DNA from: an uncultured Candidatus Saccharibacteria bacterium
Lineage (GTDB): Bacteria > Patescibacteriota > Minisyncoccia > Phycocordibacterales > UBA6899
DNA length: 64,000 nt
Direction of reading: 5' to 3'
Assembly (NCBI GenBank): GCA_964469335.1
Contig: CAYXYK010000003.1
Span: forward strand, 196,674 to 260,673
The number at the start of each line of letters is the position of its first letter. Within the stretch, counting starts at the first letter, position 1. The position numbers were made by a program, and so were the translations under genes. The notes under the pieces were generated by a model, which was not told the origin of the DNA, searched no databases, and saw only the letters and a program-made list of their open reading frames with translations. This document shows, one piece after another, positions 1 through 64,000 of this stretch.

Positions 1-1233
1 GGTTACCTTACCCGCCGCCTCGTCGATGTGTCACAGGACGTGATCATCCTCGAAGAGGACTGTGGCGAGAAGGAAGGCATCCGCCTCACGGTCGAGAACG
101 CATCCGGTATCGAGATCACTCTCGCACGCTCCACCCGCGGTCGCGTCCTCGCAAAGGATGTCCACGGCAAGGACGGCAGCGTCATCTACAAGAAGGGAAC
201 GCTCCTCGGTCGTGACGAAGCTGCCAAGATCCACAAGGAAGGCGCCGTCGAGGCATTCGTCCGCTCTCCGCTCACCTGTAAGACCCTCCGCGGTGTCTGC
301 CAGAAGTGTTACGGTATGGACCTCTCACGCGGTGTCCTCGTCGCGATGGGCGAGACCGTCGGTATCGTCGCCGCACAGGCGATCGGTGAGCCGGGTACCC
401 AGCTCACGATGCGTACCTTCCACGCCGGTGGTGCCGCAGGTGAAGACATCACCATGGGTCTCCCTCGTGTCGAAGACATCTTCGAGCGCCAGACCCCGAA
501 GGCACAGGCAGTCGTCTGTAAGATCGACGGTGTTGTCTCTGACATCAAGCACGGCGAGAAGGATGATCTCATCATCGTTGTCCTCGGCGAAGCAGCAGGC
601 AAGAAGACCGGCGAGGCCAAGGAAGTCGAGCACTCAGTCTCGTTCCGCCGCTCACCGATAGTGAAGGCAGGGGATACGGTCAAGGCCGGAGACCTCCTCA
701 CCAACGGGTACGCCGACATCGACGAACTGTTCAAGTACGGTGGTGTCGACCTCGCACAGCGCTACATCATCTCCGAGATCAACAAGATCTATGAGACCCA
801 GGGTGCATCGATCTCCCGCAAGCACTGTGAAGTGATCGTTCGCCAGATGTTCTCTCGCCGCAAGGTGAAGGTGACTGGTGACACGCGCTTCGCGATCGGC
901 GAGATTGTCGAAGAGGCGGAGCTCGCTATTGAGAACGCTCGTGTCGAGGCACTCGGCAAGGAACCGGCAAAGGGCGACAACCTCGTCCTCGGTATCACCG
1001 AAGTCGCACTCACCAAGGAGTCGTTCCTCTCAGCAGCATCGTTCCAGAACACCTCACGCGTCCTCATCGAGGCAGCAGTCCAGGGTTCGACCGACAGACT
1101 CTACGGTCTCAAGGAGAACGTGATCTTGGGTCGCCTTATCCCTGCAGGAACAGGGTTCCATACGAATCTGGTTCCGGTTGAAGAAGACGACGAATACTCG
1201 AACGAACCCCCACGCGAAATCATCCAGGCTTAG
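1..1233 (+). CDS. rpoC: DNA-directed RNA polymerase subunit beta' (C-terminal part; 5' end lies outside the window)
   Basis: Reading frame is open from nt 1 (GYLTRRLVDVSQDV...). Conserved beta' C-terminal motifs GETVGIVAAQAIGEPGTQLTMRTFHAGG and NVILGRLIPAGTG are present. The ORF track lists only the part from the first internal Met (28..1233). Confidence 0.9.
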   Translation, partial: GYLTRRLVDVSQDVIILEEDCGEKEGIRLTVENASGIEITLARSTRGRVLAKDVHGKDGSVIYKKGTLLGRDEAAKIHKEGAVEAFVRSPLTCKTLRGVCQKCYGMDLSRGVLVAMGETVGIVAAQAIGEPGTQLTMRTFHAGGAAGEDITMGLPRVEDIFERQTPKAQAVVCKIDGVVSDIKHGEKDDLIIVVLGEAAGKKTGEAKEVEHSVSFRRSPIVKAGDTVKAGDLLTNGYADIDELFKYGGVDLAQRYIISEINKIYETQGASISRKHCEVIVRQMFSRRKVKVTGDTRFAIGEIVEEAELAIENARVEALGKEPAKGDNLVLGITEVALTKESFLSAASFQNTSRVLIEAAVQGSTDRLYGLKENVILGRLIPAGTGFHTNLVPVEEDDEYSNEPPREIIQA

Positions 1234-1237
1234 GTAA

Positions 1238-1350
1238 GTTTTATATTGGGCGATATGCTCGTCCTTCCCGCAGCGAATCTCCTCACCGTACGATAAGTAC
1301 GGCTCAGAGATTCGCTTCGGTCCAGGACGTCGCATCTCATCCCAATATAA
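1238..1350. repeat. Nested inverted repeats forming a long stem-loop in the rpoC-dnaG intergenic region
   Basis: gttttatattggg (1238) pairs with cccaatataaaac (1338). Inner pair gcgaatctc/gagattcgc; innermost ccgtacgataagtacgg palindrome. Confidence 0.5.
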
Positions 1351-1723
1351 AACTTCCGAGATACAGTACTTCGCAATTCATCCCAAAATGAATTTCCGCT
1401 AAGGGGTAGGGAATCCCAATCTAAAACTTCCCGAATTCGGAATTTTGTAAATTTGTGCACTGTGCAGAATCGCTTCGCTCTTTCGTTCGCATGAAACTAT
1501 AATGAATACTATAAAGCTACAAAGCTCAGGAACGCCCAACTGTGGCCTTTGTAGTACCTGGTCGAATGTATTCATATTTAACACTACTCTAAATAAAGCT
1601 TTGAAAATTTCGATGTAGCGCGAGGCGGAGCCGAGGAGGTACTCGAGACGTACGGAGGTGTACGTTGAGAGGCCACCGCAGGCGACAACGACGCGAAACG
1701 CGAAATTTGCAAAGCGACTCAGC

Positions 1724-3511
1724 ATGTCAACGCCAGTAGAACAGATAAAGGAAAAGTTGAGCATAGTCGACGTTGTCGGCTCATATATCAAACTCACGAA
1801 AGCGGGTTCGAGCTACAAAGCTATCTGCCCGTTCCACTCCGAGAAATCTCCCTCCTTCAACGTCTCACCATCACGGCAGGCGTTCTACTGCTTCGGCTGC
1901 AACAAGGGAGGGGACATGTTCAACTTCGTCGAGGAGATCGAGGGAGTCGAGTTCTTTGACGCACTCAAGATACTCGCCGCCCGCGCAGGGGTAGAGCTCA
2001 AGCGTGACGAGAAGTCGGAGCAGAGTCGCACCGAGCGTGACCGCCTGCTTACGCTCATGGAAGATGTGACCAAGTTCTATGAGCGTCACCTCCTCACCAA
2101 CCACGAGGTCAAGGATTATCTCGTCGGGCGTGGTCTCACTGAAGAGACCGTCCGCTCATTCCGCATCGGCTATGCGCCAAACGAGTGGCGCCTCGCCTAC
2201 GACCATTTGAAGGGGAAGGGGTACAGCGACTCCGAGATCGAGAAGGCGGGACTCATCAAACCGACTGAAGGCAAGTCTCCGTACGACCGCTTCCGTGGCC
2301 GCGTCATGTTCCCGATCTTCGATCAGAACGGCGCACCGATCGCATTCTCGGGCCGTGTCTTCGGCGAGCAGAAGAATCAGGACGGCACCGACGTCGCCAA
2401 GTACATCAACTCGCCGGAGGGACCTCTCTATGACAAGGGTGCGGTGATGTTCGGCTACGACCGCGCACGGAAGGCGATCCGCGAGATGAATTTCACCATT
2501 CTTGTCGAAGGGCAGATGGACCTCATCATGAGTCACCAGGCCGGCACCCTAAATACCGTCGCGGTCTCTGGCACCGCGCTCACCGAAAGACACCTCAATC
2601 TGTTGAAGCGCCTCTCCGACAATCTCGTGTTCGCATTCGACGCCGACGACGCGGGACTTTCCGCGACCGCCCGCGCATTCCGCCTCGCGATCGGCATCGG
2701 CATGAACGTCCGTGTCGCCGCCATTCCGGACGGCAAAGATCCCGCCGACTATATCAAAGGTCACAAGGACGGGTGGTCGAAGGTTATTGCAGAGTCGACC
2801 CACATCATCGACTTCTATTTGAGCGCGCTCGGCAAGAAGAATCTCGACGCACGCAGCTTCCGCGAAGAAGTGGGGGAGAAGGTACTCCCGCTCCTTCTCG
2901 AGATGCCGTCGAAGATCGAGGAAGCACATTTCATCATCGAGATCGCCAGGAAGCTCGGCGTTCCCGACACCGCGGTGTGGGAAGACGTGAAGCGGCTCGA
3001 ACTTGCTGCCGACAAGGTCGCGCCGATGCGCGAAGTGCCCACCGCCGAACGAAAGTCGAACGACTCGATAAAGAGCCGTCGTCAAGTTGCCGAGGAAGAG
3101 ATTATCGGTATTCTCATATGGCAGGAGGGGCACCCGGAGCCGGCGATAGATGTCATCGTGCATCGCACCGAATATCACGAACGCATTGGGCAGCACGGTC
3201 TCACTCCGCACGAACCGCCCGATGAAGAGAAGGACAAGCTCGCGCTCAAGGCAGAATACAAGTATGAGCATGGCCCCAAGCTCGCGCAGTCCGTCGACGA
3301 ACTCCTCGACACCATCGAAGAAGAGGTCCTCAAGGAGAAGCAGGCAGAGTTGTGGCAGAAGCTCAGCGACGCGGAAGCCCGCATGGCCAAGGATGAAGCG
3401 AAAGAGTACCTCAAAGCCTATCAGTCCATCACTCCGCAGATCATCGCACTGGAAGATCGAAGGATAAAGCGCGGAGATATTAATACTGTCGATGTAAAGA
3501 AACCGAGATGA
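1724..3511 (+). CDS. dnaG: DNA primase DnaG
   Basis: CHC2 zinc finger CPFHSEKSPSFNVSPSRQAFYCFGCNKGGD; Toprim region EGQMDLIMSHQAG and FAFDADDAG. Start set at ATG 1724 (MSTPVEQIKEKLSIVDVV), which is inside ORF-track entry 1658..3511. Confidence 0.85.
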   Translation: MSTPVEQIKEKLSIVDVVGSYIKLTKAGSSYKAICPFHSEKSPSFNVSPSRQAFYCFGCNKGGDMFNFVEEIEGVEFFDALKILAARAGVELKRDEKSEQSRTERDRLLTLMEDVTKFYERHLLTNHEVKDYLVGRGLTEETVRSFRIGYAPNEWRLAYDHLKGKGYSDSEIEKAGLIKPTEGKSPYDRFRGRVMFPIFDQNGAPIAFSGRVFGEQKNQDGTDVAKYINSPEGPLYDKGAVMFGYDRARKAIREMNFTILVEGQMDLIMSHQAGTLNTVAVSGTALTERHLNLLKRLSDNLVFAFDADDAGLSATARAFRLAIGIGMNVRVAAIPDGKDPADYIKGHKDGWSKVIAESTHIIDFYLSALGKKNLDARSFREEVGEKVLPLLLEMPSKIEEAHFIIEIARKLGVPDTAVWEDVKRLELAADKVAPMREVPTAERKSNDSIKSRRQVAEEEIIGILIWQEGHPEPAIDVIVHRTEYHERIGQHGLTPHEPPDEEKDKLALKAEYKYEHGPKLAQSVDELLDTIEEEVLKEKQAELWQKLSDAEARMAKDEAKEYLKAYQSITPQIIALEDRRIKRGDINTVDVKKPR

Positions 3512-3614
3512 TATGACCGAAACCTTGAGAGACAGAAAACATTTTATATGAAAAACCTCATGACAACCTCATTACAAACCCATAGAACTAGCTCGTACGA
3601 CTAACAACAAACCC

Positions 3615-4988
3615 ATGGCAGCAAAAACAAAAAAAGCAGTGAAGAAGGCAGCACCAAAGAAAGCAGCGAAAAAGGCCGCAAAGCCTGCAAAGAAGCCGGT
3701 GGCAAAGAAAGCTACCAAGGTAGTTACAAAGAAGCCTGCAAAGGCCTCTAAAACCCCTAAAAAGGCTGCTAAACCAGAGAAAAAGGCGAAGGCAGGAAAA
3801 CCCACCAAAGCCACAAAGGTCGCTAAAGCGGCTAAACCTGAGAAAGCAAAGAAGCCCGAGAAGCCGATCAAGTTCGCCCCGCCTCCAAAGAAGACCATGA
3901 CCAAGGAGCGCAAAGCACTTGAGCACAAGCTCACCGTTCTTCTCAATAAGGGTCGCGACCGCGGCTTCATCACTTTCGACGAGATCCTGCGCGTCTTCCC
4001 GGAGATCGAGAACAATGTCGACTTCCTCGAAGAGATCTACGAGCGCATGGGCGTGATGGGTATCGACATCCTCGAGTCAGGCGGTCTTCTCGACGCTGAC
4101 CCGGTCGAAGAGCCGGTCAACACCGGCGCGTCACGCAAGTATCTGACGACCAAGTCTTCACCATACGACTCGACCCAGATGTACCTCCGCGAGATCGGTC
4201 AGTATCCACTCCTCGCTGCACGCGACGAGCGCGAACTCGCTCAGCGCATTCAGGCAGGTGACCCGGAGGCAAAGAATCTCTTGGCTCGTGCCAACCTCCG
4301 CCTCGTGGTCTCGGTCGCAAAGAAGTATGTCGGCCGCTCACCTGACCTCACGCTCCTCGACCTCATTCAGGAAGGAAACCTTGGCCTCTTCCGCGCCGTC
4401 GACAAGTTCGACTGGTCAAAGGGCTACAAGTTCTCGACCTATGCGACCTGGTGGATCCGCCAAGCGATCACCCGCGCGCTCGCAGACCAGAGCCGCACCA
4501 TCCGCATCCCGGTCCACATGGTGGAAACGATTGCGAAATACAAGCAGGTGGTCCGCCGCCTCACCCAGGACCTCGGCCGCGAGCCGATGGCCGAGGAAGT
4601 CTCGACCGAAATGGGCATCGACGTCGAGCGCGTCCGCATCATCGAGAACATCGACCAGGATACCGTTTCACTCGAGAAGCCGATCGGCGACGACGAGGAC
4701 AAATCAACGCTTGGAGAGTTCATCGCCGATGACAAGATTCTTTCACCGGATCAGGAGGCATCGCGTAGAATTCTTGCCGACCAGGTAGGGGAGATACTCG
4801 GCGACCTTTCACCAAAAGAACGCAAAATCCTCGAAATGCGTCACGGTCTCCTCGATGGTGTGACTCATACGTTGGAGGAAGTTGGTAAGGAGTTTGGCGT
4901 GACCCGCGAACGTATACGCCAAATCGAAGCCAAGGCGCACGAGAAGATTAGGCAACACGGGAACATCAATAAGCTCAGAAGTTACTAG
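3615..4988 (+). CDS. rpoD: Primary RNA polymerase sigma factor (sigma-70 family) with a Lys/Ala/Pro-rich histone-H1-like N-terminal extension
   Basis: Regions 2-4: [50 protein letters not shown], and C-terminal [24 protein letters not shown]. First ~95 aa are KKAAK/AKKP repeats. Confidence 0.9.
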
Positions 4989-5002
4989 AGCAAAAAATAC
5001 AA

Positions 5003-5040
5003 AAAGACTGCCGAACTCAAAGGCAGTCTTTTTGTATTTC
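5003..5040 (+). terminator. Rho-independent terminator after rpoD
   Basis: agactgcc-gaactcaaa-ggcagtct hairpin followed by ttttgtattt. Confidence 0.6.
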
Positions 5041-5186
5041 GTAACTTCTGAGCTTGTAGAGCAAAGCGTTCAAATTTTGCGACCTCCTAGGTTTTCCCTC
5101 GGAAAGCTCTTCACCGTACCACCTGTACGGCTCCTCGCTTTTCTCAGTCCAAACCGTCGGATCTCATCAAAATTATGAACGCTTGA

Positions 5187-5438
5187 TTATGGGTATAGAG
5201 GATAAACCTCGCCATGATTAGGAGTTGCTGGGTACTGCGGATTGCAACTGCGTACCCAATCCCATTCATGCGCATTCAAGACGGCATCACCCTCGCATCC
5301 CTCATAGGGGCACATTTCATATGCTTCGCCGGACATAACAATCATCCGGTATTTGCCCGCCTCATAAGTTCGTTCACAATGCATACACCAAAGAATAGTG
5401 CCCTCGGGAGACTTCCCGAAAATTTCTTCTCGATCCAT
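5187..5438 (-). CDS. Small Cys-rich hypothetical protein (putative zinc ribbon)
   Basis: 83 aa with CMHC...CPYEGCEG cysteine pairs; no recognised family. Confidence 0.4.
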   Translation of the reverse strand: MDREEIFGKSPEGTILWCMHCERTYEAGKYRMIVMSGEAYEMCPYEGCEGDAVLNAHEWDWVRSCNPQYPATPNHGEVYPLYP

Positions 5439-5734
5439 ATAATTTCAAAACTATTCAATAAAAACGTACAATTTTTGTGGGATATACTCCGGGATTTTTG
5501 CCTCAGTCGAGCCCCTATATTGCCTAGAATGATACGCTTCTTACTGCTCGGGAGCAAATGCACTCTTTTTGTGAGGCAATTTAGCCCCCAGAAGCCTATT
5601 CCAGAGCCTGTTTTTAATGGCTTCCACACTGCATTTTGAGCTGTATGGTACACACCTGTGCGGGTATCGTCGTTCCTAGGCCACCCCAGAATACAAAGGG
5701 CATATCATAGGCCGATTTCTGCTAAAATATACTG

Positions 5735-6445
5735 ATGGATGAAACTTCGAATACCGTGACGAATACGGACAGCGCACCGCCGAGTGCCGAAGAGACCGTA
5801 GTCGAGCCAGTCGCAGCGGAAGTTGTGTCCACCGTCGCGCCTGCCTCAACAGGCGAGCCAGAGGTTGCCGATGTGCCCGTCATACAGGTTGAGGCTCCTG
5901 CGCCCGAAGCATCGCAACCGGAAGCGAGTGGAAACGAAAATACGCTCGATAGTGAGCCTGACCCAGAAACCCCTGCACCTACTCCAACGCCTCAAGTCGT
6001 CGAACGCATCGTCGAAAAATTTGTCGAAAAAGAAGTGGTGAAAGAAGTGCCAGTCGAAAAGATCGTCGAACGCATCGTCGAGAAACCTGTTGAAGTGATC
6101 AAAGAAATTCCCGTCGAGAAAATAGTCTACAAAGAAGCCGAGCCGACGGATGCATCGCTGCGTGCCTATCTCGCGAGCTTCTTAAGGAGAGTTGGGCCGA
6201 AGGGGAGAGCCGCTCAGCACGAGCGTGCTCAAAAGAAGCGCGAAGCTGTACTCAAACTCTTTGACACCCATGAGCATGTCACTCACAAACTCGTCATGGA
6301 GACACTCAAGTTCACTGATCGAGATGCATCCCGCATCCTCGCCACCCTGCGCAGCGAAGGCAAGATAACGCTCCATGAACCCTCAGCTAGCCACCACGGC
6401 GGCAAAGGTACCTTCTATTCGAGATCGACTTCCGCAACGAAGTGA
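5735..6445 (+). CDS. Acidic tandem-repeat protein, hypothetical
   Basis: N-terminal acidic, proline-rich region, then repeated VEKIVERIVEKPVEV-like units, then a basic C-terminal domain. No family recognised. Confidence 0.5.
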   Translation: MDETSNTVTNTDSAPPSAEETVVEPVAAEVVSTVAPASTGEPEVADVPVIQVEAPAPEASQPEASGNENTLDSEPDPETPAPTPTPQVVERIVEKFVEKEVVKEVPVEKIVERIVEKPVEVIKEIPVEKIVYKEAEPTDASLRAYLASFLRRVGPKGRAAQHERAQKKREAVLKLFDTHEHVTHKLVMETLKFTDRDASRILATLRSEGKITLHEPSASHHGGKGTFYSRSTSATK

Positions 6446-6610
6446 GGAAGGCGAGTCGTGACTGGCATCTCCGGTGGGCGATACTTCTACGAAAAAGCTA
6501 AACCTGGTGTTGGGGGTCTTCCCACAACTTGGCTTATACAAAATCGCCGTCGGATACGAAGTAGGGAAACACACCCTCAAAGGGAACCCCACCCCCTAGG
6601 CCACCCCAGA

Positions 6611-6640
6611 GCCCCAGAACGTACTTCTGGGGCGCTTTTG
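6611..6640 (+). terminator. Putative intrinsic terminator
   Basis: ccccagaa-cgtac-ttctgggg hairpin followed by cgcttttg, about 165 nt downstream of the 5735..6445 gene. Confidence 0.45.
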
Positions 6641-6836
6641 CAAATACCGCTCAAGGGCACTCCTCGCTGCCGCCTCGCACTGCATCCCAAATTCCGCGTC
6701 CCACGATAAGTAGGTGAGACACGGTTCTATTGTCTAAGCAATTCGTTTGCTTTAGTTAAATGAAATGCTAGGATAATCCGTATTACAGCCAGTGGCCCCT
6801 ATGTAGCTCTCTGACCGTCCAGATTATTTAGATTTT

Positions 6837-9035
6837 ATGCATCCCGCAAAAAAAATACTAAAATCATTCAAAATTGATGCACGTACAGTCATTAATCTTG
6901 GTCGTGATAGCATAAAAAATCCGACAACTGCGATTTTGGAACTAGTAAAAAATAGTTATGATGCAGACGCGACTATTGTTGAAGTAGTAATTGGAGAAAA
7001 TGATATTCGCATAGCAGACAATGGAGTGGGAATGACTGAGTCGCATCTTGAAAAAAATTGGCTACGTATTGGTTATTCTGAAAAGCGCAAAGAAAAAATA
7101 AGTAAAAAGTTCCGTCGTAAAACTGGGGAAAAAGGTATAGGGCGGCTCTCCACTGATAGGCTGGGCGAGTATCTTTCTCTTCGCACTAAGGCAGAAAATT
7201 CAAGCCCGCTTCAGATGAGCGTAGATTGGGAAAGTTTTAATGTTGAAGGAAAAGAGCTATCACAGATTCCAGTTGAAATCATTGAAATCTCCTCACTCGA
7301 AATCCCCGCATCTAAGAAAGGAGCGGGAACGGAAATCAATATTTCCCGCCTTCGACAAAAATGGAATAAAGCAGATATTGAGCAACTCTACAGTGAACTA
7401 ACTGGGCTCCTTTCGCCATTTGCTGGGACATCTGATTTTCAGATTTTTTTCCACAGTTATTTAGTAGAAGAATTAAATGGACCAGTTAGATCTTCATATT
7501 ACGAAGCAGCTGAGGTAGCAATAAAGGCAAAATTCTCCGGAAAACAAAATAAGATTGAGTATCAAATTATAGATATAAACGCAAGGAAAAAAAGTAAACC
7601 TAAGAAACAACACATAACATGGGATCAACTTTCCCAAAGATTAAATGCATCTGATATCGGCTTCAATCCTGATTTGGTATGCGGCCCAATTTCCCTAGAG
7701 ATTCTTTATTTTGGTAGAACCAAAAGTAATCCTTTGCTGGAAGAAAAGGGATTTACTCTTGCGGGGTTACGTCGTTTTCTTGATAAAAATCAGGGGATTA
7801 AAATATACAGAGACGGCATAAGTGTTAAGCCTTATGGTTACAACAATGAACCAGCTGGAGACTGGTTAGGGCTTGCGCACAGAAAAGAGCGTGACCCCGC
7901 TGGACTCCTGAGACCCTCATATAAGGTATCTTCATATCAGCTTGTTGGAGCTGTCTCAATGAGTAGAGACTTAAACCCACAATTGAGAGATGGAGCTTCT
8001 AGAGAGGGTTTTGTTGAAAATGAAGCCTTTAATGATTTACGTGCTCTTACTTTATCTTGTGTCACCTTGCTTGAAAAATATAGACACGAGAAGGCGGTAA
8101 AAGAAAAAAAGCTCTCGAAGTCTAAAAAAGGCCTATTGGAAGATGTGGAAGGGTATAAAGATGACCTTGAGAGTTTTCAGAAAAAACTTGAAGAATTAAA
8201 GAGTAGGCTAGAGAATGACAAAACAAAAGACAGTAAAGAATCTGTTGCTGAACTAGCAGAGGTTATTCAGCAAACAGAAGCGACAAAAAAAAGGGTTGAA
8301 GAACTTCTCGATAATAATCGAGTTCTGAGCGGTCTTGCCACTGTTGGTATCGCTGCTGCTGTCTTTGGCCACGAAACTCAAACTGCCGTCTCGCTTTTTA
8401 AATCCAGTGTTTCTGCGGCACAATCCTTCCTTACTTTGCGATCTGGTCCGAATACAAAAAAAGCACTGGAGCAGCTGACTGCCTCCTTGACATATGCTAA
8501 ACAAGTCTCTTCTTGGGGTGCTTTTGCTATGGCTCGTGTACGGAAAGATAAAAGAACCCGACAAAAAATAAATATTAAGAATACCATTGAAGCAGTACTC
8601 GATGAGGTTGAGGATGCTTTTGGGGTGATAAAAATTGAAATAATTAGAGAACTAAAAGAGGTCAATGCAAAAGCCTTTGTTATGGACATAGAATCAATTG
8701 TTTTGAACCTTATGACCAATGCATATACTGCGTGTACCCATTCCGCACACTCCCGGAAAGTGAGAGTAGAACTTACTCAAAAGAATGAAGGAGGGGTTGA
8801 GGGCTTTGAAATAGTAGTAGCGGATAGTGGCCCAGGGGTTGATAAAGCAATTTCGGATATGATTTGGGAGCCGCTTTATACCACAAAAAAGGACAAAACA
8901 GGCAGAGAAGATGGGACAGGCTTGGGGCTTACAATAGTCAAGACAACAGTAGAAGAATTAGGCGGAATTCGTGACGTTAACAAGGATCCTAAACTCAAAG
9001 GAGCTCGATTTCGCGTCTGGCTCCCCACTAATTAG
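6837..9035 (+). CDS. Cytoplasmic GHKL ATPase / histidine-kinase-like protein: N-terminal MORC-type HATPase_c_3-like module plus C-terminal HisKA-like and HATPase_c modules
   Basis: N-terminus ILELVKNSYDADATIVEVVIGENDIRIADNGVGMT...GEKGIGRLS (Bergerat-fold N and G1 boxes). Coiled coil around aa 420-500. Candidate H-box FGHETQTAV. C-terminus NLMTNAYTA...VVADSGPGVD...GTGLGLTIVKTTVEELGG (N, G1, G2 boxes). No transmembrane segment. Confidence 0.75.
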   Translation: MHPAKKILKSFKIDARTVINLGRDSIKNPTTAILELVKNSYDADATIVEVVIGENDIRIADNGVGMTESHLEKNWLRIGYSEKRKEKISKKFRRKTGEKGIGRLSTDRLGEYLSLRTKAENSSPLQMSVDWESFNVEGKELSQIPVEIIEISSLEIPASKKGAGTEINISRLRQKWNKADIEQLYSELTGLLSPFAGTSDFQIFFHSYLVEELNGPVRSSYYEAAEVAIKAKFSGKQNKIEYQIIDINARKKSKPKKQHITWDQLSQRLNASDIGFNPDLVCGPISLEILYFGRTKSNPLLEEKGFTLAGLRRFLDKNQGIKIYRDGISVKPYGYNNEPAGDWLGLAHRKERDPAGLLRPSYKVSSYQLVGAVSMSRDLNPQLRDGASREGFVENEAFNDLRALTLSCVTLLEKYRHEKAVKEKKLSKSKKGLLEDVEGYKDDLESFQKKLEELKSRLENDKTKDSKESVAELAEVIQQTEATKKRVEELLDNNRVLSGLATVGIAAAVFGHETQTAVSLFKSSVSAAQSFLTLRSGPNTKKALEQLTASLTYAKQVSSWGAFAMARVRKDKRTRQKINIKNTIEAVLDEVEDAFGVIKIEIIRELKEVNAKAFVMDIESIVLNLMTNAYTACTHSAHSRKVRVELTQKNEGGVEGFEIVVADSGPGVDKAISDMIWEPLYTTKKDKTGREDGTGLGLTIVKTTVEELGGIRDVNKDPKLKGARFRVWLPTN

Positions 9036-9039
9036 TGCT

Positions 9040-9738
9040 ATGGAAAAGATGAAGTTGGCAATAGTTGACGATCGAAAGGAAACAAGGAATGTCGTTGTTG
9101 ATGTTATTGCTAATGCACTCGACAATCTTGAGATGACTGGCAAATGGTCTGTTTTGGGGGTACCACCCCTGTCTACATTAAAGGAGTACCCAGAGTGGAT
9201 AATTAGGGAAAATGTAGGTATTTTAATCGTGGATGAAAGATTGGGAGAAGTTCCAAATGCCTCAGGCAAGATTGCGGATTACAAAGGGAGTGATTTGGTG
9301 GCATTGCTTCGAACACAGTATAAAGAAATGCCTATTTATGGTGTTACTGCGTATCATGCTGACGACTCCCTTCAAGAGCATTTCTCTCTTTTCGACGATG
9401 TTGTTGAAAGAAGTGACTTCGCAGCAAAAACAGTCCAGTATATTGGCAGATTCCTGAGAACATATCAAAATTTTTTTGAAGAAAACGAGAAAGAGCTCAC
9501 TGAGCTTTCAAAGATTTCAAAAAAAATTGCCATTGGTACTGCAAGCAAGTCTGAAAAAAATAGGGCAGAGGCGATACAGAGAAATCTCGAGATACCAGTT
9601 AGTACCATTTCTATTGCAAATAGAAAAGAATGGCTTGACGACTATGAAAAAATATTAAATATATTTACTGAAACGCAAAATAAAGCGAACAAAATTTTGG
9701 ACAAAAATAAAACAAAAATAAAAGATAAGAAAAAATGA
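9040..9738 (+). CDS. Receiver (REC) domain protein with a lysine-rich helical C-terminus
   Basis: KLAIVDDRKE (acidic pocket), ILIVDERLGE (candidate phospho-Asp) and YGVTAYH (conserved Thr). Start set at ATG 9040, 4 nt after the upstream stop; the ORF track gives 8971 as an alternative start. Confidence 0.55.
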   Translation: MEKMKLAIVDDRKETRNVVVDVIANALDNLEMTGKWSVLGVPPLSTLKEYPEWIIRENVGILIVDERLGEVPNASGKIADYKGSDLVALLRTQYKEMPIYGVTAYHADDSLQEHFSLFDDVVERSDFAAKTVQYIGRFLRTYQNFFEENEKELTELSKISKKIAIGTASKSEKNRAEAIQRNLEIPVSTISIANRKEWLDDYEKILNIFTETQNKANKILDKNKTKIKDKKK

Positions 9739-10385
9739 AATGGTCATTAATTCACAAAAAAGCAAACCCAGCACTTGAGAAGCATGGTTATCGCGATCAT
9801 CGAGTGAGGGAATTTTTAAGACAAGAAGGACTTTTGCGTTGTGCATATTGTGCTGTTCATGAGAATGCTGTCGGGGGAGTCCAGGCATTTCATATTGACC
9901 ACTACAAACCCAAGAAAAAGTTTCCTGCTTTAACGAATTCACTCTCCAATCTCTTTTATGTTTGCCCCATCTGCAATCGATTTAAGTCAGATGATTGGCC
10001 TGCAAATCCTCGCCCCACGTTTAGTAATAGCTCATATCCAAATCCGTCGAAGGTAGATTACAGCAAGCTGTTTGACGTTAGTTCTAGTGACTATGTGGTT
10101 AGTGGCCTGTTTGTGGCCTCAAAATATATAGTAGAAAAGCTATACCTTAATCGACCTCAGTTGATTTTGGAGCGGCGCTACTATTACCTAAACCAAAAAT
10201 TTGAATATCTGAGTTCGAATTATTTACCTATAATTAATGGTTTGAGTTCCATTGGAAATAAAGAGGCAATTGAATGTATAGTAAAACTTGCTGAAATCAG
10301 TGGTAAACTCAATGAACTACATTCTGCCTTAAAAACAATACCGTTATATGAAGTAGCAGATGTGACAAAGAGGAAAAAGAAATGA
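9735..10385 (+). CDS. HNH family endonuclease (candidate restriction endonuclease)
   Basis: CAYCAVHE ... HIDHYKPKKK ... YVCPICNRFK: a Cys4 zinc-finger HNH motif. The start overlaps the upstream stop (ATGA). Confidence 0.7.
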   Translation: MKWSLIHKKANPALEKHGYRDHRVREFLRQEGLLRCAYCAVHENAVGGVQAFHIDHYKPKKKFPALTNSLSNLFYVCPICNRFKSDDWPANPRPTFSNSSYPNPSKVDYSKLFDVSSSDYVVSGLFVASKYIVEKLYLNRPQLILERRYYYLNQKFEYLSSNYLPIINGLSSIGNKEAIECIVKLAEISGKLNELHSALKTIPLYEVADVTKRKKK

Positions 10386-12019
10386 ACTTAAAAAAGGAAA
10401 CAGGCTCATATTACACACCACATATCCTATCGGATTTCATGGTTTTTCACCTGTTTTCAGAATATAAATTTCCTAAAAATATAAATATTTTGGAGCCTAG
10501 CGCCGGAGACGGAGTATTCTTTGATTCGCTTTTTAATAATCAAGTTTTTAAAAATAAGTTTAAACTTCCCAAAAAAATAATCATTGATGCTGTTGAAATT
10601 GAAAAGGTAGCGATGCGTCATCTGGAAGTGAAAACGAGAGATTATATTTCAAAATCAAGTGAAATAAACTACACCCAGGAGGATTATTTGAAATACCAGC
10701 ATAAGAATAAAAAGAAGTTTGATTTGGTTTTGGGGAACCCACCTTACATAAAAAGTAGTCTTTTAAATAAAACTCAGATTGAGTTTTGTGAACAAATCCA
10801 TAAAACTGCCGGGCTTGATAATAAGAAAATTAAGAATATATGGACAAGTTTTTTGATTGCTGGCGTAGACTCTCTGAATAAAGACGGGGTACTCTGCTTC
10901 GTACTTCCTGCTGAGTTGTTGCAGGTCATATATGCTAAAGAACTAAGAAACTATCTACGAGATAATTTTCAGAGAATTGAGATTTTTACCTTCAACGAAC
11001 TTATTTTCCCAGATATTGATCAAGATGTTATCGTTCTTATTTGCGCAAAAAAGCAAAACGCGGGTGTTTCTTTCTATCACGTAGAAAAGCTTGATGATCT
11101 AAAAAAGCCAACATATGTTAAGGAAAATGATAACATCCATCGCCAAACTCTAGATAAATGGACTAATTACATTTTATTAGACAATGAACTTAAGTTTTTA
11201 GATTCTCTAAAAACTCGTTTCTCTCCAATCAAAGACTATTGTCGAGCGGAAGTTGGTATTGTTACTGCAGCAAATGATTATTTCATCGTTAATAAAGAAA
11301 CTATTGAGAAATATCACTTGCAAAATGTTGCAAAGCCAATTTTGCAGAAAAGTTCTTTGATGCCAGCAACAATTAACTTTACAAAACTTGACCAGAAGAG
11401 CATTTCTAAAAAAAACAAGCCTTCATACTTTCTTAGATTTGAAGATGTTAATAAAAAAGTATTTTCAAAAGAAATACAAGAGTATCTAAAGATTGGCGAA
11501 GGTCGAAAAATAAACGAACGATATAAATGCAAGCTTCGAAGCAATTGGTACCACGTACCCTCAGTTTGGATTTCTGAAGGGTTCTTTACGAAGCGCTCAA
11601 ATTTATTTCCTAGGATGGCAGTAAATGATGCTAAGTCATACTCTACTGATGCATTTTATAGAATTAAAATGAAGGAACAAAACAATGTTAAAGATCTTGT
11701 ATTTTCATTTTACAATACTTTGACGTTAATTTTTGCTGAGCTAGAGGGACGTTACTATGGTGGGGGAGTGCTCGAGCTAACTCCTAATGAGTATAAGAAT
11801 TTATCTATACCATATTGTAAAAATATAAAGGATTCTACATTTGCAAAGTTAGATAAAATGTTGAGATCTAAGACAGATATAAAAGAAGTTCTAAACTATA
11901 CAGACAAAATAATTTTAAAAGAGAATTACAAAATGTCTGATCAGGAAATTTCCAGGTTGTCTAAGATTTATTCAAAACTTGTTACTCGGAGATTAAAAAA
12001 TAGAAAACTTAGTTTTTAG
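10382..12019 (+). CDS. N6-adenine DNA methyltransferase, gamma class (Eco57I/TaqI-like), candidate Type II modification enzyme
   Basis: Motif I ILEPSAGDGVFF precedes motif IV LVLGNPPYIKS. Long C-terminal region is a likely target-recognition domain. Start overlaps the HNH stop (ATGA). Confidence 0.8.
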   Translation: MNLKKETGSYYTPHILSDFMVFHLFSEYKFPKNINILEPSAGDGVFFDSLFNNQVFKNKFKLPKKIIIDAVEIEKVAMRHLEVKTRDYISKSSEINYTQEDYLKYQHKNKKKFDLVLGNPPYIKSSLLNKTQIEFCEQIHKTAGLDNKKIKNIWTSFLIAGVDSLNKDGVLCFVLPAELLQVIYAKELRNYLRDNFQRIEIFTFNELIFPDIDQDVIVLICAKKQNAGVSFYHVEKLDDLKKPTYVKENDNIHRQTLDKWTNYILLDNELKFLDSLKTRFSPIKDYCRAEVGIVTAANDYFIVNKETIEKYHLQNVAKPILQKSSLMPATINFTKLDQKSISKKNKPSYFLRFEDVNKKVFSKEIQEYLKIGEGRKINERYKCKLRSNWYHVPSVWISEGFFTKRSNLFPRMAVNDAKSYSTDAFYRIKMKEQNNVKDLVFSFYNTLTLIFAELEGRYYGGGVLELTPNEYKNLSIPYCKNIKDSTFAKLDKMLRSKTDIKEVLNYTDKIILKENYKMSDQEISRLSKIYSKLVTRRLKNRKLSF

Positions 12020-12050
12020 TTAGATTCATGATAGATATCAAGTTATCAAA

Positions 12051-12620
12051 ATGAACATTGTTATATTGGGATGGGGCTCTCTATTGTGGGATAAAAATAT
12101 AAATTTTGATGAAACACATAAGGAATGGCTATTCGACGGCCCAAGTTTACCGTTAGAGTTTTCTCGTGTGTCAGAATCGAGAGGAGGAGCGCTAACGCTC
12201 GTAATTGATACTCAAAATGGAACCAAATGCCAAGTTGCGTATTCTTTGAGTATCAGGAAGACACTACGTGATGCCATAAATGACTTGACCAAAAGAGAGG
12301 GAACATCAACAAAACGAATAGGTTTTGTTGATGTGCTGTCTGGTAGTATTTCAGATGACGAGATTTCTCTTGGAATTAAATCTTGGGCGAAGGAACATGA
12401 TATTGAAGCAGTAGTATGGACAAATCTGCAGAGTAATTTTTGGGATAAAGTTGGAGAGAAATTTAGCGTCGAATCTGCGGCCACTTATCTTACTTCACTC
12501 GCAGAAGAGTCAAAAATAGAAGCTCTGAAATATATTAAATCGGCACCAGAATTTGTCCAAACACCACTGAGGAAGGAGTTCGAGATAAGGTTGGCCACAA
12601 ATGAGTTTGGAGAAAAGTGA
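12051..12620 (+). CDS. Hypothetical protein
   Basis: 189-aa ORF in the AT-rich island between the two R-M modules; no family recognised. Confidence 0.45.
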   Translation: MNIVILGWGSLLWDKNINFDETHKEWLFDGPSLPLEFSRVSESRGGALTLVIDTQNGTKCQVAYSLSIRKTLRDAINDLTKREGTSTKRIGFVDVLSGSISDDEISLGIKSWAKEHDIEAVVWTNLQSNFWDKVGEKFSVESAATYLTSLAEESKIEALKYIKSAPEFVQTPLRKEFEIRLATNEFGEK

Positions 12621-12659
12621 TGGGTTTGCAATCCCTAAATAGGGGAGTAGTCTGGAATT

Positions 12660-13067
12660 ATGACTGAGAAAAAAACGGACACATACGAGACGTTAGAATT
12701 CTGGCTAGGTGATGACTGGAAGAAAATTTCTGATGAACACAAGAGGATTTTAGCAGATAAGCTTGATTCACTTACAGATACAAATTTCGAAACGACAAAG
12801 GGTTTGTTTGAAAGAATACGCGACCGTCGTGAGATTCAGGGAGTGCTCATTTTGGGCGTAGTGCTCGGTATCCTAGGAAACTTAGTTGCTAATTATCTTG
12901 ATAGATATTTCCTCCGTTTTGGCTTTGCGTATTCGCTTGTGGTATCAGTAGGTTTTATTGTTGTGTATATTATTTTGAACCGAGCATTTGATAAAGGAAT
13001 CTCATCAATGGTGAGGAGCAATCCAACCCTACGTGCGATGATCGTCGAGAAAACCGAAAAGAAATAA
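12660..13067 (+). CDS. Hypothetical small membrane protein (2 predicted transmembrane helices)
   Basis: Hydrophobic segments VLILGVVLGILGNLVANYL and FAYSLVVSVGFIVVYIIL. Confidence 0.4.
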   Translation: MTEKKTDTYETLEFWLGDDWKKISDEHKRILADKLDSLTDTNFETTKGLFERIRDRREIQGVLILGVVLGILGNLVANYLDRYFLRFGFAYSLVVSVGFIVVYIILNRAFDKGISSMVRSNPTLRAMIVEKTEKK

Positions 13068-13199
13068 CAAAGGAAGTTCGGCACCAATTAATTGCAAAAA
13101 ATTTTTGGTAGATTTGTGCGAATTTCCCTCTAAATTCAACACATTCACTCAATCCCGAACAGACTAGCAACAAAGCCATCTTTGCCGTATTCTTATTGA

Positions 13200-15581
13200 A
13201 TGTCGCAGGAGGCATATTCTCGTGTTGTGATCGACCGAAAACTTCGTGAATCTGGTTGGGATATTGAGGATTCCCGTCAGGTTGTTTTTGAAGACCACGG
13301 AAACGCTGGTAGAGCTGATTATGTACTTAAGGATGGCTCTGGGAGGGCTATTGCACTCATTGAGGCTAAGAAACCAGAGATAGACCCCTACAGTGCAAAG
13401 AAACAGGCTTCTGATTACATAGAACTCCAGTATCCTCATGTGCGGTTTATTTATCTAGCTAACGACAAGCTAATTTACTTCTGGGATTTGGACGGAGGCG
13501 GAGACGCTCAAGTTGTCCCAGCGTTCTACTCCCAAGACGATTTGGTTCGTCGCCAGAGTGTTCGATCTCAAAATCTCGCTAAGAAACTAACAGAAGAGAC
13601 AATTCAAAAAGATTACTTCACCGATGTTGCTGACAGCGCAATCCTCCGTCCATACCAGCTCTCGGCATGGGAAACTATTGCTGATGGATATGATGCTGGG
13701 AAGCGTGCTTTCTTGCTGGAGATGGCTACGGGAACAGGAAAGACAATGCTCGCGTCTCTCATCATTTCTCGTTTCTTGCGCACAAACAACGCACAAAACG
13801 TTCTCTTTCTTGTAGACCGTAAATCACTCGCCATTCAAACCAAGAACACATTCGAGCGACTTCTTCGGGGAGTGTCGGCTGTCGGAACATACTGGGGCTC
13901 AAACAGGAAGAACCTCACGGGGTCAAACGTAGTGGTTGCCACAATTCAGTCTCTCATGCTCCACGGTGCACGTGATTTCTCGTCGGGATACTTCGACCTC
14001 ATCATCCACGACGAAGCACACCGAAGCATCTACTCCCCAGAGGCTCGTTCAGCAGTTGACCACTTCGTGGGAGTAACCAAGATTGGTCTGACTGCTACTC
14101 CTCGTGATTTCTTGAAGAATATTGACCTTGAACAGCTCAATGCAAAAGATCCTCGTAAACTAGAGCGCAGAGTACAGCGTGATACATATTCATATTTTGG
14201 TTGTGAACAAGGGGTGGCAACGTATCGCTACACGATACAAGACGGTGTGAGTGAGAAGTTTCTTGTTCCGCCAAAGTATCACAAGATGAAAACCTCGATT
14301 ACTCAACAGGCATTGTCTGACGAAGGTATAACGACTCTCGCTGACGTTGATCTCGAAGAGGGTGAAAGCATCAAAGTGAAAGACCTTGAAAAGAAGGTGC
14401 ATTTCCCTGAGCGGAATCGTCGCATGATGCAGGAATTTCTTGAACATGCAGTGCGCACACCAGACGGAGAGATCGGAAAGACACTTATCTTTGCGGTATC
14501 GCAAAATCACGCACTCGCACTAGAGAAAATACTGAATGAGCTGAAGCCCGAGTACGGAGGAAAGTTTGCAATGACCATCACTTCGCGAGTGCAGGGGGCT
14601 CATGATATTGCTAAGGATTTCTCGAAAGAGACAAGTAAGCTCCCACGAGTGGGAGTGACGGTAGAAATGCTCGCTACGGGCTTTGATTGCCCTGAGATAC
14701 TCAACATTGTTCTGGCTCGTCCAATATTTGATCCTGTGAGCTACCAGCAGATTAAAGGGCGCGGTACACGTCTGTGCCCAGAGATAAACAAAAAAGAATT
14801 TGTGGTGTTCGACTTCTGTGGTGTCGTTGAATATTTTGACGAGAAGTACGACTGGGAAGCACCAATCGTCCTGCCTCCCGTTGGTGGTGGAAATACAAAT
14901 GAGGGCGGAGCGGAGAGTGGAGGTGGAACAACATGCATAGGAATCGATGGAGAAGGAGGTGAGCCAGAAGAACGCATTTCACAAACACCAGATGTGGTGC
15001 TTTCTCGCGACATCATTACACTTCCTGAAGGTGATACGGTAGATAAAAACATGTATCGCGACGAGTGGACAAAGGCGGTGCAAGATTTCATGAGTAAGAG
15101 AGGCGAGTTGGTCGCATCCGCTCTTGAAGACGAAGATAAGGTAGAGGAGCTCATCGCAGAAATCAACGCCACACTACTCAATCAGCCCAAGCTTTACTTC
15201 AACGAGGAAAATCTCCAAATATCACACCGTATCGTCGCTGGCGTGCGAGAGTTCTTCCTTTCTGCTGTAGGAAAGCAATCGCTCCCAACCCGCGATGAAC
15301 AGCTCACTGGGTTCAAGCAGGCATTGGTCAACAAGTTTGCCCAATCAGATAAGCCAGAAGCCACCTTCAAGAGAGCCGTTATGGGGGAGTTCATTGCAGA
15401 TCAAGCTATTACAAACGACCACTTCCGAAAGTCTGTTATCGAGAAGCCAACACTCGACTTTTTGCGCTGGGACGAGTTTGAGCAAGCTTACTCGGTTACA
15501 GAGTGGCTCAATGTTTTCACAAAAGATGAGCTCACTGAATTGGTTTCGGATATTTCAAATGCACGCATTCTGAAGATTTAA
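13200..15581 (+). CDS. hsdR: Type I-like restriction enzyme R subunit (N-terminal PD-(D/E)xK nuclease plus SF2 DEAH helicase)
   Basis: N-terminal HsdR_N-like segment VVIDRKLRESGWDI...ADYVLKD...IALIEAKK. Helicase motif I LEMATGTGKT, motif II IIHDEAHRS, motif VI QIKGRGTR. At 793 aa it is short for a canonical HsdR. Confidence 0.75.
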   Translation: MSQEAYSRVVIDRKLRESGWDIEDSRQVVFEDHGNAGRADYVLKDGSGRAIALIEAKKPEIDPYSAKKQASDYIELQYPHVRFIYLANDKLIYFWDLDGGGDAQVVPAFYSQDDLVRRQSVRSQNLAKKLTEETIQKDYFTDVADSAILRPYQLSAWETIADGYDAGKRAFLLEMATGTGKTMLASLIISRFLRTNNAQNVLFLVDRKSLAIQTKNTFERLLRGVSAVGTYWGSNRKNLTGSNVVVATIQSLMLHGARDFSSGYFDLIIHDEAHRSIYSPEARSAVDHFVGVTKIGLTATPRDFLKNIDLEQLNAKDPRKLERRVQRDTYSYFGCEQGVATYRYTIQDGVSEKFLVPPKYHKMKTSITQQALSDEGITTLADVDLEEGESIKVKDLEKKVHFPERNRRMMQEFLEHAVRTPDGEIGKTLIFAVSQNHALALEKILNELKPEYGGKFAMTITSRVQGAHDIAKDFSKETSKLPRVGVTVEMLATGFDCPEILNIVLARPIFDPVSYQQIKGRGTRLCPEINKKEFVVFDFCGVVEYFDEKYDWEAPIVLPPVGGGNTNEGGAESGGGTTCIGIDGEGGEPEERISQTPDVVLSRDIITLPEGDTVDKNMYRDEWTKAVQDFMSKRGELVASALEDEDKVEELIAEINATLLNQPKLYFNEENLQISHRIVAGVREFFLSAVGKQSLPTRDEQLTGFKQALVNKFAQSDKPEATFKRAVMGEFIADQAITNDHFRKSVIEKPTLDFLRWDEFEQAYSVTEWLNVFTKDELTELVSDISNARILKI

Positions 15582-15582
15582 T

Positions 15583-17493
15583 ATGGACACCATCTCAACA
15601 TACAAAAGCAGAATAGACGGGCTGATGAATATTCTCTTTGGTGCAGGGGTTTCCAACCCTCAAACCATCATCGAGCAAATTAACTACTTGCTCTTTCTGC
15701 GCGCTCTCTCAGTCAAAGACGACGAGGCAGAGCTTCTTGGTATCGCCGATGAATCAGGCAAGATCTTCACGGGCAAGCTATCGAAGTACAAATGGTCAAA
15801 TCTCCTCGCACTGAACGCCGAGGATCTGTTCAAAATACTTGAGGAGTCTTATGGCGCGATTCAAAAAGAATCTGCGAATGCAACAGTAAAGCTCTTGTTC
15901 CGCAATGCCCATGTAAAGATTTTCGACAAGCCTACGCTCCGCAGGGTGCTTCACGAGATCGAGGAGTTTTCGAAGGAACTCGACACCATTGCCCACGAAG
16001 GCAACAAGGACGTGTTTGGGGATATGTATGAGTTCCTTCTCTCGAAGCTTTCCTCTGCGGGAACGAACGGGCAATTTCGCACCCCACGACACATAATCGA
16101 CTTCATGATCCGAGTACTCGACCCAAAGATTGGCGAGACGATACTTGATCCCGCTTGTGGCACGGCAGGTTTTCTTGTTGCCGCCTACCGCTATATTGCG
16201 GGCGAGTATACGAGCGACAAGATGAAGAAGGCAGGCAGTCCACGTGCAATGGACAAGCTCTCGTCCGAGGAAAAGAATTTTCTCTATAATCACATGTTCA
16301 CGGGCTTCGACAGTGACGAGGACATGATCAAGTTCGGAATGATGAACTTGCATTTGCACGGACTTACGAAATCTCATCTTGTTCGTCAAAATACGCTGAC
16401 TGATACAACTGGGTACAAGGCGAAGTTTGATGTCATTCTCGCCAACCCTCCTTTCAGTGGAAAGCTCGACGAGGAAAGCGTATCGGAAGACATTCGCATG
16501 GGGACAAAAGCGACTGAGCTTCTTTTCTTACGTTTTATGATAGACCACCTATCAAACAGAGGGAAAATGGCGGTGGTAGTGCCAGAAGGTGTGCTCTCAA
16601 GTTCTTCAAGGGCAAACACGAGGGTTCGTGAAATGTTGCTAGAAAATGGTCTATGGTGTGTCGTTTCACTTCCCAAAGGTATTTTTAATCCATATGCAGG
16701 TGTTAAAACCAACATTATATTTCTTGATAAGTTATTTGCCAGTAAGTCGAAAAATATTCTGTTTGTAACACTAGCAAATGATGGCTTTGAGCTTACTGCA
16801 CAGAGACGAGCTACGCAGAAAAATGATTTACCTGAAATATTAGAATTGTTATCAAGATGGAAGATGGACGAAAACACAGAAAGTACTCTCATAAAATCGG
16901 TCGAAAAATCAAAAATTATCGACAATGCCGACCACACTCTCTTGAAAGAGCAGTATGAAATTAACAGTAGGCACACAAAGGCAAAATACCCAATGATAAA
17001 GTTGGGAGAGCTTTGTGAAATTAAGACTGGAAAGAAGGATGTAAATGAAGGAAACCCAGATGGGGAATATCCTTTTTTTACTTGCGCCAAAGAGCCAACT
17101 CGAAGCGATAGTTATTCTTTCGACACAGAAGCCCTGCTTATTGCTGGCAACGGTGATGTTGGTGCTGTAAAGTATTATCTCGGGAAGTTTGAGGCATATC
17201 AAAGAACATATGTTTTGGTGAATTTTGAAAAAAGTGTTTTACCAATGTTCATTTATCACTATCTTGACGCGACGCTTAAACCCATTGTATCTGCACAAAA
17301 ATTAGGTAATACGATGCCATATATAAAAATGGGAATGCTATCAAATTTTGAGATATCTCTTCCGCCCCTAGAAATCCAGCAACAAATTGTCTCTGAAATT
17401 GAGAGTCATCAGCTTGCGGTAGATGAAGCCTACGAAGAAGCCGAAAGACAAAAGAGGAAAATCAAAGAGAGGATCGACAAGATTTGGGAGTAA
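15583..17493 (+). CDS. hsdM: Type I restriction-modification methyltransferase HsdM with a fused C-terminal single target-recognition domain (HsdS-like)
   Basis: N-terminal HsdM_N-like region. SAM motif ILDPACGTAGFL. Catalytic ILANPPFSG. C-terminal ~180 aa resemble an HsdS TRD plus conserved helix (LGELCEIKTGKKD ... LPPLEIQQQIVSEIE). Confidence 0.8.
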   Translation: MDTISTYKSRIDGLMNILFGAGVSNPQTIIEQINYLLFLRALSVKDDEAELLGIADESGKIFTGKLSKYKWSNLLALNAEDLFKILEESYGAIQKESANATVKLLFRNAHVKIFDKPTLRRVLHEIEEFSKELDTIAHEGNKDVFGDMYEFLLSKLSSAGTNGQFRTPRHIIDFMIRVLDPKIGETILDPACGTAGFLVAAYRYIAGEYTSDKMKKAGSPRAMDKLSSEEKNFLYNHMFTGFDSDEDMIKFGMMNLHLHGLTKSHLVRQNTLTDTTGYKAKFDVILANPPFSGKLDEESVSEDIRMGTKATELLFLRFMIDHLSNRGKMAVVVPEGVLSSSSRANTRVREMLLENGLWCVVSLPKGIFNPYAGVKTNIIFLDKLFASKSKNILFVTLANDGFELTAQRRATQKNDLPEILELLSRWKMDENTESTLIKSVEKSKIIDNADHTLLKEQYEINSRHTKAKYPMIKLGELCEIKTGKKDVNEGNPDGEYPFFTCAKEPTRSDSYSFDTEALLIAGNGDVGAVKYYLGKFEAYQRTYVLVNFEKSVLPMFIYHYLDATLKPIVSAQKLGNTMPYIKMGMLSNFEISLPPLEIQQQIVSEIESHQLAVDEAYEEAERQKRKIKERIDKIWE

Positions 17494-17715
17494 ACAGGAA
17501 GTGGGTAGCGGAATAGGAAGAGAAATGGGGGCAGGCATCAATTAATTCGAAAATGCGTTGTCTAATAATGCGGAAAATTTTTTGGTAGCGACCTAGATTT
17601 TTACGACCGTAGGAAGATAAAAATGGAAGTATTCTTTGTGGTGAATATGAAGATGGATCAAACAGGGGATACAACGACTGAGCCCCCGTTTTCCTCCTCT
17701 TTCCTTTTCTTGTCT

Positions 17716-17748
17716 ATACTCTAATTCGCGCGAATGTGCGAATAAGGA
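17716..17748. promoter_or_regulatory. Palindromic element ctaattcgcgcgaatgtgcgaat (copy 1), candidate ArsR-family operator
   Basis: Imperfect inverted repeat taattcgc / gcgaatta about 60 nt upstream of the ArsR-like gene; near-identical copy at 18087-18112. Confidence 0.4.
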
Positions 17749-17807
17749 AACGGCAGAGTGACATTGTGAAGACTGGACGAGAAAATTCCTTGTGTTAGTT
17801 TTCGGGA

Positions 17808-18092
17808 ATGAAGCAAGAAACCAAGGCAGACATCAAGACTCTCGAGAAACAGATGAAGGCGCTCGCCAATGCCCGCCGCCTTGCGATCCTCAGGTATCTC
17901 AAGAAGAATAAGGAAGCTACGGTGGGAGATATTGCCGAGGAGATCAAGCTATCTTTCAAGTCGACATCCAAGCACCTCGCCATTCTCTACGCAGCAGGAG
18001 TCCTCGAGAAAGACCAGCGCAACATCGCGGTTTTCTATCGCCTCACGGTAGCTCCCCACACCATCGCAAAACACATTCTCTCTATGCTCTAA
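17808..18092 (+). CDS. ArsR/SmtB-family transcriptional regulator
   Basis: wHTH RLAILRYLKKNKEATVGDIAEEIKLSFKSTSKHLAILYAAGVL. Confidence 0.7.
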   Translation: MKQETKADIKTLEKQMKALANARRLAILRYLKKNKEATVGDIAEEIKLSFKSTSKHLAILYAAGVLEKDQRNIAVFYRLTVAPHTIAKHILSML

Positions 18093-18115
18093 TTCGCGCG
18101 AATGTGCGAATTAGC
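18085..18115. promoter_or_regulatory. Palindromic element ctaattcgcgcgaatgtgcgaattag (copy 2); may act as operator and/or terminator hairpin
   Basis: Stem ctaattcgc / gcgaattag overlaps the stop of the ArsR-like gene and precedes the 18160 gene. Confidence 0.4.
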
Positions 18116-18159
18116 TCTCGCAAGTTCACAATCCCGTTTCGGCAGGGTACGCTGAGAGT

Positions 18160-18474
18160 ATGAATAAGAATATTGTCGGTATCGCCGTGTTCGCAGTCGG
18201 ATTGCTGCTTATCATTGGGTACTTTGCACTTCAGTTTCAAAAAGTGAATATCACTGCTGCATACATTGCTCCGCCGGGTGCGTGGGAGAGCGGAACATAC
18301 TTCAACGCAGATCATGGAGTCTGCGAGTTCCGATTGGGAACACAGCTCTCTGCATATCATGACTGCACATTCGTGAGTTATGTCATCTACGGAACTCCGA
18401 AGCTCATTGTCATTCCGTATATACTGTTGTTCGCAATGTGGTTTGTGTATCAAAAGAGAAAAAAGAAAACCTAG
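18160..18474 (+). CDS. Small membrane protein, hypothetical
   Basis: 104 aa with two hydrophobic helices, downstream of the ArsR-like gene and the palindrome. Confidence 0.45.
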   Translation: MNKNIVGIAVFAVGLLLIIGYFALQFQKVNITAAYIAPPGAWESGTYFNADHGVCEFRLGTQLSAYHDCTFVSYVIYGTPKLIVIPYILLFAMWFVYQKRKKKT

Positions 18475-18537
18475 TCAGCCACTAGCGAGATCCGCACCGC
18501 TGCAGGATAGTTCGATATTTCTTGGTACAATAAGGGT

Positions 18538-18723
18538 ATGGATAAGAAGAAGCGGAGTTGGATCATGGAGGTATTCATGTCAGGAAGTATGGTCATGGGT
18601 GCTTTTATGAACGTGATGCACAATGTCATTTCTGGACGTGAGACCACCGCAATCACCCGCATGCATGATGAAAAGAAAGCGCACACCGAACACAACAATG
18701 ATGCACCCAAAGCCGAACCCTAA
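18538..18723 (+). CDS. Small hypothetical protein (61 aa)
   Basis: ORF only; weak support. Confidence 0.25.
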   Translation: MDKKKRSWIMEVFMSGSMVMGAFMNVMHNVISGRETTAITRMHDEKKAHTEHNNDAPKAEP

Positions 18724-18756
18724 GCATAGCTCGGACGAATAGCGCTCATCCCCTCA

Positions 18757-18790
18757 CGTAAATCATTCCAACATTCTGCAGAATGTTGGA
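18757..18790. promoter_or_regulatory. 30-nt perfect palindrome cattccaacattctgcagaatgttggaatg, candidate operator
   Basis: Perfect inverted repeat immediately upstream of or overlapping the start of the second ArsR-like gene; second copy at 19160-19200. Confidence 0.45.
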
Positions 18791-19177
18791 ATGTTCGTAA
18801 AGATTGCAAAACTCATTGGCGGGAGTAGTTTTTTGGGTATGCTATACCACAAACCGAAAAAAACAGGGACGAATGTCGGGGTGAGAGTTGGAGTAGAAAG
18901 GGGAAGCGGTCCAAAGACCGTCAAGCAGCTCGAGCGCTACTTCAAGGGAGCAGCGAATCACAACCGCATCGCCATTCTCCTTGTAGTCGCAAAGGAGCCG
19001 GGGATCACTGTTGATCAGCTCACCGAGCGACTCGACGGCAACCTTAAGACTATTTCACAACACACGCATTCACTAGTCCGTGCAGGACTCTTGAATAAAT
19101 CGTACAAGGGACGCATGGTCGCCCACGAACTTTCTCCCTACGGCCGCCGCTTCGTCTCCTTCATCAAATCATTCTAA
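18791..19177 (+). CDS. ArsR/SmtB-family transcriptional regulator (start codon uncertain)
   Basis: KQLERYFKGAANHNRIAILLVVAKEPGITVDQLTERLDGNLKTISQHTHSLVRAGLL. Confidence 0.65.
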   Translation: MFVKIAKLIGGSSFLGMLYHKPKKTGTNVGVRVGVERGSGPKTVKQLERYFKGAANHNRIAILLVVAKEPGITVDQLTERLDGNLKTISQHTHSLVRAGLLNKSYKGRMVAHELSPYGRRFVSFIKSF

Positions 19178-19200
19178 CATTCTGCAGAATGTTGGAATGA
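19160..19200. terminator. Second copy of the 30-nt palindrome with flanking A/T runs (probable bidirectional terminator)
   Basis: aaatcattctaacattctgcagaatgttggaatgatttttt. Confidence 0.45.
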
Positions 19201-19211
19201 TTTTTTGAGAT

Positions 19212-19250
19212 AAAAAATCGCGCCGCACCTTGTGGGTGCGGCGGGGGGGG
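19212..19250 (-). terminator. Conserved terminator hairpin, copy 1 (minus-strand function)
   Basis: aaaaaa-tcgcgccgcaccttgtgggtgcggcgg-gggggg on the plus strand. On the minus strand this reads as C-run, hairpin, U-run, immediately 3' of gene 19251..19592. Confidence 0.6.
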
Positions 19251-19592
19251 TCAGATGCCGGTAAGTCTGGCGAAGACCTCGTCATCGTCGGCATTCAGTT
19301 CGACGATGTCGGGAAAGAGCTTCTTCACGAGCGCGAGTGCAACAGCGGAGTCGCCGTCGACGACCAGAACTTTGCCGCAGTCATCGAACTCGGGGTCATA
19401 CTCGATCGCGAGGGCAGCGTGCAGTTGCTCGAGCACATCCTCTGGGCCGAAGATGTTGCAACTCATCGTGACTCCTTGCGGCATTGGGCCGTCGAGTTCG
19501 ATGATGTAGGGTTGAAAGAGTGAGATCCTTCCGTTCCCGGCTTCTTCTTGCGCCGATGCGATGCTCACTGGTGAGCCGTAGATCAGTTCCAT
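19251..19592 (-). CDS. Hypothetical acidic protein
   Basis: 113-aa ORF followed by the conserved terminator. Confidence 0.5.
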   Translation of the reverse strand: MELIYGSPVSIASAQEEAGNGRISLFQPYIIELDGPMPQGVTMSCNIFGPEDVLEQLHAALAIEYDPEFDDCGKVLVVDGDSAVALALVKKLFPDIVELNADDDEVFARLTGI

Positions 19593-19698
19593 TGGTCACT
19601 CCGTAGTTGTTCTGATTATGATTTTGCATGTGAAATTGAATTTGTCAACCTATCAACAACAACCAGATCCATACTGCTCTCGGGTAAGTTCGTTAATA

Positions 19699-19735
19699 TA
19701 AAAAAACGCGCCGCACCTTGTGGGTGCGGCGGGGC
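19699..19735 (-). terminator. Conserved terminator hairpin, copy 2
   Basis: aaaaaaacgcgccgcaccttgtgggtgcggcggggcg. Confidence 0.6.
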
Positions 19736-19747
19736 GATCTCGGATGC

Positions 19748-20140
19748 CTACGTGATGTCGCGGTTGACGATGTGCGCGATCGCGCGATTGAGGATACCGC
19801 TCGAGTCGAACACGACTTTCCCTCGCGAGCTCGAGGATCCTTGACGGAGCCAGCCGTCGACCATCTCCATGACGATCCCGGTCGAATAGAGCCACTGGCC
19901 AGTTCTTGTGCGAAAGAAGATGATGTACATCTTGCTGTACCCACCGGGAAGCGTCTCGGTGATGAGGAGCTCGGAATTCTCTGGGCGCGCCACGATCCGA
20001 GGGCCGTTGTTCGCATCGTTGATCCACGCGAACCATCCATTGGCGTCGTCGCCTTCGTCCGGAGCACGCACGAATGCGACTGGGCTTTCATACTGTGATT
20101 GGTCGTCTTCGCCGACAATCACGCGATTCGGTTGAGACAT
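19748..20140 (-). CDS. Hypothetical protein
   Basis: Start MSQPNRV chosen at 20140 because AGGAGG lies 4 nt upstream; the ORF-track start at 20197 lacks an RBS. Confidence 0.5.
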   Translation of the reverse strand: MSQPNRVIVGEDDQSQYESPVAFVRAPDEGDDANGWFAWINDANNGPRIVARPENSELLITETLPGGYSKMYIIFFRTRTGQWLYSTGIVMEMVDGWLRQGSSSSRGKVVFDSSGILNRAIAHIVNRDIT

Positions 20141-20216
20141 AGAACCTCCTTGAGAATGTGCTGAATATCGAAAGGAATCTTCCGAAGCTGCCACCAAACT
20201 ACCATAGGAAATAATA

Positions 20217-20558
20217 TTGTCTATGACAAAAAAATTAAGTCAGTTACAACCCGAGCCGAGCGACTGTGGGGGTATTTCCAAAAAGCGATACGGTATTACA
20301 ATAGTGGATGCTATGCCACTTGCACTGAATAAAAATTGTGAGAGTTGCCTGATGCCGTTCGACAAGGACACAGGCGTGCGCGAATCAGAGAGGTACTGCA
20401 GTCTGTGCTATAAGGACGGCAAACTTTGTTATGAGGGAAACGACCTCAAGGAATTCCAGCGCGAGTGCTACACGCAGATGCGGAAGCATGGGACGCACTT
20501 GCTTGCAGCGAAGTTCTTCACCTTCATGATTCGCTTCGCCCCACGCTGGAAGAAGTAG
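20217..20558 (+). CDS. Putative zinc-ribbon domain protein
   Basis: CESCLMPFDKD ... RYCSLCYKDGKLCYEG cysteine pattern. Confidence 0.5.
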   Translation: MSMTKKLSQLQPEPSDCGGISKKRYGITIVDAMPLALNKNCESCLMPFDKDTGVRESERYCSLCYKDGKLCYEGNDLKEFQRECYTQMRKHGTHLLAAKFFTFMIRFAPRWKK

Positions 20559-20564
20559 TCTACA

Positions 20565-20605
20565 TAAAAAATCGCGCCGCACCTTGTGGGTGCGGCGGGG
20601 GTGGG
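20565..20605 (-). terminator. Conserved terminator hairpin, copy 3
   Basis: aaaaaatcgcgccgcaccttgtgggtgcggcgggggtggg. Confidence 0.6.
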
Positions 20606-21040
20606 TCAGTGCCGAGTGGAAAGATCTTCCTTGGCTTCGATCTGGTAGACGGTGCCTCCTGTGTCATCGAGTGCGATACAGCGCGCTGTTCCTTCGGGGT
20701 ACACCTCTTCGAGTCCTGCTCGCAGGGCGGGGTGACGCTCGAGGATGTATTCGCATGCGTCGGAGTTCGCGAGGCCGCGTGCGACCGGCGGAGTGCCAGC
20801 CTCTCGGAGTGACTGCCAATGCTCCTCGGGAACGTTCGGCATCAGCATGTCGACGAGTTCACGCCATTCAGTGTCGACCAAGATACAGACGATGATGAAC
20901 TGGTCGTTCCTCATCCCGTGCACCGAGAGCGCACGAAAGGCAAAGTGTTGCAGGCGGGTCATGGATTGCTCGACCATCTCGTTCCGTTTTATGGCTCCGG
21001 GCGAGAGGTCCATTCCGAGCGGGGTACTTTGTGCAGACAT
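20606..21040 (-). CDS. Hypothetical protein
   Basis: 144 aa; GGAGG 8 nt upstream of ATG 21040. Confidence 0.5.
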   Translation of the reverse strand: MSAQSTPLGMDLSPGAIKRNEMVEQSMTRLQHFAFRALSVHGMRNDQFIIVCILVDTEWRELVDMLMPNVPEEHWQSLREAGTPPVARGLANSDACEYILERHPALRAGLEEVYPEGTARCIALDDTGGTVYQIEAKEDLSTRH

Positions 21041-21261
21041 CTGGGTGCCTCCATGGGTGGATATTCTGACGACAAACTACCTCATATTAAATATTTGTCA
21101 AAATTGCGGAAACGCAAACTATCGCATTCCGCCGAGTGCATCAGTTATGTGATTTGCTGTCTCGATAGTGACCTCTGAGTTTTCAGCTGTGTTGCATTCA
21201 ATTTGAATCTATGTAAAATCAAACTAGTTTGTAATTTTGTCAACTCTGAAGGAGAGCAATA

Positions 21262-21750
21262 ATGAATGCGCTCAAAATGACCGTGATTGCCGCAGTAATC
21301 GCGGAGATAGAGTCCATGCGCTCGACTGCTCGCGAGGGTCGAGAAAACGCGATCGAGGAATCCCGCCACCACAAAGGTGCGATGGAGTCCCGCTACGATA
21401 CGTTCAAGGAAGAAGCTCAATATCTCATGGCAGCGCAAGACGTTCGCCTCGCCGAGTTCGAATCCATCCTCCTGACATTGCGACAGCTGTCTGAACGGCA
21501 TGTCGCTTCTTCGAGTGTCGTAGAGTCACTTTCGCTTGTCGAGCTTGAAGATGACAGCGAGGTGCGCTCCCATTTCCTCATTCTGCCAGTCGGCGGCGGG
21601 TTCAGTGTGGAGGTGAACGGACAAAAAATCACCACCATCAGCCTCAAGACCCCGCTCGCACAGGCAATGATCGGAAAGTCGGTCGACGATGATGTCGAAC
21701 TCGTGGTCGCTGGCAGGTCGAAAAACTACGCGATCGTTTCGGTCGCGTGA
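21262..21750 (+). CDS. GreA/GreB-family protein (transcription elongation factor homolog)
   Basis: C-terminal FKBP-like domain ISLKTPLAQAMIGKSVDDDVELVVAGRSKNYAIVSV resembles the GreA C-terminal domain. Confidence 0.6.
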   Translation: MNALKMTVIAAVIAEIESMRSTAREGRENAIEESRHHKGAMESRYDTFKEEAQYLMAAQDVRLAEFESILLTLRQLSERHVASSSVVESLSLVELEDDSEVRSHFLILPVGGGFSVEVNGQKITTISLKTPLAQAMIGKSVDDDVELVVAGRSKNYAIVSVA

Positions 21751-21766
21751 ACAGAAAGGACTTGAT

Positions 21767-22345
21767 ATGCATAGCAACTTACCGAGGCTCGTCGTACTCG
21801 AAGGGGTGGACGCAGTCGGCAAGACCACCATTGCGCGTATGCTCGAGTCGGAACTCGGCTACACGTATTTCTACACACCCCAAGACCCGTTTGCGGTTGT
21901 CCGTAAGCTGGTCGAAGAGATGCAGGACATCAATACGCGTTTCTTCTACTACCTTACTTCGGTCATCGGGGTGCAGCCACAACTCCGTGCCATGCTTGCC
22001 GCAGGGAAGAGGGTTGCGATTGATCGCTATATCTACTCGACCTTCGCGATGCATCGCGTTCTTGGTGCACAGGTGAAGACTGTCTCCATGAGGTCACTGC
22101 CAATCGCATGGCCTGATGTCGGCGTACTCCTGACTGCGCGTCCGGAAATCCGGATTGCGCGAATGGATGCGCGTGCGAAGCAACCGACGCACGACCTGCG
22201 CATCGAGCGTTTCGTCAAAGAGGCGGAAGAGGCGGTGCTCGTGTATCGCACCTACCGCGACCTGACCCCGATCGACACTAGCGACCTCTCTACAGAGGAA
22301 GTATTCCGAGAGGTGTTTAACCTGCTAAGGAGAGCAAGATGCTGA
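21767..22345 (+). CDS. Thymidylate-kinase-like P-loop nucleotide kinase (non-canonical)
   Basis: P-loop LVVLEGVDAVGKTT; DRY motif AIDRYIYS; LID-like RPEIRIARMDARAK. Lacks the canonical REPGGT segment. Start set at ATG 21767 inside ORF-track entry 21689..22345. Confidence 0.6.
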   Translation: MHSNLPRLVVLEGVDAVGKTTIARMLESELGYTYFYTPQDPFAVVRKLVEEMQDINTRFFYYLTSVIGVQPQLRAMLAAGKRVAIDRYIYSTFAMHRVLGAQVKTVSMRSLPIAWPDVGVLLTARPEIRIARMDARAKQPTHDLRIERFVKEAEEAVLVYRTYRDLTPIDTSDLSTEEVFREVFNLLRRARC

Positions 22346-23295
22346 AGATCTTCCGCCGTCTGGTGGACGAAGGGAACGTCGAGTACTCACGACTGACCAA
22401 TACGCGGCTCAAGCTGCACACTCCGTGCCAGTGGACGTGCCACTTCTGCCACATGGAAGGGAATCACGATTCTCTCTCTATTCGCGACAGTGAGGAACTC
22501 ACTCGTGTGCTTCTTCGCTTTCGCGACGAGATGGGTTTTACCGATGTGCACTACACCGGCGGTGAGCCATCAATCCATCCTCAGATTCTGGAGTACGTGC
22601 GCATTGCGCGCGCACTCGGATTCACCGTGAAGATGACCACCAATGCACAGGTGAAGGTCGAGCGATATCGCGCAATGGTCGATGCCGGACTCTCCGAGTT
22701 CAACGTCAGCATCCACACCATGCGTGGGAGCGCACTCGCCGCACTGATGGCCCCGCCTCGCACGAGGGCTTGGGGAGAACAAGCAATCGGGAAACAGCTC
22801 GCAATGGTTGCGGCGCTCAAATCGATCGCCGCACTCAAGGTCAACACGGTGGCAGGCCCTGATGTCTCCGCGCTGGAAGAGATTGCCGCTTTCGTCCGCC
22901 GAGAAGGGGTCGCTTGGCGTGTCATGGATGAGCTCGACCACCCCGAGGTCTCATTCGCCACAATCAACGAAGTTGCCGCAAAGATGGGGGCAGTTCCTAC
23001 CATGGCACACATCATCCGCGGCAGTTCCAGTTGTGGTATCACCATGACCTGCCCAGATGGGTATTCGTTCAAGGTGAAGATGATTCGCCCTTTCCGACTT
23101 CGTGGGATGTGCGACGGCTGCCCGGTGGACACCGCTGGAGCATGCAAGGAGTATGCTTACGGTCCGCGTCTTGAGGGGAGTCCCGACGGCATCGTCGTTC
23201 GCTCGTGCCTGTACCGCAGTGACACGGGCTTCATCCTGCCTGTCGCTGAGTACTTCGACCATGCATTCGCGCAGTCGCTCCGTTCTGAGTTGTAG
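22339..23295 (+). CDS. Radical SAM enzyme, MoaA/viperin-like fold
   Basis: CQWTCHFC (Cx3Cx2C); GGEPSIHP; TTNAQ; NVSIHT. Extra C-terminal Cys cluster CDGCPVDTAGAC...SC. ATG overlaps the kinase stop (ATGCTGA). Confidence 0.7.
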   Translation: MLKIFRRLVDEGNVEYSRLTNTRLKLHTPCQWTCHFCHMEGNHDSLSIRDSEELTRVLLRFRDEMGFTDVHYTGGEPSIHPQILEYVRIARALGFTVKMTTNAQVKVERYRAMVDAGLSEFNVSIHTMRGSALAALMAPPRTRAWGEQAIGKQLAMVAALKSIAALKVNTVAGPDVSALEEIAAFVRREGVAWRVMDELDHPEVSFATINEVAAKMGAVPTMAHIIRGSSSCGITMTCPDGYSFKVKMIRPFRLRGMCDGCPVDTAGACKEYAYGPRLEGSPDGIVVRSCLYRSDTGFILPVAEYFDHAFAQSLRSEL

Positions 23296-23310
23296 TTCCG
23301 TTCTTTCCCA

Positions 23311-23352
23311 TAGGGAGGTTGCACTTGCAACCTCCCTATCTTTCTATACTAT
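23311..23352 (+). terminator. Intrinsic terminator after the radical SAM gene
   Basis: tagggaggttgcac-ttgcaacctcccta perfect hairpin followed by a T-rich tract. Confidence 0.55.
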
Positions 23353-23376
23353 TGAGGAAAACTAAGCATAAAACTC

Positions 23377-23907
23377 ATGGAAATCGAGATTAGAGCAAAA
23401 CTAAAAACTCCCAAGGCAATCATTGCGCGGCTCAAAAAAGATCGCGCGGTTAAATTTGTCGGCGAAAAAGTTGAACGCGATCTGTATTTCAAGCATGCGA
23501 CAGACCGCAAGCGTCAACTCGTGTTGCGCATCCGCAGAACAAAAAATGGCGACATGCTCACTTTCAAGGCAAAGAGCAGTGGAGATGATACTGCTTGGCC
23601 TGATGTCGATTTACCCCTTGCGGACGCTCCTGCCCTCGAGGGAATCCTTCGTGGGGCGAACTATGAAGAAGTGGTAAGAATTTCCAAAACTCGTTCGACT
23701 TACAAATCAGGACATTTCGAAATCAATATCGACCACATCAAGGAACTAGGCTGGTATATCGAGATAGAAGGAAGGGGTACACAGAAACAGCGTCCGCAAA
23801 TAGAGCGGGCACTTGAGCAGATGTTTCTCAGTTTTGGAATACAGGAGTCAGACATTGTACGGCAAGGCTACGTTCCTCTCGCAATTGCCAAACAAAATAA
23901 ATCCTAG
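23377..23907 (+). CDS. CYTH-domain protein (class IV adenylate cyclase / triphosphate tunnel metalloenzyme family)
   Basis: N-terminal MEIEIRAKL (ExExK-type motif), LVLRIRR, C-terminal YIEIEGRG; 176 aa. Confidence 0.7.
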   Translation: MEIEIRAKLKTPKAIIARLKKDRAVKFVGEKVERDLYFKHATDRKRQLVLRIRRTKNGDMLTFKAKSSGDDTAWPDVDLPLADAPALEGILRGANYEEVVRISKTRSTYKSGHFEINIDHIKELGWYIEIEGRGTQKQRPQIERALEQMFLSFGIQESDIVRQGYVPLAIAKQNKS

Positions 23908-23914
23908 TTCGAAC

Positions 23915-24385
23915 ATGGATAAGATTTATGTCACAGAAAAAGGGCGCTTGTTGCTCGTGGGAAAAAGAGATGAGTTAGTTGCAGAGTTGAGAGCATCACA
24001 GTTTGACAAAGGCAAAGCAGCAGCAGGTGACTCAAATTCTTGGCACGACAATGCCGAGTTTGAAATGCATGCAACAAAAGAGATGATGCTTGCTAAGCAG
24101 GTTTCGGAGATCATGCAGCAACTCGAACATGCGATTCTTGTTGAGTCGCCTGTCTCCGATCATACTCTTTCAATAGGGCATGTAGCAGTGCTTCATTCCG
24201 AAGAAGGAGGTCTTGTTGAATATGTTGTAGCAGGTTTTGGAGAAACAGATCTTCGTGCAACACCAAAACGTCTCAGCTACGATTCGCCTATGCTCCGTGA
24301 ATTTTTTGGTAAATCTATCGATGCCGCAGCACATGTTTTAGTGAAAGGGGAGCCGAAGAAATTTACACTTAAGGAAATCAAATAA
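23915..24385 (+). CDS. GreA/GreB-family protein, Rnk-like (lacks long coiled-coil)
   Basis: GDSNSWHDNAEFEMHATKE resembles the GreA GDLSENAEY segment; C-terminal FKBP-like domain. Start set at ATG 23915. Confidence 0.6.
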   Translation: MDKIYVTEKGRLLLVGKRDELVAELRASQFDKGKAAAGDSNSWHDNAEFEMHATKEMMLAKQVSEIMQQLEHAILVESPVSDHTLSIGHVAVLHSEEGGLVEYVVAGFGETDLRATPKRLSYDSPMLREFFGKSIDAAAHVLVKGEPKKFTLKEIK

Positions 24386-24453
24386 TCCTACTAGAGTTGT
24401 CAGGAACTTTTTCTGAGCAATCCTATACAAAATTTTTTTGGTAAAATAACGTC

Positions 24454-24906
24454 ATGAAAAAATTACATTTTTCCGTTCACGTCAACGCAAGCAAGGAGAA
24501 GGTTTGGGATATCATGCTCAGCGATGCGACCTATCGCGAGTGGACATCGGTATTCAACCCAGGAGGTTCATATTACAAAGGAGACTGGAGCGAGGGGAGC
24601 AAGATGCTATTCCTTGGCCCTGATGATAAGGGTGCAATCGGAGGGATGGTGAGCATGATAGACAAGAACATCCCGAATGAATTCCTGTCGATCAAGCACG
24701 TCGGAGAGCTAAAGGGCGACGTGGAAGACACGACCAGTCCTGAGGTGCTCAAATGGTCCGGAGCATTCGAGAACTACACGTTCAAAGAGGTGGATGGCGG
24801 TACCGAGCTCTCGGTCGACCTCAACGTCGTTGAAGAATTTGAAGACTACATGACCGACACCTGGCCCCCAGCCCTCGAGAAACTCAAAGGAATGTGCGAA
24901 CGATAG
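24454..24906 (+). CDS. SRPBCC / AHSA1-like domain protein
   Basis: Sequence profile typical of the activator-of-Hsp90-ATPase / polyketide-cyclase SRPBCC fold (KVWDIMLSDATYREW...). Confidence 0.55.
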   Translation: MKKLHFSVHVNASKEKVWDIMLSDATYREWTSVFNPGGSYYKGDWSEGSKMLFLGPDDKGAIGGMVSMIDKNIPNEFLSIKHVGELKGDVEDTTSPEVLKWSGAFENYTFKEVDGGTELSVDLNVVEEFEDYMTDTWPPALEKLKGMCER

Positions 24907-25029
24907 GTCTTGGAAATGTGCAAGAGAAAACAGTAGCTACCGCGCCCACTGTCGTGTAGTGCAGTTCACAACCACGTTTTTATAGCGTGCTGAATGAATT
25001 GGGGTAGACGCCGAAGACGAGATCAAAAA

Positions 25030-25056
25030 AACACGCCGATCGGTGTGTTTGTTGTT
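25030..25056. terminator. Putative bidirectional terminator hairpin
   Basis: aaaaaaacacgccgatcggtgtgtttgttgttattttttt. Confidence 0.4.
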
Positions 25057-25336
25057 ATTTTTTTCCAGAGCCGGACGAGAGCCCGGCAATGATCATGAGC
25101 AATAATGCTCCAGTCGCCACTTTTCCTGCTGGGCTCATTCCACGGCGTGGAACGTTCTCCTGCGGGGAGTATTCACCTTCAACCACGGTTTGGTTGAACA
25201 TTCCGTGTTTGACCATCCTTTCTTTCATGCAGAGAGGACAGCGATACAGATCGTAGAGTGGTCGATCAAAAATGTGATCCATTTCGACGAGTTCGTTGAA
25301 AGGTCCGCGACACGAGGGGGTGTTGCAATATTGCAC
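25055..25336 (-). CDS. Small Cys-rich protein with C-terminal transmembrane helix, hypothetical
   Basis: CNTPSC ... CPLC pairs plus a hydrophobic tail. Confidence 0.4.
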   Translation of the reverse strand: MQYCNTPSCRGPFNELVEMDHIFDRPLYDLYRCPLCMKERMVKHGMFNQTVVEGEYSPQENVPRRGMSPAGKVATGALLLMIIAGLSSGSGKK

Positions 25337-25517
25337 GATTTTCTCCTAACATTGGTGAAGGAACATGAGAGGGATTCCCACATTTCCATATTCACACTAC
25401 AACATTCACAGTGTAGGTCAATAGCAGTGCTACTTGATAGGGTAAAAGTTGACCCGTAGCTGGTGATTGAGTAGTGTCTAGGAAGATCATCAACACAAAG
25501 GCCGAAGGGAGGGAAAT

Positions 25518-25760
25518 GTGCCAGTCATATGGAGTTCGGTGAACATTGCGCTCACCCTCACGCCAAGGTGGAAGAAGTATCATCGACTTCTTCCGTGCGA
25601 TGGGGTGAGTCCTGTCACACTCGTCAATCATGGTCGCAAACATCGCTGGTGGGGTTGCGACGGCAAGCCGCGCCTTGTCTGCCAGTTCTGCGGTCTCACC
25701 AAGGAGGAGTTGCGTGACCCGCTCACCATCACGCTCGAAGAAGCCCTGAAAGGGGACTAA
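25518..25760 (+). CDS. Hypothetical small protein
   Basis: 80-aa ORF followed by the hairpin gccccgcatacacgacgtatgtggggc-attt. Confidence 0.3.
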   Translation: MPVIWSSVNIALTLTPRWKKYHRLLPCDGVSPVTLVNHGRKHRWWGCDGKPRLVCQFCGLTKEELRDPLTITLEEALKGD

Positions 25761-25799
25761 GCCCCGCATACACGACGTATGTGGGGCATTTGTTTGTAT

Positions 25800-25850
25800 A
25801 AAAAATCGCGCCGCACCTGGTGGGGTGCGGCGGGTGGGGAGGGGGGGTGC
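25800..25850 (-). terminator. Conserved terminator hairpin, copy 4
   Basis: aaaaaatcgcgccgcacctggtggggtgcggcgggtgggg. Confidence 0.55.
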
Positions 25851-25861
25851 GAGAGAGCAGA

Positions 25862-26209
25862 CTACTTGTCCCGCTTTCGCATGCCGAGACACTTCAGCAT
25901 CTGCACGGCTTCGAATGCGCGGAAGAGCTTGTCCCATTCCCAGTCACTCGGGATCTCGAGCATGATGCCTTCGATCGAGTAGTAACCCCAGTGAGGAAGG
26001 AACTCGATGATGGTGCCCGGCGTCGAGTTGAACTCGAACTTGTAGGGGAAGTACTCGTACCCGCCCTTGCCCGGCTCGCCGCGTAGCCACTCGACCACGC
26101 GGCAGTTCTCGGTCAGCATACGGACGATGCCGAGGTTTCGCTTCCATTCGGCGTGATCACGCAGTCCGGGGCGGGACGGCCAAACGATGGCGGAGAGATC
26201 GGTTTGCAT
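25862..26209 (-). CDS. Hypothetical protein
   Basis: Start MQTDLS at 26209 with AAGGA 6 nt upstream; ORF track extends to 26275. Confidence 0.45.
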   Translation of the reverse strand: MQTDLSAIVWPSRPGLRDHAEWKRNLGIVRMLTENCRVVEWLRGEPGKGGYEYFPYKFEFNSTPGTIIEFLPHWGYYSIEGIMLEIPSDWEWDKLFRAFEAVQMLKCLGMRKRDK

Positions 26210-26478
26210 TGCTGTCCTTTCGTGGAGATATTGCGGAGTGCAACTAGAAAAACAATAGCACGAAATACTTGCCAAGTCAAATGTGAACGATCACCAGTCA
26301 CATCGCGATGGAATAGCCGCATGATACAAAACACAGCCACCAGTCGTGAGACGTGCAGCTGCGTAATGTAGTGACAAAGAAAGTTTTGAGGCTTACTGAA
26401 CCACGTGTGCAGTATACAGGAGGGTGATGAGCTCACGATGAGGCGAGCTGCCGAGAGGCGAACCGGGGGAACCGTTCG

Positions 26479-26922
26479 TTATATGAAATAGAAGACGGCT
26501 GCTGCAGCTTCGAGGCAGGCGAGTGAGCCGCTCGCCATGATCGCCGTTTTCCTCACCATCCACTTCTTCTCAGTGCCGCCGAACATCACTGCTGACGCTT
26601 GAGTCGGAACGACGAATCCGAGCCAAAAGAATCCCGCAAGGCCAAAGATGTTCCACTCTGCAGGGAATCCTGCGACAAGAAGTGCAAAGACGAATGAGGT
26701 GATAAAGGTGAAGAGTACCTGGAGGCCGAGTTGAGTGCCCATGCCTTTCTGAGCCTTCTCCTGCTCTTCCTTTGAAAGCGAGTTGTATCCGTGGATCTCC
26801 CCCCATTGATTGCGGAAGATTCCCATATACCACGCGCCACCGATAATGAACTGCACTGCGGTTGCGACGAAAACTGCAAGATAGTTGATCATCATAATAT
26901 GTGAAATTATACATTTCAGCAT
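26479..26922 (-). CDS. DUF1761-like membrane protein
   Basis: Hydrophobic protein with GGAWYMGIFRNQWG and typical DUF1761-like layout; family assignment is from memory. Confidence 0.45.
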   Translation of the reverse strand: MLKCIISHIMMINYLAVFVATAVQFIIGGAWYMGIFRNQWGEIHGYNSLSKEEQEKAQKGMGTQLGLQVLFTFITSFVFALLVAGFPAEWNIFGLAGFFWLGFVVPTQASAVMFGGTEKKWMVRKTAIMASGSLACLEAAAAVFYFI

Positions 26923-27063
26923 AGCATCGAAAGACTGCGAATGTGAATGGTGCGTCTTCGCTCGGTGGAGAGAGATGGTTCAGGCCAAATGCACTGCCGC
27001 TGCTTCGTCTGAAAAGAGGCGAATGAATTGTGATTCCATTCACGAGAGAGTAATCTGAGTGGT

Positions 27064-27582
27064 ATGGATATACTTTCTCACGGACTTTGGGGCGGAGCGG
27101 CATTCGGAAGGAAGAACAAGAAGGATTTCTGGTGGGCATTCTTTTTCGGGATCGCCCCCGACCTGTTCTCATTCGGTATTTTCACCGCGATGACCGTACT
27201 CGGGTTCGCGTCCGGCCCCGATTGGAGCGGGGGTCCTCCGAGCGAGAGTGCGATACCGACATATGTGCATGACCTCTATCATTTCACGCATAGTTTCATC
27301 ATCTTTGCGCTTGCTTTCGCCACAGTGTGGGTATACCGTCGCAAAGCGTTTTTCCCGATGCTTGCATGGCCGCTCCATATCATCGTCGATATACCGACGC
27401 ACTCCACGAGCTTCTTTCCGACACCGTTCCTGTGGCCATTCTTCGACAACGTACGAGTGGACGGCATCCCGTGGTCGCACCCGATGATTTTCATCCCGAA
27501 TGTCGTTCTGCTCGCCGCTGTCTACCTCTGGTTCTTCGTCGTGCGACCTCGCCTCCCTGCCCGCCGCTCCACCCAGAAGTGA
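27064..27582 (+). CDS. Membrane-bound putative metal-dependent hydrolase (YdjM-like)
   Basis: Multi-pass membrane protein with conserved His residues (SHGLWGG, HIIVDIPTH). Confidence 0.4.
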   Translation: MDILSHGLWGGAAFGRKNKKDFWWAFFFGIAPDLFSFGIFTAMTVLGFASGPDWSGGPPSESAIPTYVHDLYHFTHSFIIFALAFATVWVYRRKAFFPMLAWPLHIIVDIPTHSTSFFPTPFLWPFFDNVRVDGIPWSHPMIFIPNVVLLAAVYLWFFVVRPRLPARRSTQK

Positions 27583-27699
27583 CGTACAAAAAAATTTGGA
27601 TCAAAGGGACAGGGGATCGGGCTCACTGCGCGAAGTTATCTTGCGCTGCTTGCGGTTAATTTGATTCGGTTGAGCAATTTTTTGCTACAATGAACCGAT

Positions 27700-28113
27700 A
27701 TGAAAACCGAATACAATACCATTGCGGCGTACAACAAAGGCCAGATAGGGGAGGACAAGAAGATCTGTGCGACTTTGAAAAAAGAGATCGACGGAGTACT
27801 TCCTTCGGCGACGAGCAAGATTTGGCACGGCGCACCAGTGTGGTTCCTAAATGAGAATCCGGTCGTCGGCTACAGTAAGCGCAAAGCAGGTGTCACGGTA
27901 CTATTCTGGAGCGGACAGTCGTTCACCGAGAAAGGCCTCTCAAAAGAAGGAAGCTTCAAGGCCGCGCAAGTGGTCTATGTGCAGGCAGCGGACATTCGGG
28001 TCACACAACTGCGGAAGTGGCTACGTGAAGCAAAGAGAGTGCAGTGGGACTATAAGAATATCGTAAAGCACAAAGGCAAACTCGTGCGGTTAGGCGGTCG
28101 TGAGAAGAACTAA
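27700..28113 (+). CDS. DUF1801 (YdhG-like) domain protein
   Basis: 137 aa; family call from memory of the DUF1801 profile. Confidence 0.35.
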   Translation: MKTEYNTIAAYNKGQIGEDKKICATLKKEIDGVLPSATSKIWHGAPVWFLNENPVVGYSKRKAGVTVLFWSGQSFTEKGLSKEGSFKAAQVVYVQAADIRVTQLRKWLREAKRVQWDYKNIVKHKGKLVRLGGREKN

Positions 28114-28238
28114 CCATACTGATCGGTTAGCACACCACAGTACGGGCGGCTCAGTCTCTGCTGAACAGGCGCGAGGCGAATATACAGAAAAATCCCCCCG
28201 TATTGCGCGGGGGGCCGGGTCAGAGACCCTTTGGTTCA

Positions 28239-28430
28239 TTAGTCCTTCTTGATGTCGGCATCGATGATGATGCCGGTGAGGGACTTGTGTTCGGACACAG
28301 CCACGTCGTGAGCCTTTGCCTGCTCGAGGGCCTCTTGGGCGTGCTGGGGGGTGTCCCCGGTGCCCTTGTGGCCGTTGTGGTCGTCAGCGATGTTTCCGTG
28401 GATGGAACTCCACGTATTAGTAGTCGCCAT
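28239..28430 (-). CDS. Small hydrophilic stress-protein-like protein, hypothetical
   Basis: Start MATTNTW with AAAGG RBS; followed by the cccccc-g-tattg-cgcgggggg terminator at 28195-28225. Confidence 0.4.
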   Translation of the reverse strand: MATTNTWSSIHGNIADDHNGHKGTGDTPQHAQEALEQAKAHDVAVSEHKSLTGIIIDADIKKD

Positions 28431-28609
28431 GATCTTACCTTTCAAACCTCGTTAGGTGGGGAGCCTGAAACGAGTAACGAGGGAAACCTTGCTTCAGGAG
28501 TCTGACAAAGCATGCGCATCTGTGGCGTTGCTCGTCTCCTGTTTTTGTATTTTCCCCACCTGAGTTAACCCTATCAATTCAAAAAAGGGTGTCAAATGTG
28601 CCAGCCATA

Positions 28610-28650
28610 ATGGAAGCGCCGCACCTTGTGGGGTGCGGCGGCGGGGGGTA
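28610..28650 (-). terminator. Conserved terminator hairpin, copy 5 (weaker U-run)
   Basis: agcgccgcaccttgtggggtgcggcggcgggggg. Confidence 0.45.
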
Positions 28651-28652
28651 GA

Positions 28653-28973
28653 TCAGTCGACGAAGGAGAGCACGCCGGAGCGACGGTGGGTGCTGAAGTA
28701 GATCTTCAGCATGTACGAACGCTTGTACGGACCCTTCACGTTCAGGGCATGTCCGGTGATGTTCCACGACTCGCGCGATCCGTCCTCGGCTTGCACGGAC
28801 AACACGTTGGCCTCGATCACGAACCGGTCAGGGGTGAGAATGGTGAACTGCACCTTTCGCGCAGAGCCGTCGTCGGCCTTCTTGAACAGGGCATCCTGCA
28901 AAGCCTCTTTCGAGGGGCCGGCGACGATCTGGTAATCCTTTCCGTTCGAGAAGATCAGAGGAGTGGAATTCAT
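28653..28973 (-). CDS. Hypothetical protein
   Basis: Start MNSTPLIF at 28973 with AAGGA RBS. Confidence 0.45.
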   Translation of the reverse strand: MNSTPLIFSNGKDYQIVAGPSKEALQDALFKKADDGSARKVQFTILTPDRFVIEANVLSVQAEDGSRESWNITGHALNVKGPYKRSYMLKIYFSTHRRSGVLSFVD

Positions 28974-29371
28974 ACGAATTTCCTTCAAAGAATATTTCCC
29001 TTGATGAGGCGGGAAACGTGCCTCGTTATCGGTTGCCCGACCACCTGTTCATACGAACAGGAATTAGTACTATATGTATTATACATATTTTACATAGTAT
29101 GTCAAATTGTCTCTACGAGAGGCTAATGCTAAAGTTTCCGCATACGACCATGAACCGCCTGATAGTACGAACGGCGCGGAATGATCGGAACGAGTGGTGC
29201 TCATGAACTCCGGCGCCACAGGAGAAGAGGGGTTCTTCCTCAGCCGGTGCGCGTCCCTGACGCGCACCTTTTCATTAGGGGTTTGTGCGATCCCGGTTTG
29301 GACCCGCAACTCCATGCCTCAAAGCATATATAAAACTCTTGCACACAACCCGATCCATGAAGCACTCGGAT

Positions 29372-29412
29372 AGAAATAAATCGCGCCGCACCTTGTGGGG
29401 TGCGGCGGGGCT
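29372..29412 (-). terminator. Conserved terminator hairpin, copy 6
   Basis: aaataaatcgcgccgcaccttgtggggtgcggcggggc. Confidence 0.55.
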
Positions 29413-29419
29413 TTGTTGA

Positions 29420-29788
29420 TCACCAGGGCAATTCTCCAAGCTTGTATTCAATGCATTCGCGAATTGTCCTCGCGCGAAATTGCTCGGGGTCACCTGGTTC
29501 ATCGAATACGCGGATGACGGCTCGGCGCAGGAACTGCTCATCGGACGGGGATTGCGCGAACCATCGCAGTGAGCGAGGAAGTGATCGTATCGAGCGCATA
29601 TCTCCATCGAGACGCTCAAGTGCGAACGAGCGCTTCATTCCGTTTCTTCTGCCGAGCGCAGTGTTCCTGATGAAATCTCCGCTTTCAGTGCAATCCCTCT
29701 GCACTTCCTTGTCGATATCTTGAGCAAGGCCTTGGGCTGAGGTGGTCTCGCAAACCATGAAGAAGAACAGCACCAGCATGATTCTCAT
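29420..29788 (-). CDS. Secreted hypothetical protein (N-terminal signal peptide)
   Basis: MRIMLVLFFFMVCETTSAQG signal-like N-terminus. Confidence 0.45.
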   Translation of the reverse strand: MRIMLVLFFFMVCETTSAQGLAQDIDKEVQRDCTESGDFIRNTALGRRNGMKRSFALERLDGDMRSIRSLPRSLRWFAQSPSDEQFLRRAVIRVFDEPGDPEQFRARTIRECIEYKLGELPW

Positions 29789-29867
29789 GATGTCTCCTTG
29801 TTGTGTTGTGCTTACTTCAGTATGGATGAGTACGGAGTGAAGTCAACGCTCTTGTACACCCACAGGC

Positions 29868-30290
29868 TTACCTCGGGTCGAACTCCACCGTCCATTCGAT
29901 TCCGTACTTGTCGCGGAACATCGCGAAATACGTACCCCATGGGCTGTCACTGATTGGCATCTCGACTTCACCACCCGCCGAAAGTCCGTTGAATATCTTG
30001 TCGGCTTCTTCGCGACTGTCCGTGCTCACGGTGATCTTCGATCTGTTCTCACGCTCGTTCACTTTCCCCATGCTTTCCGGGACATCATTCGCGATCAAGA
30101 GGTTGCTGCCGATCGGGAGTGCGATACGCATCAGTTTATTCGCTTCGTGCTCGGGGATAGGGAATTCCGGACTCGACATCTCTTTGAAGCGGATGACATT
30201 CGTGAACTCACCACCGAAAACCGATCGATAGAATTCGAACGCTTCCTCGGCGTTTCCGTTGAAATTGATATACGGATTGATCGTTGCCAT
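29868..30290 (-). CDS. VOC-family (glyoxalase/PhnB-like) protein
   Basis: INFNGNAEEAFEFYRSVFGG ... PWGTYFAMFRDKYGIEWTV, typical PhnB/3-demethylubiquinone-9 methyltransferase-like VOC fold. Confidence 0.6.
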   Translation of the reverse strand: MATINPYINFNGNAEEAFEFYRSVFGGEFTNVIRFKEMSSPEFPIPEHEANKLMRIALPIGSNLLIANDVPESMGKVNERENRSKITVSTDSREEADKIFNGLSAGGEVEMPISDSPWGTYFAMFRDKYGIEWTVEFDPR

Positions 30291-30365
30291 GATTTTATGC
30301 TTAGCTTATTCCATTCAATATACGCGAGTAGGAGATCGGTCACAACTCAGATCGTCCAAAGTGGA

Positions 30366-30400
30366 TCAAAAAACGCGCCGCACTTGTGGTGCGGCGGGGT
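30366..30400 (-). terminator. Conserved terminator hairpin, copy 7
   Basis: aaaaaacgcgccgcacttgtggtgcggcggggtc. Confidence 0.55.
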
Positions 30401-30419
30401 CGGGAAAGGGATCGGCGCC

Positions 30420-30662
30420 TCAGCCCTTCTTTCCGGGCGGTTTTCTGTCGTCCTTCTTGGGGTCCTTGTTCGGGACGAGCGCGGCCTCGAACACCTTGTT
30501 GTGCCTGATCTGCTCGGCGAGGACTTCGCGCATGACCGCAATGGACTCGCGCTGGTTGGCAGCGATGGCCTGCAGCGACGCGGGGCCTGCCTCGGTGCCC
30601 TTCGTGCTGGCGCAGCCCGCGGAAAGCGTGACGAGGATGAGTCCGATCAAACGTGTCGACAT
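30420..30662 (-). CDS. Small lipoprotein, hypothetical
   Basis: LILVTLSAGCAST lipobox. Confidence 0.45.
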   Translation of the reverse strand: MSTRLIGLILVTLSAGCASTKGTEAGPASLQAIAANQRESIAVMREVLAEQIRHNKVFEAALVPNKDPKKDDRKPPGKKG

Positions 30663-30765
30663 GCTCACAATGTGCTCCTTGGTCGCAATGAAAGTATTGC
30701 ATCTTCAAGACTATGCGTATTTCTTGCGATGTCAAACCCGAATCGAAGCATGTTCTCGGATGCCA

Positions 30766-30805
30766 CAAAAAACGCGCCGCACCTTGTGGGGTGCGGCGGG
30801 GGAGG
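30766..30805 (-). terminator. Conserved terminator hairpin, copy 8
   Basis: aaaaaacgcgccgcaccttgtggggtgcggcgggggagg. Confidence 0.55.
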
Positions 30806-30808
30806 TGG

Positions 30809-31414
30809 TCAGGCAGAACGTTGCGAAGGTGGGACTTTTCCGACGGCGGCGTAGCAGGTTGCTTCGAGCGTCATGTGGCGGACACAGCCGTCGAGTTCGA
30901 TGCTGTAATGGCGGGGAAGCCCCATCCGCTCAGCTTCGTCAGGCCAGCCGATGAAAACGTCGTTGGGATCGAGCTTGCCGGAGTCGATCATGCCGCTTAT
31001 GCGGCCCCATTCGAAGTTGGTGTTGAGTCCGAGCAGCTCACCGGCATTGCGCGGGACCCATATGAGTTTCTTCGCTCTGCCGAACAGTCGCGAGGATTCC
31101 CAGCGGTGGATGTATCCGCGCTCGGTGAAGTCAGTGGCAATCTCCGTTCCGCGCGGCTCCGGCACATAGATGTAGCCAGTGAATTCTGCGGCACGCACGA
31201 GTGAGACCGCCTCACAGCGCCAGTTGAGTTCGAGGGTCTGCCTGCGGGGAGTTGGCCCAACGAGGAAGATCGACCCGAGACGCAGCTGGTCCTCGATCGA
31301 TGGCATCTCGCTGTCGTTGTAGCACTGCACGAAGGGGTCACGCCACATCGCTTCGAGCAGCATGAGTTTGTGCCTGCGTTCGTTCAGGTAGTCGTCGACA
31401 CGCTGATTCATCAC
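30809..31414 (-). CDS. Hypothetical protein (201 aa)
   Basis: ORF with the conserved terminator; no family recognised. Confidence 0.5.
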   Translation of the reverse strand: MMNQRVDDYLNERRHKLMLLEAMWRDPFVQCYNDSEMPSIEDQLRLGSIFLVGPTPRRQTLELNWRCEAVSLVRAAEFTGYIYVPEPRGTEIATDFTERGYIHRWESSRLFGRAKKLIWVPRNAGELLGLNTNFEWGRISGMIDSGKLDPNDVFIGWPDEAERMGLPRHYSIELDGCVRHMTLEATCYAAVGKVPPSQRSA

Positions 31415-31513
31415 GCTCTCCTTGAGTAATGGTCGAGTGAAAGGGCTATTTGCCTCAAAACTACCTCACTCTTCGGTAAAGTCAAACCGAGAAATATCTG
31501 CTAGCATAACATC

Positions 31514-31765
31514 ATGACCGCGAAACAGATCTCACACGGTGTCGTACATAAGGTGCCTCCTGATCTCAAGAAGCAGCTCGTTTCTGCCCCGAGGTCGCTT
31601 GCAGCGTGGGAGGACATCACACCGCTCGCACGCAACGAGTTCATCTGTTGGATCGAGGATGCAAAGAAACCCGAGACGCGCGCGCACCGTATCGTGCGTA
31701 CTTACACCGAGATCGCCGAAGGGAAGCGTCGTCCGTGCTGCTGGGCTGGCTGCCCGCATCGCTGA
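31514..31765 (+). CDS. YdeI/OmpD-associated family protein
   Basis: ITPLARNEFICWIEDAKKPETRAHRI ... CCWAGCPHR. Confidence 0.55.
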   Translation: MTAKQISHGVVHKVPPDLKKQLVSAPRSLAAWEDITPLARNEFICWIEDAKKPETRAHRIVRTYTEIAEGKRRPCCWAGCPHR

Positions 31766-31838
31766 TAGCTTTGAAGTAAAAAATACTGCCCCCTAAGAGG
31801 TGTAGTATTTTCGTTGATAGCCAGGCAAAGTGATTGGG

Positions 31839-33545
31839 TCAGAATTCGTCGTCTGCCTTGTACAGCGACTCGATGGTGCTGCCGTCCTGCTCTTCTTTAT
31901 TCAAAGCAGGATTGCCGTCATAACGAATGGTCGAACCATTCTTTGCGACCGCATTGAGAGAAGTACTTTTCCCGATTTCCGCATACGAACCATTGCGCAG
32001 AGTTATGGTGGCGTTGCCAATCAGGAGATTGCCTGCACGGATATTGCCGATGTTTTCTCCGATCAATACACCTGACGTACTCGTTCCTGAGATGTCGAGC
32101 CATGAGCCGTTCTCGACTTTGACACTGAGCATCTTTGTTGCGACAGAGAACATGCCGTGTGCACCGTTCTTCAGTGTGATTGAAAGAGTTGTGCTCGATG
32201 TCAGCTCAGGTGCTTCTGCACTTGCACCGTCAATGAGGCGGATATCGCTTGGGTGTGATCCTTTGAGGATAACAGTAGGAGATGAGTGGTCGCAGAAAAT
32301 GCACATTGTGCCATGAGTGTCATTTGGCTCAATGACGAGTAGTCCGTCCTCTGACTTCACCGAAACAGTATCAAGGTTTTTCGGATGACCTCTGACAATG
32401 ATCGAAGTTGTGGTTCCTTCTTCGAATACAATTCGTGCACCACTACGCGCTTCGATTGCTGTGAAGGGAGGCGTTTCGATCGAGCGGGTCACATTCTTGT
32501 ATTCTGGGGCAGTTTCAATATAAGAGGCAATTTTCGTACCGTAACTGGCACCCATGATACCCGAAGCAAGTAGAGCCGCGAACCACAGCACAAGCAGACT
32601 CAATAGCACATTGCCTCCCATGTTCATTCGCCGTGAAAGCAGCCTTGTTCCGATCAATAGTATAAACAGAAGTGGTATGAGTAGTGCCGCAAACAATGAG
32701 AATATGAATACGATGAATGCACCGCTTGGAATAAGTGCGTAGACAGGGAAGTCAGTGAAGTTCTCGGGGAAATTGAGCAGTATGTATCCGAGCAGTATGG
32801 AGATGCCGAGGATTGCTACCGCCGAGCCGAACGAGAGAAAGAAACCGATGATGCCACCGATGACGGGCACGATCCTTCTCCCAACGAAACGAACGACCGA
32901 ACGGATGATTTCAAAAGGAAACCGGATCGCGCGACGCAATATCCCGTCCTTATCACTGCGTACTTCTTCCACTCTATCCTTGATACGCTCAGAAATGGTC
33001 TCGAGAGTCACCGGTGTTCCGGTCATCTCGAGATGCTCAGAAGCACTCTTCGCTTCCGGCATAGCGAGCCACAAGATGATGTAGAGTAGAAATCCTATTC
33101 CATTGGTAAAAGCAAGGATGGCGAAGATGATGCGGATCCATACCACGTCCATGTTGAGATAGGCGGCGATTCCTGAGGCAACGCCAGCGACTACTTTGTC
33201 GTCAGGGTTGCGGAATAGTCGTTTTTCGGCTTTTTCTCCCGACTTTGCCTCTCCTTCCTTCGTGGCCTTTGTCTTTTCTTCTTGTGCCCCGGATTGTTCA
33301 AAGTCACTGATACTTCCCATTGATGCGATCATGTTCCCGACTTCTACGCTCGAGATGATAGATTTACCGCATTCGATGAACTGTTCAGCGATCCGTGACT
33401 CAATGTCAGATACGATCTCATCGCATTCTGCCTCTTTGCTGAAGTGCGTCTTGATACCCTTAAGATACCCTTCAAGGGTTTGAAACGCGTCCTCTTCGAT
33501 CCAAAAGAGAGTGCCGGCGATCGAGATTGAGAATGTCTTTTTCAT
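31839..33545 (-). CDS. PspC-domain membrane protein with large C-terminal beta-rich extracellular region
   Basis: PspC motif LFRNPDDKVVAGVASGIAAYLNMDVVWIRIIFAIL. Start MKKTFSIS at 33545 so as not to overlap the PadR gene. Confidence 0.7.
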   Translation of the reverse strand: MKKTFSISIAGTLFWIEEDAFQTLEGYLKGIKTHFSKEAECDEIVSDIESRIAEQFIECGKSIISSVEVGNMIASMGSISDFEQSGAQEEKTKATKEGEAKSGEKAEKRLFRNPDDKVVAGVASGIAAYLNMDVVWIRIIFAILAFTNGIGFLLYIILWLAMPEAKSASEHLEMTGTPVTLETISERIKDRVEEVRSDKDGILRRAIRFPFEIIRSVVRFVGRRIVPVIGGIIGFFLSFGSAVAILGISILLGYILLNFPENFTDFPVYALIPSGAFIVFIFSLFAALLIPLLFILLIGTRLLSRRMNMGGNVLLSLLVLWFAALLASGIMGASYGTKIASYIETAPEYKNVTRSIETPPFTAIEARSGARIVFEEGTTTSIIVRGHPKNLDTVSVKSEDGLLVIEPNDTHGTMCIFCDHSSPTVILKGSHPSDIRLIDGASAEAPELTSSTTLSITLKNGAHGMFSVATKMLSVKVENGSWLDISGTSTSGVLIGENIGNIRAGNLLIGNATITLRNGSYAEIGKSTSLNAVAKNGSTIRYDGNPALNKEEQDGSTIESLYKADDEF

Positions 33546-33567
33546 GTTGGTGATTTTTATAATGTAG

Positions 33568-33909
33568 TTATTTGAGCAATGATTCGACCGACGCGACGAG
33601 TGATTTCCAAGTGTGTTTGAGCTGAGTGAGGCTTGCCTTTCCTTGCGAGGTGAGCGAGTAATATTTTCGGGGTGGACCTGACTTCGACTCTTCCCATGAG
33701 TAGTCAAGCAATCCTTCACTACGGAGACGATTGAGGAGGGGATAGAGTGTTCCTTCGACCACCAAGAGATCGGCCGACTTCAGTTCTTTGAGAATATCTG
33801 AGGCGTAGACCTTGCCGCGGGAGATGATGAGGAGCACGACGAACTCGATCATTCCGCGACGAAGCTCTGACTTCGCGGATTCGATATCGGTTTTATTATT
33901 TACGGGCAT
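33568..33909 (-). CDS. PadR-family transcriptional regulator
   Basis: GMIEFVVLLIIS ... LYPLLNRLRSEGLL ... PRKYYSLT. Confidence 0.7.
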   Translation of the reverse strand: MPVNNKTDIESAKSELRRGMIEFVVLLIISRGKVYASDILKELKSADLLVVEGTLYPLLNRLRSEGLLDYSWEESKSGPPRKYYSLTSQGKASLTQLKHTWKSLVASVESLLK

Positions 33910-34021
33910 GGGAAGAGTGTATCACATGGTACTATGTTTAACAAGGTACCTGAATAGTTCCTGTGGATTGAGTACACGAACACTGTCACAATGCACCCCG
34001 TATTGGCGTTATACTGTGCAT

Positions 34022-34552
34022 ATGACAAAAAACACTTTACTCTACGGACTCATCGCTGTGTTCGTACTCATCGGGGGATTCTTCTCCCTTAATTCCTATA
34101 TTCGCCACGAAGAGCTCACTCCGGGCAACCCTGCTGAAGCGGGAAATACTCCCGAAGCAACGCCCCCGTCGATCTCACAAAAAGTGGTCGCGACGAGTAC
34201 TCAGCCAAATCCGAATCCGCTGTTCGGCACATCGTGGTCTTGGGTCGAGACGATACTCTTGAGTGGCGAGCATGTGAGGGCGCCTGTCGGTGACAAGTTT
34301 GTGCTTACATTTGGAGAAGACGGACACGTTCATAGTTCGACAGACTGCAATCAGATGAACGGCAGCTACGTCATTGATGGAGAAGTACTCAGCTTCGGGC
34401 CGATGATGTCGACAAAGATGTTCTGCGAAGGCTCACAAGAAGGGAATTACAGTGAGGCACTCGCGCTTACGAATTCCTATGCATTCGAGGGAAACGAGCT
34501 CCACCTCAATCTCAACCGTGACTACGGCATGATGGTGTTCGTAAAGAAATAG
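34022..34552 (+). CDS. META/HslJ-like domain protein with N-terminal TM anchor
   Basis: FVLTFGEDGHVHSSTDCNQMNGSYVIDGEVLSFGPMMSTKMFC...NSYAFEGNELHL. Confidence 0.55.
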   Translation: MTKNTLLYGLIAVFVLIGGFFSLNSYIRHEELTPGNPAEAGNTPEATPPSISQKVVATSTQPNPNPLFGTSWSWVETILLSGEHVRAPVGDKFVLTFGEDGHVHSSTDCNQMNGSYVIDGEVLSFGPMMSTKMFCEGSQEGNYSEALALTNSYAFEGNELHLNLNRDYGMMVFVKK

Positions 34553-34555
34553 AAA

Positions 34556-34582
34556 AGCGCCGCACCTTGGGTGCGGACGCTC
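34556..34582 (-). terminator. Conserved terminator hairpin, copy 9 (degenerate)
   Basis: gaaaagcgccgcaccttgggtgcggacgc. Confidence 0.4.
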
Positions 34583-34988
34583 TGTCAGTCTGCGAAAAAG
34601 ATCCACCAGAGGATCACGAGGATATTCCAGTACTCCTCGAGTAATTGGCGGAAGTAACTCCCGAGTGCGATGATCATCGCGCTTCTTTCTGCGCCATCAT
34701 CTGGTCGAAGAACTCGAGTGAGTGTGCAGCAGCTGCGGCCGCCATCGTCACGGCCCGCATCCGCGTTACCTCTCGACTGCCACGCGGTGAATGCTTCCTC
34801 CTCATCATCGTGTTGAACCACGCGAGCTGACCCCTTACTGCCTGGCGTGCTTCATGAACGACAGGGAAATCCGTTGCCTTCATGGATGCTCCTTTCGCTA
34901 CGTTACGTCTATTTTCACAATACGTGAATTCGATGATTTGGGAAGGACTAACGATATCCACCGCACTCAGGGAGTGCGGTGGATATCG

Positions 34989-35477
34989 TTACTTCACTTT
35001 GATCTCGATCTTCTTACGGGTCTCTTCCTTTGCTTTCGGAAGTGTCACTGTAAGGACACCGTCCTTGGCAGTTGCTTCTATCTTCGACTCATCCACCTTT
35101 GTGGGGAGCGAGAACCTCCGCATGAAGCTGCCTGACTCACGTTCATAATGATAGAAGTGCTTCTCCTTGTCCTCCTCTTTATGTTCCTTCTTCACTTCGC
35201 CCGAGATAGAGAGGACTCCATCCGCGACTTCGATAGAGATGTCTTCGGGTTTGAGACCCGGAACATTCGCGGTGACAACGATCGCTTGATCATTGTCAGC
35301 GATGTCGACTTTTGGAAATCCATTCATCGCAGTCCCTAACCGCGTGAATGCTGCACGGTCGAACGGGGACCAGAATGATTCATCGAATAATTGGTTCATC
35401 GCATCGCGAAGCGTAAGGAACCCGCGATCCGATTGAAAGGGGACGAGCCCTTTGTCTGTGTCTTTCATACATTGCAC
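34989..35477 (-). CDS. Hsp20/alpha-crystallin family small heat-shock protein
   Basis: ANVPGLKPEDISIEVADGVLSISGE ... FSLPTKVDESKIEATAKDGVLTVTLPK. Confidence 0.85.
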   Translation of the reverse strand: MQCMKDTDKGLVPFQSDRGFLTLRDAMNQLFDESFWSPFDRAAFTRLGTAMNGFPKVDIADNDQAIVVTANVPGLKPEDISIEVADGVLSISGEVKKEHKEEDKEKHFYHYERESGSFMRRFSLPTKVDESKIEATAKDGVLTVTLPKAKEETRKKIEIKVK

Positions 35478-35574
35478 GTAATTATTGTCTGCTAATGATT
35501 CGACAATGCTATATTACAATACGCCATTTTTATATGTCAACATATGAAAATCCTTTGATCACAAAGGATTTTTT

Positions 35575-35610
35575 GCAAAATAATTGCCGCACCTTGTGGG
35601 GTGCGGCGAG
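35575..35610 (-). terminator. Conserved terminator hairpin, copy 10
   Basis: aataattgccgcaccttgtggggtgcggcgagag. Confidence 0.5.
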
Positions 35611-35613
35611 AGT

Positions 35614-35714
35614 TCAGAACGGGATGTACGAGGCTGCGACGATGAAGCTGACGATCGCCAACTTCTTGCAGTTGAAGTACAGCAGGATCGACCCGATGAC
35701 GATGAATGCGAGCA
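35614..35714 (-). CDS. Small hydrophobic peptide (~33 aa, MLAFIVIGSILLYFNCKKLAIVSFIVAASYIPF), not in the ORF track
   Basis: AGGAGGG then 4 nt then ATG; single TM-like peptide; stop immediately followed by conserved terminator copy 10. Confidence 0.4.
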
Positions 35715-35724
35715 TGATGCCCTC

Positions 35725-35994
35725 CTAGCTGCGCTTGCAGCGCTTGTTCTCGACGTTGACGACACGCTCGCTTTGGCTGCCGAGCTTCCAGCCGCGCTTT
35801 TCGGCGGCGGATTTGACCTTGGCGAGCGCGGCCGGCTCGATGCCTTCCTCGAACACGATCGGTGCGTAGCACTTGTCGATCTTGGTCGCGAAGTCGATCT
35901 GCGCGTTGACGCGAGTGGCGATGCTCCTGTCGGCGGCATTCGTGCCAGTGGTGACGAGCAGGGCGAGTGAGAAGATGGCGATGAACTTGTTCAC
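35725..35994 (-). CDS. Small secreted protein, hypothetical
   Basis: MNKFIAIFSLALLVTTGTNAA signal peptide. Confidence 0.4.
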   Translation of the reverse strand: MNKFIAIFSLALLVTTGTNAADRSIATRVNAQIDFATKIDKCYAPIVFEEGIEPAALAKVKSAAEKRGWKLGSQSERVVNVENKRCKRS

Positions 35995-36111
35995 GGGAAA
36001 CCTTTCGTGGATTGTGGGTGATGACCGATTAGACTACCATAATTATACATATAATCCATTAAAAGTCAAGTCATGCATCTGCTATAATATGGCTATAGAT
36101 AACAACAATAT

Positions 36112-36537
36112 ATGTCATCACCATCAATCACCGTTTCAGCGATCGTGAACGCGCCCATAGAAAAAGTCTGGGAATGCTGGACCAAACCGGAACATATCAA
36201 AGGTTGGTGTTTCGCGTCCCCGGACTGGGAAGTCGGAGAGGTCTCCAATGATGCGCGCACCGGCGGAACATTCAGTACGATCATGCGTGCAAAGGACGGA
36301 AGTGCTGGCTTTAATTTCAACGGTGTTTACGACGAGGTCATCGAGCTCAAAAAACTCGCATATACGATGGAAGGAGGTCGTGTCGTAAGTATCATTTTCG
36401 ATGCAGTCGAAAGCGGAGTGAAGGTTACCGAGACTTTCGAAATGGAGAACGAGAATTCGGAGGAGATGCAGCGAGCTGGCTGGCAATCCATTCTGCACAA
36501 TTTCAAGTCCTACACCGAGCACGCGTCGCATGTATGA
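36112..36537 (+). CDS. SRPBCC / AHSA1-like domain protein
   Basis: VNAPIEKVWECWTKPEHIKGW ... typical SRPBCC profile. Confidence 0.55.
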   Translation: MSSPSITVSAIVNAPIEKVWECWTKPEHIKGWCFASPDWEVGEVSNDARTGGTFSTIMRAKDGSAGFNFNGVYDEVIELKKLAYTMEGGRVVSIIFDAVESGVKVTETFEMENENSEEMQRAGWQSILHNFKSYTEHASHV

Positions 36538-36827
36538 GCGAATACCGCCTCAAAGAGAACGTGTGGCGGTATCAAGGAGAAGCCGGATGGTATTTCATTC
36601 ATCTCCCCAAAAAAGTGTCACGCGAGATTCGCGAGGAGTTCGCCGCTGCAAGACGACGGTGGGGAAGTATTCCGGTGCGGGTCACGCTCGGTAAGAGTAA
36701 TTGGAAAACATCGGTATTCCCCGATAGCAAAAGCGGGTGTTATCTCCTTCCGCTTAAAGCTTCGGTGCGCAAAAAAGAATCTATCGTGGATGGTATGTCA
36801 GTAGCCTGTGTGATCTCAATAGGATGA
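36534..36827 (+). CDS. DUF1905-like protein
   Basis: GEAGWYFIHLPKKVSREI ... RVTLGKSNWKTSVFP. Confidence 0.5.
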   Translation: MSEYRLKENVWRYQGEAGWYFIHLPKKVSREIREEFAAARRRWGSIPVRVTLGKSNWKTSVFPDSKSGCYLLPLKASVRKKESIVDGMSVACVISIG

Positions 36828-36883
36828 TCTTAACTGTAAGAAAATGATACGCCGCGAGTGTTCCTCGCGGCGTATTGCCGTCT

Positions 36884-37204
36884 TCAGGCGGCGGTACTCG
36901 GCCGTTCATTGCTCACTCCTCTGATTGTCGGTTCCTTCGGAAGTTGGTAAGCGACTCCGATCACTTTCTCGCCGTCGTCATCGTGGGTGACGATCCGTTC
37001 GATCGTGCCTTCTCGAGTAAGGTCGATCAGTGTGTTTCGCCATACGATCATCGGTGGAGTGCATCCAAGCAGTGCTGTCGTCTCCGCGAGCAACACACTC
37101 CCTTCGTGTAAACCTCGGCTAAGGACCGCAATGACAGCGGCCTGAACGCTGAGTGGTGTGTCCAAGGTACATACCTCCTTTCCGGCAAAAGGTGCCATCT
37201 TCAT
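36884..37204 (-). CDS. Hypothetical protein
   Basis: ORF only. Confidence 0.35.
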   Translation of the reverse strand: MKMAPFAGKEVCTLDTPLSVQAAVIAVLSRGLHEGSVLLAETTALLGCTPPMIVWRNTLIDLTREGTIERIVTHDDDGEKVIGVAYQLPKEPTIRGVSNERPSTAA

Positions 37205-37293
37205 CGTCTCATGTCTATAACCGGAGTCAAACGAAAAGGTTTCCGCTTCTTCATCCCCCGTTCATTGTGTTATCGTCGATGCGTCCGGCGTGA

Positions 37294-38172
37294 ATGAGTT
37301 TGGGTGAGTATCGCATTGTGCTTTCCGTGATATCCACTACTTCGGGGGCGGGGAGCAGTTATACTGAGATGATGAGTAGACCAATTCGCGAGTATGCGAA
37401 TGACTTTCTGTATTTCGGTCTCAAGCAAGCTCGCGCCTCTTTGTTCGCCGGGCTATTCTTCGCGCTACTGCTCTCATCCCGTTTTCTCAGCAGTCACTTG
37501 GGTCTCTTTCGTTACGACCTACTCTTCATCGGTGCGATGCTCATTCAGGTAGTACTCATCGGCTTTCGGCTCGAGACTCGCGACGAAGCCAAGGTTATTT
37601 TCCTTTTCCATATCATCGGTCTTGTTCTTGAGGTATACAAGACGAGCCCGATGGTCTCGTCGTGGAGTTATCCTGAAGACGGGTATCTCAAGATCATGAA
37701 TGTTCCGCTTTATAGCGGTTTCATGTATGCCGCAGTGGGGAGTTATATCGCACACGCATGGAAGGTGTTCGACTTGAGACTTGTCGGACATCCTTCGTAT
37801 CTCCACAGTGTCATCCTCTGCGGTCTCATCTATCTGAATTTCTTCACCAATCATTTCATTACCGATCTGCGGTATTTCCTGTTCCTCTTGGTGTTCTTGC
37901 TCTACTTCCGCACCATGGTCTATTTCACTCCACGTAACACAGAATACCGCATGCCGCTCATCCTCAGTTTCCTGCTCATCGCTTTCTTCATCTGGGTAGG
38001 AGAGAACATCGGTACATGGAACGGTGCATGGTTGTACCCGAATCAGGCCCATGAATGGCATGTGGTCGGACTACAAAAAGTCACCTCGTGGTTCCTGCTC
38101 GTCATCATTAGTTTCATTATCGTCGCATATCTCAAGCATTTCAAACGCGCCAGAGTGGATGCATACCCATGA
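37294..38172 (+). CDS. Multi-pass membrane protein (possibly DUF817-like)
   Basis: At least 6 hydrophobic helices; family name uncertain. Confidence 0.45.
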   Translation: MSLGEYRIVLSVISTTSGAGSSYTEMMSRPIREYANDFLYFGLKQARASLFAGLFFALLLSSRFLSSHLGLFRYDLLFIGAMLIQVVLIGFRLETRDEAKVIFLFHIIGLVLEVYKTSPMVSSWSYPEDGYLKIMNVPLYSGFMYAAVGSYIAHAWKVFDLRLVGHPSYLHSVILCGLIYLNFFTNHFITDLRYFLFLLVFLLYFRTMVYFTPRNTEYRMPLILSFLLIAFFIWVGENIGTWNGAWLYPNQAHEWHVVGLQKVTSWFLLVIISFIIVAYLKHFKRARVDAYP

Positions 38173-38379
38173 TGACCATGTGTATCGTGGTAGTATATGG
38201 GAATGAACACCCGCGAGGATACCCCTTCACACGAAGCACCGAGTCCGGACATGTCCGACCGCTCTGAAGATGCAACGCCAGAGAGAATCACCGGGAAGCA
38301 GTGGATGGCGATATGCTGCGTCATCTGTCTCTTGTTCGCACTTTTTCTCTTTATGCATGGAGGAGAATTTTGATAGAAT

Positions 38380-38790
38380 ATGACCCATATGGATGAAACA
38401 CAAGAACGTTCGAAAACGAATACGGAGACAGTATTCGCAGCAGGTACGGATCGGGTACACAGTCGTCGTATGTGGCTGAAAGTACTCGGGGTGCTCCTCC
38501 TCGCATTCGCTTCGTATCACATCGGCTGGTTCAGGGCGATGAGTTATTTCGGTGCGACATGGGACACGCCAAGAGGATCACTCGAGAAGAACATCGCGAC
38601 ACCTCAACTCCCGTCCCATCTCCTTATCTGTACTTCGACGCTACCGCGAGAGTGTTATGATTATCGTTGTCCCGTCGGGACGCACCTCGTCGATCCCGAA
38701 CAGTATAGTCTCCCTGATGCGGGAAGCAGGGAAAAGAAATGCTCCGACGATTCGACCGCAGTTGAAGTGCGGATGAGTCAGGGTCAATGA
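38380..38790 (+). CDS. Hypothetical protein with one TM helix
   Basis: ORF only. Confidence 0.35.
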   Translation: MTHMDETQERSKTNTETVFAAGTDRVHSRRMWLKVLGVLLLAFASYHIGWFRAMSYFGATWDTPRGSLEKNIATPQLPSHLLICTSTLPRECYDYRCPVGTHLVDPEQYSLPDAGSREKKCSDDSTAVEVRMSQGQ

Positions 38791-39035
38791 CCTCTTACCT
38801 CGTTCTCCCTGTTCCACTTCATCCGCATATATACTCCGCCTTGCCGGAGTTCTGTGAGCATTTGCTCGAGGCGCTTTGCCTTCGTCTCGTTTCGTACTGC
38901 ACGTGCGATCCAGCCGAGATAGTCGTTACGCTGATAGGGGGGACGGGAAAGATACCGCTCCATCAGCTTCGAGTCCATAAGGGCGGTGCGTATGTCTTTT
39001 GACATCGGGTTCACTTTTCGTTTGAGACTCGGCAT
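38784..39035 (-). CDS. YdeI/OmpD-associated family protein
   Basis: PYQRNDYLGWIARAVRNETKAKRLEQMLTELRQG. Confidence 0.5.
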   Translation of the reverse strand: MPSLKRKVNPMSKDIRTALMDSKLMERYLSRPPYQRNDYLGWIARAVRNETKAKRLEQMLTELRQGGVYMRMKWNRENEVRGH

Positions 39036-39208
39036 ATATATAGATATTGTAACTCAATCTTTTGTCTCCACAACCAATGATTTTGACATTTGTTGCCAAT
39101 TATTTCATAACTCATTCTCCCTATTGCAGAGAAGCCTTTCCGAGAGTATAGTTTTCATATCAGAAGCCTAGCTTCTGATCATTAACAAGTCCTCGATTCG
39201 TCGAGGAC

Positions 39209-40075
39209 TTGTTTCATTTCATGTCTGTGCTCTCGACCCCCAGGGGTCTTTTTTTGTTCCGCGCATCGATAATCCTTGTTACAATGGTGTCGATGAATAA
39301 AACCCTTTCAATTATTGCGGTATTGGCTCCGGTGCTCTTTATCGGCTATCTATTTATGATGAAGGCTCCACAGCAAGCCCCATCTCTTCCTGTCACTCCG
39401 GAGGAGAATGTGCTCATTGTCCATCCGATCATGCATGCGACAATGGTGCTTGATTGGGGCGGTGCCATTATCTATACCGACCCCGTTGGCGCACTCGACC
39501 AATTCAAGAACATGAAACCGGCTGATGTGATCCTTGTTACCGATATCCACGGCGACCATCTCAGTACGAGTACTTTGACTCAGCTGGTCGCGAGTGGGAC
39601 CGTCATCATCGCTCCGATGGCTGTCGCTGAGAAGCTCACACCGATGCTTCGTGCGCAGACGGTCATACTTGCGAACGGTGCCACGACGTCACAAAAGGGC
39701 TTCTTGTTCGAAGCCATTCCGATGTACAATCTTCCGGAAAGTGCAGAGAGTGCACACACGAAGGGAAGAGGGAACGGCTACATCGCTTCGCGAGACGGTA
39801 AGCGGGTCTACGTCGCAGGAGACACCGCTGACATACCGGAGATGCGTGCGCTCAAAGATATCGATACTGCATTCATTCCGATGAATCTCCCGTACACAAT
39901 GACCGTCGAAAGTGCGGCAGAAGGAGTACTTGCGTTCGCGCCACAACATGTCTACCCGTACCACTATCGCGGGAAGGATGGTCTTGCTGATGTTGCAAGG
40001 TTCAAACAGCTTGTACAAGCGGCGAATCCCGCCATCGATGTTGTCCTTGTGGACTGGTATCCTTCAAAACAGTGA
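39209..40075 (+). CDS. MBL-fold metallo-hydrolase with N-terminal signal/anchor (start uncertain)
   Basis: DPVGALDQFKNMKPADVILVTDIHGDHLS ... AGDTAD. Confidence 0.65.
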   Translation: MFHFMSVLSTPRGLFLFRASIILVTMVSMNKTLSIIAVLAPVLFIGYLFMMKAPQQAPSLPVTPEENVLIVHPIMHATMVLDWGGAIIYTDPVGALDQFKNMKPADVILVTDIHGDHLSTSTLTQLVASGTVIIAPMAVAEKLTPMLRAQTVILANGATTSQKGFLFEAIPMYNLPESAESAHTKGRGNGYIASRDGKRVYVAGDTADIPEMRALKDIDTAFIPMNLPYTMTVESAAEGVLAFAPQHVYPYHYRGKDGLADVARFKQLVQAANPAIDVVLVDWYPSKQ

Positions 40076-40114
40076 TCAACAGAATACGTATTATCAATAT
40101 TTATCTAAATCAAT

Positions 40115-40564
40115 ATGGAAGAAACAAAGACAACATCAACCCCTGCCGCAAACCCAGCACCCTCTATGGGGGCAAAGCCAATCGACACACATAGCTACCA
40201 GGGATGGCTGAACAGTGATCGTTTCTGGAAACGCGCACTCGCTGTCTATGGGTATAGTTTCGTCGGATCGCTCATGATCTCGATTCCGATACTTATCGTC
40301 ATATTCCTCATCGTGCTCGTACTTGGGGCAGTCGTCATGGGCACGATGTTCATGGGTGGAAATGCGCGACAAGAGTCTGCGCAGAGTCCCAATATGAAGA
40401 TCAACATCGACTTAGTCTGCGAGCAATCACTTACGTACACTGATTTCACTGACGCGACCTCCGCAGCGAAGTATGTCGATGAATGCAAGCGCGGCGAGCA
40501 TCCGGAAGTGATCCAGCATTTCCGCGATTCATTCGCTCCAGCCGTTGACGGAGCTGCGATATAA
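40115..40564 (+). CDS. Hypothetical membrane protein
   Basis: ORF with a hydrophobic segment. Confidence 0.4.
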   Translation: MEETKTTSTPAANPAPSMGAKPIDTHSYQGWLNSDRFWKRALAVYGYSFVGSLMISIPILIVIFLIVLVLGAVVMGTMFMGGNARQESAQSPNMKINIDLVCEQSLTYTDFTDATSAAKYVDECKRGEHPEVIQHFRDSFAPAVDGAAI

Positions 40565-40578
40565 TCGAAGATTCCCCA

Positions 40579-40791
40579 TTACTGCTTACGTCCCCAATGG
40601 ATGTGTGCCCATATACGCTCGTGGAAATAATAGAGGAGCGTACTATAGCCGTTCACGAACAGGACGATTCCTGCGCTGAGCGCAACGTTTTGTGTGAAAA
40701 AATATGCGACCATCGAGTCGACGCTGATAGAGAGAATACGATAGCTGAGCGCCTTCGCCCCGGAGCGTTTATGCTTCTCTCCTGATGTCAT
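40579..40791 (-). CDS. DUF2061-like small membrane protein
   Basis: RSGAKALSYRILSISVDSMVAYFFT ... YYFHERIW. Confidence 0.5.
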   Translation of the reverse strand: MTSGEKHKRSGAKALSYRILSISVDSMVAYFFTQNVALSAGIVLFVNGYSTLLYYFHERIWAHIHWGRKQ

Positions 40792-40837
40792 CTGTGCAGT
40801 ATATCAGGTAAATTTCCTAAGCGGTCTTCTTTCCGTA

Positions 40838-42145
40838 TTACTCGGAGACTTTGAGCGTGCGCATCGCACTCTTGATGGTAAGACCTTTTACGAACAGGGT
40901 GAACAGGATGCAGCTGACGGTGAGGATAAGGATGAATTCATGGATCGAGATGGGATAGTTCCAACCTTCGATTACGAGACTTTCCGGTACAGAAAGCGCC
41001 ATCAGCACAGCAAGAGCGCCACGCAGCGAGCCCCATGACAAAAGATGTGACCACGATGGGGGGATGTGCTCTTCAAGCTTCAATCTATTGATCAGCCATG
41101 TGACAGGATAGACGGACACCGCTCGTCCCGATGCGACCACGAAGATGGTCAGGAGCACCGGGGCGAACAAGGGGATTGCTTGTGGGATGATTTCGGCTGC
41201 AGCAACACCGATCAGCACGAAGATGAGGGAATTCGCGAGAAATGCGAATGCTTCCCAGATCTTGCGCAGGGATGCATACGTCTCTTCCGGGAGGTATTTT
41301 CGTTCCCATTCCCCGACCATGATTGCGGCGATGATGGTCGCGATGATCGAAGAGAATTTTATCTCCATTCCGCCGATGATGAGGTGGTGCGAGATGATCT
41401 CGCTCAAGATGAAGGTGATGTGGGCGACGACGAGTCCGAGTGAGAGCTGGGACATGCTGTCACCGCGTGAGTACTCCATGAATTTTGTGAATACTTTCGC
41501 CATCAGCCACCCGAACAGCATTCCTCCGACGACCATAGTCGTGAATAGGAACACTCCTTCAAAGAGAGAAGAAAGTCCTTCAAGATGCCCCTTCATCACG
41601 ATCTCCATCACCACAAGGAAGAGTGCGAATGATGTGCCATCATTGAAAAGACTCTCACCTTCGAAGATGAGGGAGAGTCGGTGTGGGGCCTTGTATTCTT
41701 TAAATAGTGCGAGTACTGCGACCGGATCAGTGGCAGAGATGAGCGCCCCAAAGATGAGTGTGACCAAGAATGGAACCCCGAATCCGAACAATGCGAACAT
41801 CCCGTACAGTACGAGCGCGACGAATCCTGCTGAGATCAAAAGGCTAGCGATCGAAAGCAGTCCGATCGACCAGCGGTTCTCGATGAAATCTTTCGCTTTG
41901 ATCTGCATTCCCGACTCGAACAGGAGGAGGGGGAGGAAGACGGCAAGCAGGAGCTCCGGCTGAAGCGTGACTTTCCCGAGGAAAGAGAAATACTGGAAAT
42001 GCGTGAGCGGGTAAATTGCCATTCCTACTAAAGCGAGGAATATCGTATACGGCATGCCGGTCCTACGCGAGAACATGTGCACCAAAATAGCGACGGTCAT
42101 GAGAAAACCCAGGTCGAGCACCACGGAAAATATCGGATTCAGCAT
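40838..42145 (-). CDS. Cation:proton (Na+/H+) antiporter, CPA1 family
   Basis: 12 TM-like helices with the Na_H_Exchanger profile (FLPLLLFESG, ISATDPVAVLALFK). Confidence 0.8.
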   Translation of the reverse strand: MLNPIFSVVLDLGFLMTVAILVHMFSRRTGMPYTIFLALVGMAIYPLTHFQYFSFLGKVTLQPELLLAVFLPLLLFESGMQIKAKDFIENRWSIGLLSIASLLISAGFVALVLYGMFALFGFGVPFLVTLIFGALISATDPVAVLALFKEYKAPHRLSLIFEGESLFNDGTSFALFLVVMEIVMKGHLEGLSSLFEGVFLFTTMVVGGMLFGWLMAKVFTKFMEYSRGDSMSQLSLGLVVAHITFILSEIISHHLIIGGMEIKFSSIIATIIAAIMVGEWERKYLPEETYASLRKIWEAFAFLANSLIFVLIGVAAAEIIPQAIPLFAPVLLTIFVVASGRAVSVYPVTWLINRLKLEEHIPPSWSHLLSWGSLRGALAVLMALSVPESLVIEGWNYPISIHEFILILTVSCILFTLFVKGLTIKSAMRTLKVSE

Positions 42146-42234
42146 AAGGATACAATTGTATGCTTAAATCTTTTTTATACAAGCAAGTTACGCACAGTAA
42201 AAAATGACTCCCTGCAGCGTGCAGGGAGTCCGGG

Positions 42235-42567
42235 TCATTGGTTCGGCACATAGATGCGGATCCCGCCCATCGAAGGGGGAGTCCAATCCTTGAAATAGAC
42301 ATTCTTGATCTCGACCACATCGCCCCGAAAGCGCAGTTTTGCCGCGGTCCCGGTCGCCTTGTCGGTTCCACACATGATGCAGCTACCAGCCTCGATGTCG
42401 ATGAGAAACGGCGCAGAAGCGACGTCTGATAGCGGGAAAGGGTTCCCACCGAAGAAAAGGTCACGTACCCAGACACAGTTCGGGTCATGGTTGGCCATCG
42501 TGACAAGCAGCGGGATGTCCCGCTCCGTTGCAGGGTGGTAGTTTGCGGAAAGTTCCGTCAGGTCCAT
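42235..42567 (-). CDS. Hypothetical protein
   Basis: ORF only. Confidence 0.4.
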   Translation of the reverse strand: MDLTELSANYHPATERDIPLLVTMANHDPNCVWVRDLFFGGNPFPLSDVASAPFLIDIEAGSCIMCGTDKATGTAAKLRFRGDVVEIKNVYFKDWTPPSMGGIRIYVPNQ

Positions 42568-43221
42568 GCATTTCTCCTTTTTGCCGGTCCTCGGAACAAT
42601 CTAACATTACTGCTTGATCAGTCAATTTGTGTCTTGGGGTCGATGCGGTACTATGGTATTCATGACCGCTGAGGAAATAAGCGAAAGTGTACAGTCGCCG
42701 GATTCCGTCAACCATACGGAAGCACAGGTCGAGATAAGTGAAATGGCACATAAACATGCCGAAGTTTTGCATGAGCTCGAAAGTGAAGCGCTCGGGGCCG
42801 CAGTGATCGAGCGACCTGCTCAACAGGCATGGGCGGACGGCTATGACGCGATTACCCGGATGCTCGTTGTTTCGACGTCTTTGCCGGCGGAACATACTGC
42901 TCGATAACCCTTACGAACAATCACCATGATCCTACCGATGATCCAAGATGAATACGCATATCTCCGAGCGATCATATTTGCTTCCGAGCTTGGGAACGAA
43001 CAAAAGGATCTCTGGTATGCACTACTTCCTTCACTCGAGAAGTCTGGAACCCTTGCTGCAGTGCTCACGTTGGTTGCAGAGGCGCCTTCGGCACTTTTTG
43101 AATTGACCGATAATCTGAATAAAAAGGCCGCAGCGATCGCTAGTGGCGACACGACAGCGTTTCATGCGATCGTCGGTCAGGAATTGGAGTATATTGCCAG
43201 GTTTTAAGGCACGGAACTGTC

Positions 43222-43581
43222 ATGCATAAAGTCAATCTGTTTCTGAAGTTCGAAGGACTCATCTTTCTGCTCGTTGCGGTGTGGATCTATGCCTCATTCA
43301 GTATCAGTTGGTGGTACTTCTTCGCACTCATCCTTGTTCCTGATGTTGTCATGCTTGGCTATCTCAAGAACATGAGATTCGGAGCACTGCTCTATAACCT
43401 TGGGCACACATATACGCTACCAGTCCTCCTTTTCCCGGTCGGTCTGCTTTTGAATAACGGCATGATCATCTATGCTGCGGTGATCTGGTTCGCTCATATC
43501 AGTATGGACCGGATGATGGGCTACGGACTAAAGCTCGACAGTCATTTCAAAGATACGCATCTTGGTCGGATCGGAAAATAA
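43222..43581 (+). CDS. DUF4260-like membrane protein
   Basis: Hydrophobic 119 aa with LGYLKNMRFGALLYNLGHTY. Confidence 0.45.
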   Translation: MHKVNLFLKFEGLIFLLVAVWIYASFSISWWYFFALILVPDVVMLGYLKNMRFGALLYNLGHTYTLPVLLFPVGLLLNNGMIIYAAVIWFAHISMDRMMGYGLKLDSHFKDTHLGRIGK

Positions 43582-43636
43582 ATGTCCGTACCGGAAGAGT
43601 GGATAACCCGCTGGTCACTCATGCTAGAATGCGAAC

Positions 43637-44185
43637 ATGCGAATAGCCGTTGTTGGAGCTCAAAATACTGGGAAATCCACCTTCCTCTCGGATCTCCTCC
43701 TTGCGTTCCCTCACTATACGTCACCGAAGGGAACATACCGTGATCTGGTGCTCGAAAAAGGACTCAAGATCAACCAAGAGACAGGAGAAGAGAGCCAGCG
43801 TGCGATCAGAGACTTCCTCTGGGGGCAGATCGAGAACGATCCACATGAGGATGTGTTCTTCGATCGTTCGATCATCGATAACTATATCTATACGGTATTA
43901 GCGCATGAGCGCGGTACGGTGAGCCAGGGATTGGTCGAAGAAACTCATGAGATGATGCTTGCTTCGTTCGATCTCCTAGATCGGCTATTTTTCATTCCCA
44001 CTGCGGTATCGGTTCGACTCACCGACGATGAGCTGCGGGATATCGATACGAAATTCATCGATCTGACGAATCAGCGTTTCATTGCGACACTGCTCGAGGC
44101 GTCGCACATGAGTGATATCGCCATCGATGTCATCGCGGGGACAAGAGAGGAGCGAGTTGCAGCTGCCCGAAAGGTCATCAGCTGA
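43637..44185 (+). CDS. P-loop NTPase (AAA_28/NadR-like ATPase-kinase)
   Basis: RIAVVGAQNTGKSTFL Walker A; DRSIIDNYIY. Confidence 0.55.
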   Translation: MRIAVVGAQNTGKSTFLSDLLLAFPHYTSPKGTYRDLVLEKGLKINQETGEESQRAIRDFLWGQIENDPHEDVFFDRSIIDNYIYTVLAHERGTVSQGLVEETHEMMLASFDLLDRLFFIPTAVSVRLTDDELRDIDTKFIDLTNQRFIATLLEASHMSDIAIDVIAGTREERVAAARKVIS

Positions 44186-44226
44186 ATTGCATACAGGTCG
44201 CATTAATATACACAGATAATAAAGAT

Positions 44227-44448
44227 ATGGATATCGATAATATCAAAGACAAAGTTTCAAAAGCATCGCGTACCGAGGTTGGGAAACAGGTCGTCGATGC
44301 GGTAGAAGGAATCGCAGAAGGGAAAGTACGAGAGATTCGGAAGGTCGCCGCAGAGCATGGACTCGGTGGAGTGTTCGACACGATCGAGAATCTCGCGGAG
44401 AAACAAGTAGGCGTTGACCTCGATGGCGACGGCGATATCGGCAAATGA
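44227..44448 (+). CDS. Hypothetical small protein
   Basis: ORF only. Confidence 0.3.
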   Translation: MDIDNIKDKVSKASRTEVGKQVVDAVEGIAEGKVREIRKVAAEHGLGGVFDTIENLAEKQVGVDLDGDGDIGK

Positions 44449-44708
44449 ATAAATACGAACGCATTCCTGAAAGGGTCATCGACCTCCATGGTCATAGTGT
44501 GCGGAAGTCGGAGGCGCTTCTTGAAGAGATATTGCTCTCCAAAGAAGTTTCGCATCTGCGGATCATCGTCGGGAAGGGGACACATAGCGAAAAAGGAGCG
44601 GTGCTGCGCGAGTTCGTGAAAGAGTTCCTCCATGAAAGAAATATCCGTTTTTCTCAATCCAAGTTAAGAGACGGAGGCGAAGGTGCCCTCGAGGTATTTC
44701 TCTCATGA
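44445..44708 (+). CDS. Smr-domain protein
   Basis: IDLHGHSVRKSEALL ... LRIIVGKGTHS. Confidence 0.6.
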   Translation: MNKYERIPERVIDLHGHSVRKSEALLEEILLSKEVSHLRIIVGKGTHSEKGAVLREFVKEFLHERNIRFSQSKLRDGGEGALEVFLS

Positions 44709-45200
44709 TGCGGCGACATCGATACCTTTCTCGACCTTCTCTTTGATCTCAGTGATGTCGGTCCTTGTCTTCATCCGCTCGAGTTCGACATCTTCTTTGT
44801 CCATGCCGAGTTCTGAATGGAGGTCATGGAGCATGTGGAGGATCTTCGTGATTTCGTGTTCAGCGCGCACGTTGATCTCGAGATCGATGTGTTGGCGTAT
44901 CTCGGCGATCTTTCCCTGACGGTTCTGGCTGATCAGTACGACGATCGGCATGAACACGACGAACAGAGCCGCCATGATGACGAGTAGCTCGAATGGGTAT
45001 GGATCGAATGCGTTCACTCCTGGAAACGTGTTGGTATTGATCGCGACCCAGGAGGAGACGAAGAGGATCATCGCAACGAGGAACCAGACACTTCCGAAGA
45101 GTGACGTGAGGTTCTTTGCTATTTTGTCTGACCAATTCTTTTCGAAATCAAGCTCTGAGCGGAGTAACTCATCAGTGCTGTGCTCGTGTGGTGGGGTCAT
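44703..45200 (-). CDS. DUF1003-like membrane protein
   Basis: SVWFLVAMILFVSSWVAINT ... FDPYPFELL ... LISQNRQ. Confidence 0.55.
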   Translation of the reverse strand: MTPPHEHSTDELLRSELDFEKNWSDKIAKNLTSLFGSVWFLVAMILFVSSWVAINTNTFPGVNAFDPYPFELLVIMAALFVVFMPIVVLISQNRQGKIAEIRQHIDLEINVRAEHEITKILHMLHDLHSELGMDKEDVELERMKTRTDITEIKEKVEKGIDVAAS

Positions 45201-45569
45201 GCATGTGAGTTATATTTTTGGATGACTCAGGAAGAGATAGCGATATATGCGCATCGTCTGATGCGCATATTCGCTCGCTCTCGAGTTTGGTCCTTATTTC
45301 AGGAATGTAGAAGGCCCCACAGTGACTACCCCTTACAATCGCATTCGGAGCACTTCGTCCCTGCTTTGTGCATATGAGAACACTTTGCGCACTTGTTCTC
45401 AGTTTGTTCGGTCTTATCCATATAGTGAAATTATTTTTTGCGTAATTGTTTTCGACCGATGAGATGAGCATACAGGGGAGAGGTGTGTTCTTGGTGAAGA
45501 AGTCATGTGCGGCTGCTGTGCTTGAGCATCCCACAGTATTTCGGGGCATACGGACGACCGGTACAAAAA

Positions 45570-45600
45570 ACCCGAGCGCTTTCGCTCGGGTTTTTTGTGC
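45570..45600. terminator. Bidirectional intrinsic terminator
   Basis: aaaaaacccgagcgctttcgctcgggttttttg. Confidence 0.6.
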
Positions 45601-45606
45601 GTCGTA

Positions 45607-46110
45607 TTATTTGATCGCCTTGAGTGTGATCTCGAAAACAAGTGTCGAGTTCGGAGGGATCGCACCGGGGAACCCCGCCGCACCATATGCAAGTTCAGGG
45701 GCGATGGTAAGTCGTCTCTTTTCTCCGACCTTCATTCCGACGATCCCGAGATCCCAACCACGGATCACTTGGCCTTGCCCAAGTGTGATGGTGAGCGGCT
45801 CTCCTCGAGGGATGCTCGAATCAAAGACTTTTCCGTCAGTGAACATACCGGTATAGTCGACCGAGATCGTTTTCCCGTTCACTGCGATGACGTCTCCCGT
45901 GCCCGGAGTAAGCACTTCTACATCAAGGCCTTGCGTGCCGGACGGCTGGACGGTCACTCCGGAAGGAGAGTCTGTCTTCGACATGGCAGCTGATCCATCA
46001 GGACGAGACGCCATGAACCAATATGCCGCAAGTGCGAATAAAGCGAGAACTCCAACGATAGAAAGTAAGATATTTTTATTCATAGAGCTATCATACTCGG
46101 ACGATAGCAA
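45607..46110 (-). CDS. FKBP-type peptidyl-prolyl cis-trans isomerase (secreted)
   Basis: VDYTGMFTDGKVFDSS ... GQVIRGWDLGIVGMKVGEKRRLTIAPELAYG. Confidence 0.85.
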   Translation of the reverse strand: MLSSEYDSSMNKNILLSIVGVLALFALAAYWFMASRPDGSAAMSKTDSPSGVTVQPSGTQGLDVEVLTPGTGDVIAVNGKTISVDYTGMFTDGKVFDSSIPRGEPLTITLGQGQVIRGWDLGIVGMKVGEKRRLTIAPELAYGAAGFPGAIPPNSTLVFEITLKAIK

Positions 46111-46162
46111 ATCCTCAACTGAGAGCTATGAAAACGCCCGACACGAAGGTCGGGCGGCAGAC

Positions 46163-46483
46163 TTAGAAGGCGGTTTCGCCGTAGCTATTGATAGCCACAT
46201 GATTCGGAAGGAAGCCGGTGCTGCGGAGATTTCTTGAAAGTGCTCTGAAAGTCGGACCTTCGGCCCGCGCGAGTTCGGTTCTGACTCCCTTTTGGTCGAG
46301 TTGGTAGATGACACCCTTCTTACCGCTATTCCCTTTGCGACCTCCACCAACTGCGCCGTTGCTTTTTCGTTGTGTGCTGACGTCGACGATACGGTTGAGG
46401 CATGGCTTTTCATTCCACACAGTGACCCCTTGTTTGAGTGATCGAACTGAGGTGTATCCTACGTTTTTTAAACGGACATGCAA
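46163..46483 (-). CDS. Hypothetical basic protein
   Basis: ORF only. Confidence 0.35.
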   Translation of the reverse strand: MHVRLKNVGYTSVRSLKQGVTVWNEKPCLNRIVDVSTQRKSNGAVGGGRKGNSGKKGVIYQLDQKGVRTELARAEGPTFRALSRNLRSTGFLPNHVAINSYGETAF

Positions 46484-46523
46484 CCATCGCTCTCCCTTAC
46501 GGAAAAACTGCTATAATTTCCCC

Positions 46524-46883
46524 ATGAAGGTGAGTCAATTCGTTGAGTACATCATCGGCGATCAGCTCACACAATTGTCGGGGCTATCAGCACGTTCGAT
46601 GTTCGGCGGCTTTGGTATCTATTTGGAAGGAATGATCGTCGGTATCGTGGTCGGGGATGTACTCTATTTGAAAGTCGATGAGTCGAACCGCGCCGAATAT
46701 GAAGCCATGGGGAGCACGCCATTCACTTATAAAAGGAAGGATGGCAGATCGACATCGATCTCGTATTGGAGTGTCCCCAACGAAGTGGTAGAAGATAGTG
46801 GTCACCTCACTGCACTTGTGCTCTCTTCATATGAGATCAACCTTGCGCGTGAAGTTACGAGAAATAATATAAAGAACATATGA
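46524..46883 (+). CDS. TfoX N-terminal domain protein
   Basis: LSARSMFGGFGIYLEGMIVGIVVGDVLYLKVDE ... ISYWSVP. Confidence 0.5.
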   Translation: MKVSQFVEYIIGDQLTQLSGLSARSMFGGFGIYLEGMIVGIVVGDVLYLKVDESNRAEYEAMGSTPFTYKRKDGRSTSISYWSVPNEVVEDSGHLTALVLSSYEINLAREVTRNNIKNI

Positions 46884-47650
46884 GCGAGAACGTGAGGGCG
46901 ACATATCAGGAGGCGGAAAAGGCGCTACTTTCGCTTCGGAACCCCGAACGAGCCATACTCTGTGCTCGCTATTTCAAGACCGGGAAAGGGGAATATGCCG
47001 AGGGCGATGTGTTTCTTGGGCTCACGGTTCCAGAGGTGCGCACCCTGGTCAAGAAATATTATCGAACAATCAGTCTTCCGGACGTCGGTCGCTTACTGCG
47101 ACATCAGTACCACGAAGCACGACTGCTCGCCCTCCTCGTGCTGGTTGCGAAGTATGAGCATACGGACGATCGAAAAGAACAGAAGGCAATCTTTACGCTC
47201 TATACCAAGCACACCCGTCATATCAATAATTGGGACTTGGTCGATACGAGCGCTCCACAAATAGTCGGTGCGTATCTCTCGAACAACATGGAGCACGAAG
47301 AACGCCTCGCGTTCATCGAGGGCTATTGCCACAGTCGTGACCTATGGAAGAACCGTATCATCGTACTCTCGACCTTCTATCAGATACGAAAGGGAAACGA
47401 GAAAATGACGTACTTCGTCGCGCGTACCTTGTTGCGTCACCCACATGATCTGATCCACAAAGCGCTCGGCTGGATGCTTCGCGAGGTGGGGAAGCGGGAC
47501 CGAAAGGTGCTTTCTGCTTTCCTTGATGAGTATGCACAAGTCATGCCTCGAACCATGCTGCGCTACGCCTTAGAGCATTATCCAAAGCGTGAACGGGAGA
47601 TGTATATGAAGATGAAGCGTATCGGTACCGGGTCGTCACAAATCAAGTAG
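46880..47650 (+). CDS. DNA alkylation repair enzyme (AlkD-like HEAT-repeat glycosylase family)
   Basis: Profile typical of DNA_alkylation family (NNWDLVDTSAPQIVG ... LGWMLREVGKRD). Confidence 0.65.
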   Translation: MSENVRATYQEAEKALLSLRNPERAILCARYFKTGKGEYAEGDVFLGLTVPEVRTLVKKYYRTISLPDVGRLLRHQYHEARLLALLVLVAKYEHTDDRKEQKAIFTLYTKHTRHINNWDLVDTSAPQIVGAYLSNNMEHEERLAFIEGYCHSRDLWKNRIIVLSTFYQIRKGNEKMTYFVARTLLRHPHDLIHKALGWMLREVGKRDRKVLSAFLDEYAQVMPRTMLRYALEHYPKREREMYMKMKRIGTGSSQIK

Positions 47651-47671
47651 GAACATGGTTATACTCCATAT

Positions 47672-48421
47672 ATGAAAATGACTCAGAATGTAGCGATCGT
47701 GCTCCTGCTTCTTATCCTCGCCGCCATAGCCGGAGTAGGTTTTTATTCGCTTTCGAGTGACCGCCGTACCCCTCCCGAATTCGCGTGCACGATGGATGCG
47801 CTCGTGTGCCCCGACGGAGCCGCCGTCGGTCGTACGGGACCGTCCTGTTCGTTCGCGCCCTGCCCGTCAAAAGGTCAGTTGAGTGGACAATATTTGAGCG
47901 ATGCCCAGGGAACACGACTCATCGTTCCAGCAAAGGATGGTGTCGGCGTGGGGGTGACTTACGCTGTCCCGCTCGAAATCGGTAATGTTGTCATCCCTAA
48001 GTCGTTGATCGGCAAGGAAGTCACATTGATCGGGAATTTTGTTGTGGGGAATACGTTCGCCGCCACTGCGCTCGCGTCGACCACTTCGGAAGGAACAGAA
48101 CGTAGCAGTGGAGAGGCAGTCATTGCAGTCGGAGAAAGTAAACTTATCGGTGGTGTGAAGATCACCGTCAACAAGGTCGTATCAGATAGTCGCTGCCCAA
48201 TTGACGTGCAGTGCATCCGTGCCGGTGAGATCACGGTGAATGTCACGCTCCAAAGTGATACCGACAAAGAGACACTCGAATTAGCTTCCAATATGCCACC
48301 GCACGGATTCGATGCATATCAGGTTTCGCTTACGGGAGTAACCCCAGAGAAGCGTTCGAGCACAGCGATCGACACAACTGGGTACCGTCTTACGTTCAAA
48401 GTTGAGAAACTCGGACAGTAA
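47672..48421 (+). CDS. Exported hypothetical protein
   Basis: N-terminal TM/signal VAIVLLLLILAAIAGVG. Confidence 0.5.
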   Translation: MKMTQNVAIVLLLLILAAIAGVGFYSLSSDRRTPPEFACTMDALVCPDGAAVGRTGPSCSFAPCPSKGQLSGQYLSDAQGTRLIVPAKDGVGVGVTYAVPLEIGNVVIPKSLIGKEVTLIGNFVVGNTFAATALASTTSEGTERSSGEAVIAVGESKLIGGVKITVNKVVSDSRCPIDVQCIRAGEITVNVTLQSDTDKETLELASNMPPHGFDAYQVSLTGVTPEKRSSTAIDTTGYRLTFKVEKLGQ

Positions 48422-48460
48422 AAAAGAGTGCCCCCGCAGGTTGCGGGGGCAGGGAGTCAG
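48421..48460 (-). terminator. Intrinsic terminator for the minus-strand gene 48457..48798
   Basis: aaaaaagagtgcccccgcaggttgcgggggca. Confidence 0.55.
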
Positions 48461-48798
48461 GCGAAGCTGACGCGGGTGTCGTGTTCATCGAGGCGACTCG
48501 GACGGTGGCGCACTTCGATCGTGTCGCCTGGAGCGGTCTTCTCGTAGACGGCGAGCGGGACCGTGACGACGTGCTCGCCGCTGATCCCTTCGATGGTCAC
48601 CGACAGCATCGGCGTTTCGACCATTGCGGGTGACATCGAGATGTTCTCGTCGCTACTGAACGGGCGATCGACCGGCATCATGCCGAAGAACTTCTTCACC
48701 ACGGTCGCCACGGCCGGCGTGGTCGGCGGGTCGATCAGGGCGATCAGTGCGTCGACGAACGCTTCGACCACGCCTTGCAAACGCTGGAAAGTGCTCAT
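48457..48798 (-). CDS. Hypothetical protein
   Basis: ORF plus terminator. Confidence 0.4.
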   Translation of the reverse strand: MSTFQRLQGVVEAFVDALIALIDPPTTPAVATVVKKFFGMMPVDRPFSSDENISMSPAMVETPMLSVTIEGISGEHVVTVPLAVYEKTAPGDTIEVRHRPSRLDEHDTRVSFA

Positions 48799-49173
48799 GG
48801 GGGTACCTTTCGGTGTGGGTGGAACTATAAAAATGATAGCATGAATTTGTACCTACGTCAACCATCTGGGAGTTCCGCGAAATTTCGAGACACTTGATAT
48901 TTTCTATAATATATGGTACTGTGCAGCTCATGGGAAAATATCCTCCGGAACTGAAAATAAGTGAGCTTCCGATCACACAGGCGGAATTTTTGAAGTCATA
49001 CAATAAAAATATGCCTTCATCCTTTCCGCGCGCCTCGACTGCACTCCTCAATCGCTTCAAACAAGAGCATGCATCATTGTTCAAGCATGGTGACACATGG
49101 TCACTCGACCAGCACCGTAAAAAACTCATCGAATGGCTTCCGCGAAACGGCGGCATCGTCCAGGCATAACACC

Positions 49174-49398
49174 ATGGAGCAGCCCAACAACCCGCTCCAC
49201 GGTAAAACACTCGAGTCCATAGTCCTCTTCCTCGTAGAGAAGTACGGATGGGAAAAGCTTGGAGATGATCTCAACATGAATTGTTTCAAGAATGAGCCGA
49301 GCGGCAAGTCATGCCTCAAATTCCTAAGGAAGACTCCCTGGGCACGTGAGAAAGTCGAAGGATACTACTTAGAGACGATCAGTCGCGAATATAAATGA
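49174..49398 (+). CDS. DUF2132 (VF530-like) small protein
   Basis: [53 protein letters not shown]. Confidence 0.45.
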
Positions 49399-49434
49399 AA
49401 AAGCACGCCACCCGAAAAGGGTGGCGTTTGCATT

Positions 49435-50061
49435 TCAGCCGGAGCTGATGCGTGGGTCTTCGATGTGGTCTTTGAAATCCTTGAGTGCGCGGTCGACCAC
49501 CGCTTGGATATCCTTCCTCGAGAGATCGCTTGCACGCAGGTCGGCAAGCTCAAGCGAGAGTGCGATCAGGCGATGAAGGTACTCGGTAGCGCGCTTCGCT
49601 TTGAGAAGTGCCGAGCGGTCGAGATTCCTGAGTACGATCTCCCCACGTGCGTTCTGCATCTCCTCGTGAATGAGCGCGATCATCTCCGCAAGTGCCTCGG
49701 TGGTAGTCTCAGTCTGTACAGGTTCTTGTGGCGGGGAAGCAGGTAGCTCTGCTTGAGCGGTCGGAGCGGTCTGGATGTCGAAATAGCTGTAGTCGTGGAG
49801 ATGCTTCCAGCAGCCGAGACGTGGGTGGTACTCAAATCGCACTTCTACCTTGCGGTCGCCTTGGGGGACGAAAAGGATAAGTGTCTCGCTCCTGGTGTCG
49901 ACATTGGCGACTTTCACCCGACTTGCTTTGTCATCTTCATATGTGATCACTCCTTGTTCTGCGCTGGCAGGGATCATCACGACGTCTTTTCCGATGAGAT
50001 AGTCCCGGATTCCGCCCGTGAATGGCGGCCTGATCGAACGGTGTGAATGACGTGCGGGCAT
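49435..50061 (-). CDS. Hypothetical protein
   Basis: 208-aa ORF; terminator aaaaagcacgccacccgaaaagggtggcgttt at 49385-49420. Confidence 0.45.
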   Translation of the reverse strand: MPARHSHRSIRPPFTGGIRDYLIGKDVVMIPASAEQGVITYEDDKASRVKVANVDTRSETLILFVPQGDRKVEVRFEYHPRLGCWKHLHDYSYFDIQTAPTAQAELPASPPQEPVQTETTTEALAEMIALIHEEMQNARGEIVLRNLDRSALLKAKRATEYLHRLIALSLELADLRASDLSRKDIQAVVDRALKDFKDHIEDPRISSG

Positions 50062-50164
50062 CTCTGCCTCCTTTCCAGATTATTAGTACGATCTGTTTTC
50101 GTTTTACCAGAGCAATCCCGCTTGTCAAAAAAAGGATGCCCCGCGAGGTGCGGGGCATGATGCG

Positions 50165-50413
50165 CTAGTGAAGCTCGACGAGCGTTCCGTTCGGAAGCTT
50201 GAGGAGGAGAGACGCGCGCATTTCGTCCAGTTCAACAAGGGCATCGACTATCGAAGTGCCGAGATTTGCGGCTTCGGAGTCGCGATTCCTTGCGCGTGCT
50301 GCACGAAGCTCCCTCACGAGATCGCGGATGATCGAATATCTGCGAATGGCGCCCGCGTCACTGTCATCGTCTTGTTCATCCGGAAGTTCGGGGAAAAGTG
50401 TAGTGGTGGCCAT
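50165..50413 (-). CDS. Hypothetical small acidic protein
   Basis: Start MATTTLFPELPDE; terminator aaaaaaaggatgccccgcgaggtgcggggcat at 50140-50165. Confidence 0.35.
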   Translation of the reverse strand: MATTTLFPELPDEQDDDSDAGAIRRYSIIRDLVRELRAARARNRDSEAANLGTSIVDALVELDEMRASLLLKLPNGTLVELH

Positions 50414-50519
50414 GGCACACTCCTGTGGATTGGGAACGAGACTGTCAGTCAATTTACCAAGACAGTCAGGTTTTGCAATCAGAGAGATCGCATGCTGACG
50501 GCGGAGAAAATCGGACAAA

Positions 50520-50560
50520 GAAAAATCGCCTGCGTTTTTTTTGGCGCAGGCGATTCGGAT
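50520..50560. terminator. Bidirectional intrinsic terminator
   Basis: aaaaatcgcctgcgtttttttttggcgcaggcgattc. Confidence 0.55.
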
Positions 50561-50572
50561 ACTGACGTGCCG

Positions 50573-50998
50573 TCAGCGGGCAGTGAACTTCCACGGCAGG
50601 CCGTTGGTGCGGCATGCCCTGCGGGCTTCTCGTGGCTGGATGGTGCCACCGACCCGCACTTCCTCGAAGAAGTTGCGACACATCCCGGACGGCGGGATGA
50701 TCTCGTACGGGTAGATCGTGAGGGTGATGAAGACGGGCGTGTTGTCCATCCTGGTCTCGATGGAGTAGCGCAGTCCACCCCTGAAGTCGCCGGTCGTGTC
50801 GAACGCCTTCTGGTATTCGGCCTCGACCCGCTTGGACTCGGCCTGTGCGACCCCGGTCTGGTTGTTGAGGCTCCAGCTCGAGACCGCCTCGGTGATCCTC
50901 TGCTGGAGGTGCTTCGTCTCGGCACACCCGGTGGTGAGCCCGATGAGCGCCGCGGCAAGCGTGACGAAGAGAAGGGAAGTGAAAGAGCGTTTCTGCAT
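50573..50998 (-). CDS. Lipoprotein, hypothetical
   Basis: LAAALIGLTTGCAET lipobox. Confidence 0.5.
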   Translation of the reverse strand: MQKRSFTSLLFVTLAAALIGLTTGCAETKHLQQRITEAVSSWSLNNQTGVAQAESKRVEAEYQKAFDTTGDFRGGLRYSIETRMDNTPVFITLTIYPYEIIPPSGMCRNFFEEVRVGGTIQPREARRACRTNGLPWKFTAR

Positions 50999-51077
50999 GG
51001 ACTGCCTCCTTTGTTGGTTGGTCCGTCGCTTTTTCTACCATAGAATCATAAAAACGCAAGTGCTTGGTTCGCGCAGA

Positions 51078-51503
51078 TCACTTTCGTTCAAAATGATCTG
51101 TCTCGTGATAAGTATCGTAATCAGCGGTGAGTTCTTCTCCTGGGAGGATGTCTCTCGTGGCGATGAATGTCTCGCCATGGTCGAGTGTGACCATATTGGG
51201 CTCGGATGAATGATTGAGATAGTAGTTCTTCGTGAGCGCATCGATCCCGTAGTTCGGAACGAAATATATCCCGTCTTGGAGTGCACAAAAATCACGAACC
51301 AAGTCCTTTGCCTCCTTCGGAGCATCAAAGGCATCAAGTTCGGCCTTTGGGATCCTGAGTACGTCACCTTCCGGATCAGCATTCTTGAGTGGGTCGGTAC
51401 CTTTAGGTATGGTGCGGATGGCGATGACTCCGACACCGTGTTTCGTGACTCCGAGGCGAGTATAGACTTGGTTGAGTGCGGAGAGGAATGCTTTTTTGTT
51501 CAT
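51078..51503 (-). CDS. SET-domain protein (putative protein lysine methyltransferase)
   Basis: NYYLNHSSEPNMV (NHSxxPN motif) and PGEELTADYDTY (ELxxDY motif). Start MNKKAFL at 51503. Confidence 0.65.
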   Translation of the reverse strand: MNKKAFLSALNQVYTRLGVTKHGVGVIAIRTIPKGTDPLKNADPEGDVLRIPKAELDAFDAPKEAKDLVRDFCALQDGIYFVPNYGIDALTKNYYLNHSSEPNMVTLDHGETFIATRDILPGEELTADYDTYHETDHFERK

Positions 51504-51732
51504 ACTTTGCAGTATAACTTTTGCTAAAGGGGAATGAACAGTCTTTTTGACAAAACCCCATAGTTGTATTTTGTTTATTTTGGCTCTTGCATAGATATTT
51601 GCCGAGGAGTAGAGTAGACACATCGGAAGCCTAGCTTCTGATAAATAAAAAGACCACAACATTCGTTGCGGTCTTTTTCCATTTCATAACCAGAAGCCAT
51701 ATTAGGCGCAGTGAGTATTGTATAATCTCATA

Positions 51733-52803
51733 ATGCAGAAGTTCGTCCGATCATCCGGATTTATCATATTGTCTTGTGTGAGCATATCGCTCGTTTCGTA
51801 CTTGCTGATCTCGGGTATGGGAACTTCCAAGATTTCTACCCCGCCGCCTTTGAATGTGATGACCATGCGTATCGCCGAGTGCGACCAGGATCCGGACAAG
51901 GACCTGTGTGTCGAGAGCGCTTATGAGTCATATGCGAGAACCGCCGGAGTATCTGCCGCACTATCGTTCGTGCATGAGTCAATACAAGGTGATGCGACGA
52001 TCGGTGGAGGTTGTCACAATGTCATGCATCGTATCGGTCACGTTGCACTAGAGGAATATGGCTCTTTTCGCGAAGCATACGCTCATGGCAATTATAATTG
52101 CGGGAACGGATATTTTCACGGAGTAGTTGAAGAGGCAATGGAGAGTGGCGGCGAGGGTGCATTCACTCCTGAGCGCGTCGCTCATTTTTGCGATATGGTC
52201 GCATCGACGACCGTAAGAGGGAAGGATTATGCGAAGCTCAACTGCGTCCACGGACTTGGACATGCACTGCTCTACCGGAACGAAGGCGATCTCCCCACAA
52301 CGCTACCCGAGTGTCTTTCGCTTGGAAAGGATATCGAACGCGGAGAATGTATCGCTGGAGCTTTCATGGAGAATATGATCGAACGACTACCCGTTAGCGA
52401 TCAAGGTGACCCCGAGAAGAATCCTTTGTTGACCTGCTCTTCCTCCTCCGATGATATCTATCGCTGCTGGGTCGCGCTCGCTGCGTTCGTTATCGCGGCG
52501 CAGCAACATGGTGTGTCCGCAGCGCTACCTTTTTGCGATAAGTTGAGCGAGTCGAAATATCGAGATGCGTGCGGTGAGGGGATCGGCAGGGCGGTCTTTC
52601 TCGGGAATAAGGAGGACCCGAATGTTTCGAGACGATACTGTCTCGCACATACGGACGGTTTTGTTGCCTCATGTGCAAGAGGGGTGAACGCGACAAGCAC
52701 CGCGACGACCTCACCATTCTACTCAGCAGCATTCGGTATGCTTCGCTGGCCTGTCGGGATAGGGACCGATCCGCTGATTGGTAATGTGAGATCGATGGAA
52801 TGA
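51733..52803 (+). CDS. Exported Cys-rich hypothetical protein
   Basis: N-terminal TM anchor; many Cys residues. Confidence 0.5.
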   Translation: MQKFVRSSGFIILSCVSISLVSYLLISGMGTSKISTPPPLNVMTMRIAECDQDPDKDLCVESAYESYARTAGVSAALSFVHESIQGDATIGGGCHNVMHRIGHVALEEYGSFREAYAHGNYNCGNGYFHGVVEEAMESGGEGAFTPERVAHFCDMVASTTVRGKDYAKLNCVHGLGHALLYRNEGDLPTTLPECLSLGKDIERGECIAGAFMENMIERLPVSDQGDPEKNPLLTCSSSSDDIYRCWVALAAFVIAAQQHGVSAALPFCDKLSESKYRDACGEGIGRAVFLGNKEDPNVSRRYCLAHTDGFVASCARGVNATSTATTSPFYSAAFGMLRWPVGIGTDPLIGNVRSME

Positions 52804-52899
52804 AAGTGCCATTTGGGAATAAAAAAGCCGCCGGACAGAGCCGGCGGCGGAGCAAGAGGAAGAAATAGGGGACACAGGAGTATTCGCATGCGCCCCATG

Positions 52900-53403
52900 C
52901 TACGCTGCAGCCTCGAGTTGTTCGAGCTCGAAGACCCCGCTCGGGACGACTGACGCGATCGCGTGCTTGTAGACCATCTGGGTCCTGCCCATGCCATGAA
53001 GAAAGACGGTGAACTTGTCGATGCCGACGATCACTCCGTCGAGCCTGACCCGGCTCGCGAGGTAGATGCCGACTGGCATCTTTCTTTCGCGCAGCGCACG
53101 GAGATATGACTCCTGGAGCGGTTCGCCGTCCTTCGCCGGTTGCTCCTCGGAGGAGTCGTCGAGACTGACCGAGAACCGGAATGAGGGCGGAGGTACGACG
53201 GTCATCGTCGTGCCTTTGTAGGCGAGTTCGACTGGCGGGTCGTCCAGGTCGGTTCGACGGTAGAGAATCACATGCGGATCGAACGACTCGATAACGCATG
53301 GGATACGTGCACCGTCGATACGGTTCATCGTGACGGGAATGCGTTCACGTCGCAAGCGGTTCAGGAACTCGTCCTGCGGGTGCGGAAAGGCTTTCTTGTT
53401 CAT
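52900..53403 (-). CDS. hfq: RNA chaperone Hfq with two tandem Sm/Hfq domains
   Basis: Domain 1 QDEFLNRLRRERIPVTMNRIDGARIPCVIESFDPHVILY. Domain 2 PVGIYLASRVRLDGVIVGIDKFTVFLHGMGRTQMVYKHAIASVVP, which includes the YKHAI Sm2 motif. Confidence 0.7.
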   Translation of the reverse strand: MNKKAFPHPQDEFLNRLRRERIPVTMNRIDGARIPCVIESFDPHVILYRRTDLDDPPVELAYKGTTMTVVPPPSFRFSVSLDDSSEEQPAKDGEPLQESYLRALRERKMPVGIYLASRVRLDGVIVGIDKFTVFLHGMGRTQMVYKHAIASVVPSGVFELEQLEAAA

Positions 53404-53499
53404 TGCAAACTCCTGTGTGTCAAAAGAGCATCAACGAGCAGAATCGCCCGTTCTGAGCAATCTACCACTATTACCCAATCTGTCAATTTTTGCGCAACG

Positions 53500-53530
53500 A
53501 CGAAAAAGCCGGCACATTGTCCGGCTTTTT
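53500..53530. terminator. Bidirectional intrinsic terminator
   Basis: aaaaagccggcacattgtccggctttttttgg. Confidence 0.55.
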
Positions 53531-53541
53531 TTGGTTGAGAC

Positions 53542-53733
53542 TCAGGTCTGGCATTCATCTGGATTCCTGCTGTCGGACCGTAGTGTTTTGCATGGCGGCT
53601 TTCGCTCTTGTTCTGTTTCTCCCATGTGGAGTGCTTTCACTTTTCCTTCACCTCGACAGGTCGGGCATTCATCACCACGCTCGACCTTCGCGCCGTTGCA
53701 TCTTGGACAGACCATTCGTCGTAATATTCGCAT
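53542..53733 (-). CDS. Small zinc-ribbon protein, hypothetical
   Basis: CPRCNGAKVERGDECPTCRGEG. Confidence 0.35.
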   Translation of the reverse strand: MRILRRMVCPRCNGAKVERGDECPTCRGEGKVKALHMGETEQERKPPCKTLRSDSRNPDECQT

Positions 53734-53839
53734 ATGCGTACCCCCATATATATCAATCGATAAAAGAACTGTAAGCAGAAAAGTAGAGTATCTTGCAGTG
53801 TTGTTTGTGTCAATGAAAACGAACCACCATAGCGGTGGT

Positions 53840-54307
53840 TCATAAAGGTTTGCGCATATGTATCAGCGTTTCAGGATACACGCGAATGAAAAGCATGATC
53901 GCATCTCGGAGATTCTTTTCCGTAAGGTTCCGGTCCGCAAGGACGCGAGTGATACGTTCCGCAAACTGTCGCGGGCGTAGCGGGTGCTCATCATACCCGC
54001 GGATTGCGATGATTGCCTGGACATCTGGAAGTTTCAGGAACTCCTCTTCCGTGAGGGGACTCGTCCCCGTCAGATCTTTCTTTTCCGAGATCCTTTGTGG
54101 AAAGAGTTTTTCTTTGAGACCGCTCATTCCTCTTTTTCGCTCCTTTGACGGAACGGATAGTGCCTTGACTCGCTCAAGGTCTCGCTCCTCTCGCTGACGT
54201 TCTTTTTCTGCGAGCAATACTTTGATGAGTTTCCCGACATGGATCTCGATGGGATGTTTCTTTGCGCGTACCGATTTAACGGAGTGCGCTGCAGTGTCGT
54301 GGTGCAT
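53840..54307 (-). CDS. Hypothetical protein
   Basis: ORF only. Confidence 0.4.
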   Translation of the reverse strand: MHHDTAAHSVKSVRAKKHPIEIHVGKLIKVLLAEKERQREERDLERVKALSVPSKERKRGMSGLKEKLFPQRISEKKDLTGTSPLTEEEFLKLPDVQAIIAIRGYDEHPLRPRQFAERITRVLADRNLTEKNLRDAIMLFIRVYPETLIHMRKPL

Positions 54308-54449
54308 GGCGCAGCTCCTTATGAAGAACATGACCGAATATCATTATAAAGTAGCACGGCAGCTAATACGAATCGGTTGTTTAAGGCAACGTGTGAGAGT
54401 GCAGCTCATTCGTTGAATACGCGAGCGGTATAAAAGATATTCTATAAAA

Positions 54450-54480
54450 AAACGCCCGCCAGATGGCGGGCGTTCGACCG
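54450..54480 (-). terminator. Intrinsic terminator for gene 54491..54994
   Basis: aaaaaaacgcccgccagatggcgggcgttcg. Confidence 0.5.
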
Positions 54481-54490
54481 ATGGTCGAGT

Positions 54491-54994
54491 TCAACGCGGA
54501 CGGAAGCTTTCGGGTAGCGGGCGCTTCGGATTGACGAAGTGCCGGTACACACCGACGACTTCACGGGTGAAGGGATCCGTGAGCTGCGATGCACCGTAGC
54601 GTTGCGCGTTCTCGAGCGCATTGCCGACAGTGCCGAAACGTACGTTCGGGTAGGTTGTTCTCCTCTTCATGTGCCGCACGGTTTTGTAGATCGCTTCAGC
54701 AACGAGATTCGGATTGTCTGCGAGGAACTCGCGGTGGCGCCTTTTCTGCACCGACCTACGGTGGATGTAGACCATCGCCGTGATGAGCATCGCTACGACG
54801 AGGATCAGACAGAGCACACTGATCGCCGTCGCGATGGCTGGGTCGGTCACCGTGGTGTTCTTGGTGATCGTTGTCGCGAGCACGTCTACGATCTCGATCA
54901 GTCCGTAGATTACCGCGCCAGCGATGGTCACGAAGACCAACGCAAGAACGAAAAGCAGGTCGCCGTTGACCTTGGGATGTGTTTGCGTGTTCAT
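54491..54994 (-). CDS. Hypothetical membrane protein (2 TM)
   Basis: Hydrophobic segments; no family recognised. Confidence 0.45.
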   Translation of the reverse strand: MNTQTHPKVNGDLLFVLALVFVTIAGAVIYGLIEIVDVLATTITKNTTVTDPAIATAISVLCLILVVAMLITAMVYIHRRSVQKRRHREFLADNPNLVAEAIYKTVRHMKRRTTYPNVRFGTVGNALENAQRYGASQLTDPFTREVVGVYRHFVNPKRPLPESFRPR

Positions 54995-55157
54995 CTGCTA
55001 CTCCGAGGGTGAAGGGGAGACAATTTGAAAAAGTGCACCAGTCCATATTATATACCAAATATAGCATAATGTCAATTTTAACGAGGAACTCGTCGGAATG
55101 AGTTTGTAGCCGAAATGTGTTGCAATCAGGCGATATTTCCGTATACTGTCAAGACTT

Positions 55158-56522
55158 ATGTCGGAAACCATAGTAGCTCAAAAACCCATCATCCACGACG
55201 TCGGCCCGACCGAGGAACTTGTCCGCAGCATGTCGAAGTCGAAGAATGAACCGGAGTGGATGCTCGAACTACGCCTGAAGGCGTTCGAGCTGTGGCGTCG
55301 CAGCCCGATGCCCGCGTGGGGGCCGGATCTCTCGGGACTCGACCTGCCGAACTTGATCTACTACGCCGACCCGAACGTGAAAGAGACAGATAACTGGAAC
55401 GAACTCCCAAAAGAGATCTCTGATACCTTTGAGAAGCTCGGCATCCCACAGGCGGAGCGCGAGTATCTCGGCGGAGTCGGAGCGCAATACGACTCAGGTG
55501 TCGTCTATCACAGCATCCAGAAGAAACTTGCTGATCAGGGCGTGATCTTTGAGAACATGGATGTCGCGTTACAGAAGTATCCCGAGCTGGTGAAAGAACA
55601 TTTCATGACCAAGTGCATTCCGATGACTGATCATAAATTCACTATGCTCCATGGCGCGGTGTGGAGTGGTGGCACGTTCATCTATGTCCCGAAGAATGTG
55701 AAGGTCGCTCTGCCGCTACAGGCGTATTTCCGTATGAGCGTCGCGCGCTCGGCACAGTTCGAGCACACGCTCATCATTGCTGACGAGGGCTCCGAGATCA
55801 CCTACATTGAGGGCTGTTCCGCGCCGCAGTACACCGAATCGTCACTCCATGCCGGTGGTGTGGAGCTGTGGGTCAAGAAAGGAGCGCGAGTGAAATACAT
55901 CAGTGTCGAGAACTGGTCAAAGAACACCTACAATTTGAATACAAAGAAGGCACTCGTGTTCGAGAACGGTCTTGTCGAATGGGTGAATGGCAACATGGGC
56001 TCTCATACCACCATGCTCTATCCGTCATCCGTACTCCTCGAACGTGGAGCTCGTTCAGAGTCCTTGGGCATTGTGATGGCGAGTGAGGGGCAGGTACAGG
56101 ACACCGGATCGAAAGCGATACACCTTGCTCCTGACACTGTCTCGGTCATCCGCTCGAAATCTATCTCCAAGGGAGGGGGAGTATCGAATTATCGTGGGCA
56201 AGTGAAGATCAGCAAGCGCGCGACCAATGCCGAGTCGACGGTGATGTGTGACGCACTTATTCTCGACGACAAATCAGTCTCGAACACCTACCCGTCGATC
56301 AAGAACGAAGGTAGCAAAGTCAGCCTCTCGCACGAGGCACGAGTAGGGAAGATCGGTGACGATGAGATCTTCTACCTCCGTTCACGCGGATACTCCGAAG
56401 CAGATGCGCTTCGACTCATCGTCGGAGGATTCATGGAGCCGATCGTGAAAGCGCTTCCGCTTGAATATGCGGTAGAATTGAATAAGTTAATAGAATTAGA
56501 GATGGAAGGAAGTGTCGGATAA
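55158..56522 (+). CDS. sufB: Fe-S cluster assembly protein SufB
   Basis: SufB/SufD beta-helix profile (NTYNLNTKKALVFENGLVEWVNGNMGS, NYRGQVKISK). Confidence 0.9.
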   Translation: MSETIVAQKPIIHDVGPTEELVRSMSKSKNEPEWMLELRLKAFELWRRSPMPAWGPDLSGLDLPNLIYYADPNVKETDNWNELPKEISDTFEKLGIPQAEREYLGGVGAQYDSGVVYHSIQKKLADQGVIFENMDVALQKYPELVKEHFMTKCIPMTDHKFTMLHGAVWSGGTFIYVPKNVKVALPLQAYFRMSVARSAQFEHTLIIADEGSEITYIEGCSAPQYTESSLHAGGVELWVKKGARVKYISVENWSKNTYNLNTKKALVFENGLVEWVNGNMGSHTTMLYPSSVLLERGARSESLGIVMASEGQVQDTGSKAIHLAPDTVSVIRSKSISKGGGVSNYRGQVKISKRATNAESTVMCDALILDDKSVSNTYPSIKNEGSKVSLSHEARVGKIGDDEIFYLRSRGYSEADALRLIVGGFMEPIVKALPLEYAVELNKLIELEMEGSVG

Positions 56523-57702
56523 CAAGAGTAAAATCGAGGAATTATCGAAACGACTCGTCGAACCCGAGTGGCTTTTTGATTGGCGTAAAGCTGCGTTTGA
56601 AAAAATCACGACACTTCCGCGTGATGAGAAGTATGGCATTGCCATCTCGGCACTCGAACTTAAAGCAGAACCGGAACTTTCGCAGTATCCCGACTACGAA
56701 GTGAATGCGTCGAAAGGACTTGAGTTGTACACCTGGAAGGAAGCGATGGCACAGGAAGAGATCGCTCCTATTCTCGAGAGACTACTCGGAAGCCCGCTAC
56801 TCCCGGCTCCCGTTTCGAAAGAACAGGCGCTCGGGCGCGCATTCTTCCAGTCCGGACTCGTCGTATACGTGCAGCCACATGTCGATGACAAGGGTGAGTA
56901 TCAGAAAGAGACGCTCGATCTCACTACCACGCTTTCCTTGGGTGCCGCATCGGACATCGTCATTGTCATAGCGAAAGAAGGTGCTCAGCTTAGTATGCAG
57001 AGCATTCTCAAAGGCGGTGAAGACTCGAGCATCTTTCTTCGTACCTTCATCACACTTATTGAAGGAGAGGCGAAAGTGAATCTGGTTTCTCGCACAGATA
57101 ATGTGCGGGGTTTTGTCAGTCTTGAACACCGCGCACTTGTCTCCTCATATTCAGCAATCGATATTTACGAGGATCCGAGCTCGTCTTCGCTTTTGCGTTC
57201 CGATATCGAGACACTCCTCCTTGGACAGGAGGCATCATCGACACTCACTCATGTCATGACCGCAGAGCATGCATCGCAATTCGATGTCCACGCACATACG
57301 GTCCATCACGCATCTGACACCACTTCAAATATTTACGCACTTGGAACCGGAGGCGGCACTTCGCGCACCGTCTATCGTGCTGCGGTCAATATCAAGCCTG
57401 GGATCAAGGCTGTAAAAGGCGCCCAAGAGGGAAAGTTCCTTGTCCTCTCTGATACTGCCGAGGTGGATGCTATCCCTATCCTCGATATCGCTTCGAACGA
57501 AGTCGCATCCACTCACAAGCTCTCGGTGAGCCATATCCGAGACACTGATCTGTTCTATGCCAAGTCTCGCGGCCTCTCGGATGACGACGCACGTTCACTT
57601 ATCCTCGAGGGATTCTTCGGATCACTCTTTGAGAAACTCGGGAAGCAGGATTTAATGGAGAAGCTGACAGAGCGGCTGACGCGACTCGTCACCGCGAAAT
57701 AA
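56512..57702 (+). CDS. sufD: Fe-S cluster assembly protein SufD
   Basis: Paralog of SufB immediately downstream with overlapping start. Confidence 0.85.
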   Translation: MSDNKSKIEELSKRLVEPEWLFDWRKAAFEKITTLPRDEKYGIAISALELKAEPELSQYPDYEVNASKGLELYTWKEAMAQEEIAPILERLLGSPLLPAPVSKEQALGRAFFQSGLVVYVQPHVDDKGEYQKETLDLTTTLSLGAASDIVIVIAKEGAQLSMQSILKGGEDSSIFLRTFITLIEGEAKVNLVSRTDNVRGFVSLEHRALVSSYSAIDIYEDPSSSSLLRSDIETLLLGQEASSTLTHVMTAEHASQFDVHAHTVHHASDTTSNIYALGTGGGTSRTVYRAAVNIKPGIKAVKGAQEGKFLVLSDTAEVDAIPILDIASNEVASTHKLSVSHIRDTDLFYAKSRGLSDDDARSLILEGFFGSLFEKLGKQDLMEKLTERLTRLVTAK

Positions 57703-57703
57703 T

Positions 57704-58918
57704 ATGACTTGCAACCCAAACACCCTAAAAAAGGATTTTCCTCAACTGACGGATAGTGCCTATCACTATCTTGATTCTGCTTCGTCGTCGTTGGTGCCGT
57801 CGGCAGTGCTCGATGTCGTGAACGATTTCTACATACACGACAAGGCGAACGTACATCGTGGCGAATATGCCGCTGCAGTCCGCGCGACAGAACGCTACGA
57901 GGCTGCACGCAGAGATGTTGCGGATTTCATCGGCGGACACCCCGACGAAGTGATCTTCTCCGGCGGAGCGACCGAAGCTTCAAACATGCTTATCCGCTCA
58001 CTCGACGAGACTCTTGAGTTCGCGCCAGGGGACGAGATTGTCACCTCGGTGATGGAGCACCATGCGTCGATCCTCCCGCTCCAGCAATTCGCCAAAAGGA
58101 AGCAGTTGGTACTCAAGCATATCCCGATCAATGAGGATCTTACCCTCGACTATAATGAAGCAGCCAAGCTCATCACCGAGAAGACCAAACTTCTCTCAGT
58201 CATGCTTGCTTCGAACGTCATCGGTACCGTCAACGACCTTGCCCGTCTCTCAGATCTCGCACACGCAAAAGGCGCGATCGTTATTTCTGATGCGACTGCA
58301 GCAGTAGGTCATATTCCTGTCGATGTTCGTACGCTCGGTGTCGACATGCTGTTCTTCTCGGGGCACAAACTGCTTGCCCCCACCGGTGTCGGAGTGTTGT
58401 GGATGAAACATGACTTCGCAAAGAAATTGAACCCGAGTGAATTCGGTGGGCACATGCTCGATGAAGCAACGCTGACTTCAGCGACATGGGCAGAGGCCCC
58501 GACGAAGTTCGAGGCAGGAACGAAGGATATCGGCGGAGTGATCGGACTCGGCGAAGCAGTGCGATATGTCAAAAAAATCGGTGTGGAGAGCATCCACGCG
58601 CACACAAGTGTGTTGGTCACCCGTGCGATCGAGAAACTCTCACAGATTGATGGTGTCCATATCTATGTGCAGCGTGATCTGACACATAATGTCGGGATGG
58701 TGAGCTTTACCGCCGACTGGGCGCATCCGCATGACATCGGAGAGATCGTCGCACGAGACAAGACGGCGATCCGCGCCGGGCATCACTGCGCGATGCCGCT
58801 CCATTGTGAGCTCAAGATCAAAGGGACGGCGCGTGCAAGTTTCCATCTTTATAACACCGAAGAAGATGTTGACGCTCTGGTGTCCGCAGTCAAGAAAGCA
58901 TATAAGGTATTCAACTGA
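57704..58918 (+). CDS. sufS: Cysteine desulfurase SufS (class V aminotransferase)
   Basis: FFSGHKLLAPTGVGVLW (PLP Lys) and RAGHHCAMPL (catalytic Cys loop). Confidence 0.9.
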   Translation: MTCNPNTLKKDFPQLTDSAYHYLDSASSSLVPSAVLDVVNDFYIHDKANVHRGEYAAAVRATERYEAARRDVADFIGGHPDEVIFSGGATEASNMLIRSLDETLEFAPGDEIVTSVMEHHASILPLQQFAKRKQLVLKHIPINEDLTLDYNEAAKLITEKTKLLSVMLASNVIGTVNDLARLSDLAHAKGAIVISDATAAVGHIPVDVRTLGVDMLFFSGHKLLAPTGVGVLWMKHDFAKKLNPSEFGGHMLDEATLTSATWAEAPTKFEAGTKDIGGVIGLGEAVRYVKKIGVESIHAHTSVLVTRAIEKLSQIDGVHIYVQRDLTHNVGMVSFTADWAHPHDIGEIVARDKTAIRAGHHCAMPLHCELKIKGTARASFHLYNTEEDVDALVSAVKKAYKVFN

Positions 58919-58919
58919 T

Positions 58920-59285
58920 ATGGATCCACTCTATCAGGAAAACATCCTCGACCATTACAAACACCCGCACAATCGGATGTTCATGGAGGGCGCTGACGTC
59001 GCACAGAAAGGCCACAATGCGAGTTGCGGTGACGATCTTACACTCTATTTGAAATGGAATGGGGAAGAGCTGAGCGGTATCTCATTCGAAGGATTCGGCT
59101 GTGCGATCTCCCAGTCAGGTGCCTCGATGCTTACCGATAAGGTGAAGGGAATGAGCCGTGAAGCTATACGAGCACTCGGAGCAGACGACATGAATGAACT
59201 CTACGGGGTTGAGATCGGACCGCAGCGCGAGAAGTGTGCGATGCTCGCTATGAACACGCTCAAAGAAGCGATTGAAGTAAGATAG
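58920..59285 (+). CDS. sufU: Fe-S cluster scaffold SufU (IscU-like)
   Basis: NASCGDDLTLYL ... FGCAISQSGASMLT ... KCAMLAMNTLKEA. Confidence 0.8.
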   Translation: MDPLYQENILDHYKHPHNRMFMEGADVAQKGHNASCGDDLTLYLKWNGEELSGISFEGFGCAISQSGASMLTDKVKGMSREAIRALGADDMNELYGVEIGPQREKCAMLAMNTLKEAIEVR

Positions 59286-59312
59286 AAAAAACGGCACCCG
59301 AGGGTGCCGCTT
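59285..59312 (-). terminator. Terminator hairpin (minus-strand sense)
   Basis: aaaaaacggcacccgagggtgccg. Confidence 0.45.
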
Positions 59313-59339
59313 CGAACAGGGTTGAGCGCAGGGTACCTT

Positions 59340-59660
59340 TCACCGCACGTACTTGGCGGGCCAAACGGCCACGCCGGGCGTGCTTGCCGCAGCGACAGCG
59401 ATGAGGCAGTGAAGGAATGAAGCGAAGGCCAAGACGATGGCGATCCGCGCTTCGTACCCGGACGCATACACCGAAGGAGAGACGTAGTTGAAGTAGAGGA
59501 TGAACAGCATCACCACGAAGCCGATGATCCCGGAGGCGAGAAGCCAGCGCGGGATGAAGATGGACCCGCCGTCATCACGAACGAATGCGAACTGCAATTG
59601 ATGTCTCCTGTGAATGTGGAAAGAACTGGACGCGGGGGATATAGTATGATACAAAAGCAT
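59340..59660 (-). CDS. Small membrane protein, hypothetical (antisense insertion within the suf locus)
   Basis: 2 TM-like segments; has a downstream terminator; start uncertain. Confidence 0.35.
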   Translation of the reverse strand: MLLYHTISPASSSFHIHRRHQLQFAFVRDDGGSIFIPRWLLASGIIGFVVMLFILYFNYVSPSVYASGYEARIAIVLAFASFLHCLIAVAAASTPGVAVWPAKYVR

Positions 59661-59662
59661 AC

Positions 59663-60391
59663 ATGTCAATTCTCGAATTGAACGACATTTCCGTAGTCGC
59701 TGGCGATAAGACCCTTCTTGAAGGGGTCTCTCTTTCTGTGGAAAGCGGCAAGGTCCACGTATTGATGGGACCGAACGGTTCTGGGAAATCCTCGCTCCTC
59801 AACGCTGTGATGGGCCACCCGAAGTACACGATCACGACCGGCGCGGTAGTCCTCGACGGTGAAGATATTACTTTGCTTGCTCCTGAAAAGAAGGCGAAAG
59901 CGGGACTCTTTCTGTCGCTGCAGCACCTTCCTGAGATCGGAGGAGTCACTCTCACTAACTTCATGTATCGTGCATACAAGGAGACCAAAGGTACGAACAT
60001 GAGTGCGCTCGAATTCTATAAGCTGGGGGAGAAGCAGGCACATGATGCGGGTATCGATGCGAGCTTCCTTAAGAAAAGCGTCAACAGCGGACTCTCAGGC
60101 GGCGAGAAGAAACAGTCAGAGCTCCTCCAACTCTTAGTGCTCGAAGCGAAGATCGCGCTTCTCGATGAGATCGACTCGGGTGTCGACATCGATGCGATGA
60201 AGAAGGTGTACGCGAGTATCAATCTCCTCAAGGAGAAGGGAATCGGGTTCTTGCTCGTCTCTCATCACCCCAATGTGCTGGAGTATGTCACTCCGGACAC
60301 AGTCTCGGTCATGCGTAGTGGGAAACTTGTTGCATCAGGAGGGAAGGAACTTGCAGAACGGATCATGAAAGAAGGATTCGAAAAGATCTAA
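59663..60391 (+). CDS. sufC: Fe-S cluster assembly ATPase SufC
   Basis: Walker A GPNGSGKSSL; ABC signature LSGGEKKQSE; Walker B LLDEIDSG. Confidence 0.9.
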   Translation: MSILELNDISVVAGDKTLLEGVSLSVESGKVHVLMGPNGSGKSSLLNAVMGHPKYTITTGAVVLDGEDITLLAPEKKAKAGLFLSLQHLPEIGGVTLTNFMYRAYKETKGTNMSALEFYKLGEKQAHDAGIDASFLKKSVNSGLSGGEKKQSELLQLLVLEAKIALLDEIDSGVDIDAMKKVYASINLLKEKGIGFLLVSHHPNVLEYVTPDTVSVMRSGKLVASGGKELAERIMKEGFEKI

Positions 60392-60393
60392 AC

Positions 60394-60687
60394 ATGGAAA
60401 CACTCACTAAAGAGCACATCATCGAGTCACTCAAGACGGTCAAGGATCCCGAACTCCATATGGATATCCATACACTCGGGCTGATCTACGGCATCGAAAC
60501 AGGAGAAGACGGTATCGACATTCTCATGACACTGACCACCCCATTCTGTCCTTACGGTGATGAGATAATCCAGAACGTCGAGAAGACGCTCGGGAAGCGA
60601 TTCGGCGTCGAGGTCCGCGTCGACATCACTTTTGAGCCGGAGTGGGAGCCCTCGGAAGAATTGAAGATCGAGTTAGGTCTTCCGTAA
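60394..60687 (+). CDS. sufT: SufT/DUF59 (MIP18 family) Fe-S assembly protein
   Basis: VKDPELHMDIHTLGLIY ... LTTPFCPYGD. Confidence 0.7.
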   Translation: METLTKEHIIESLKTVKDPELHMDIHTLGLIYGIETGEDGIDILMTLTTPFCPYGDEIIQNVEKTLGKRFGVEVRVDITFEPEWEPSEELKIELGLP

Positions 60688-60699
60688 AAATCGAATACG

Positions 60700-60740
60700 C
60701 AAAAGAACACCCGACTGCTTAGCGGTCGGGTGTTCTTTTG
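60700..60740. terminator. Bidirectional intrinsic terminator
   Basis: aaaagaacacccgactgcttagcggtcgggtgttcttttg. Confidence 0.55.
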
Positions 60741-60760
60741 CGTTTGAGCGTCTCGTGTCG

Positions 60761-61570
60761 CTAATTAGTCGGATTCTGCTGTGAAGCTGCAACGAGTCCG
60801 ACGACCGTTTTCACGTTATCGTACGGATATGCTCCGTTGATTGCCATCTGCTTGCCCGTCTTCTTGTTCCAGATCACCGTGTATGGAGTACCTTTCACAC
60901 CGATGGTGACTCCTTCGGTGAAATCGCGCTTCACTCGCTCTTCGAATCTTCCACTTGCGATGCAGGTCGCCATCTTGTCCTGGTCAAGTCCGATCGCGGC
61001 AGCGAGTTTGGGGATCTGGTCCGGGGCGATGGATTCGGTGTCGGGTTCGAAGAATTTGTCTTCCAGTTTCCAGAACGCGGTATTGCCGCCTTGCTCTGCT
61101 GCGCATTCGAGTGCTTCTCCTCCTTTTTGTGCATACGGATGGATCTGATCGAGAGGGAAGTGGCGATAGACATAAGCGAGCTGTCCGTTCTTTCCGTATA
61201 CATCCATGATCTTCAGCATCGTCTCATGGAAACGCTGACAGAAGGGGCACTGTGCATCACTATACTCGACGATGACCACATCGGCATTGGGGTTACCGAG
61301 CACGTGGTCGTCAGGCTTGATCGCAAGGAGTTCCGTCGGAGCCTGCTGTGTGTCGGCACCGACCTGGGTCTTTGCGGGGACCTGATCAGCAACTGCGACG
61401 GTCGTGGTCGGTTTTTCCGTGAAGAGGATCGCACCTGCAATGAGAATACCCGAAAATACGATCGCAAGAGGAATGCTGAGATTATCTTTTTGCTTCGTTT
61501 CTACGGGTGAGAATTGGTCCTCCGTTCGTTCTACTGTTTTTTGCGTTTCGTTTGTGCGCGGTTCTTGCAT
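60761..61570 (-). CDS. DsbA-family thiol:disulfide oxidoreductase with N-terminal TM anchor
   Basis: CPFC active site in YSDAQCPFCQRFHE. Start MQEPRTNE at 61570. Confidence 0.7.
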   Translation of the reverse strand: MQEPRTNETQKTVERTEDQFSPVETKQKDNLSIPLAIVFSGILIAGAILFTEKPTTTVAVADQVPAKTQVGADTQQAPTELLAIKPDDHVLGNPNADVVIVEYSDAQCPFCQRFHETMLKIMDVYGKNGQLAYVYRHFPLDQIHPYAQKGGEALECAAEQGGNTAFWKLEDKFFEPDTESIAPDQIPKLAAAIGLDQDKMATCIASGRFEERVKRDFTEGVTIGVKGTPYTVIWNKKTGKQMAINGAYPYDNVKTVVGLVAASQQNPTN

Positions 61571-61764
61571 GAATATGAATGTTAATGCCGACTGATCAGG
61601 CTGAATAAAGTACAAAAAGTATAACATGACGAAATGTGCAGACAAACAGGAACTGCAAAGTTTCCGGACTGAAATTTGACAGAACGGCTTTTTCTTGGAT
61701 AATGAACCGGTGTTACACGGCACGCACGAATGCGTCGCCGTATTTCATCTCTCGAACTACCGCT

Positions 61765-62397
61765 ATGCAGAACAGAAAACCAAGAAAAGAAGACCAAAAG
61801 AAGCAGAACGCAAAAGACCAAGGCGTTGGCCCTTACCATGCTCGCTTCATGCGCGGCATCAAAGGAAGTGACTCGATCATGGAAACCCCGATGCCCCAAG
61901 TTGCATTCGTTGGACGCTCGAATGTAGGGAAATCCTCGACACTCAATGCACTGCTTGGAGTGAACGGTCTCGCCCGTACGTCCCAAACTCCCGGTAAGAC
62001 CCAGGAGATCAATTTCTTCATGGTAAGTGGAAACATGTTCTTTGTTGACCTCCCTGGATACGGATACGCCAAGATGCCGGAGCAGGAAGCGGAAGACATA
62101 CGCAAACACATTCTTTGGTATCTCACCGGTGGTGAAGCTCATCCAAAATATCTCGTGCTCATAGTTGATTCACGCCATCCGCTCACCGATTACGACAAAG
62201 AACTCATCGGCGCGGCAAAGGCCGAAGGGCACCCACTCTTGATCCTTCTGAATAAGATCGACACTCTCAATCAGAAAGAGCGTTCTCTCATGCTCCGTAC
62301 CTACAAAGAGGAGCTTGGAGACATTCCTCATGTTCCGTTTTCTGCAAAAACGAAAGAAGGAGTTGCCGAGGTACGAGCGCTGCTTTTCGCTAAGTGA
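61765..62397 (+). CDS. engB: Ribosome biogenesis GTP-binding protein EngB/YsxC
   Basis: G1 GRSNVGKSS; TPGKTQ; DLPGYG; NKID. Confidence 0.8.
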   Translation: MQNRKPRKEDQKKQNAKDQGVGPYHARFMRGIKGSDSIMETPMPQVAFVGRSNVGKSSTLNALLGVNGLARTSQTPGKTQEINFFMVSGNMFFVDLPGYGYAKMPEQEAEDIRKHILWYLTGGEAHPKYLVLIVDSRHPLTDYDKELIGAAKAEGHPLLILLNKIDTLNQKERSLMLRTYKEELGDIPHVPFSAKTKEGVAEVRALLFAK

Positions 62398-62532
62398 CCC
62401 TGTCAGTTTTCTGGGGGGCAGCGGGTGCTTTCATCTAAGAGTCACAGAGGCTTGAGTGCAAAGCAAACAAAATGATTCACGAGGGCATTCCATGTGTGGA
62501 TAACAATATAAGAAGAATCATCTATAATAAGA

Positions 62533-62808
62533 GTGATGCACAACGTATCACTCCTTGTTCTGACTTCACCCGGATGTACTCACTGTCAGCACTTCCTTGA
62601 ATTCTGGCAAACCCAGAAAGACGAATGGAGGAATGTGACGATGAGGGAAGTTTCGGTGCTGACCGAGGAGGGACAGTCACTTGCTCGGGAGCATGGGGTG
62701 TTCGCGTCACCAGGGATCATCCTCAATGGAGAACTATTCTCAAGTGGCGGGTATGATGAGCTGGAGTTCTTGGGTGAACTCGAGTCCCACAGCAAGGATC
62801 ACTCGTAG
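62533..62808 (+). CDS. Thioredoxin/glutaredoxin-like protein
   Basis: CTHC (CxxC) active site. Confidence 0.6.
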   Translation: MMHNVSLLVLTSPGCTHCQHFLEFWQTQKDEWRNVTMREVSVLTEEGQSLAREHGVFASPGIILNGELFSSGGYDELEFLGELESHSKDHS

Positions 62809-62819
62809 GTACTTTACAT

Positions 62820-64000
62820 ATGAAACAGCCATTACGACATGAACGTTCGATCACGATATTCTTCACGAGTATCGCTATTCTTGTGCTCATCTTCAGTTCA
62901 TTGTTCGCGTTCCTTTGGGCGATGCTTCAGGGCGGCACTATCCCGAGTGATACCTCATTCTGGTTCATGTTCGCCTTCATTTCCGGGTTGATGACTATCT
63001 TTCTTCCTTGTACGCTCCCTTTAGCGTTCGTCACTGTGCCGCTCGCAAGGGAGAAGTTCATGCTTCGCTCGCTCGGAATGATACTCCTTTTTGCGCTCGG
63101 AGTGTTTGTCGTACTTGGTCTTTATGGTGGGGTACTTGGTGCATTCGGGTCTTTTTGGATGGGGTTGTTCCCGGGAGAGGCACTGCTTTCCATCGTCGCG
63201 TGGGTGTATTTTTTAGGCGGACTTTATGCGTACGCACTCTCGTTGGGGGAGCTTGGGCTATTGCCGCTTCGCATGCCTACATATACAGGAAGGAGTCCTG
63301 ATTTCATCACCAAGAAACGTGGTGCAGGAAGGATGTTCTTTATGGGGCTTTTCCTCGGTAATGTCGGTGTCGGATGCCCGTTTCCCGCTGTACCACTGCT
63401 CCTCATCAGTGCCGTTCTCTCTGGGAGTGCAAGTTATGGTGTCACGTTGTTTCTCATCCATGCGATCGGGCGTATCCTACCTCTTCTCGTGCTTCTCTCG
63501 CTCGCGACAGTAAATGTCGACGGATTGAGTTGGCTCGTTAAGCACAAAGCCCGCTTCGACAGAGCGAGCGGTTGGGTGTTCATCGTGTTCACGGCGTTCT
63601 TGGTGACAGTCGGAACTTACTCGCATCAGTGGTTCTACTCTACGGAGATATACAAGACGATAGGCTCATCGCTAGGGAAGATGATGTCGTCGATGCCCAC
63701 TTCGCTGTCATATGAAGCTGGAGTTTTCGGGGGACTCATTCCTGGTGCAAGCACCGCATTCCTTCTCCTGATCATCATCCCGCTCTGGTGGGGATATTTC
63801 AAAACAAAAAGCCAGACGATCGGCACCCCGCTCCAAAAGATAAAGAGGCTTGAGCATGAGATAGAGCATCTACTTCTCGAGGTTCGTGGCCACGAGGTGG
63901 CACTCCACATCCCTGAGGGTAAGCAGCATGAACGTGTACGTGATCTCGACAGGCATATCGACACACTCCTCTCGAAACGTCAGATCATCGAGGAAGGTGC
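62820..64000 (+). CDS. Cytochrome c biogenesis CcdA/DsbD-family thiol-disulfide transporter (3' end outside window; absent from the ORF track because it has no stop in the window)
   Basis: Manual translation from ATG 62820 is open to the window end. Conserved motifs FLPCTLPLAFVTVPL and GVGCPFPAVPLLL. Multi-pass membrane protein. Confidence 0.6.
   Translation, partial: MKQPLRHERSITIFFTSIAILVLIFSSLFAFLWAMLQGGTIPSDTSFWFMFAFISGLMTIFLPCTLPLAFVTVPLAREKFMLRSLGMILLFALGVFVVLGLYGGVLGAFGSFWMGLFPGEALLSIVAWVYFLGGLYAYALSLGELGLLPLRMPTYTGRSPDFITKKRGAGRMFFMGLFLGNVGVGCPFPAVPLLLISAVLSGSASYGVTLFLIHAIGRILPLLVLLSLATVNVDGLSWLVKHKARFDRASGWVFIVFTAFLVTVGTYSHQWFYSTEIYKTIGSSLGKMMSSMPTSLSYEAGVFGGLIPGASTAFLLLIIIPLWWGYFKTKSQTIGTPLQKIKRLEHEIEHLLLEVRGHEVALHIPEGKQHERVRDLDRHIDTLLSKRQIIEEG

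Follow-up and report, generated by a model that had tools for sequence, protein, structure and literature searches.

A strain-variable, integrase-less defence hotspot in a Patescibacteria chromosome and its probable Ambrosia-type cargo

Results

Gene content and composition of the insert

Eight plus-strand genes, here called A to H, fill a low-GC segment of the window, the 64-kb stretch of DNA analysed (Table 1). The host chromosome is that of a Paceibacterota-like member of the Patescibacteria, and the occupied segment extends from ~6.6–6.7 kb to 17.57 kb. The initial annotation had located all eight genes, including the two small ones at 12051..13067. One start codon needs correction: the second gene had been started at 8971, and an identical 232-aa database protein sets its start at 9040.

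Table 1. Features of the variable locus and its borders, in window coordinates
Feature	Coordinates	Strand	Length (aa)	Assignment	Basis
Left junction zone	6543..6700	.		Left border of the variable locus	Comparison with contigs L086 and L085
Gene A	6837..9035	+	732	AbrB homologue; GHKL ATPase-histidine kinase fusion	Pfam, NCBIfam, AF2, Foldseek, AbrB alignment
Gene B	9040..9738	+	232	AbrC homologue; receiver protein	AF2, Foldseek, hhalign against AbrC
Gene C	9735..10385	+	216	AbrD homologue; PtuB-type HNH nuclease	Pfam, PADLOC, structures, AbrD alignment
Gene D	10382..12019	+	545	Eco57I-like N6-adenine DNA methyltransferase, NPPY motif	Pfam, PADLOC
Gene E	12051..12620	+	189	Member of a large uncharacterised family	Database clusters
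Gene F	12660..13067	+	135	Small predicted membrane protein	Prediction
Gene G	13200..15581	+	793	Predicted HsdR; PD-(D/E)xK N-terminus and DEAH helicase	Pfam, NCBIfam, PDB
Gene H	15583..17493	+	636	Predicted HsdM fused to one HsdS target-recognition domain (TRD) from residue ~467 (nt 16981-17493)	Pfam, PDB
Right junction	17572..17574	.		Right border of the variable locus	Five contigs, two other kinds of cargo
ArsR-family regulator	17808..18092	+		First conserved gene right of the hotspot	Pfam HTH_5 1.1e-10

Between 6700 and 17800 the GC content is 0.407, against 0.521 in the remainder of the window. Relative to background 1-kb windows (n=103, mean GC 0.521, SD 0.029), those across 6.5–13 kb lie at z = -3 to -7 and those at 16.5–17.5 kb again at z = -3 to -4.6; the low GC is therefore real, since it falls far outside the window's own scatter. 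A drop in GC had been noted before, and it stands; the uniform ~35% GC and the 55–60% background described with it do not, as the background is ~52% and the left-hand rpoC, dnaG and rpoD are the only genes to reach 55–59%.

A sliding-window and codon analysis finds both GC and GC3 deviating strongly from the flanks, and the island is a compositional mosaic with three GC3 classes. Genes A–F (6837-13067) have GC 0.32–0.40 and GC3 0.30–0.40. Across hsdR and the methylase portion of hsdMS (13200-16980), GC is 0.45–0.48, just 1.2–2 SD under background, and GC3 0.47–0.52, and in the TRD part of hsdMS (16981-17493) GC drops again to 0.39 with GC3 0.35. Housekeeping genes of the window have GC3 0.68–0.73.

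Junctions and strain-variable cargo

On the left, contig L086 (94% nucleotide identity) is collinear with the window up to 6543, shows patchy similarity until ~6700 and thereafter carries an unrelated low-GC NYN gene, and contig L085 is collinear to 6593, where it ends; the left junction is based on these two short contigs. A terminator-like hairpin 3' of a 236-aa gene lies inside this zone, at ~6603–6640. On the right, near-identical strains supply five ArsR-linked contigs that match the window at 98–100% identity from 17571–17574 rightwards. Left of 17572 they bear other cargo, of which one kind comprises SLFN_AlbA_2 and two methylases, and the other T5orf172, an EcoRI-like methylase and GmrSD_N-HNH. 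In all, 9 contigs encode an identical ArsR protein and vary in the cargo upstream of it, and cargo GC is 0.38–0.42 compared with ~0.50–0.52 for the backbone.

These comparisons shift the borders first drawn for the island. Its right edge, placed at 17800, lies ~230 nt further in at ~17572, the ArsR-family module on that side being as described, and its left edge, given as ~6.7 kb, maps between 6543 and ~6700. Because different cargo sits at the same junctions on both sides, and near-identical strains hold other defence genes there, the site is an integrase-less defence hotspot between the 236-aa gene, downstream of rpoD, and the ArsR gene. At least three interchangeable anti-phage cargos occupy this fixed site, the 11-kb AT-rich insert being one of them.

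Domain searches (Pfam, PADLOC, NCBIfam) detected no integrase or transposase domain among the island proteins and tRNA searches no tRNA in the whole 64 kb, in agreement with the initial annotation; direct repeats flanking the island, which it had suggested looking for, were not found. We accordingly reject an integrase-mobilised genomic island, which would call for an integrase or recombinase, a tRNA or att site, or flanking direct repeats.

Genes A–D, a predicted relative of Ambrosia

The A–B gap is 4 nt, the start of C overlaps the stop of B and the start of D overlaps the stop of C, pointing to a single A–D operon. Gene A encodes a soluble protein that joins a GHKL ATPase to a genuine histidine kinase. 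A MORC/Hsp90-like GHKL ATPase with its transducer (residues ~1–395) is followed by a coiled coil, a DHp helix that contains H512 and, at the C-terminus, the catalytic domain of a histidine kinase. Pfam places HATPase_c_3 at residues 30–150 and HATPase_c at 617–731, and NCBIfam returns an N-terminal BbrUII/HgiDII match along with numerous histidine-kinase matches. Foldseek searches with the AF2 model (pLDDT 78.5) relate the N-terminal half to Hsp90 and MORC2 and the C-terminal half to HK853, CpxA and ZraS. Across 38 homologues, E35, N39, D42, D61, G63, G65 and G97–G102 are invariant, as are H512 and E513 of the H-box (VFGHET), N624, N628 and G693–L698.

Gene B consists of a REC domain (residues 1–130) and three long helices. 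Its AF2 model has pLDDT ~90 across the (beta-alpha)5 fold and matches PDB receiver domains in Foldseek (E 1e-5 to 1e-6, TM 0.72–0.77); the sole Pfam match is Response_reg (PF00072, E 0.029). Among 20 homologues, D11 and D65 are invariant, D10 and T103 nearly so, and position 124 is mostly R/K. Neither Pfam nor the AF2 model reveals a DNA-binding or enzymatic output domain, and no wHTH is seen in the model, whose pLDDT is <65 past residue 185.

Gene C matches HNH in Pfam (E 2.9e-7) and PtuB in PADLOC (E 9.7e-21), and among solved structures PtuB of Retron I-A (Ec78) comes nearest to it; neither PADLOC nor the comparison with solved structures indicates a recognisable DNA-reading domain. Gene D matches M_Eco57I_C (1.4e-38), Eco57I and N6_Mtase in Pfam and MTase_II in PADLOC (8e-152).

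This gene set recalls Ambrosia, the AbrR-AbrA-AbrB-AbrC-AbrD system of Pseudomonas aeruginosa, which combines a kinase/receiver signalling pair with a nuclease and a DNA methylase. Evidence for Ambrosia comes from one Pseudomonas preprint and its reported range from Gammaproteobacteria only; AbrR is a HipB-like XRE regulator, and the transcriptional model depends on a wHTH in AbrC (bioRxiv 10.1101/2025.09.30.679545). Phage defence is lost in point mutants of AbrB N40, AbrC D60 and AbrD H60, and the methylase is likewise needed, phage grown on the methylase alone staying sensitive (bioRxiv 10.1101/2025.09.30.679545).

Gene A matches AbrB at 37% identity (E 2e-69) over AbrB residues 12–397, in a comparison that covered AbrB's first 399 aa only; gene B aligns with AbrC over its full length in hhalign (200 aligned columns, 99.4% probability, E 9e-22); and gene C matches AbrD at 34% identity (E 2e-21). 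The three residues essential to Ambrosia align with N39 of gene A, D65 of gene B and H56 of gene C. Judged from these alignments, genes A–D are a distant relative of Ambrosia in which A, B and C are homologous to AbrB, AbrC and AbrD. Gene D matches AbrA at just 22% identity (E 0.03), and by its sequence is apparently not an AbrA orthologue and belongs to another, Eco57I-like, methylase subfamily.

Distribution of the A–D cassette

We identified 38 genome loci whose A homologue has >=38% identity. At 37 of these, in >10 phyla, A is followed immediately by homologues of B and C, and the 37 are all of the loci whose contig is long enough. A D-type methylase is present at 25 of the 37; nine of the other 12 were tested, and eight of the nine have another N6A methylase adjacent. 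N6A enzymes of ~400–450 aa, located upstream or downstream, are found in other members of the clade (AbrA has 448 aa). Other Paceibacterota, and many phyla, have the cassette in unrelated genomic surroundings, and in another Paceibacterota genome, but not here, a serine recombinase lies 3' of it. HTH_3/XRE genes precede three Bacteroidota cassettes (L015, L016 and L035), and in the window Pfam finds no XRE/HTH protein inside the cassette or next to it.

Orphan genes and a type I restriction-modification pair

Genes E and F are two orphan genes that form a separate module of the island. Gene E belongs to a family with 1622 cluster representatives at E<=1e-3. Searches of Pfam, PHROG and PADLOC assign it to no family, the one match being a weak ChaC hit at E 0.013, and no relative was found in the PDB. 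Its homologues occur also on viral contigs of up to 365 kb and have no conserved neighbour gene, and gene E is outside the A–D system. Gene F has no family match in Pfam, PADLOC, NCBIfam or PHROG searches. No F homologue was found adjoining E homologues elsewhere, and the E–F pair is otherwise present on a single contig, from a sample that holds this same strain.

The remaining genes, G and H, are assigned from their domains as a type I restriction-modification (R-M) system, predicted to be the sole conventional restriction system of the island. Gene G matches ResIII, HSDR_N and Helicase_C in Pfam, the EcoAI/FtnUII family in NCBIfam (E 1.6e-76, under the curated cut-off) and the type I R subunit 3h1t in the PDB (E 2e-37). 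Gene H matches N6_Mtase at residues 141–458 (2e-56), Methylase_S at 471–608 (1.5e-20) and HsdM_N, and type I M subunits in the PDB at E 5e-39. The DEAH motif of G and the NPPF motif of H are present in the translations.

Discussion

We propose, with a probability of about 0.8, that the segment is one occupant of a strain-variable defence hotspot and combines an Ambrosia-type operon, two orphan genes and a type I R-M system. The 'two R-M modules' first reported thus hold for genes G–H and not for genes A–D, which we read as an Ambrosia-type HNH nuclease and methylase linked to a two-component pair. The operon shares with Ambrosia a GHKL/HATPase histidine kinase, a REC protein, a PtuB-like HNH nuclease and an N6-adenine methylase. 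It differs in gene order (HK-REC-HNH-MTase, with overlapping stops and starts), in an Eco57I-like 545-aa methylase that lies downstream, whereas AbrA is upstream, in the lack of the XRE regulator AbrR and in a gene B with no detectable counterpart of the wHTH given for AbrC in the preprint. The host is also a Patescibacterium, and the clade of the window spans >10 phyla rather than Gammaproteobacteria. Since AbrR is missing and gene D is apparently no orthologue of AbrA, regulation of A–D may differ from that of Ambrosia.

By analogy with the Ambrosia experiments, the GHKL module of A would read an infection-related cue, its kinase would autophosphorylate at H512 and pass the phosphate to D65 of receiver B, and the phosphorylated receiver would turn on nuclease and methylase action on invading DNA. 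The lineage has neither the XRE gene nor an HTH domain, and the phosphorelay may bypass transcription. We tentatively suggest, as a possibility that we hold to be rather doubtful, that it acts post-translationally: the MORC-like GHKL clamp would be the sensor of invading DNA or of nucleotide state and set off His-to-Asp transfer, the phospho-receiver would license the HNH nuclease directly through its helical tail, and the mark of the co-translated N6A methylase would direct or limit cutting. If true, this would be a post-translationally gated, two-component-controlled nuclease found from candidate-phyla-radiation bacteria to Bacteroidota and Planctomycetota.

Parts of the operon have parallels elsewhere. 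[quoted passage not shown] 2021, PMC8011034). Genes A and B share with these pairs a kinase built of HATPase_c_3, DHp(His-Glu) and HATPase_c beside a stand-alone divergent receiver, both soluble and adjoining R-M genes, and differ in their partners, an N6A methylase and a PtuB-type HNH nuclease. PF19191 (HEF_HK) and PF19192 (Response_reg_2) gave no match to the DHp segment of A or to B, even at E<=10, or to the relatives L057, L076, L055 and L096, in a library whose inclusion of the two models is unconfirmed. Septu and Retron I-A likewise pair a PtuB-type HNH with an ATPase, but the window's ATPase is a GHKL/MORC-like histidine kinase and not an ABC/AAA-type PtuA, and a receiver and a methylase are added. 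We reject Septu for genes A–D on this ground, as neither Pfam nor PADLOC detects a PtuA-like protein in the island. Detocs, an anti-phage system built on two-component signalling, combines a TPR-sensor kinase with a buffer receiver and with a receiver-nucleosidase fusion effector that depletes ATP. A histidine kinase-to-receiver phosphorelay as defence switch is common to both, the window having instead a MORC-like ATPase as sensor and a separate HNH nuclease and DNA methylase as effectors.

A classical type II R-M system would have D protect a site, C (perhaps with A) cut it when unmethylated, and the kinase and receiver only tune expression. PADLOC does call D a type II methylase and likens the N-terminus of A to REase_II models, NCBIfam relates A residues 11–188 to the BbrUII/HgiDII restriction enzymes (E 7.6e-25), and a methylase adjoins the cassette at the 25 D-type loci and eight of the nine others tested. 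A restriction partner would, however, have to follow the specificity of its methylase, and A, B and C are conserved over their full length with no variable specificity region while pairing with at least two unrelated N6A methylase subfamilies, encoded upstream, downstream or on the opposite strand. Together with the PtuB-type HNH of gene C, which shows no DNA-reading domain, and the requirement for the Ambrosia methylase even though phage grown on it alone is still sensitive (bioRxiv 10.1101/2025.09.30.679545), this makes site-matched type II restriction unlikely.

We regard it as very improbable that A and B make up a standard cytoplasmic two-component pair that regulates host genes and merely sits beside a nuclease and a methylase. 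Their complete histidine-kinase core and complete receiver would suit that role, as would the regulatory function proposed in 2021 (PMC8011034), but B has no detectable output domain, all four genes are coupled in translation and inherited together in different phyla, the hotspot's alternative cargos are all defence genes, and point mutants of AbrB, AbrC and AbrD each abolish phage defence (bioRxiv 10.1101/2025.09.30.679545). Hardly credible is a native, vertically inherited stretch that is AT-rich for functional reasons. The lack of an integrase, tRNA or flanking repeats would fit it, as would an hsdR/hsdM part within 2 SD of background GC; against it, near-identical strains lack these genes and have others at the same junctions, the cassette recurs in unrelated contexts, once adjoining a serine recombinase, and GC3 is 0.30–0.40 where adjacent core genes have 0.68–0.73. 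The horizontal acquisition first suggested for this defence island is instead supported on three independent grounds: its composition and GC3, the strain-variable cargo and the unrelated contexts of the cassette.

Returning to the Ambrosia-type reading, the distribution of the cassette shows that the Ambrosia core, a MORC-like histidine kinase, a receiver and a PtuB-like HNH nuclease, is a conserved unit found in >10 phyla, far more widely than reported. This unit accepts different N6A methylases and often has no XRE regulator, and both features speak against site-matched restriction and cast doubt on an output that is purely transcriptional.

Core-gene-flanked defence hotspots and integrase-less defence islands are a general concept, and the present site shares their fixed junctions between conserved genes, alternating defence cargo and lack of a recombinase. 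It differs in belonging to a small-genome Patescibacterium and in being documented from metagenomic contigs only. Because no recombinase is present, homologous recombination in the conserved flanks most likely accounts for the exchange of cargo, a probable answer to the question of mobilisation that the initial annotation had raised. A mapped recombinase-less hotspot with at least three alternative cargos should help in understanding how immunity genes are exchanged among the reduced genomes of Patescibacteria.

The occupant of the window would itself be a mosaic of three independently acquired modules. Within the type I module, GC3 is 0.35 in the TRD part of gene H versus 0.52 in the methylase part, and the specificity domain seems to have entered by an exchange of its own. 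Genes G and H between them have the nuclease/helicase, methylase and TRD domains of type I R-M systems (EcoAI-like HsdR, HsdM and HsdS), HsdM being a gamma-class N6A enzyme, and differ from them in that HsdM bears a single C-terminal TRD and the island has no separate two-TRD HsdS gene. The single fused TRD probably dimerises to act on a symmetric bipartite site. A comparable pair of a helicase and an M-S fusion occurs on E. coli IncF plasmids.

The predicted Ambrosia-type cassette

What stands out in the island is a predicted Ambrosia-type system, divergent and without an XRE gene, carried by a Patescibacterium. The initial annotation counted two restriction-modification (R-M) modules in the island; the first four genes, however, are no plain R-M pair and encode a GHKL/histidine-kinase protein (A), a receiver (B), an HNH nuclease (C), and an N6A methylase (D). 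A 4-nt gap between A and B and 4-nt overlaps at B/C and C/D indicate that A-D form one operon.

Features of the window, with positions on the forward strand
Feature	Position	Description
Left part of window		end of rpoC, then dnaG, rpoD, then low-complexity 236-aa gene
CCTAGGCCACCCCAGA	5675-5690; 6595-6610	exact 16-nt repeat
236-aa protein gene	5735-6445	N-terminal half low-complexity, Pro/Glu/Val-rich; tandem 'VEKIVERIVEK' repeats
DNA repeats	5997-6094	within 236-aa gene
Hairpin	6603-6640	terminator-like
Gene A	6837-9035	732 aa; N-terminal HATPase_c_3 GHKL, coiled coil, H-box 'VFGHET', C-terminal HATPase_c
Gene B	9040-9738	232 aa; (beta-alpha)5 receiver, then three long helices
Gene C	9735-10385	PtuB-type HNH nuclease
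Gene D	10382-12019	Eco57I-like N6-adenine methylase
Gene E	12051-12620	189-aa domain
Gene F	12660-13067	small predicted membrane protein
Gene G	13200-15581	hsdR
Gene H	15583-17493	hsdMS
ArsR gene	17808-18092	34-nt palindromes at 17713-17746 and 18081-18114
Second ArsR-like gene	18791-19177	34-nt palindromes at 18760-18793 and 19166-19199; module 18757-19210
CGCGCCGCACCTTGTGGGTGCGGCG	19219-19243; 19707-19731; 20573-20597	exact 25-nt GC-rich hairpin
Second low-GC patch	23500-24500	GC 0.41-0.47 amid 52-58% GC
ORF in second patch	23813-24385	GC3 0.39

BbrUII/HgiDII restriction enzymes match the GHKL domain of A with their N-terminus. In both ATPase modules the Bergerat-fold residues are invariant across 38 homologues, down to 42% identity, and so are H512 and E513. 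In the AlphaFold model of A (pLDDT 78.5), the DHp and catalytic domains match HK853, CpxA, and ZraS, and the first ~460 residues match Hsp90 and MORC2 (ATPase plus transducer). The REC identity of B was settled by fold search rather than by sequence profile against the PDB, which gave marginal CheY matches only (E ~0.008); Pfam returned nothing significant (Response_reg at E 0.029). The model of B reaches pLDDT ~90 over the receiver, with TM 0.72-0.77 to solved receiver domains. Within the B family D11 and D65 are invariant, D10 and T103 nearly so, and position 124 is mostly basic. No DNA-binding domain was found in B, its helical C-terminal 100 residues included.

Ambrosia, validated in Pseudomonas aeruginosa, comprises an XRE regulator, an N6A methylase (AbrA), a HATPase kinase (AbrB), a REC protein (AbrC), and an HNH nuclease (AbrD); all five genes are required for defence, and the receiver mutant D60A is inactive (bioRxiv 10.1101/2025.09.30.679545). 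Its genes are induced upon infection, its methylase gave phage no protection, its reported range is Gammaproteobacteria only, and its output is proposed to be transcriptional (bioRxiv 10.1101/2025.09.30.679545). We compared the protein sequences in the preprint's Table S1 directly with those of the window: identity is 37% between A and AbrB (E 2e-69) and 34% between C and AbrD (E 2e-21), and the alignment of the B family profile with AbrC spans the full length (99.4% probability, E 9e-22), whereas D has just 22% identity to AbrA (E 0.03). Residues mutated in Ambrosia, AbrB N40, AbrC D60, and AbrD H60, align with N39, D65, and H56 of the window proteins. This homology of A, B, and C places the window system in the Ambrosia superfamily, within which it differs from Ambrosia in its swapped methylase, gene order, and lack of an XRE gene. 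An XRE gene precedes three Bacteroidota cassettes and is absent here, which marks the regulator as accessory.

A 2021 comparative study, computational work only, described HATPase_c_3-DHp-HATPase_c 'HK-like' proteins, related to paraMORC ATPases, and the stand-alone 'RR-like' proteins that they are linked with next to R-M genes (PMC8011034). The Pfam models defined there had no match among the window proteins.

Distribution and proposed working

Gene A has >1500 homologues, the closest in Candidatus Paceibacterota and Nomurabacteria. Our survey of 38 genome loci with A at >=38% identity covers Patescibacteria, Bacteroidota, Gemmatimonadota, Planctomycetota, Acidobacteriota, Myxococcota, Chloroflexota, Dependentiae, Balneolales, and Gammaproteobacteria, and extends the Ambrosia core from Gammaproteobacteria to >10 phyla. 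B and C homologues directly follow A in 37/38 loci, the sole exception being a contig that ends inside A. A D-type methylase lies downstream in 25/37; among the 12 loci lacking one, nine were tested, and in eight of these an N6A methylase of another kind lies upstream, downstream, or on the opposite strand. A Klebsiella plasmid likewise carries a different N6A methylase, upstream of its cassette. A, B, and C are uniformly conserved whereas the methylase subfamilies are interchangeable, which speaks against a classical R-M system with site-matched enzymes.

The analysis establishes the domains, intact catalytic residues, operon structure, co-inheritance, and homology to an experimentally active system; the signalling steps that follow are inferred from the Ambrosia experiments. 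The MORC-like module of A would read a cue that leads to autophosphorylation of His512 and then to transfer to Asp65 of B; phosphorylated B would in turn switch on nuclease and methylase action. B has no detectable HTH and no XRE gene is present; output may be transcriptional, as the preprint proposes, or may run through direct receiver-to-nuclease contact.

In another Paceibacterota genome an A-D cassette, 72% identical, lies in a different genomic context and is directly followed on the opposite strand by a large serine recombinase (L001:15238-16614), which may serve mobilisation in other genomes. Kinases distantly similar to A (27-28% identity) have other partners: in Anabaena azotica (L055:8004-11738) a REC-like protein of 227 aa and one with a metallo-beta-lactamase fold, and in actinobacteria (Buchananella, L062:7854-11275) a 360-aa protein with a REC-like N-terminus. 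This hints at a sensor module combined with different effectors. The ~355-aa proteins after distant A-like genes were examined as candidate REC-effector fusions, for a Rosetta-stone argument; one has a REC-like N-terminus, at scores too weak to support it.

The remaining island genes

Genes G and H form an ordinary type I system. For HsdR, matches are to the EcoAI family, ResIII/HSDR_N, and PDB 3h1t; a single Methylase_S domain is fused to HsdM, there is no separate two-TRD HsdS, and E. coli IncF plasmids have the same two-gene layout.

The family of gene E comprises 1622 cluster representatives with no annotation and a weak ChaC-like match; Pfam on ten longer members, a PDB profile search, and PHROGs returned nothing. 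Members reach 708 aa and share an invariant G-S-L near the N-terminus, with W8 and W13 nearly invariant. Viral contigs of 189-365 kb and a giant-virus MAG (L100-L114) carry members as well, and the neighbourhoods of homologues on 15 viral contigs have no conserved partner. Membership of E and F in the A-D system was rejected, as an E homologue lies nearby in only 1/82 loci; no relatives of F were found beside E elsewhere.

Composition of the island

GC content falls to 0.407 across 6700-17800 from 0.521 in the remaining window (background 1-kb windows: mean 0.521, SD 0.029). The initially described drop is thus real, although not from 55-60% to a uniform ~35%: the island consists of three compositional classes. 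One-kilobase windows lie 3-7 SD below background at 6.5-13 kb and again at 16.5-17.5 kb. GC3 is 0.30-0.40 in genes A-F, 0.47-0.52 in hsdR and the methylase part of H, and 0.35 in the specificity-domain part of H, against 0.68-0.73 in the adjoining core genes. That GC3 is far lower in the TRD segment than in the methylase part suggests that this segment was swapped separately. All eight genes are on the plus strand as annotated, with the start of the second corrected from 8971 to 9040. A promoter/terminator scan gave fewer matches than in shuffled sequence.

Junctions and a recombinase-less hotspot

The right junction was placed by look-up of the ArsR protein, which has residue-for-residue identical copies on nine other contigs. 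One is the same as the window; five with other cargo are 98-100% identical to it from 17571-17574 rightwards and unrelated leftwards, which puts the junction at ~17572. A 652-aa SLFN_AlbA_2 protein lies upstream of the identical ArsR on at least four of the nine contigs, the longest of which (L116) also encodes an N6_N4 methylase and a Dam-like methylase; on another contig this place is taken by a T5orf172 protein, an EcoRI-like methylase, and a GmrSD_N-HNH enzyme. Only relatives at 63-71% identity emerged from a metagenome scan that used the radical-SAM gene at 22339 as anchor; they have just a 21.3-23.9 kb block in common with the window and do not resolve this junction. Neither A, nor the database protein identical to it, nor the kinase gene at 21689 had a match in exact-protein look-ups.

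On the left, the closest named RpoD proteins belong to Candidatus Lloydbacteria, 'Patescibacteria group', and Pacebacteria. Together with the nearest relatives of gene A, they place the host in the candidate phyla radiation, with a GC content of about 52%. One contig (L086; RpoD 99% identical, 94% nucleotide identity) is collinear with the window up to 6543, then shows patchy similarity to ~6700, followed by an unrelated low-GC NYN-domain gene. A second is collinear to 6593, its own end.

Cargo therefore differs at both mapped junctions, and the locus is a hotspot where two conserved genes enclose one of at least three alternative defence cargos. Comparison with related genomes, near-identical in their flanks, together with the GC3 deviation, bears out the proposal of a horizontally acquired defence island and sharpens it to a recombinase-less hotspot. 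The reported lack of integrase, transposase, and tRNA held: no tRNA was found in the 64-kb window and no integrase or transposase domain in the island proteins. Direct repeats envisaged at the boundaries did not emerge, as a search for direct and inverted repeats found none bracketing the island. We infer cargo exchange by homologous recombination in the flanks as the most economical answer to the mobilisation puzzle.

Flanking elements

The 236-aa protein has no family match. The spacer between its gene and rpoD varies among strains, with an extra 183-aa gene in L086. Copies of CCTAGGCCACCCCAGA lie on both sides of the 236-aa gene, the right one continuing into the terminator-like hairpin. 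In the right flank, relatives otherwise 98-100% identical have a 55-nt insertion at ~17631, possibly a miniature mobile element or a repeat. The ArsR-like genes are each bracketed by two copies of their own palindrome (94-97% identical), which may be operator sites, one preceding the regulator and the other the next small gene. L116 lacks the second module. The second low-GC patch may be another small insertion. CGCGCCGCACCTTGTGGGTGCGGCG occurs three times (chance expectation 0), with degenerate copies near 25799, 29375, and 30767, and resembles a dispersed element of the terminator or REP type.

What the first reader, a model, noticed from the sequence alone, without database searches (positions are those of the whole stretch)
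6837..12019. Four-gene coupled operon linking a GHKL/histidine-kinase-like ATPase and a receiver domain to an HNH nuclease and an N6-adenine methyltransferase
Seen directly: four plus-strand genes with minimal spacing (4-nt gap between the first two, then ATGA stop/start overlaps). They encode (1) a 732-aa cytoplasmic protein with an N-terminal MORC-type GHKL module, a coiled coil, a candidate H-box (FGHETQTAV) and a C-terminal histidine-kinase ATP-binding domain; (2) a receiver-domain protein; (3) an HNH endonuclease; (4) a gamma-class N6A DNA methyltransferase with a C-terminal target-recognition region. Established knowledge: HNH plus gamma-MTase is a standard Type II R-M pair, and bacterial MORC-like GHKL ATPases are known to associate with R-M systems. 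Two-component anti-phage systems (for example Detocs) are also described. Inference: I do not recognise a described system in which a GHKL/HK hybrid plus a standalone receiver is translationally coupled to an HNH-MTase pair. This may be a phosphorelay-gated restriction system or a new multi-gene defence system. The AT-rich composition marks it as horizontally acquired.
Basis: partly seen in the sequence, partly recalled or inferred. Interest (0 to 1): 0.85.

Follow-up and report, generated by a model that had tools for sequence, protein, structure and literature searches.

The report
Ambrosia-type phosphorelay restriction system variant
The four genes are real and form a conserved anti-phage cassette, but it is not a new kind of system: its kinase-like ATPase, receiver protein and HNH nuclease are homologues of the AbrB, AbrC and AbrD proteins of 'Ambrosia', a defence system validated in Pseudomonas in a 2025 preprint, here carrying a different methyltransferase in a candidate-phyla-radiation bacterium.

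Summary
There are four tightly packed plus-strand genes at 6837-12019 (a 4-nt gap, then two ATGA overlaps). They encode a soluble protein with a MORC/Hsp90-like GHKL module, helices, a DHp with invariant His512-Glu513 and a kinase CA domain; a divergent receiver with a helical tail; a PtuB-like HNH; and an M.Eco57I-like NPPY N6-adenine methyltransferase.

The claim that no such system has been described does not hold. Bellieny-Rabelo et al. (2021) described HATPase_c_3/DHp/HATPase_c proteins paired with receiver-like proteins next to R-M genes. A 2025 bioRxiv preprint validated 'Ambrosia' (AbrR XRE, AbrA N6-MTase, AbrB, AbrC, AbrD) as anti-phage, with the GHKL Asn, the receiver Asp and the HNH His all essential. 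Window g1, g2 and g3 match AbrB, AbrC and AbrD (37%, 27% and 34% identity), and those mutated residues align. g4 is unrelated to AbrA, lies downstream rather than upstream, and there is no XRE gene.

Across 80 related loci from many phyla, the kinase, receiver and HNH genes are syntenic and co-diverge (rho 0.72-0.78). The methyltransferase is exchangeable (rho 0.27).

Verdict: a new variant of a known kind, in a Patescibacteria defence island. The sensed signal and the receiver's output are still unknown.

The parts
6837..9035 (+). g1, AbrB-like sensor kinase-like ATPase (732 aa), soluble. It has an N-terminal MORC/MutL/Hsp90-type GHKL domain, an alpha/beta middle domain, long helices, a DHp and a C-terminal histidine-kinase CA domain.
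   Evidence: Pfam HATPase_c_3 and HATPase_c. 37% identity to AbrB residues 12-397, E 2e-68. In the AF2 model, the N-terminal ~460 residues match Hsp90/GRP94 and the C-terminal ~250 match HK853, CpxA and ZraS. More than 1500 homologues were found.
6951..6953 (+). g1 Asn39 (ELVKNSYDA), the Mg-ATP-binding Asn of the N-terminal Bergerat fold. It corresponds to AbrB N40.
   Evidence: Invariant in alignment A1. Aligned with AbrB ELVKNAYDA. The AbrB N40A mutation abolishes Ambrosia defence. Codon verified.
8370..8372 (+). g1 His512 (VFGHETQTA), the predicted phospho-accepting histidine of the DHp. It is followed by invariant Glu513.
   Evidence: V509, F510, G511, H512, E513 and T514 are invariant in 19 diverse homologues. 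The profile aligns GHET onto S-H260-E-L of HK853 (E 1e-19). His512 sits at the start of helix 512-533 in the model. Codon verified.
8562..9032 (+). g1 catalytic ATP-binding (CA) domain, with an N box (NLMTN), a G1 box (DSGPG) and a G2 box (GTGLGL).
   Evidence: Pfam HATPase_c at aa 617-731. These residues are invariant. Motifs verified. Foldseek and HMM hits to HK CA domains.
9040..9738 (+). g2, AbrC-like stand-alone response-regulator-like protein (232 aa). Receiver domain at aa 1-123, plus a conserved all-helical tail at aa 131-231. No DNA-binding domain was detected.
   Evidence: 27% identity to AbrC, E 9e-11. Profile hits to PhoP, CheY and NtrC. AF2 pLDDT ~90 over the receiver, and the top Foldseek hits are all receivers. 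No HTH family in Pfam for the tail of g2 or of AbrC. 403 representative clusters, all about 200-247 aa, with no fusions.
9232..9234 (+). g2 Asp65 (ILIVDERLG), the predicted phospho-acceptor. It corresponds to AbrC D60.
   Evidence: Invariant in 39 family members; D10 and T103 are nearly invariant. Aligned to AbrC AIILDEQL and to CheY D57. The AbrC D60A mutation abolishes defence.
9735..10385 (+). g3, AbrD-like HNH endonuclease (216 aa) of the PtuB/TIGR02646 type, with CxxC...CxxC zinc ligands and a helical C-terminal half. Its start overlaps the g2 stop (ATGA).
   Evidence: Pfam HNH. PADLOC PtuB 1e-20. NCBIfam TIGR02646/PtuB. 34% identity to AbrD, E 2e-20. C36, H56, N72, C77 and N81 are conserved in at least 90% of 55 sequences.
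9900..9902 (+). g3 His56 (FHIDHY), the catalytic HNH histidine. It corresponds to AbrD H60.
   Evidence: Alignment. The AbrD H60A mutation abolishes defence. Codon verified.
10382..12019 (+). g4, gamma-class N6-adenine DNA methyltransferase (545 aa) with an M.Eco57I-type C-terminal target-recognition domain. SAM motif EPSAGDG; catalytic NPPY at 10736-10747. It is not homologous to AbrA. Its start overlaps the g3 stop (ATGA).
   Evidence: Pfam M_Eco57I_C 1e-38, Eco57I and N6_Mtase. PADLOC MTase_II 8e-152. AbrA against g4 gives E 0.19. G42, G44 and N119-Y122 are conserved in 40 homologues. Motifs verified.

Best explanation
This is a member of the broader family that contains Ambrosia, an anti-phage defence system in which a cytoplasmic two-component phosphorelay controls an HNH nuclease and travels with a DNA methyltransferase.

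The proposed sequence of events is as follows.
1. The N-terminal MORC/Hsp90-like ATPase module of g1 senses an infection cue. The cue is inferred to be a DNA or nucleoprotein state; this has not been shown.
2. The C-terminal kinase domain of g1 then phosphorylates His512.
3. The phosphoryl group passes to Asp65 of the receiver protein g2.
4. Phosphorylated g2 switches on DNA cleavage by the PtuB-like HNH g3.
5. The g4 methyltransferase is an exchangeable accessory. It marks DNA at its own target sequence. Its exact role (self-marking or substrate-marking) is unresolved.

Shown here:
- homology of g1, g2 and g3 to AbrB, AbrC and AbrD, with conservation of the residues that were mutated in Ambrosia;
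- synteny and co-divergence of the three-gene core;
- exchange of the methyltransferase between loci.

Taken from the preprint:
- anti-phage activity;
- the requirement for each gene and for the receiver Asp;
- induction of the abrA and abrD positions during infection.

Inferred:
- the identity of the signal;
- whether g2~P acts on transcription or directly on the nuclease. I lean towards a protein-level switch, because neither g2 nor AbrC has a detectable DNA-binding domain.
For: Sequence homology to the validated system:
- AbrB(1-399) against g1: 37% identity over 400 aa, E 2e-68.
- AbrC against g2: 27% over 144 aa, E 9e-11.
- AbrD against g3: 34% over 173 aa, E 2e-20.
- AbrB N40 = g1 N39, AbrC D60 = g2 D65, AbrD H60 = g3 H56.

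Experimental data for Ambrosia: plaque and burst-size defence in PAO1; the N40A, D60A, H60A and T72A mutants are all null; reporters replacing abrA or abrD are induced on infection.

Kinase competence of g1: invariant H512-E513 aligned on HK853 H260 across DHp+CA, fold matches to full HK cytoplasmic portions, and intact N, G1 and G2 boxes.

Receiver competence of g2: invariant D65, near-invariant D10 and T103, a K/R at the end of beta5, and a receiver fold.

Conservation: the order c0-c1-c2 is found in 54 of 78 loci. These span Patescibacteria, Bacteroidota, Gemmatimonadota, Planctomycetota, Acidobacteriota, Myxococcota, Verrucomicrobiota, Chloroflexota, Bacilli, Dependentiae, Legionella and others.

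Co-divergence (Spearman rho): 0.73 for HK-RR, 0.78 for HK-HNH and 0.72 for RR-HNH, against 0.27 for HK-MTase. The methyltransferase is replaced by an AbrA-type enzyme (c8) or by c22 in about 10 loci, on either side or strand.

Context: a low-GC island that also carries a Type I R-M system.
Against: - Ambrosia's experimental evidence is a single preprint on a Pseudomonas homologue that is only 27-37% identical. Nothing has been tested for this clade.
- g4 is not an AbrA homologue and there is no AbrR/XRE gene, so regulation may differ.
- The authors' HMM cut-offs could not be applied.
- No Pfam HisKA, HEF_HK, Response_reg or Response_reg_2 model reaches threshold on g1 or g2.
- The preprint favours transcriptional control and reports a wHTH in AbrC, which I could not see but also cannot exclude for AbrC itself.
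- No receiver-HNH fusions were found that would prove direct coupling.
- The AF2 models are of moderate confidence (pLDDT 74 and 80).
Confidence: 0.8

Rival explanations
1. This is an ordinary Type II R-M pair (HNH endonuclease g3 plus methyltransferase g4), and it happens to sit next to an unrelated or only transcription-regulating two-component pair.
For: HNH plus a gamma N6A methyltransferase is a common R-M combination (established knowledge). PADLOC labels g4 as MTase_II (8e-152) and the g1 N-terminus as REase_II. DefenseFinder labels AbrB and AbrA as Type II REase and MTase (Table S1 of the preprint).
Against: The HNH co-diverges with the kinase and the receiver (rho 0.78 and 0.72) but much less with the methyltransferase (0.41); kinase against methyltransferase gives 0.27. 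The methyltransferase family, side and strand vary while the HK-RR-HNH order is fixed. Two Akkermansiaceae contigs show the core with no methyltransferase in view. In Ambrosia every gene is needed, and phage grown on an AbrA-expressing host is still restricted.
Confidence: 0.07
2. This is the transcription-only model of the Ambrosia preprint. Phosphorylated g2 is a DNA-binding activator that induces the operon on infection. The nuclease and methyltransferase are otherwise constitutively active enzymes kept silent by low expression.
For: mNeonGreen placed at the abrA or abrD position is barely expressed without phage and strongly expressed during infection. D60A abolishes defence. The authors report a wHTH in AbrC. 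XRE-type regulators lie directly upstream of the kinase gene in about 9 loci.
Against: The g2 tail is modelled as three long helices with no beta-hairpin wing. No HTH family is detected in the tail of g2 or of AbrC, even at E<=10. Profile hits for the tail are only coiled-coil or designed helical bundles. In the window, all four genes are translationally coupled in one operon with the kinase first, so induction would have to be auto-amplifying. In sister clades the receiver is fused to a conserved non-HTH C-terminal domain with invariant D, C, D, D and R residues, or is followed by a metallo-beta-lactamase-fold protein, which points to enzymatic outputs.
Confidence: 0.3
3. g1 is not a signalling kinase. 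It is the ATP-driven DNA clamp or motor subunit of a restriction complex, as proposed for MORC/paraMORC proteins and for the GHKL-bearing HgiDII/BbrUII restriction enzymes. In this view the HK-like and receiver-like parts are structural relics.
For: NCBIfam 'BbrUII/HgiDII family restriction enzyme' matches g1 aa 11-188 (7.6e-25). MutL N-terminal hits (3e-8). Hsp90-like N-terminal plus middle fold. Iyer et al. 2008 place MORC/paraMORC proteins in R-M operons with HNH nucleases. The AbrB mutation tested in Ambrosia (N40A) lies in the N-terminal GHKL, not in the kinase domain.
Against: The H-box His-Glu, the N, G1 and G2 boxes and the receiver Asp/Asp/Thr are invariant or nearly so over deep divergence, which argues for a working phosphotransfer chemistry. 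The AbrC D60A mutant is null. The two roles are not mutually exclusive: the clamp may be the sensor.
Confidence: 0.15

Closest known systems
Ambrosia (AbrR-AbrA-AbrB-AbrC-AbrD), P. aeruginosa; bioRxiv 10.1101/2025.09.30.679545
   Same: It has the same functional component set: a HATPase_c_3+HATPase_c kinase-like ATPase, a stand-alone receiver protein of about 210-230 aa with a helical tail, a PtuB/TIGR02646-type HNH of about 215 aa, and an N6-adenine methyltransferase. g1, g2 and g3 are sequence homologues of AbrB, AbrC and AbrD (37%, 27% and 34% identity). The residues mutated in Ambrosia are conserved.
   Different: The methyltransferase belongs to another family (M.Eco57I-like, 545 aa with a TRD, against AbrA at 448 aa; E 0.19). 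It lies downstream of the HNH instead of upstream of the kinase. There is no XRE/AbrR gene. The host is a Patescibacteria (CPR) bacterium, whereas the preprint reports Ambrosia only in Gammaproteobacteria. AbrA-type variants in the Ambrosia gene order do occur among the relatives (L004, L037, L079; Klebsiella plasmid L081).
TCS-like HEF_HK / Response_reg_2 pairs next to R-M systems (Bellieny-Rabelo, Pretorius & Moleleki 2021, PMC8011034)
   Same: The kinase-like architecture is identical (HATPase_c_3, a DHp with His followed by an acidic residue, HATPase_c; soluble). The receiver-like gene is adjacent and R-M genes are enriched nearby. The proteins fall in one BLAST cluster with members that touch the HEF_HK and Response_reg_2 models (L069: 1e-4 and 1e-3).
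   Different: Window g1 and g2 do not match PF19191 or PF19192. That family is mainly linked to C5 methyltransferases, Vsr and HNH_2. Its receiver proteins are longer (about 355-405 aa) and carry a conserved extra C-terminal domain. It has been described only computationally.
Prokaryotic MORC/paraMORC ATPases of R-M systems (Iyer, Abhiman & Aravind 2008, PMC2292703), and the HgiDII/BbrUII GHKL-bearing restriction enzymes
   Same: An N-terminal MutL/MORC-type GHKL plus a middle domain, in operons with HNH nucleases and methyltransferases.
   Different: Those proteins lack the DHp, the second (kinase-type) GHKL domain and the partner receiver.
Septu (PtuA ATPase + PtuB HNH) and Detocs (DtcA kinase, DtcB/DtcC receivers)
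   Same: g3 is PtuB-like (PADLOC 1e-20), an HNH partnered with a coiled-coil ATPase.
   Different: There is no PtuA ABC-type ATPase. There is no Hpt or PNP effector, and no PADLOC hit to any Detocs protein.

Membership tests
Ambrosia defence system | AbrB: HATPase_c_3 + HATPase_c kinase-like ATPase of about 750 aa with the conserved GHKL Asn (N40) | tested here: met
   g1 against AbrB(1-399): 37% identity, E 2e-68. N39 aligns with N40. Only the first 399 residues of AbrB were available from Table S1.
Ambrosia defence system | AbrC: stand-alone receiver protein with the phospho-acceptor Asp (D60) | tested here: met
   g2 against AbrC: 27% identity, E 9e-11. D65 aligns with D60. Receiver fold.
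Ambrosia defence system | AbrD: PtuB/TIGR02646-type HNH with the catalytic His (H60) | tested here: met
   g3 against AbrD: 34% identity, E 2e-20. H56 aligns with H60. Same PtuB/TIGR02646 hits.
Ambrosia defence system | AbrA: the specific N6-adenine methyltransferase family, encoded upstream of abrB | tested here: not met
   AbrA against g4: E 0.19. g4 is M.Eco57I-like and lies downstream. AbrA homologues (cluster c8, 31-37% identity) occur in other related loci but not in the window.
Ambrosia defence system | AbrR: HipB-like XRE regulator at the head of the cluster | tested here: not met
   No HTH-like ORF of at least 25 aa in 6446-6840. XRE genes are present upstream in L013, L033, L048-L050, L052, L064 and L071.
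Ambrosia defence system | Authors' HMM bit-score cut-offs (AbrA 100, AbrB 500, AbrC 150, AbrD 200) | not testable with these tools
Ambrosia defence system | Anti-phage activity that depends on every gene | not testable with these tools
   This needs cloning and plaque assays.
HEF_HK / Response_reg_2 TCS-like pair (Pfam PF19191 / PF19192) | The kinase-like protein matches HEF_HK | tested here: not met
   No PF19191 hit for g1 or its aa 422-621 segment, even at E<=10. The relative L069 reaches 23.1 bits against a cut-off of 24.1.
HEF_HK / Response_reg_2 TCS-like pair (Pfam PF19191 / PF19192) | The adjacent protein matches Response_reg_2 | tested here: not met
   No PF19192 hit for g2; only a sub-threshold Response_reg hit at E 0.017-0.029.
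HEF_HK / Response_reg_2 TCS-like pair (Pfam PF19191 / PF19192) | Architecture HATPase_c_3 + DHp(His-acidic) + HATPase_c, soluble, with the receiver gene adjacent and R-M genes nearby | tested here: met
Classical two-component system (HisKA-type kinase + receiver) | Conserved phospho-acceptor His in a DHp helix, followed about 110 residues later by the N, G1 and G2 boxes | tested here: met
   Invariant H512-E513 aligned to HK853 H260. N624/N628, DSGPG and GTGLGL are present. No Pfam HisKA model passes threshold.
Classical two-component system (HisKA-type kinase + receiver) | Receiver with an acidic pair, a phospho-acceptor Asp, a Thr/Ser and a Lys | tested here: inconclusive
   D10-D11, D65 and T103 are present and conserved. 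The beta5 position is K or R across the family and is Arg124 in the window. Phosphotransfer was not tested.
Type II restriction-modification system | The methyltransferase protects DNA from the cognate nuclease, and the nuclease/methyltransferase pair is the co-inherited unit | tested here: not met
   The co-inheritance part was tested: the HNH tracks the kinase and receiver, not the methyltransferase, and the methyltransferase family is swapped between loci. Protection was not testable here. In Ambrosia, phage grown on an AbrA-expressing host stayed sensitive.

The most novel reading that the evidence does not exclude
The receiver protein has no DNA-binding domain and acts as a phosphorylation-dependent protein switch that directly licenses the HNH nuclease. 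The MORC/Hsp90-like clamp of the kinase reads a physical property of incoming DNA, for example the absence of the partner methyltransferase's mark. In that case self/non-self discrimination happens at the sensor, and the signal is passed to the nuclease by His-Asp phosphotransfer. This would be a true 'phosphorelay-gated restriction' mechanism, distinct from the transcriptional model proposed for Ambrosia. It would also explain why the three-gene core accepts many different methyltransferases.
Probability: 0.25. Interest if true: 0.7.

Novelty: new variant of a known kind. Interest (0 to 1): 0.4.

Why it matters
The preprint reports Ambrosia only in Gammaproteobacteria and as a five-gene unit. 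This locus and its 50-odd relatives give a different picture. The conserved, co-evolving unit is the kinase-like ATPase, the receiver and the HNH. That unit is spread across at least a dozen phyla, including genome-reduced CPR bacteria. The methyltransferase and the XRE regulator are interchangeable or dispensable accessories. This narrows where the mechanism must lie (sensor, then receiver, then HNH). It supplies natural variants for testing what the methyltransferase does. It also flags that annotation pipelines will label these loci as plain Type II R-M systems. It does not reveal a new class of system.

Tried and rejected
- Pfam, NCBIfam, PADLOC and PHROGs single-sequence scans of g2 gave nothing above threshold. 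Profile and structure comparisons were needed instead.
- phmmer of g2 against PDB sequences gave only noise (TNF ligands).
- An exact look-up of g1 in the contig index found nothing, so the source record could not be read. Host identity came from RpoD homologues instead.
- I looked for a mobile-element signature in the window and found no tRNA, no flanking direct repeats around 6.7-18 kb and no recombinase.
- I looked for a regulator ORF or operator repeats upstream of g1. There is only a terminator-like hairpin at 6608-6636 and one 18-nt tandem pair at 6563-6598, inside the high-GC part.
- I looked for receiver-HNH or receiver-kinase fusions among 150 representative g2 relatives and found none.
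- The consensus promoter and terminator scan of the island was not above shuffled expectation.
- g5 and g6 gave no hit in Pfam, NCBIfam, PADLOC, PHROGs or (g5 only) PDB sequences.
- The DefensePredictor paper mentions a predicted HATPase+REC system only in a figure legend, with no usable detail.
- I considered MADS (only weak mad2-type methyltransferase hits), Detocs (no hits) and Septu (only the HNH resembles PtuB). I rejected all three as the family.

Full report
**1. What is in the sequence**

Four plus-strand ORFs lie at 6837-9035 (g1, 732 aa), 9040-9738 (g2, 232 aa), 9735-10385 (g3, 216 aa) and 10382-12019 (g4, 545 aa). A TAG stop is followed by 'tgct' and then ATG at 9040. Two ATGA stop/start overlaps follow, at 9735-9738 and 10382-10385.

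GC content is 0.31-0.41 between 7 and 13 kb, against 0.49-0.60 on either side. Upstream lie housekeeping genes (the end of rpoC, dnaG, rpoD) and a terminator-like hairpin at 6608-6636.

Downstream lie two small genes with no matches (g5 at 12051-12620; g6 at 12660-13067, which has a hydrophobic segment). After them comes a Type I R-M pair: an EcoAI-family HsdR at 13200-15581, and an HsdM fused to one S-type recognition domain at 15583-17493. The cassette therefore sits in a small defence island.

RpoD is 89-90% identical to proteins named Patescibacteria group and Candidatus Lloydbacteria. The host is therefore a CPR/Patescibacteria bacterium.

**2. The four proteins**

*g1.* It carries Pfam HATPase_c_3 (aa 30-150, 2e-23) and HATPase_c (aa 617-731, 6e-25). 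It has no hydrophobic segment.

- In an alignment of 19 homologues at 42-72% identity, both ATP-binding sites are invariant: E35/N39, D61xGxG, GEKGxG; and N624/N628, SG, GxGLGL. So is the motif V-F-G-H512-E-T.
- No Pfam HisKA-type model matches. However, a profile of the alignment matches the whole DHp+CA of HK853 at E 1e-19, with G-H-E-T laid on S-H260-E-L, which holds the known phospho-acceptor.
- The AF2 model (pLDDT 74) shows a GHKL domain, an alpha/beta middle domain, long helices at 396-569 with His512 at the start of one, and a CA domain.
- Foldseek matches the C-terminal ~250 residues to HK853, CpxA and ZraS. It matches the N-terminal ~460 residues to the Hsp90/GRP94 N-terminal plus middle domains.
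- The N-terminus also matches the NCBIfam 'BbrUII/HgiDII family restriction enzyme' model (7.6e-25) and MutL.

*g2.* It matches no family above threshold (Response_reg E 0.017-0.029).

- A 39-sequence family alignment has invariant D65 and P98, and near-invariant D10, G83 and T103.
- The profile of that alignment hits PhoP, CheY and NtrC receivers (7e-5 to 4e-4), with D65 on the phospho-acceptor.
- The AF2 model (pLDDT ~90 over aa 1-130) is a (beta-alpha)5 fold, and all top Foldseek hits are receivers.
- Residues 131-231 are three long helices. No HTH is detectable.

*g3.* It is a zinc-ribbon HNH of the PtuB/TIGR02646 type, with conserved C36, H56, N72, C77 and N81.

*g4.* It is an M.Eco57I-like gamma N6A methyltransferase with the SAM motif, NPPY and a C-terminal recognition domain.

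The HisKA and receiver calls rest on profile and structure evidence rather than on Pfam thresholds.

**3. Recurrence**

A scan of one genome per species returned 80 loci encoding g1 relatives. I clustered all their ORFs.

- The receiver-like gene (cluster c1) follows the kinase-like gene (c0) on the same strand in 54 of 78 loci. The HNH (c2) follows in about 52, and the g4-type methyltransferase (c3) in about 40.
- The hosts include Paceibacterota/Nomurabacteria (68-72% identical g1), Bacteroidota, Gemmatimonadota, Dependentiae, Legionella, Planctomycetota, Myxococcota, Acidobacteriota, Chloroflexota, Verrucomicrobiota, Bacilli, Saccharibacteria and Rickettsiales.
- In about 10 loci the methyltransferase is a different N6 enzyme (c8 or c22), placed upstream or on the opposite strand.
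- Two Akkermansiaceae contigs show the core next to a TIR-NACHT-TPR gene, with no methyltransferase in view.
- Over 39 complete loci, pairwise identities co-vary strongly among kinase, receiver and HNH (Spearman 0.73, 0.78, 0.72). They co-vary weakly between kinase and methyltransferase (0.27).

They do not vary independently of gene 3. Gene 4 is the loosely coupled module.

The receiver family has 403 representative clusters at 50% identity, all about 200-247 aa. No fusions occur among the best 150.

More distant g1 relatives (27-30% identity) form sister systems:

- In cyanobacteria, a receiver-like protein is followed by a metallo-beta-lactamase-fold protein.
- In actinobacteria and Ignavibacteria/Chitinophagaceae, longer receiver proteins carry a conserved C-terminal domain. 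These loci also carry C5 methyltransferases, Vsr, HNH_2, a HerA-like ATPase or a glycosylase.

**4. What is already known**

Bellieny-Rabelo et al. 2021 (PMC8011034) described soluble HATPase_c_3 + HEF_HK + HATPase_c proteins. These showed 91.6% linkage to Response_reg_2 proteins across 644 regions and were enriched next to Type II R-M genes. The authors proposed a new cytoplasmic two-component system related to paraMORCs. The window proteins do not match those two Pfam models. A distant relative and its neighbour touch them just below threshold, so the window belongs to a sister branch of the same superfamily.

A bioRxiv preprint of 30 September 2025 (10.1101/2025.09.30.679545) then named and validated Ambrosia. 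Its genes are AbrR (XRE), AbrA (N6 methyltransferase), AbrB (HATPase_c_3/HATPase_c), AbrC (receiver) and AbrD (HNH with PtuB/TIGR02646 hits). The preprint reports the following:

- The system protects P. aeruginosa PAO1 against two phage groups.
- The N40A (AbrB), D60A (AbrC), H60A (AbrD) and T72A (AbrA) mutants are all null.
- Reporters placed at the abrA and abrD positions are induced on infection.
- Phage grown on an AbrA-expressing host stay sensitive.
- No host toxicity was seen.

I compared the sequences printed in Table S1 of the preprint with the window proteins:

| Ambrosia protein | Window protein | Identity | E-value |
|---|---|---|---|
| AbrB (1-399) | g1 | 37% over 400 aa | 2e-68 |
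| AbrC | g2 | 27% over 144 aa | 9e-11 |
| AbrD | g3 | 34% over 173 aa | 2e-20 |
| AbrA | g4 | not similar | 0.19 |

N40, D60 and H60 align with g1 N39, g2 D65 and g3 H56. AbrA instead belongs to cluster c8 (31-37% identity), the alternative methyltransferase seen in L004, L015, L020, L025, L027, L037 and L079. A Klebsiella variicola plasmid shows the Ambrosia gene order with a fragmented AbrB-like gene.

**5. How it most likely works**

I take the system to be an infection-triggered phosphorelay that controls an HNH nuclease.

- *Shown here:* both proteins retain every residue needed for His-Asp phosphotransfer, and the three-gene core is inherited as a unit.
- *From the preprint:* the GHKL Asn, the receiver Asp and the HNH His are each required for defence.
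- *Inferred:* the N-terminal MORC/Hsp90-like clamp is the sensor, probably of a DNA or nucleoprotein state. Phosphorylated g2 is the switch.

The preprint proposes that AbrC is a wHTH transcription activator. I find no HTH in the tail of g2 or of AbrC by Pfam. The g2 model is all-helical beyond the receiver. Sister clades attach enzyme-like domains, not HTH domains, to the receiver. I therefore give a direct protein-level switch about equal or slightly greater weight than the transcription-only model. Both remain open.

The role of the methyltransferase is unresolved. Its exchangeability, and the sensitivity of phage grown on an AbrA-expressing host, argue against a classical Type II protective pairing.

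**6. Novelty and score**

Three points are new here:

- a variant with a non-homologous, downstream methyltransferase and no XRE gene;
- its presence in CPR bacteria and many other phyla, whereas the preprint reports Ambrosia only in Gammaproteobacteria;
- evidence that the kinase-receiver-HNH trio is the conserved core.

I class the finding as a new variant of a known kind, with an interest score of about 0.4.

Noticed in passing
window 17713-19734: Three consecutive small-gene units are each bracketed by their own pair of near-identical direct repeats that contain a palindrome. The pairs are 17713-17746 / 18081-18114 around an ArsR-type HTH ORF (17808-18092); 18760-18793 / 19166-19199 around a MarR/HTH_20 ORF (18791-19177); and 19205-19246 / 19693-19734 (GC-rich hairpin) around a minus-strand ORF (19251-19592).
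   Followed up: no
window 12051-12620 and 12660-13067: Two small genes lie between the cassette and the Type I R-M system. g5 (189 aa) has no hit in Pfam, NCBIfam, PADLOC, PHROGs or PDB sequences, but a 37%-identical homologue lies next to the related cassette in an Archangiaceae MAG (L023). g6 (135 aa) has a strongly hydrophobic segment around aa 58-111.
   Followed up: partly
window 13200-17493: A second restriction system sits in the same low-GC island. It consists of an EcoAI-family HsdR (793 aa) and a 636-aa protein that fuses HsdM to a single S-subunit recognition domain. No separate hsdS gene is present.
   Followed up: partly
L035 7176-10373 and L036 3693-6860 (Akkermansiaceae MAGs): These loci carry the relatives closest to P. 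aeruginosa AbrB (43% identity). The kinase-receiver-HNH core lies beside a convergent ~1060-aa TIR/SEFIR-NACHT-TPR gene, and no methyltransferase is visible on the contig.
   Followed up: partly
L057-L060, L064, L069-L070, L072-L074, L076-L077 and L080 (genes immediately downstream of the g1 relative): In sister systems the receiver protein is about 355-405 aa and carries a conserved C-terminal domain of unknown fold. That domain has an invariant G-D...P-x-C-D...D...R-x-G-x-P signature and no Pfam match. It is a candidate enzymatic output domain.
   Followed up: partly
L047, L053, L061, L063, L067, L068, L075, L078, L079 (cyanobacteria and an Arenicellales MAG): This is another sister architecture: a g1 relative, then a ~235-aa receiver-like protein, then a ~335-aa metallo-beta-lactamase-fold protein in place of the HNH.
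   Followed up: partly
L001 13136-14536, L002 6566-7885, L003 13153-14457: A large serine recombinase gene lies directly beside the four-gene cassette in the three closest (Paceibacterota) relatives, which suggests the cassette moves as a unit. No such gene is present in the window.
   Followed up: partly
L081 (Klebsiella variicola plasmid pBM374-1, NZ_CP063918.1 127930-132799): This locus has the Ambrosia gene order (N-6 DNA methylase, AbrB-like, receiver-like, HNH-like), but the AbrB-like gene is annotated as three separate CDS, so it is probably disrupted.
   Followed up: no

Follow-up and report, generated by a model that had tools for sequence, protein, structure and literature searches.

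In 2021 Bellieny-Rabelo et al. described, from computational analysis, a 'group 1' of proteins in which HATPase_c_3, HEF_HK and HATPase_c are combined, encoded next to Response_reg_2 proteins and near restriction-modification (R-M) genes. A descent of the HEF_HK kinases from paraMORCs was proposed, and neighborhoods containing C5-methylases, Vsr and HNH_2 were stressed (Bellieny-Rabelo et al., 2021, PMC8011034). The paraMORCs themselves had been proposed as subunits of restriction complexes, and paraMORC1 co-occurs with HNH genes in R-M contexts (Iyer, Abhiman and Aravind, 2008, PMC2292703).

A functional counterpart has been described in a preprint. The Ambrosia cassette (AbrR-AbrA-AbrB-AbrC-AbrD) of Pseudomonas aeruginosa blocks phages, and it has been reported in Gammaproteobacteria only. 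Every gene is needed and the cassette works as one unit; defense is abolished by each of the substitutions N40A in AbrB, D60A in AbrC, H60A and K83A in AbrD, and T72A in AbrA (bioRxiv 10.1101/2025.09.30.679545). N40A, the sole AbrB mutation tested, lies in the N-terminal GHKL module and not in the kinase core. Expression of reporters at abrA or abrD was very low at rest and rose strongly upon infection, AbrC was described as a REC domain plus a wHTH, and transcriptional induction is the published model. Methylation by AbrA does not protect phage, and the enzyme does not act like a classical protective methylase (bioRxiv 10.1101/2025.09.30.679545). This evidence comes from one preprint and concerns a Pseudomonas homologue whose kinase is 37% identical to the kinase considered here.

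The operon and its setting

In the stretch of 64,000 nucleotides that was analyzed (the window), the kinase gene is the first of four translationally coupled genes, followed by those for a receiver, an HNH nuclease and a methyltransferase (Table 1). The operon lies in an island of low GC content, 32–40% as against 52–57% in the host, and a type I restriction-modification system recognized by Pfam adjoins it. Catalytic residues are intact in both GHKL modules of the kinase, its H-box, the REC domain, the HNH protein and the methylase. The initial annotation, which was made from the sequence alone, had missed these operon partners, which define the function.

Table 1. Features of the operon and of the kinase reading frame, in window coordinates.
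Feature	Position	Strand	Remarks
Intergenic region 5' of kinase, presumed promoter region	6446..6836	+	
ParaMORC-histidine kinase (AbrB-like)	6837..9035	+	Single 732-aa reading frame, cytoplasmic
N-terminal GHKL ATPase domain (HATPase_c_3, PF13589)	6924..7286	+	Pfam aa 30-150, E = 2e-23
Conserved mixed alpha/beta middle domain, candidate S5/transducer-like	7287..8021	+	aa ~150-395; AF2
Coiled-coil linker, aa 396-496	8022..8324	+	AF2 helices
DHp (HisKA-like) helical hairpin, putative phospho-acceptor H512-E513 (codons 8370-8375)	8325..8540	+	
Catalytic ATP-binding (CA) domain with N, G1, G2 boxes	8685..9029	+	Pfam HATPase_c
Receiver protein (AbrC-like)	9040..9738	+	232 aa
PtuB-like HNH endonuclease (AbrD-like)	9735..10385	+	216 aa; start overlaps receiver stop (ATGA)
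Eco57I-family N6-adenine DNA methyltransferase	10382..12019	+	545 aa; start overlaps HNH stop (ATGA)

The HNH protein matches Pfam HNH (E = 3e-7) and the PADLOC PtuB model (E = 1e-20), and has C36xxC39, the catalytic H56 and N72, C77xxC80 and N81. The methyltransferase matches M_Eco57I_C (E = 1e-38), Eco57I (E = 4e-16) and N6_Mtase (E = 9e-12) in Pfam and MTase_II in PADLOC (E = 8e-152); NPPY is present at aa 119, as is the SAM motif EPSAGDG. No credible ORF for an XRE or C-protein gene was found on either strand of 6446–6836, which hold implausible short ORFs only; one of 83 aa (6458–6709) was rejected as an upstream XRE gene, being basic, of low complexity and without an HTH. Scanning the upstream region for promoters and terminators returned fewer sites than shuffled sequence, not above chance, and tRNA and Rfam scans for island borders or RNA elements gave no match. 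The reading frames at 12051–12620 and 12660–13067 were rejected as cassette genes, having no homologue in 83 related loci.

In the window as in Ambrosia, one cluster encodes a kinase bearing HATPase_c_3 and HATPase_c, an N6-adenine methylase, a stand-alone receiver of about 210–230 aa and a PtuB-like HNH protein of about 215 aa. In a comparison with the first 399 residues of AbrB, the kinase is 37% identical over AbrB residues 12–397 (E = 2e-69). The receiver is 27% identical to AbrC by BLASTP (E = 6e-12), with D65 aligned with AbrC D60 and the C-terminal region of about 100 aa left unaligned, and the HNH protein is 34% identical to AbrD (E = 2e-21). The essential Ambrosia residues N40, D60 and H60 align with N39, D65 and H56 in the window. 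In contrast, similarity between the methylase and AbrA is marginal only (E = 0.029), the window enzyme being of the Eco57I type with a C-terminal domain of its own and not orthologous to AbrA. Gene order also differs, methylase-kinase-receiver-HNH in Ambrosia but kinase-receiver-HNH-methylase here. The window locus has no counterpart of the HipB-like XRE regulator gene (AbrR), an Arg replaces Lys at the beta5 position of the receiver, and the winged helix described for AbrC was detected neither by Pfam nor in the low-confidence C-terminal model. The host, unlike those of Ambrosia, is not a gammaproteobacterium. Since the XRE regulator is missing and the methylase is not an AbrA ortholog, regulation may differ from that of Ambrosia.

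Septu also has a PtuB-family HNH protein, controlled by an ATP-using partner. Membership in Septu was rejected because no PtuA-like protein, the ABC ATPase of that system, is encoded in the operon, in which control would be by a kinase/receiver pair and which includes a methylase. Detocs is reportedly a defensive two-component system in which a phosphorelay serves anti-phage signaling and the receiver gates an effector rather than a promoter; its sensor kinase is of the TPR type, its buffer/Hpt protein is encoded separately, and the effector to which its receiver is fused is a nucleoside phosphorylase. Reuse of a phosphorelay for defense would be common to Detocs and the window cassette, but Detocs is not known to have a GHKL sensor, HNH protein or methylase, and membership was considered and rejected.

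The kinase is probably the sensor of an Ambrosia-type, R-M-like anti-phage cassette that was gained by horizontal transfer and that works by the mechanism outlined below. The homology of the core proteins to those of Ambrosia, together with conserved synteny, intact residues and a mobile and defense-rich context, argues for the defense role. None of the defense-system models in PADLOC 2.0 covers either protein of the kinase-receiver pair; for the kinase, the only matches are to the GHKL portions at the N-termini of two models of type II restriction enzymes. This means that the system is absent from that library and is not evidence against a role in defense.

Domains and conserved residues of the kinase

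The initial annotation had placed two GHKL modules in one protein, and Pfam bears this out: in addition to the N-terminal HATPase_c_3 domain, HATPase_c (PF02518) is found at aa 617–731 (E = 6e-25), and both matches are far above the curated cut-offs. The motifs it had quoted were all found where it had put them. At the N-terminus these are motifs I (E35-L-V-K-N39), II (D61-N-G-V-G65) and III (G97-E-K-G-I-G102), to which can be added a conserved T165, motif IV of the Bergerat fold, just 3' of the N-terminal domain span; at the C-terminus they are N624-L-M-T-N628, D663-S-G-P-G667 and G693-T-G-L-G697. The H-box, F-G-H512-E513-T-Q, had not been named and is also present. In a PDB profile search aa 21–86 matched MutL, PMS2 and MORC3, and aa 509–729, including the DHp, aligned with HK853 (E = 3e-20). 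The N-terminal module is accordingly a MutL/MORC-type Bergerat fold with ATP-binding motifs I–IV intact, and the C-terminal part a bona fide class I (HisKA-type) histidine kinase core, as the earlier assignments of a MORC-type and a kinase module had it. Resemblances in NCBIfam, of the N-terminus to that of the BbrUII/HgiDII restriction enzymes and of the C-terminus to generic kinases, were all far below the cut-offs.

Structural comparisons agree with this division. Foldseek aligned the kinase over 468–502 columns with the N+M domains of Hsp90 and GRP94, and the top matches of the kinase half were HK853, CpxA and ZraS; in the model, Hsp90 N+M is thus matched by the N-terminal half and HK853 by the C-terminal half. 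The region between the modules had been described as some 300 aa of unassigned sequence and a coiled coil. The coiled coil is seen in the AF2 model as long helices (396–426, 433–459 and 464–532), and its length is kept among homologues while its sequence is poorly conserved; the remainder is not unassigned sequence but a conserved mixed alpha/beta domain of aa ~150–395. No transmembrane segment was found in the kinase, the maximal Kyte-Doolittle mean over 19 residues being 1.29, with the peak within the H-box helix. The absence of a transmembrane sensor and the cytoplasmic location are thus as first described, and the protein, which has a MORC-type GHKL and a conserved middle domain where a ligand-binding sensor would otherwise stand, is indeed not a standard sensor kinase.

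Conservation was assessed over 81 homologues of 26–71% identity. N39, D61, G63, G65, G97, K99, G100, G102, H512, N624, N628 and G693/695/697 are invariant (81/81); E35 is kept in 80 of the 81, as is E/D513, and D663 in 75. In a Bacteroidota subclade the G1 box is altered to N-S-G-P-P. In the middle domain G334, D342, W343 and R389 are invariant and Y324 and P332 nearly so, and K331, the candidate for a conserved Lys, is kept in only 45 of the 81 sequences.

The architecture, called unusual in the initial annotation, is not novel, being that of 'group 1' (Bellieny-Rabelo et al., 2021, PMC8011034) and of AbrB in Ambrosia. The pairs of HEF_HK with Response_reg_2 proteins are like the window pair in being of the group 1 architecture and soluble, with an adjacent receiver-like gene and with methylases and HNH or other nucleases nearby; in the window clade the N6A methylase is of the Eco57I type and the HNH protein is PtuB-like, which is different. 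HEF_HK (PF19191) and Response_reg_2 (PF19192) did not match the window kinase and receiver even at E ≤ 10. Among 52 full-length homologues of the kinase, four match HEF_HK and one matches HisKA; the window kinase matches neither. The cassette is a new and divergent member of a known family, outside the current Pfam models of HEF_HK as well as of Response_reg_2, and in a new lineage. With the GHKL plus S5 ATPases of the MORC, paraMORC and MutL group the kinase shares the Bergerat motifs, a conserved domain following them, linkage to methylases and nucleases, and a patchy, mobile distribution. It differs in the addition of a complete DHp and CA core and of a receiver partner; the S5 fold of its middle domain is a candidate assignment, and the SF2 helicase partner of MORC/paraMORC R-M systems is absent from the window locus.

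An ATP-driven, MORC-like module that feeds phosphotransfer had been suggested in the initial annotation, which fits the context; the same proposal has been made for related proteins (PMC8011034). The N-terminal GHKL and middle domains would act as an ATP-driven dimerizing clamp, as in MutL, MORC and Hsp90, that senses a cue of infection, most plausibly a state of DNA or nucleoprotein. The conformational change would pass along a coiled coil of about 130 residues into the DHp helices, and the C-terminal CA domain would then phosphorylate H512.

The receiver and the proposed control of the nuclease

The receiver is modeled by AF2 as a (beta-alpha)5 fold, with a pLDDT of about 90 over the REC part (aa 1–130), in which D10, D11, D65, T103 and R124 are found. 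Foldseek returned receiver domains for this model at TMt 0.73–0.79. Pfam gave no significant match for the window receiver, the best being Response_reg (E = 0.029), although 31 of 80 orthologous neighbors match Response_reg (PF00072) and three match Response_reg_2 (PF19192). D65 is kept in all 80 receivers, and the acidic pair, the Thr and the Lys/Arg are also conserved. From H512 the phosphoryl group would be transferred to D65, after which the phosphorylated receiver would license the HNH nuclease; the methyltransferase would be the modification arm of the module.

It is conceivable, though improbable, that the kinase is instead a paraMORC motor of a restriction complex, looping or translocating DNA for the HNH protein, and that its C-terminus and the receiver are structural relics without phosphotransfer. 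The proposal of paraMORCs as restriction-complex subunits and the co-occurrence of paraMORC1 with HNH genes are in keeping with this, as are the invariant N-terminal GHKL residues, the position in that module of the only AbrB mutation known to abolish defense, and the altered G1 box of the Bacteroidota subclade. However, H512, N624, N628 and the G2 box are each conserved in 81 of 81 kinases, the phospho-accepting Asp of the receiver, with its acidic pair, Thr and Lys/Arg, does not show the pattern of a relic, and D60A in AbrC abolishes defense.

If phosphotransfer occurs, its output could be the activity of the nuclease or its expression. The C-terminal region of the receiver, about 100 aa and all-helical, is modeled as three helices, 35, 13 and 40 residues long, with no beta wing, at pLDDT 45–78. 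No Pfam DNA-binding domain was detected in the receiver; as modeled, the C-terminal helices could still accommodate a small DNA-binding bundle. Full-length regulators of the RcsB type were among the Foldseek matches, but at an rmsd of about 14 Å. The receivers of 12 relatives are fusions with a conserved domain of about 250 aa that does not resemble a DNA-binding domain, and at least eight of these 12 loci have no adjacent same-strand gene at the nuclease position. The C-terminal domain of these long receivers had no match in Pfam, and a PDB profile search matched the REC part only.

A purely transcriptional output of the same cassette is possible but doubtful. The phosphorylated receiver would then be a DNA-binding activator of silent methylase and nuclease genes upon infection, and the nuclease would cut DNA bearing the methylase's own mark. 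The infection-induced abrA and abrD reporters, the REC plus wHTH architecture of AbrC and the failure of AbrA methylation to protect phage all speak for it (bioRxiv 10.1101/2025.09.30.679545). So do the RcsB-type matches and the small Cro/C1-type HTH genes directly 5' of the kinase in eight of ten relatives tested, the latter suggesting that transcription is tightly controlled in the family. The window receiver, on the other hand, has neither a Pfam DNA-binding domain nor a beta wing among its C-terminal helices, the locus has no XRE gene, and relatives carry receiver-effector fusions. Moreover, in one overlapping operon the kinase and receiver would be co-expressed with the nuclease that they are supposed to induce.

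Direct control of the nuclease at the protein level thus appears more likely in this lineage than transcriptional induction. It is favored because neither a receiver DNA-binding domain nor an upstream XRE gene is detectable, and because the receiver and HNH genes overlap and receiver-effector fusions occur in relatives. The complete sequence of events, in which the GHKL clamp reads the state of invader DNA or nucleoprotein, His-Asp phosphotransfer follows, and the phosphorylated receiver directly activates the HNH protein or a fused effector rather than transcription, is put forward tentatively. The fusions and the absent DNA-binding domain are reasons to doubt a purely transcriptional model. 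With the sole kinase mutation tested in Ambrosia located in the MORC-like ATPase, the window cassette sharpens the mechanistic question of what the GHKL module takes as input and by which of the two routes, transcription or direct control, the output runs.

Synteny and distribution of related cassettes

The order kinase, receiver, HNH is kept in 31 of 31 close loci, 22 of which have an Eco57I-like methylase. Over a wider set of 80 loci, the kinase gene is followed by one for a REC protein, the Asp of which is invariant. The next gene after the receiver, in 68 loci, encodes an HNH protein in 46 and a metallo-beta-lactamase-fold enzyme in 14. Full-length kinase homologues number 1,232 representatives of 50%-identity clusters (E ≤ 1e-30), and at least 582 matching loci were present among the species-representative genomes scanned. 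Relatives were found on 73 plasmids and beside integrase or relaxase genes, AbiH and other defense genes.

These observations bear on another reading, that of an ordinary housekeeping two-component system with an unrelated type II R-M pair as its chance neighbor. The generic names in the databases ('sensor histidine kinase,' 'ATP-binding protein,' 'CheY-like') would suit such a system. This reading is already contradicted by synteny, and is very improbable: linkage to nuclease and methylase persists, with overlapping frames, over dozens of loci that span phyla, the locations include islands and plasmids, and in the homologous Ambrosia cassette, a single unit, every gene is needed.

The assignment to an Ambrosia-type cassette links an anonymous 'ATP-binding protein' of a candidate-phyla-radiation-like genome to a defense system reported only in Gammaproteobacteria. 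The core of kinase, receiver and nuclease is far more widespread and modular than has been published. On the tentative reading given above, of a GHKL clamp, His-Asp phosphotransfer and direct activation, Ambrosia-like cassettes would form a pan-prokaryotic family of 'phosphorelay-gated restriction' systems, in CPR bacteria, many phyla and some archaea, in which the nuclease module (HNH, MBL or fused domain) and the methylase module can be exchanged.

The order recurs, with nuclease and methylase modules swapped, across numerous phyla of bacteria as well as in two genomes of archaea, and several classes of DNA methylases flank the core in related loci. The closest relatives are MAGs of Candidatus Paceibacterota.

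Domain architecture and conservation of the kinase

The first gene of the cassette encodes a protein for which the initial annotation had proposed two separate GHKL modules. Pfam confirmed both, HATPase_c_3 at residues 30-150 (E = 2e-23) and HATPase_c at residues 617-731 (E = 6e-25). All the motifs quoted in that annotation were found, and beyond them the protein has a clear H-box, F-G-H512-E513-T-Q. In profile searches (38 homologues in the profile used for structure-database comparison) residues 509-729 aligned with the DHp and CA core of Thermotoga HK853 (E = 3e-20), and residues 21-86 matched MutL, PMS2 and MORC3 (E = 1e-8 to 1e-5). In the AlphaFold2 model (pLDDT 77, pTM 0.68) the GHKL domain and a middle domain of mixed alpha/beta structure, which extends to about residue 395, are joined by long helices (396-426, 433-459 and 464-532, with H512 on the third), by a return helix (540-568) and by the CA domain. 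Foldseek comparison with the PDB matched the C-terminal half to HK853, CpxA and ZraS, and the N-terminal half plus middle domain to Hsp90 and GRP94 over 468-502 aligned columns. The hydropathy maximum is 1.29, with its peak within the H-box helix, and no membrane segment was found in the kinase. The feature is thus real, and the MORC-type N-terminus, the histidine-kinase core and the lack of a transmembrane region were all read correctly. The supposed novelty of the architecture did not hold: it was described in 2021 (PMC8011034), and in 2025 a Pseudomonas homologue was shown to belong to an anti-phage system (10.1101/2025.09.30.679545).

A word-index search gave more than 1,500 matches to the kinase, full-length and 42-72% identical, in many phyla and with no names beyond "ATP-binding protein" or "sensor histidine kinase"; an exhaustive HMMER search gave 1,232 representatives of 50%-identity clusters at E <= 1e-30. 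In an alignment of 81 sequences, down to 26% identity, the invariant residues are N39, D61, G63, G65, G97, K99, G100 and G102 of the N-terminal ATPase (E35 in 80 of 81), H512 (E/D513 in 80 of 81), and N624, N628 and G693/695/697 of the kinase ATP site. The middle domain has invariant residues of its own, G334, D342, W343 and R389. The invariance of the ATP-site residues and H512 indicates selection on the phospho-acceptor as well as on both nucleotide-binding modules. In a Bacteroidota subclade the G1 box reads N-S-G-P-P rather than the D-S-G-P-G of the window kinase (residues 663-667, nt 8823-8837); D is replaced by N in 6 of the 81 sequences and the second G by P in 5. The N and G2 boxes are invariant, as is H512. 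The kinase domain of this subclade may bind ATP differently.

The operon and its island

The four same-strand genes, kinase first, are joined by a 4-nt gap and then two ATGA overlaps. Residues 1-130 of the second product form a receiver fold (AF2 pLDDT ~90) that matches the HupR, PhoP and NtrX receivers (Foldseek, TMt 0.73-0.79), with the canonical positions occupied by D10-D11, D65, T103 and R124; for the other ~100 residues the model shows three helices. At the sequence level, the MutL/MORC-type ATPase, HisKA-type kinase core, receiver, HNH and methylase are all intact and encoded as one unit. The GC content of the four genes is 32-40%, compared with 55-57% for neighboring dnaG and rpoD and 52% across the remainder of the window, and a type I R-M pair lies downstream (13200-17493, Pfam). 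The cassette region is a horizontally acquired defence island. Two small genes separate the cassette from the type I system; their products had no match in Pfam, NCBIfam or PADLOC, and no homologue among 83 related loci. The gene at 5735-6445 is probably outside the island, since its GC content of 55% is host-like.

Features of the window and of related loci carrying a kinase homologue (L handles, with coordinates within each locus)
Feature	Position	Strand	Remarks
Kinase	6837-9035	+	732 aa
Receiver protein	9040-9738	+	232 aa
PtuB-like HNH nuclease	9735-10385	+	PADLOC E = 1e-20; Pfam HNH
Eco57I-family N6-adenine methyltransferase	10382-12019	+	Pfam, PADLOC
Small gene	12051-12620		189 aa
Small gene	12660-13067		135 aa; strongly hydrophobic segment
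HsdR-like helicase-nuclease	13200-15581		793 aa; low-GC island
HsdM fused to single-TRD HsdS domain	15583-17493		636 aa; low-GC island
RpoD-like sigma factor	3615-4988		~100-residue N-terminal tail before the conserved regions, almost all Lys, Ala, Pro; histone-H1-like composition
Protein with acidic Pro/Glu-rich N-terminus	5735-6445		236 aa; V-E-K-I-V-E-R-like short repeats; C-terminal segment resembles small helical DNA-binding domain; only weak, sub-threshold family matches for the protein
Long receiver fusions, gene after kinase	L053:7851-8954, L054:4316-5386, L055:9193-10272, L062:9181-10257, L064:3149-4363, L065:9196-10257, L067:9122-10300, L068:9108-10304, L071:9089-10276, L073:9051-10202, L080:5206-6366, L082:9127-10305
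MBL-fold protein in HNH place (gene +2)	L043, L049, L056, L057, L059, L060, L066, L069, L070, L072, L074, L077, L078, L083
MBL-fold protein in HNH place	L085:7769-8776

Relation to the HEF_HK family and to Ambrosia

Bellieny-Rabelo et al. found HATPase_c_3, a new DHp domain named HEF_HK and HATPase_c together in 174 of 222 proteins, with 91.6% linkage to a receiver-like gene, Response_reg_2; these proteins are without membrane segments and enriched near R-M genes, and were proposed to derive from the paraMORCs that Iyer et al. described in 2008 (PMC8011034). The window kinase has the same architecture and is a new, divergent member of this family. It and its receiver fall below the Pfam models for HEF_HK and for Response_reg_2, but HEF_HK is matched by 4 of 52 full-length homologues, and 3 of 80 post-kinase proteins match Response_reg_2 (31 match Response_reg). 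On sequence grounds, these matches make the window clade a branch that has diverged within that family.

Ambrosia is a five-gene Pseudomonas system comprising AbrR (XRE regulator), AbrA (N6 methylase), AbrB (747 aa, HATPase_c_3 and HATPase_c), AbrC (receiver protein) and AbrD (PtuB-like HNH). It blocks sipho- and myophages, all genes are required, and defence is lost with N40A in AbrB, D60A in AbrC or H60A in AbrD (10.1101/2025.09.30.679545). In comparisons with the sequences of preprint Table S1, identity is 37% between the window kinase and AbrB residues 12-397 (E = 2e-69), 27% between the receiver and AbrC (E = 6e-12) and 34% between the HNH protein and AbrD (E = 2e-21). Window N39 aligns with AbrB N40, so the AbrB substitution that was tested affects the MORC-like ATPase rather than the ATP site of the kinase. 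The methylase is last in the window cassette but first in Ambrosia, and is of another N6A subfamily than AbrA (E = 0.029); an XRE gene is absent from the cassette. The winged helix reported for AbrC was not detected in the window receiver by Pfam, AbrC alignment or the AF2 model. Where receiver domains conserve a Lys following beta5, the window clade has Arg (R124, nt 9409-9411); of 80 orthologous receivers, 38 have K at this position and 35 have R.

Distribution, modular exchange and output

Ambrosia was found only in Gammaproteobacteria (10.1101/2025.09.30.679545), whereas the core triad occurs in Paceibacterota, Bacteroidota, Gemmatimonadota, Chloroflexota, Verrucomicrobiota, Cyanobacteria, Actinomycetota, Bacillota, Dependentiae, Elusimicrobia and two archaeal MAGs. 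The present analysis adds this far wider phyletic spread, modular swaps of nuclease and methylase, and arguments on the output mechanism. Scanning one genome per species yielded at least 582 loci, of which 80 were fetched. The kinase is followed by receiver and HNH homologues in all 31 closest loci, with an Eco57I-like methylase in 22, and the Asp at the D65 position is invariant over all 80. Complete genomes of Marinicella, Chitinophaga and Sphingobacterium carry the cassette as kinase, ~220 aa protein, ~215 aa HNH and methylase, that of Chitinophaga on an element that also bears integrase and relaxase genes. In 8 of 10 tested loci a small Cro/C1-type HTH gene is directly upstream. Seventy-three plasmid records have a homologue, 56 of them conjugative, with annotations such as [quoted passage not shown] and [quoted passage not shown].

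The gene after the receiver encodes HNH in 46 of 68 loci and a metallo-beta-lactamase-fold protein in 14. These replacements are ~330-345 aa long, mostly in cyanobacteria and Chloroflexota; a Burkholderia plasmid has one too, annotated "MBL fold metallo-hydrolase". The flanking methylases include N6_Mtase, Eco57I, MmeI_Mtase and C5 DNA_methylase enzymes, and this free exchange of classes around a conserved core argues against a sensor that reads one specific methyl mark.

Twelve relatives have a receiver, canonical in its D-D, D, T and K, fused with a conserved domain of ~250 aa (whole protein 354-405 aa) that carries the invariant motifs G-D, P-x-C-D, Q-x-K and R-x-G-x-P and is without a sequence match in Pfam or the PDB. 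Since at least 8 of these 12 loci are without an adjacent same-strand gene in the nuclease position, this domain may be the effector.

By analogy with established facts on GHKL ATPases and on class I kinases, ATP would drive the sensor module to dimerise N-terminally, and this would act through the coiled coil on the DHp bundle; the CA domain would then phosphorylate H512, and the phosphoryl group would pass to D65. For the output, the Ambrosia preprint favoured transcriptional induction, reporters being induced on infection (10.1101/2025.09.30.679545). For the window lineage we lean, though not strongly, towards direct protein-level licensing of the nuclease, since the receiver is without a recognisable DNA-binding domain, the operon is single and overlapping, the XRE gene is missing, and 12 relatives have the receiver fusion, at least 8 of them with no same-strand neighbor in the nuclease position.

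On the Klebsiella variicola plasmid NZ_CP063918 (L084:4998-7268) the kinase homologue is split into three CDS, labelled "ATP-binding protein", "hypothetical protein" and "ATP-binding protein", and the tblastn match likewise falls into three pieces. This copy has probably decayed or been frameshifted; the cluster otherwise has the Ambrosia order (methylase-kinase-receiver-HNH).
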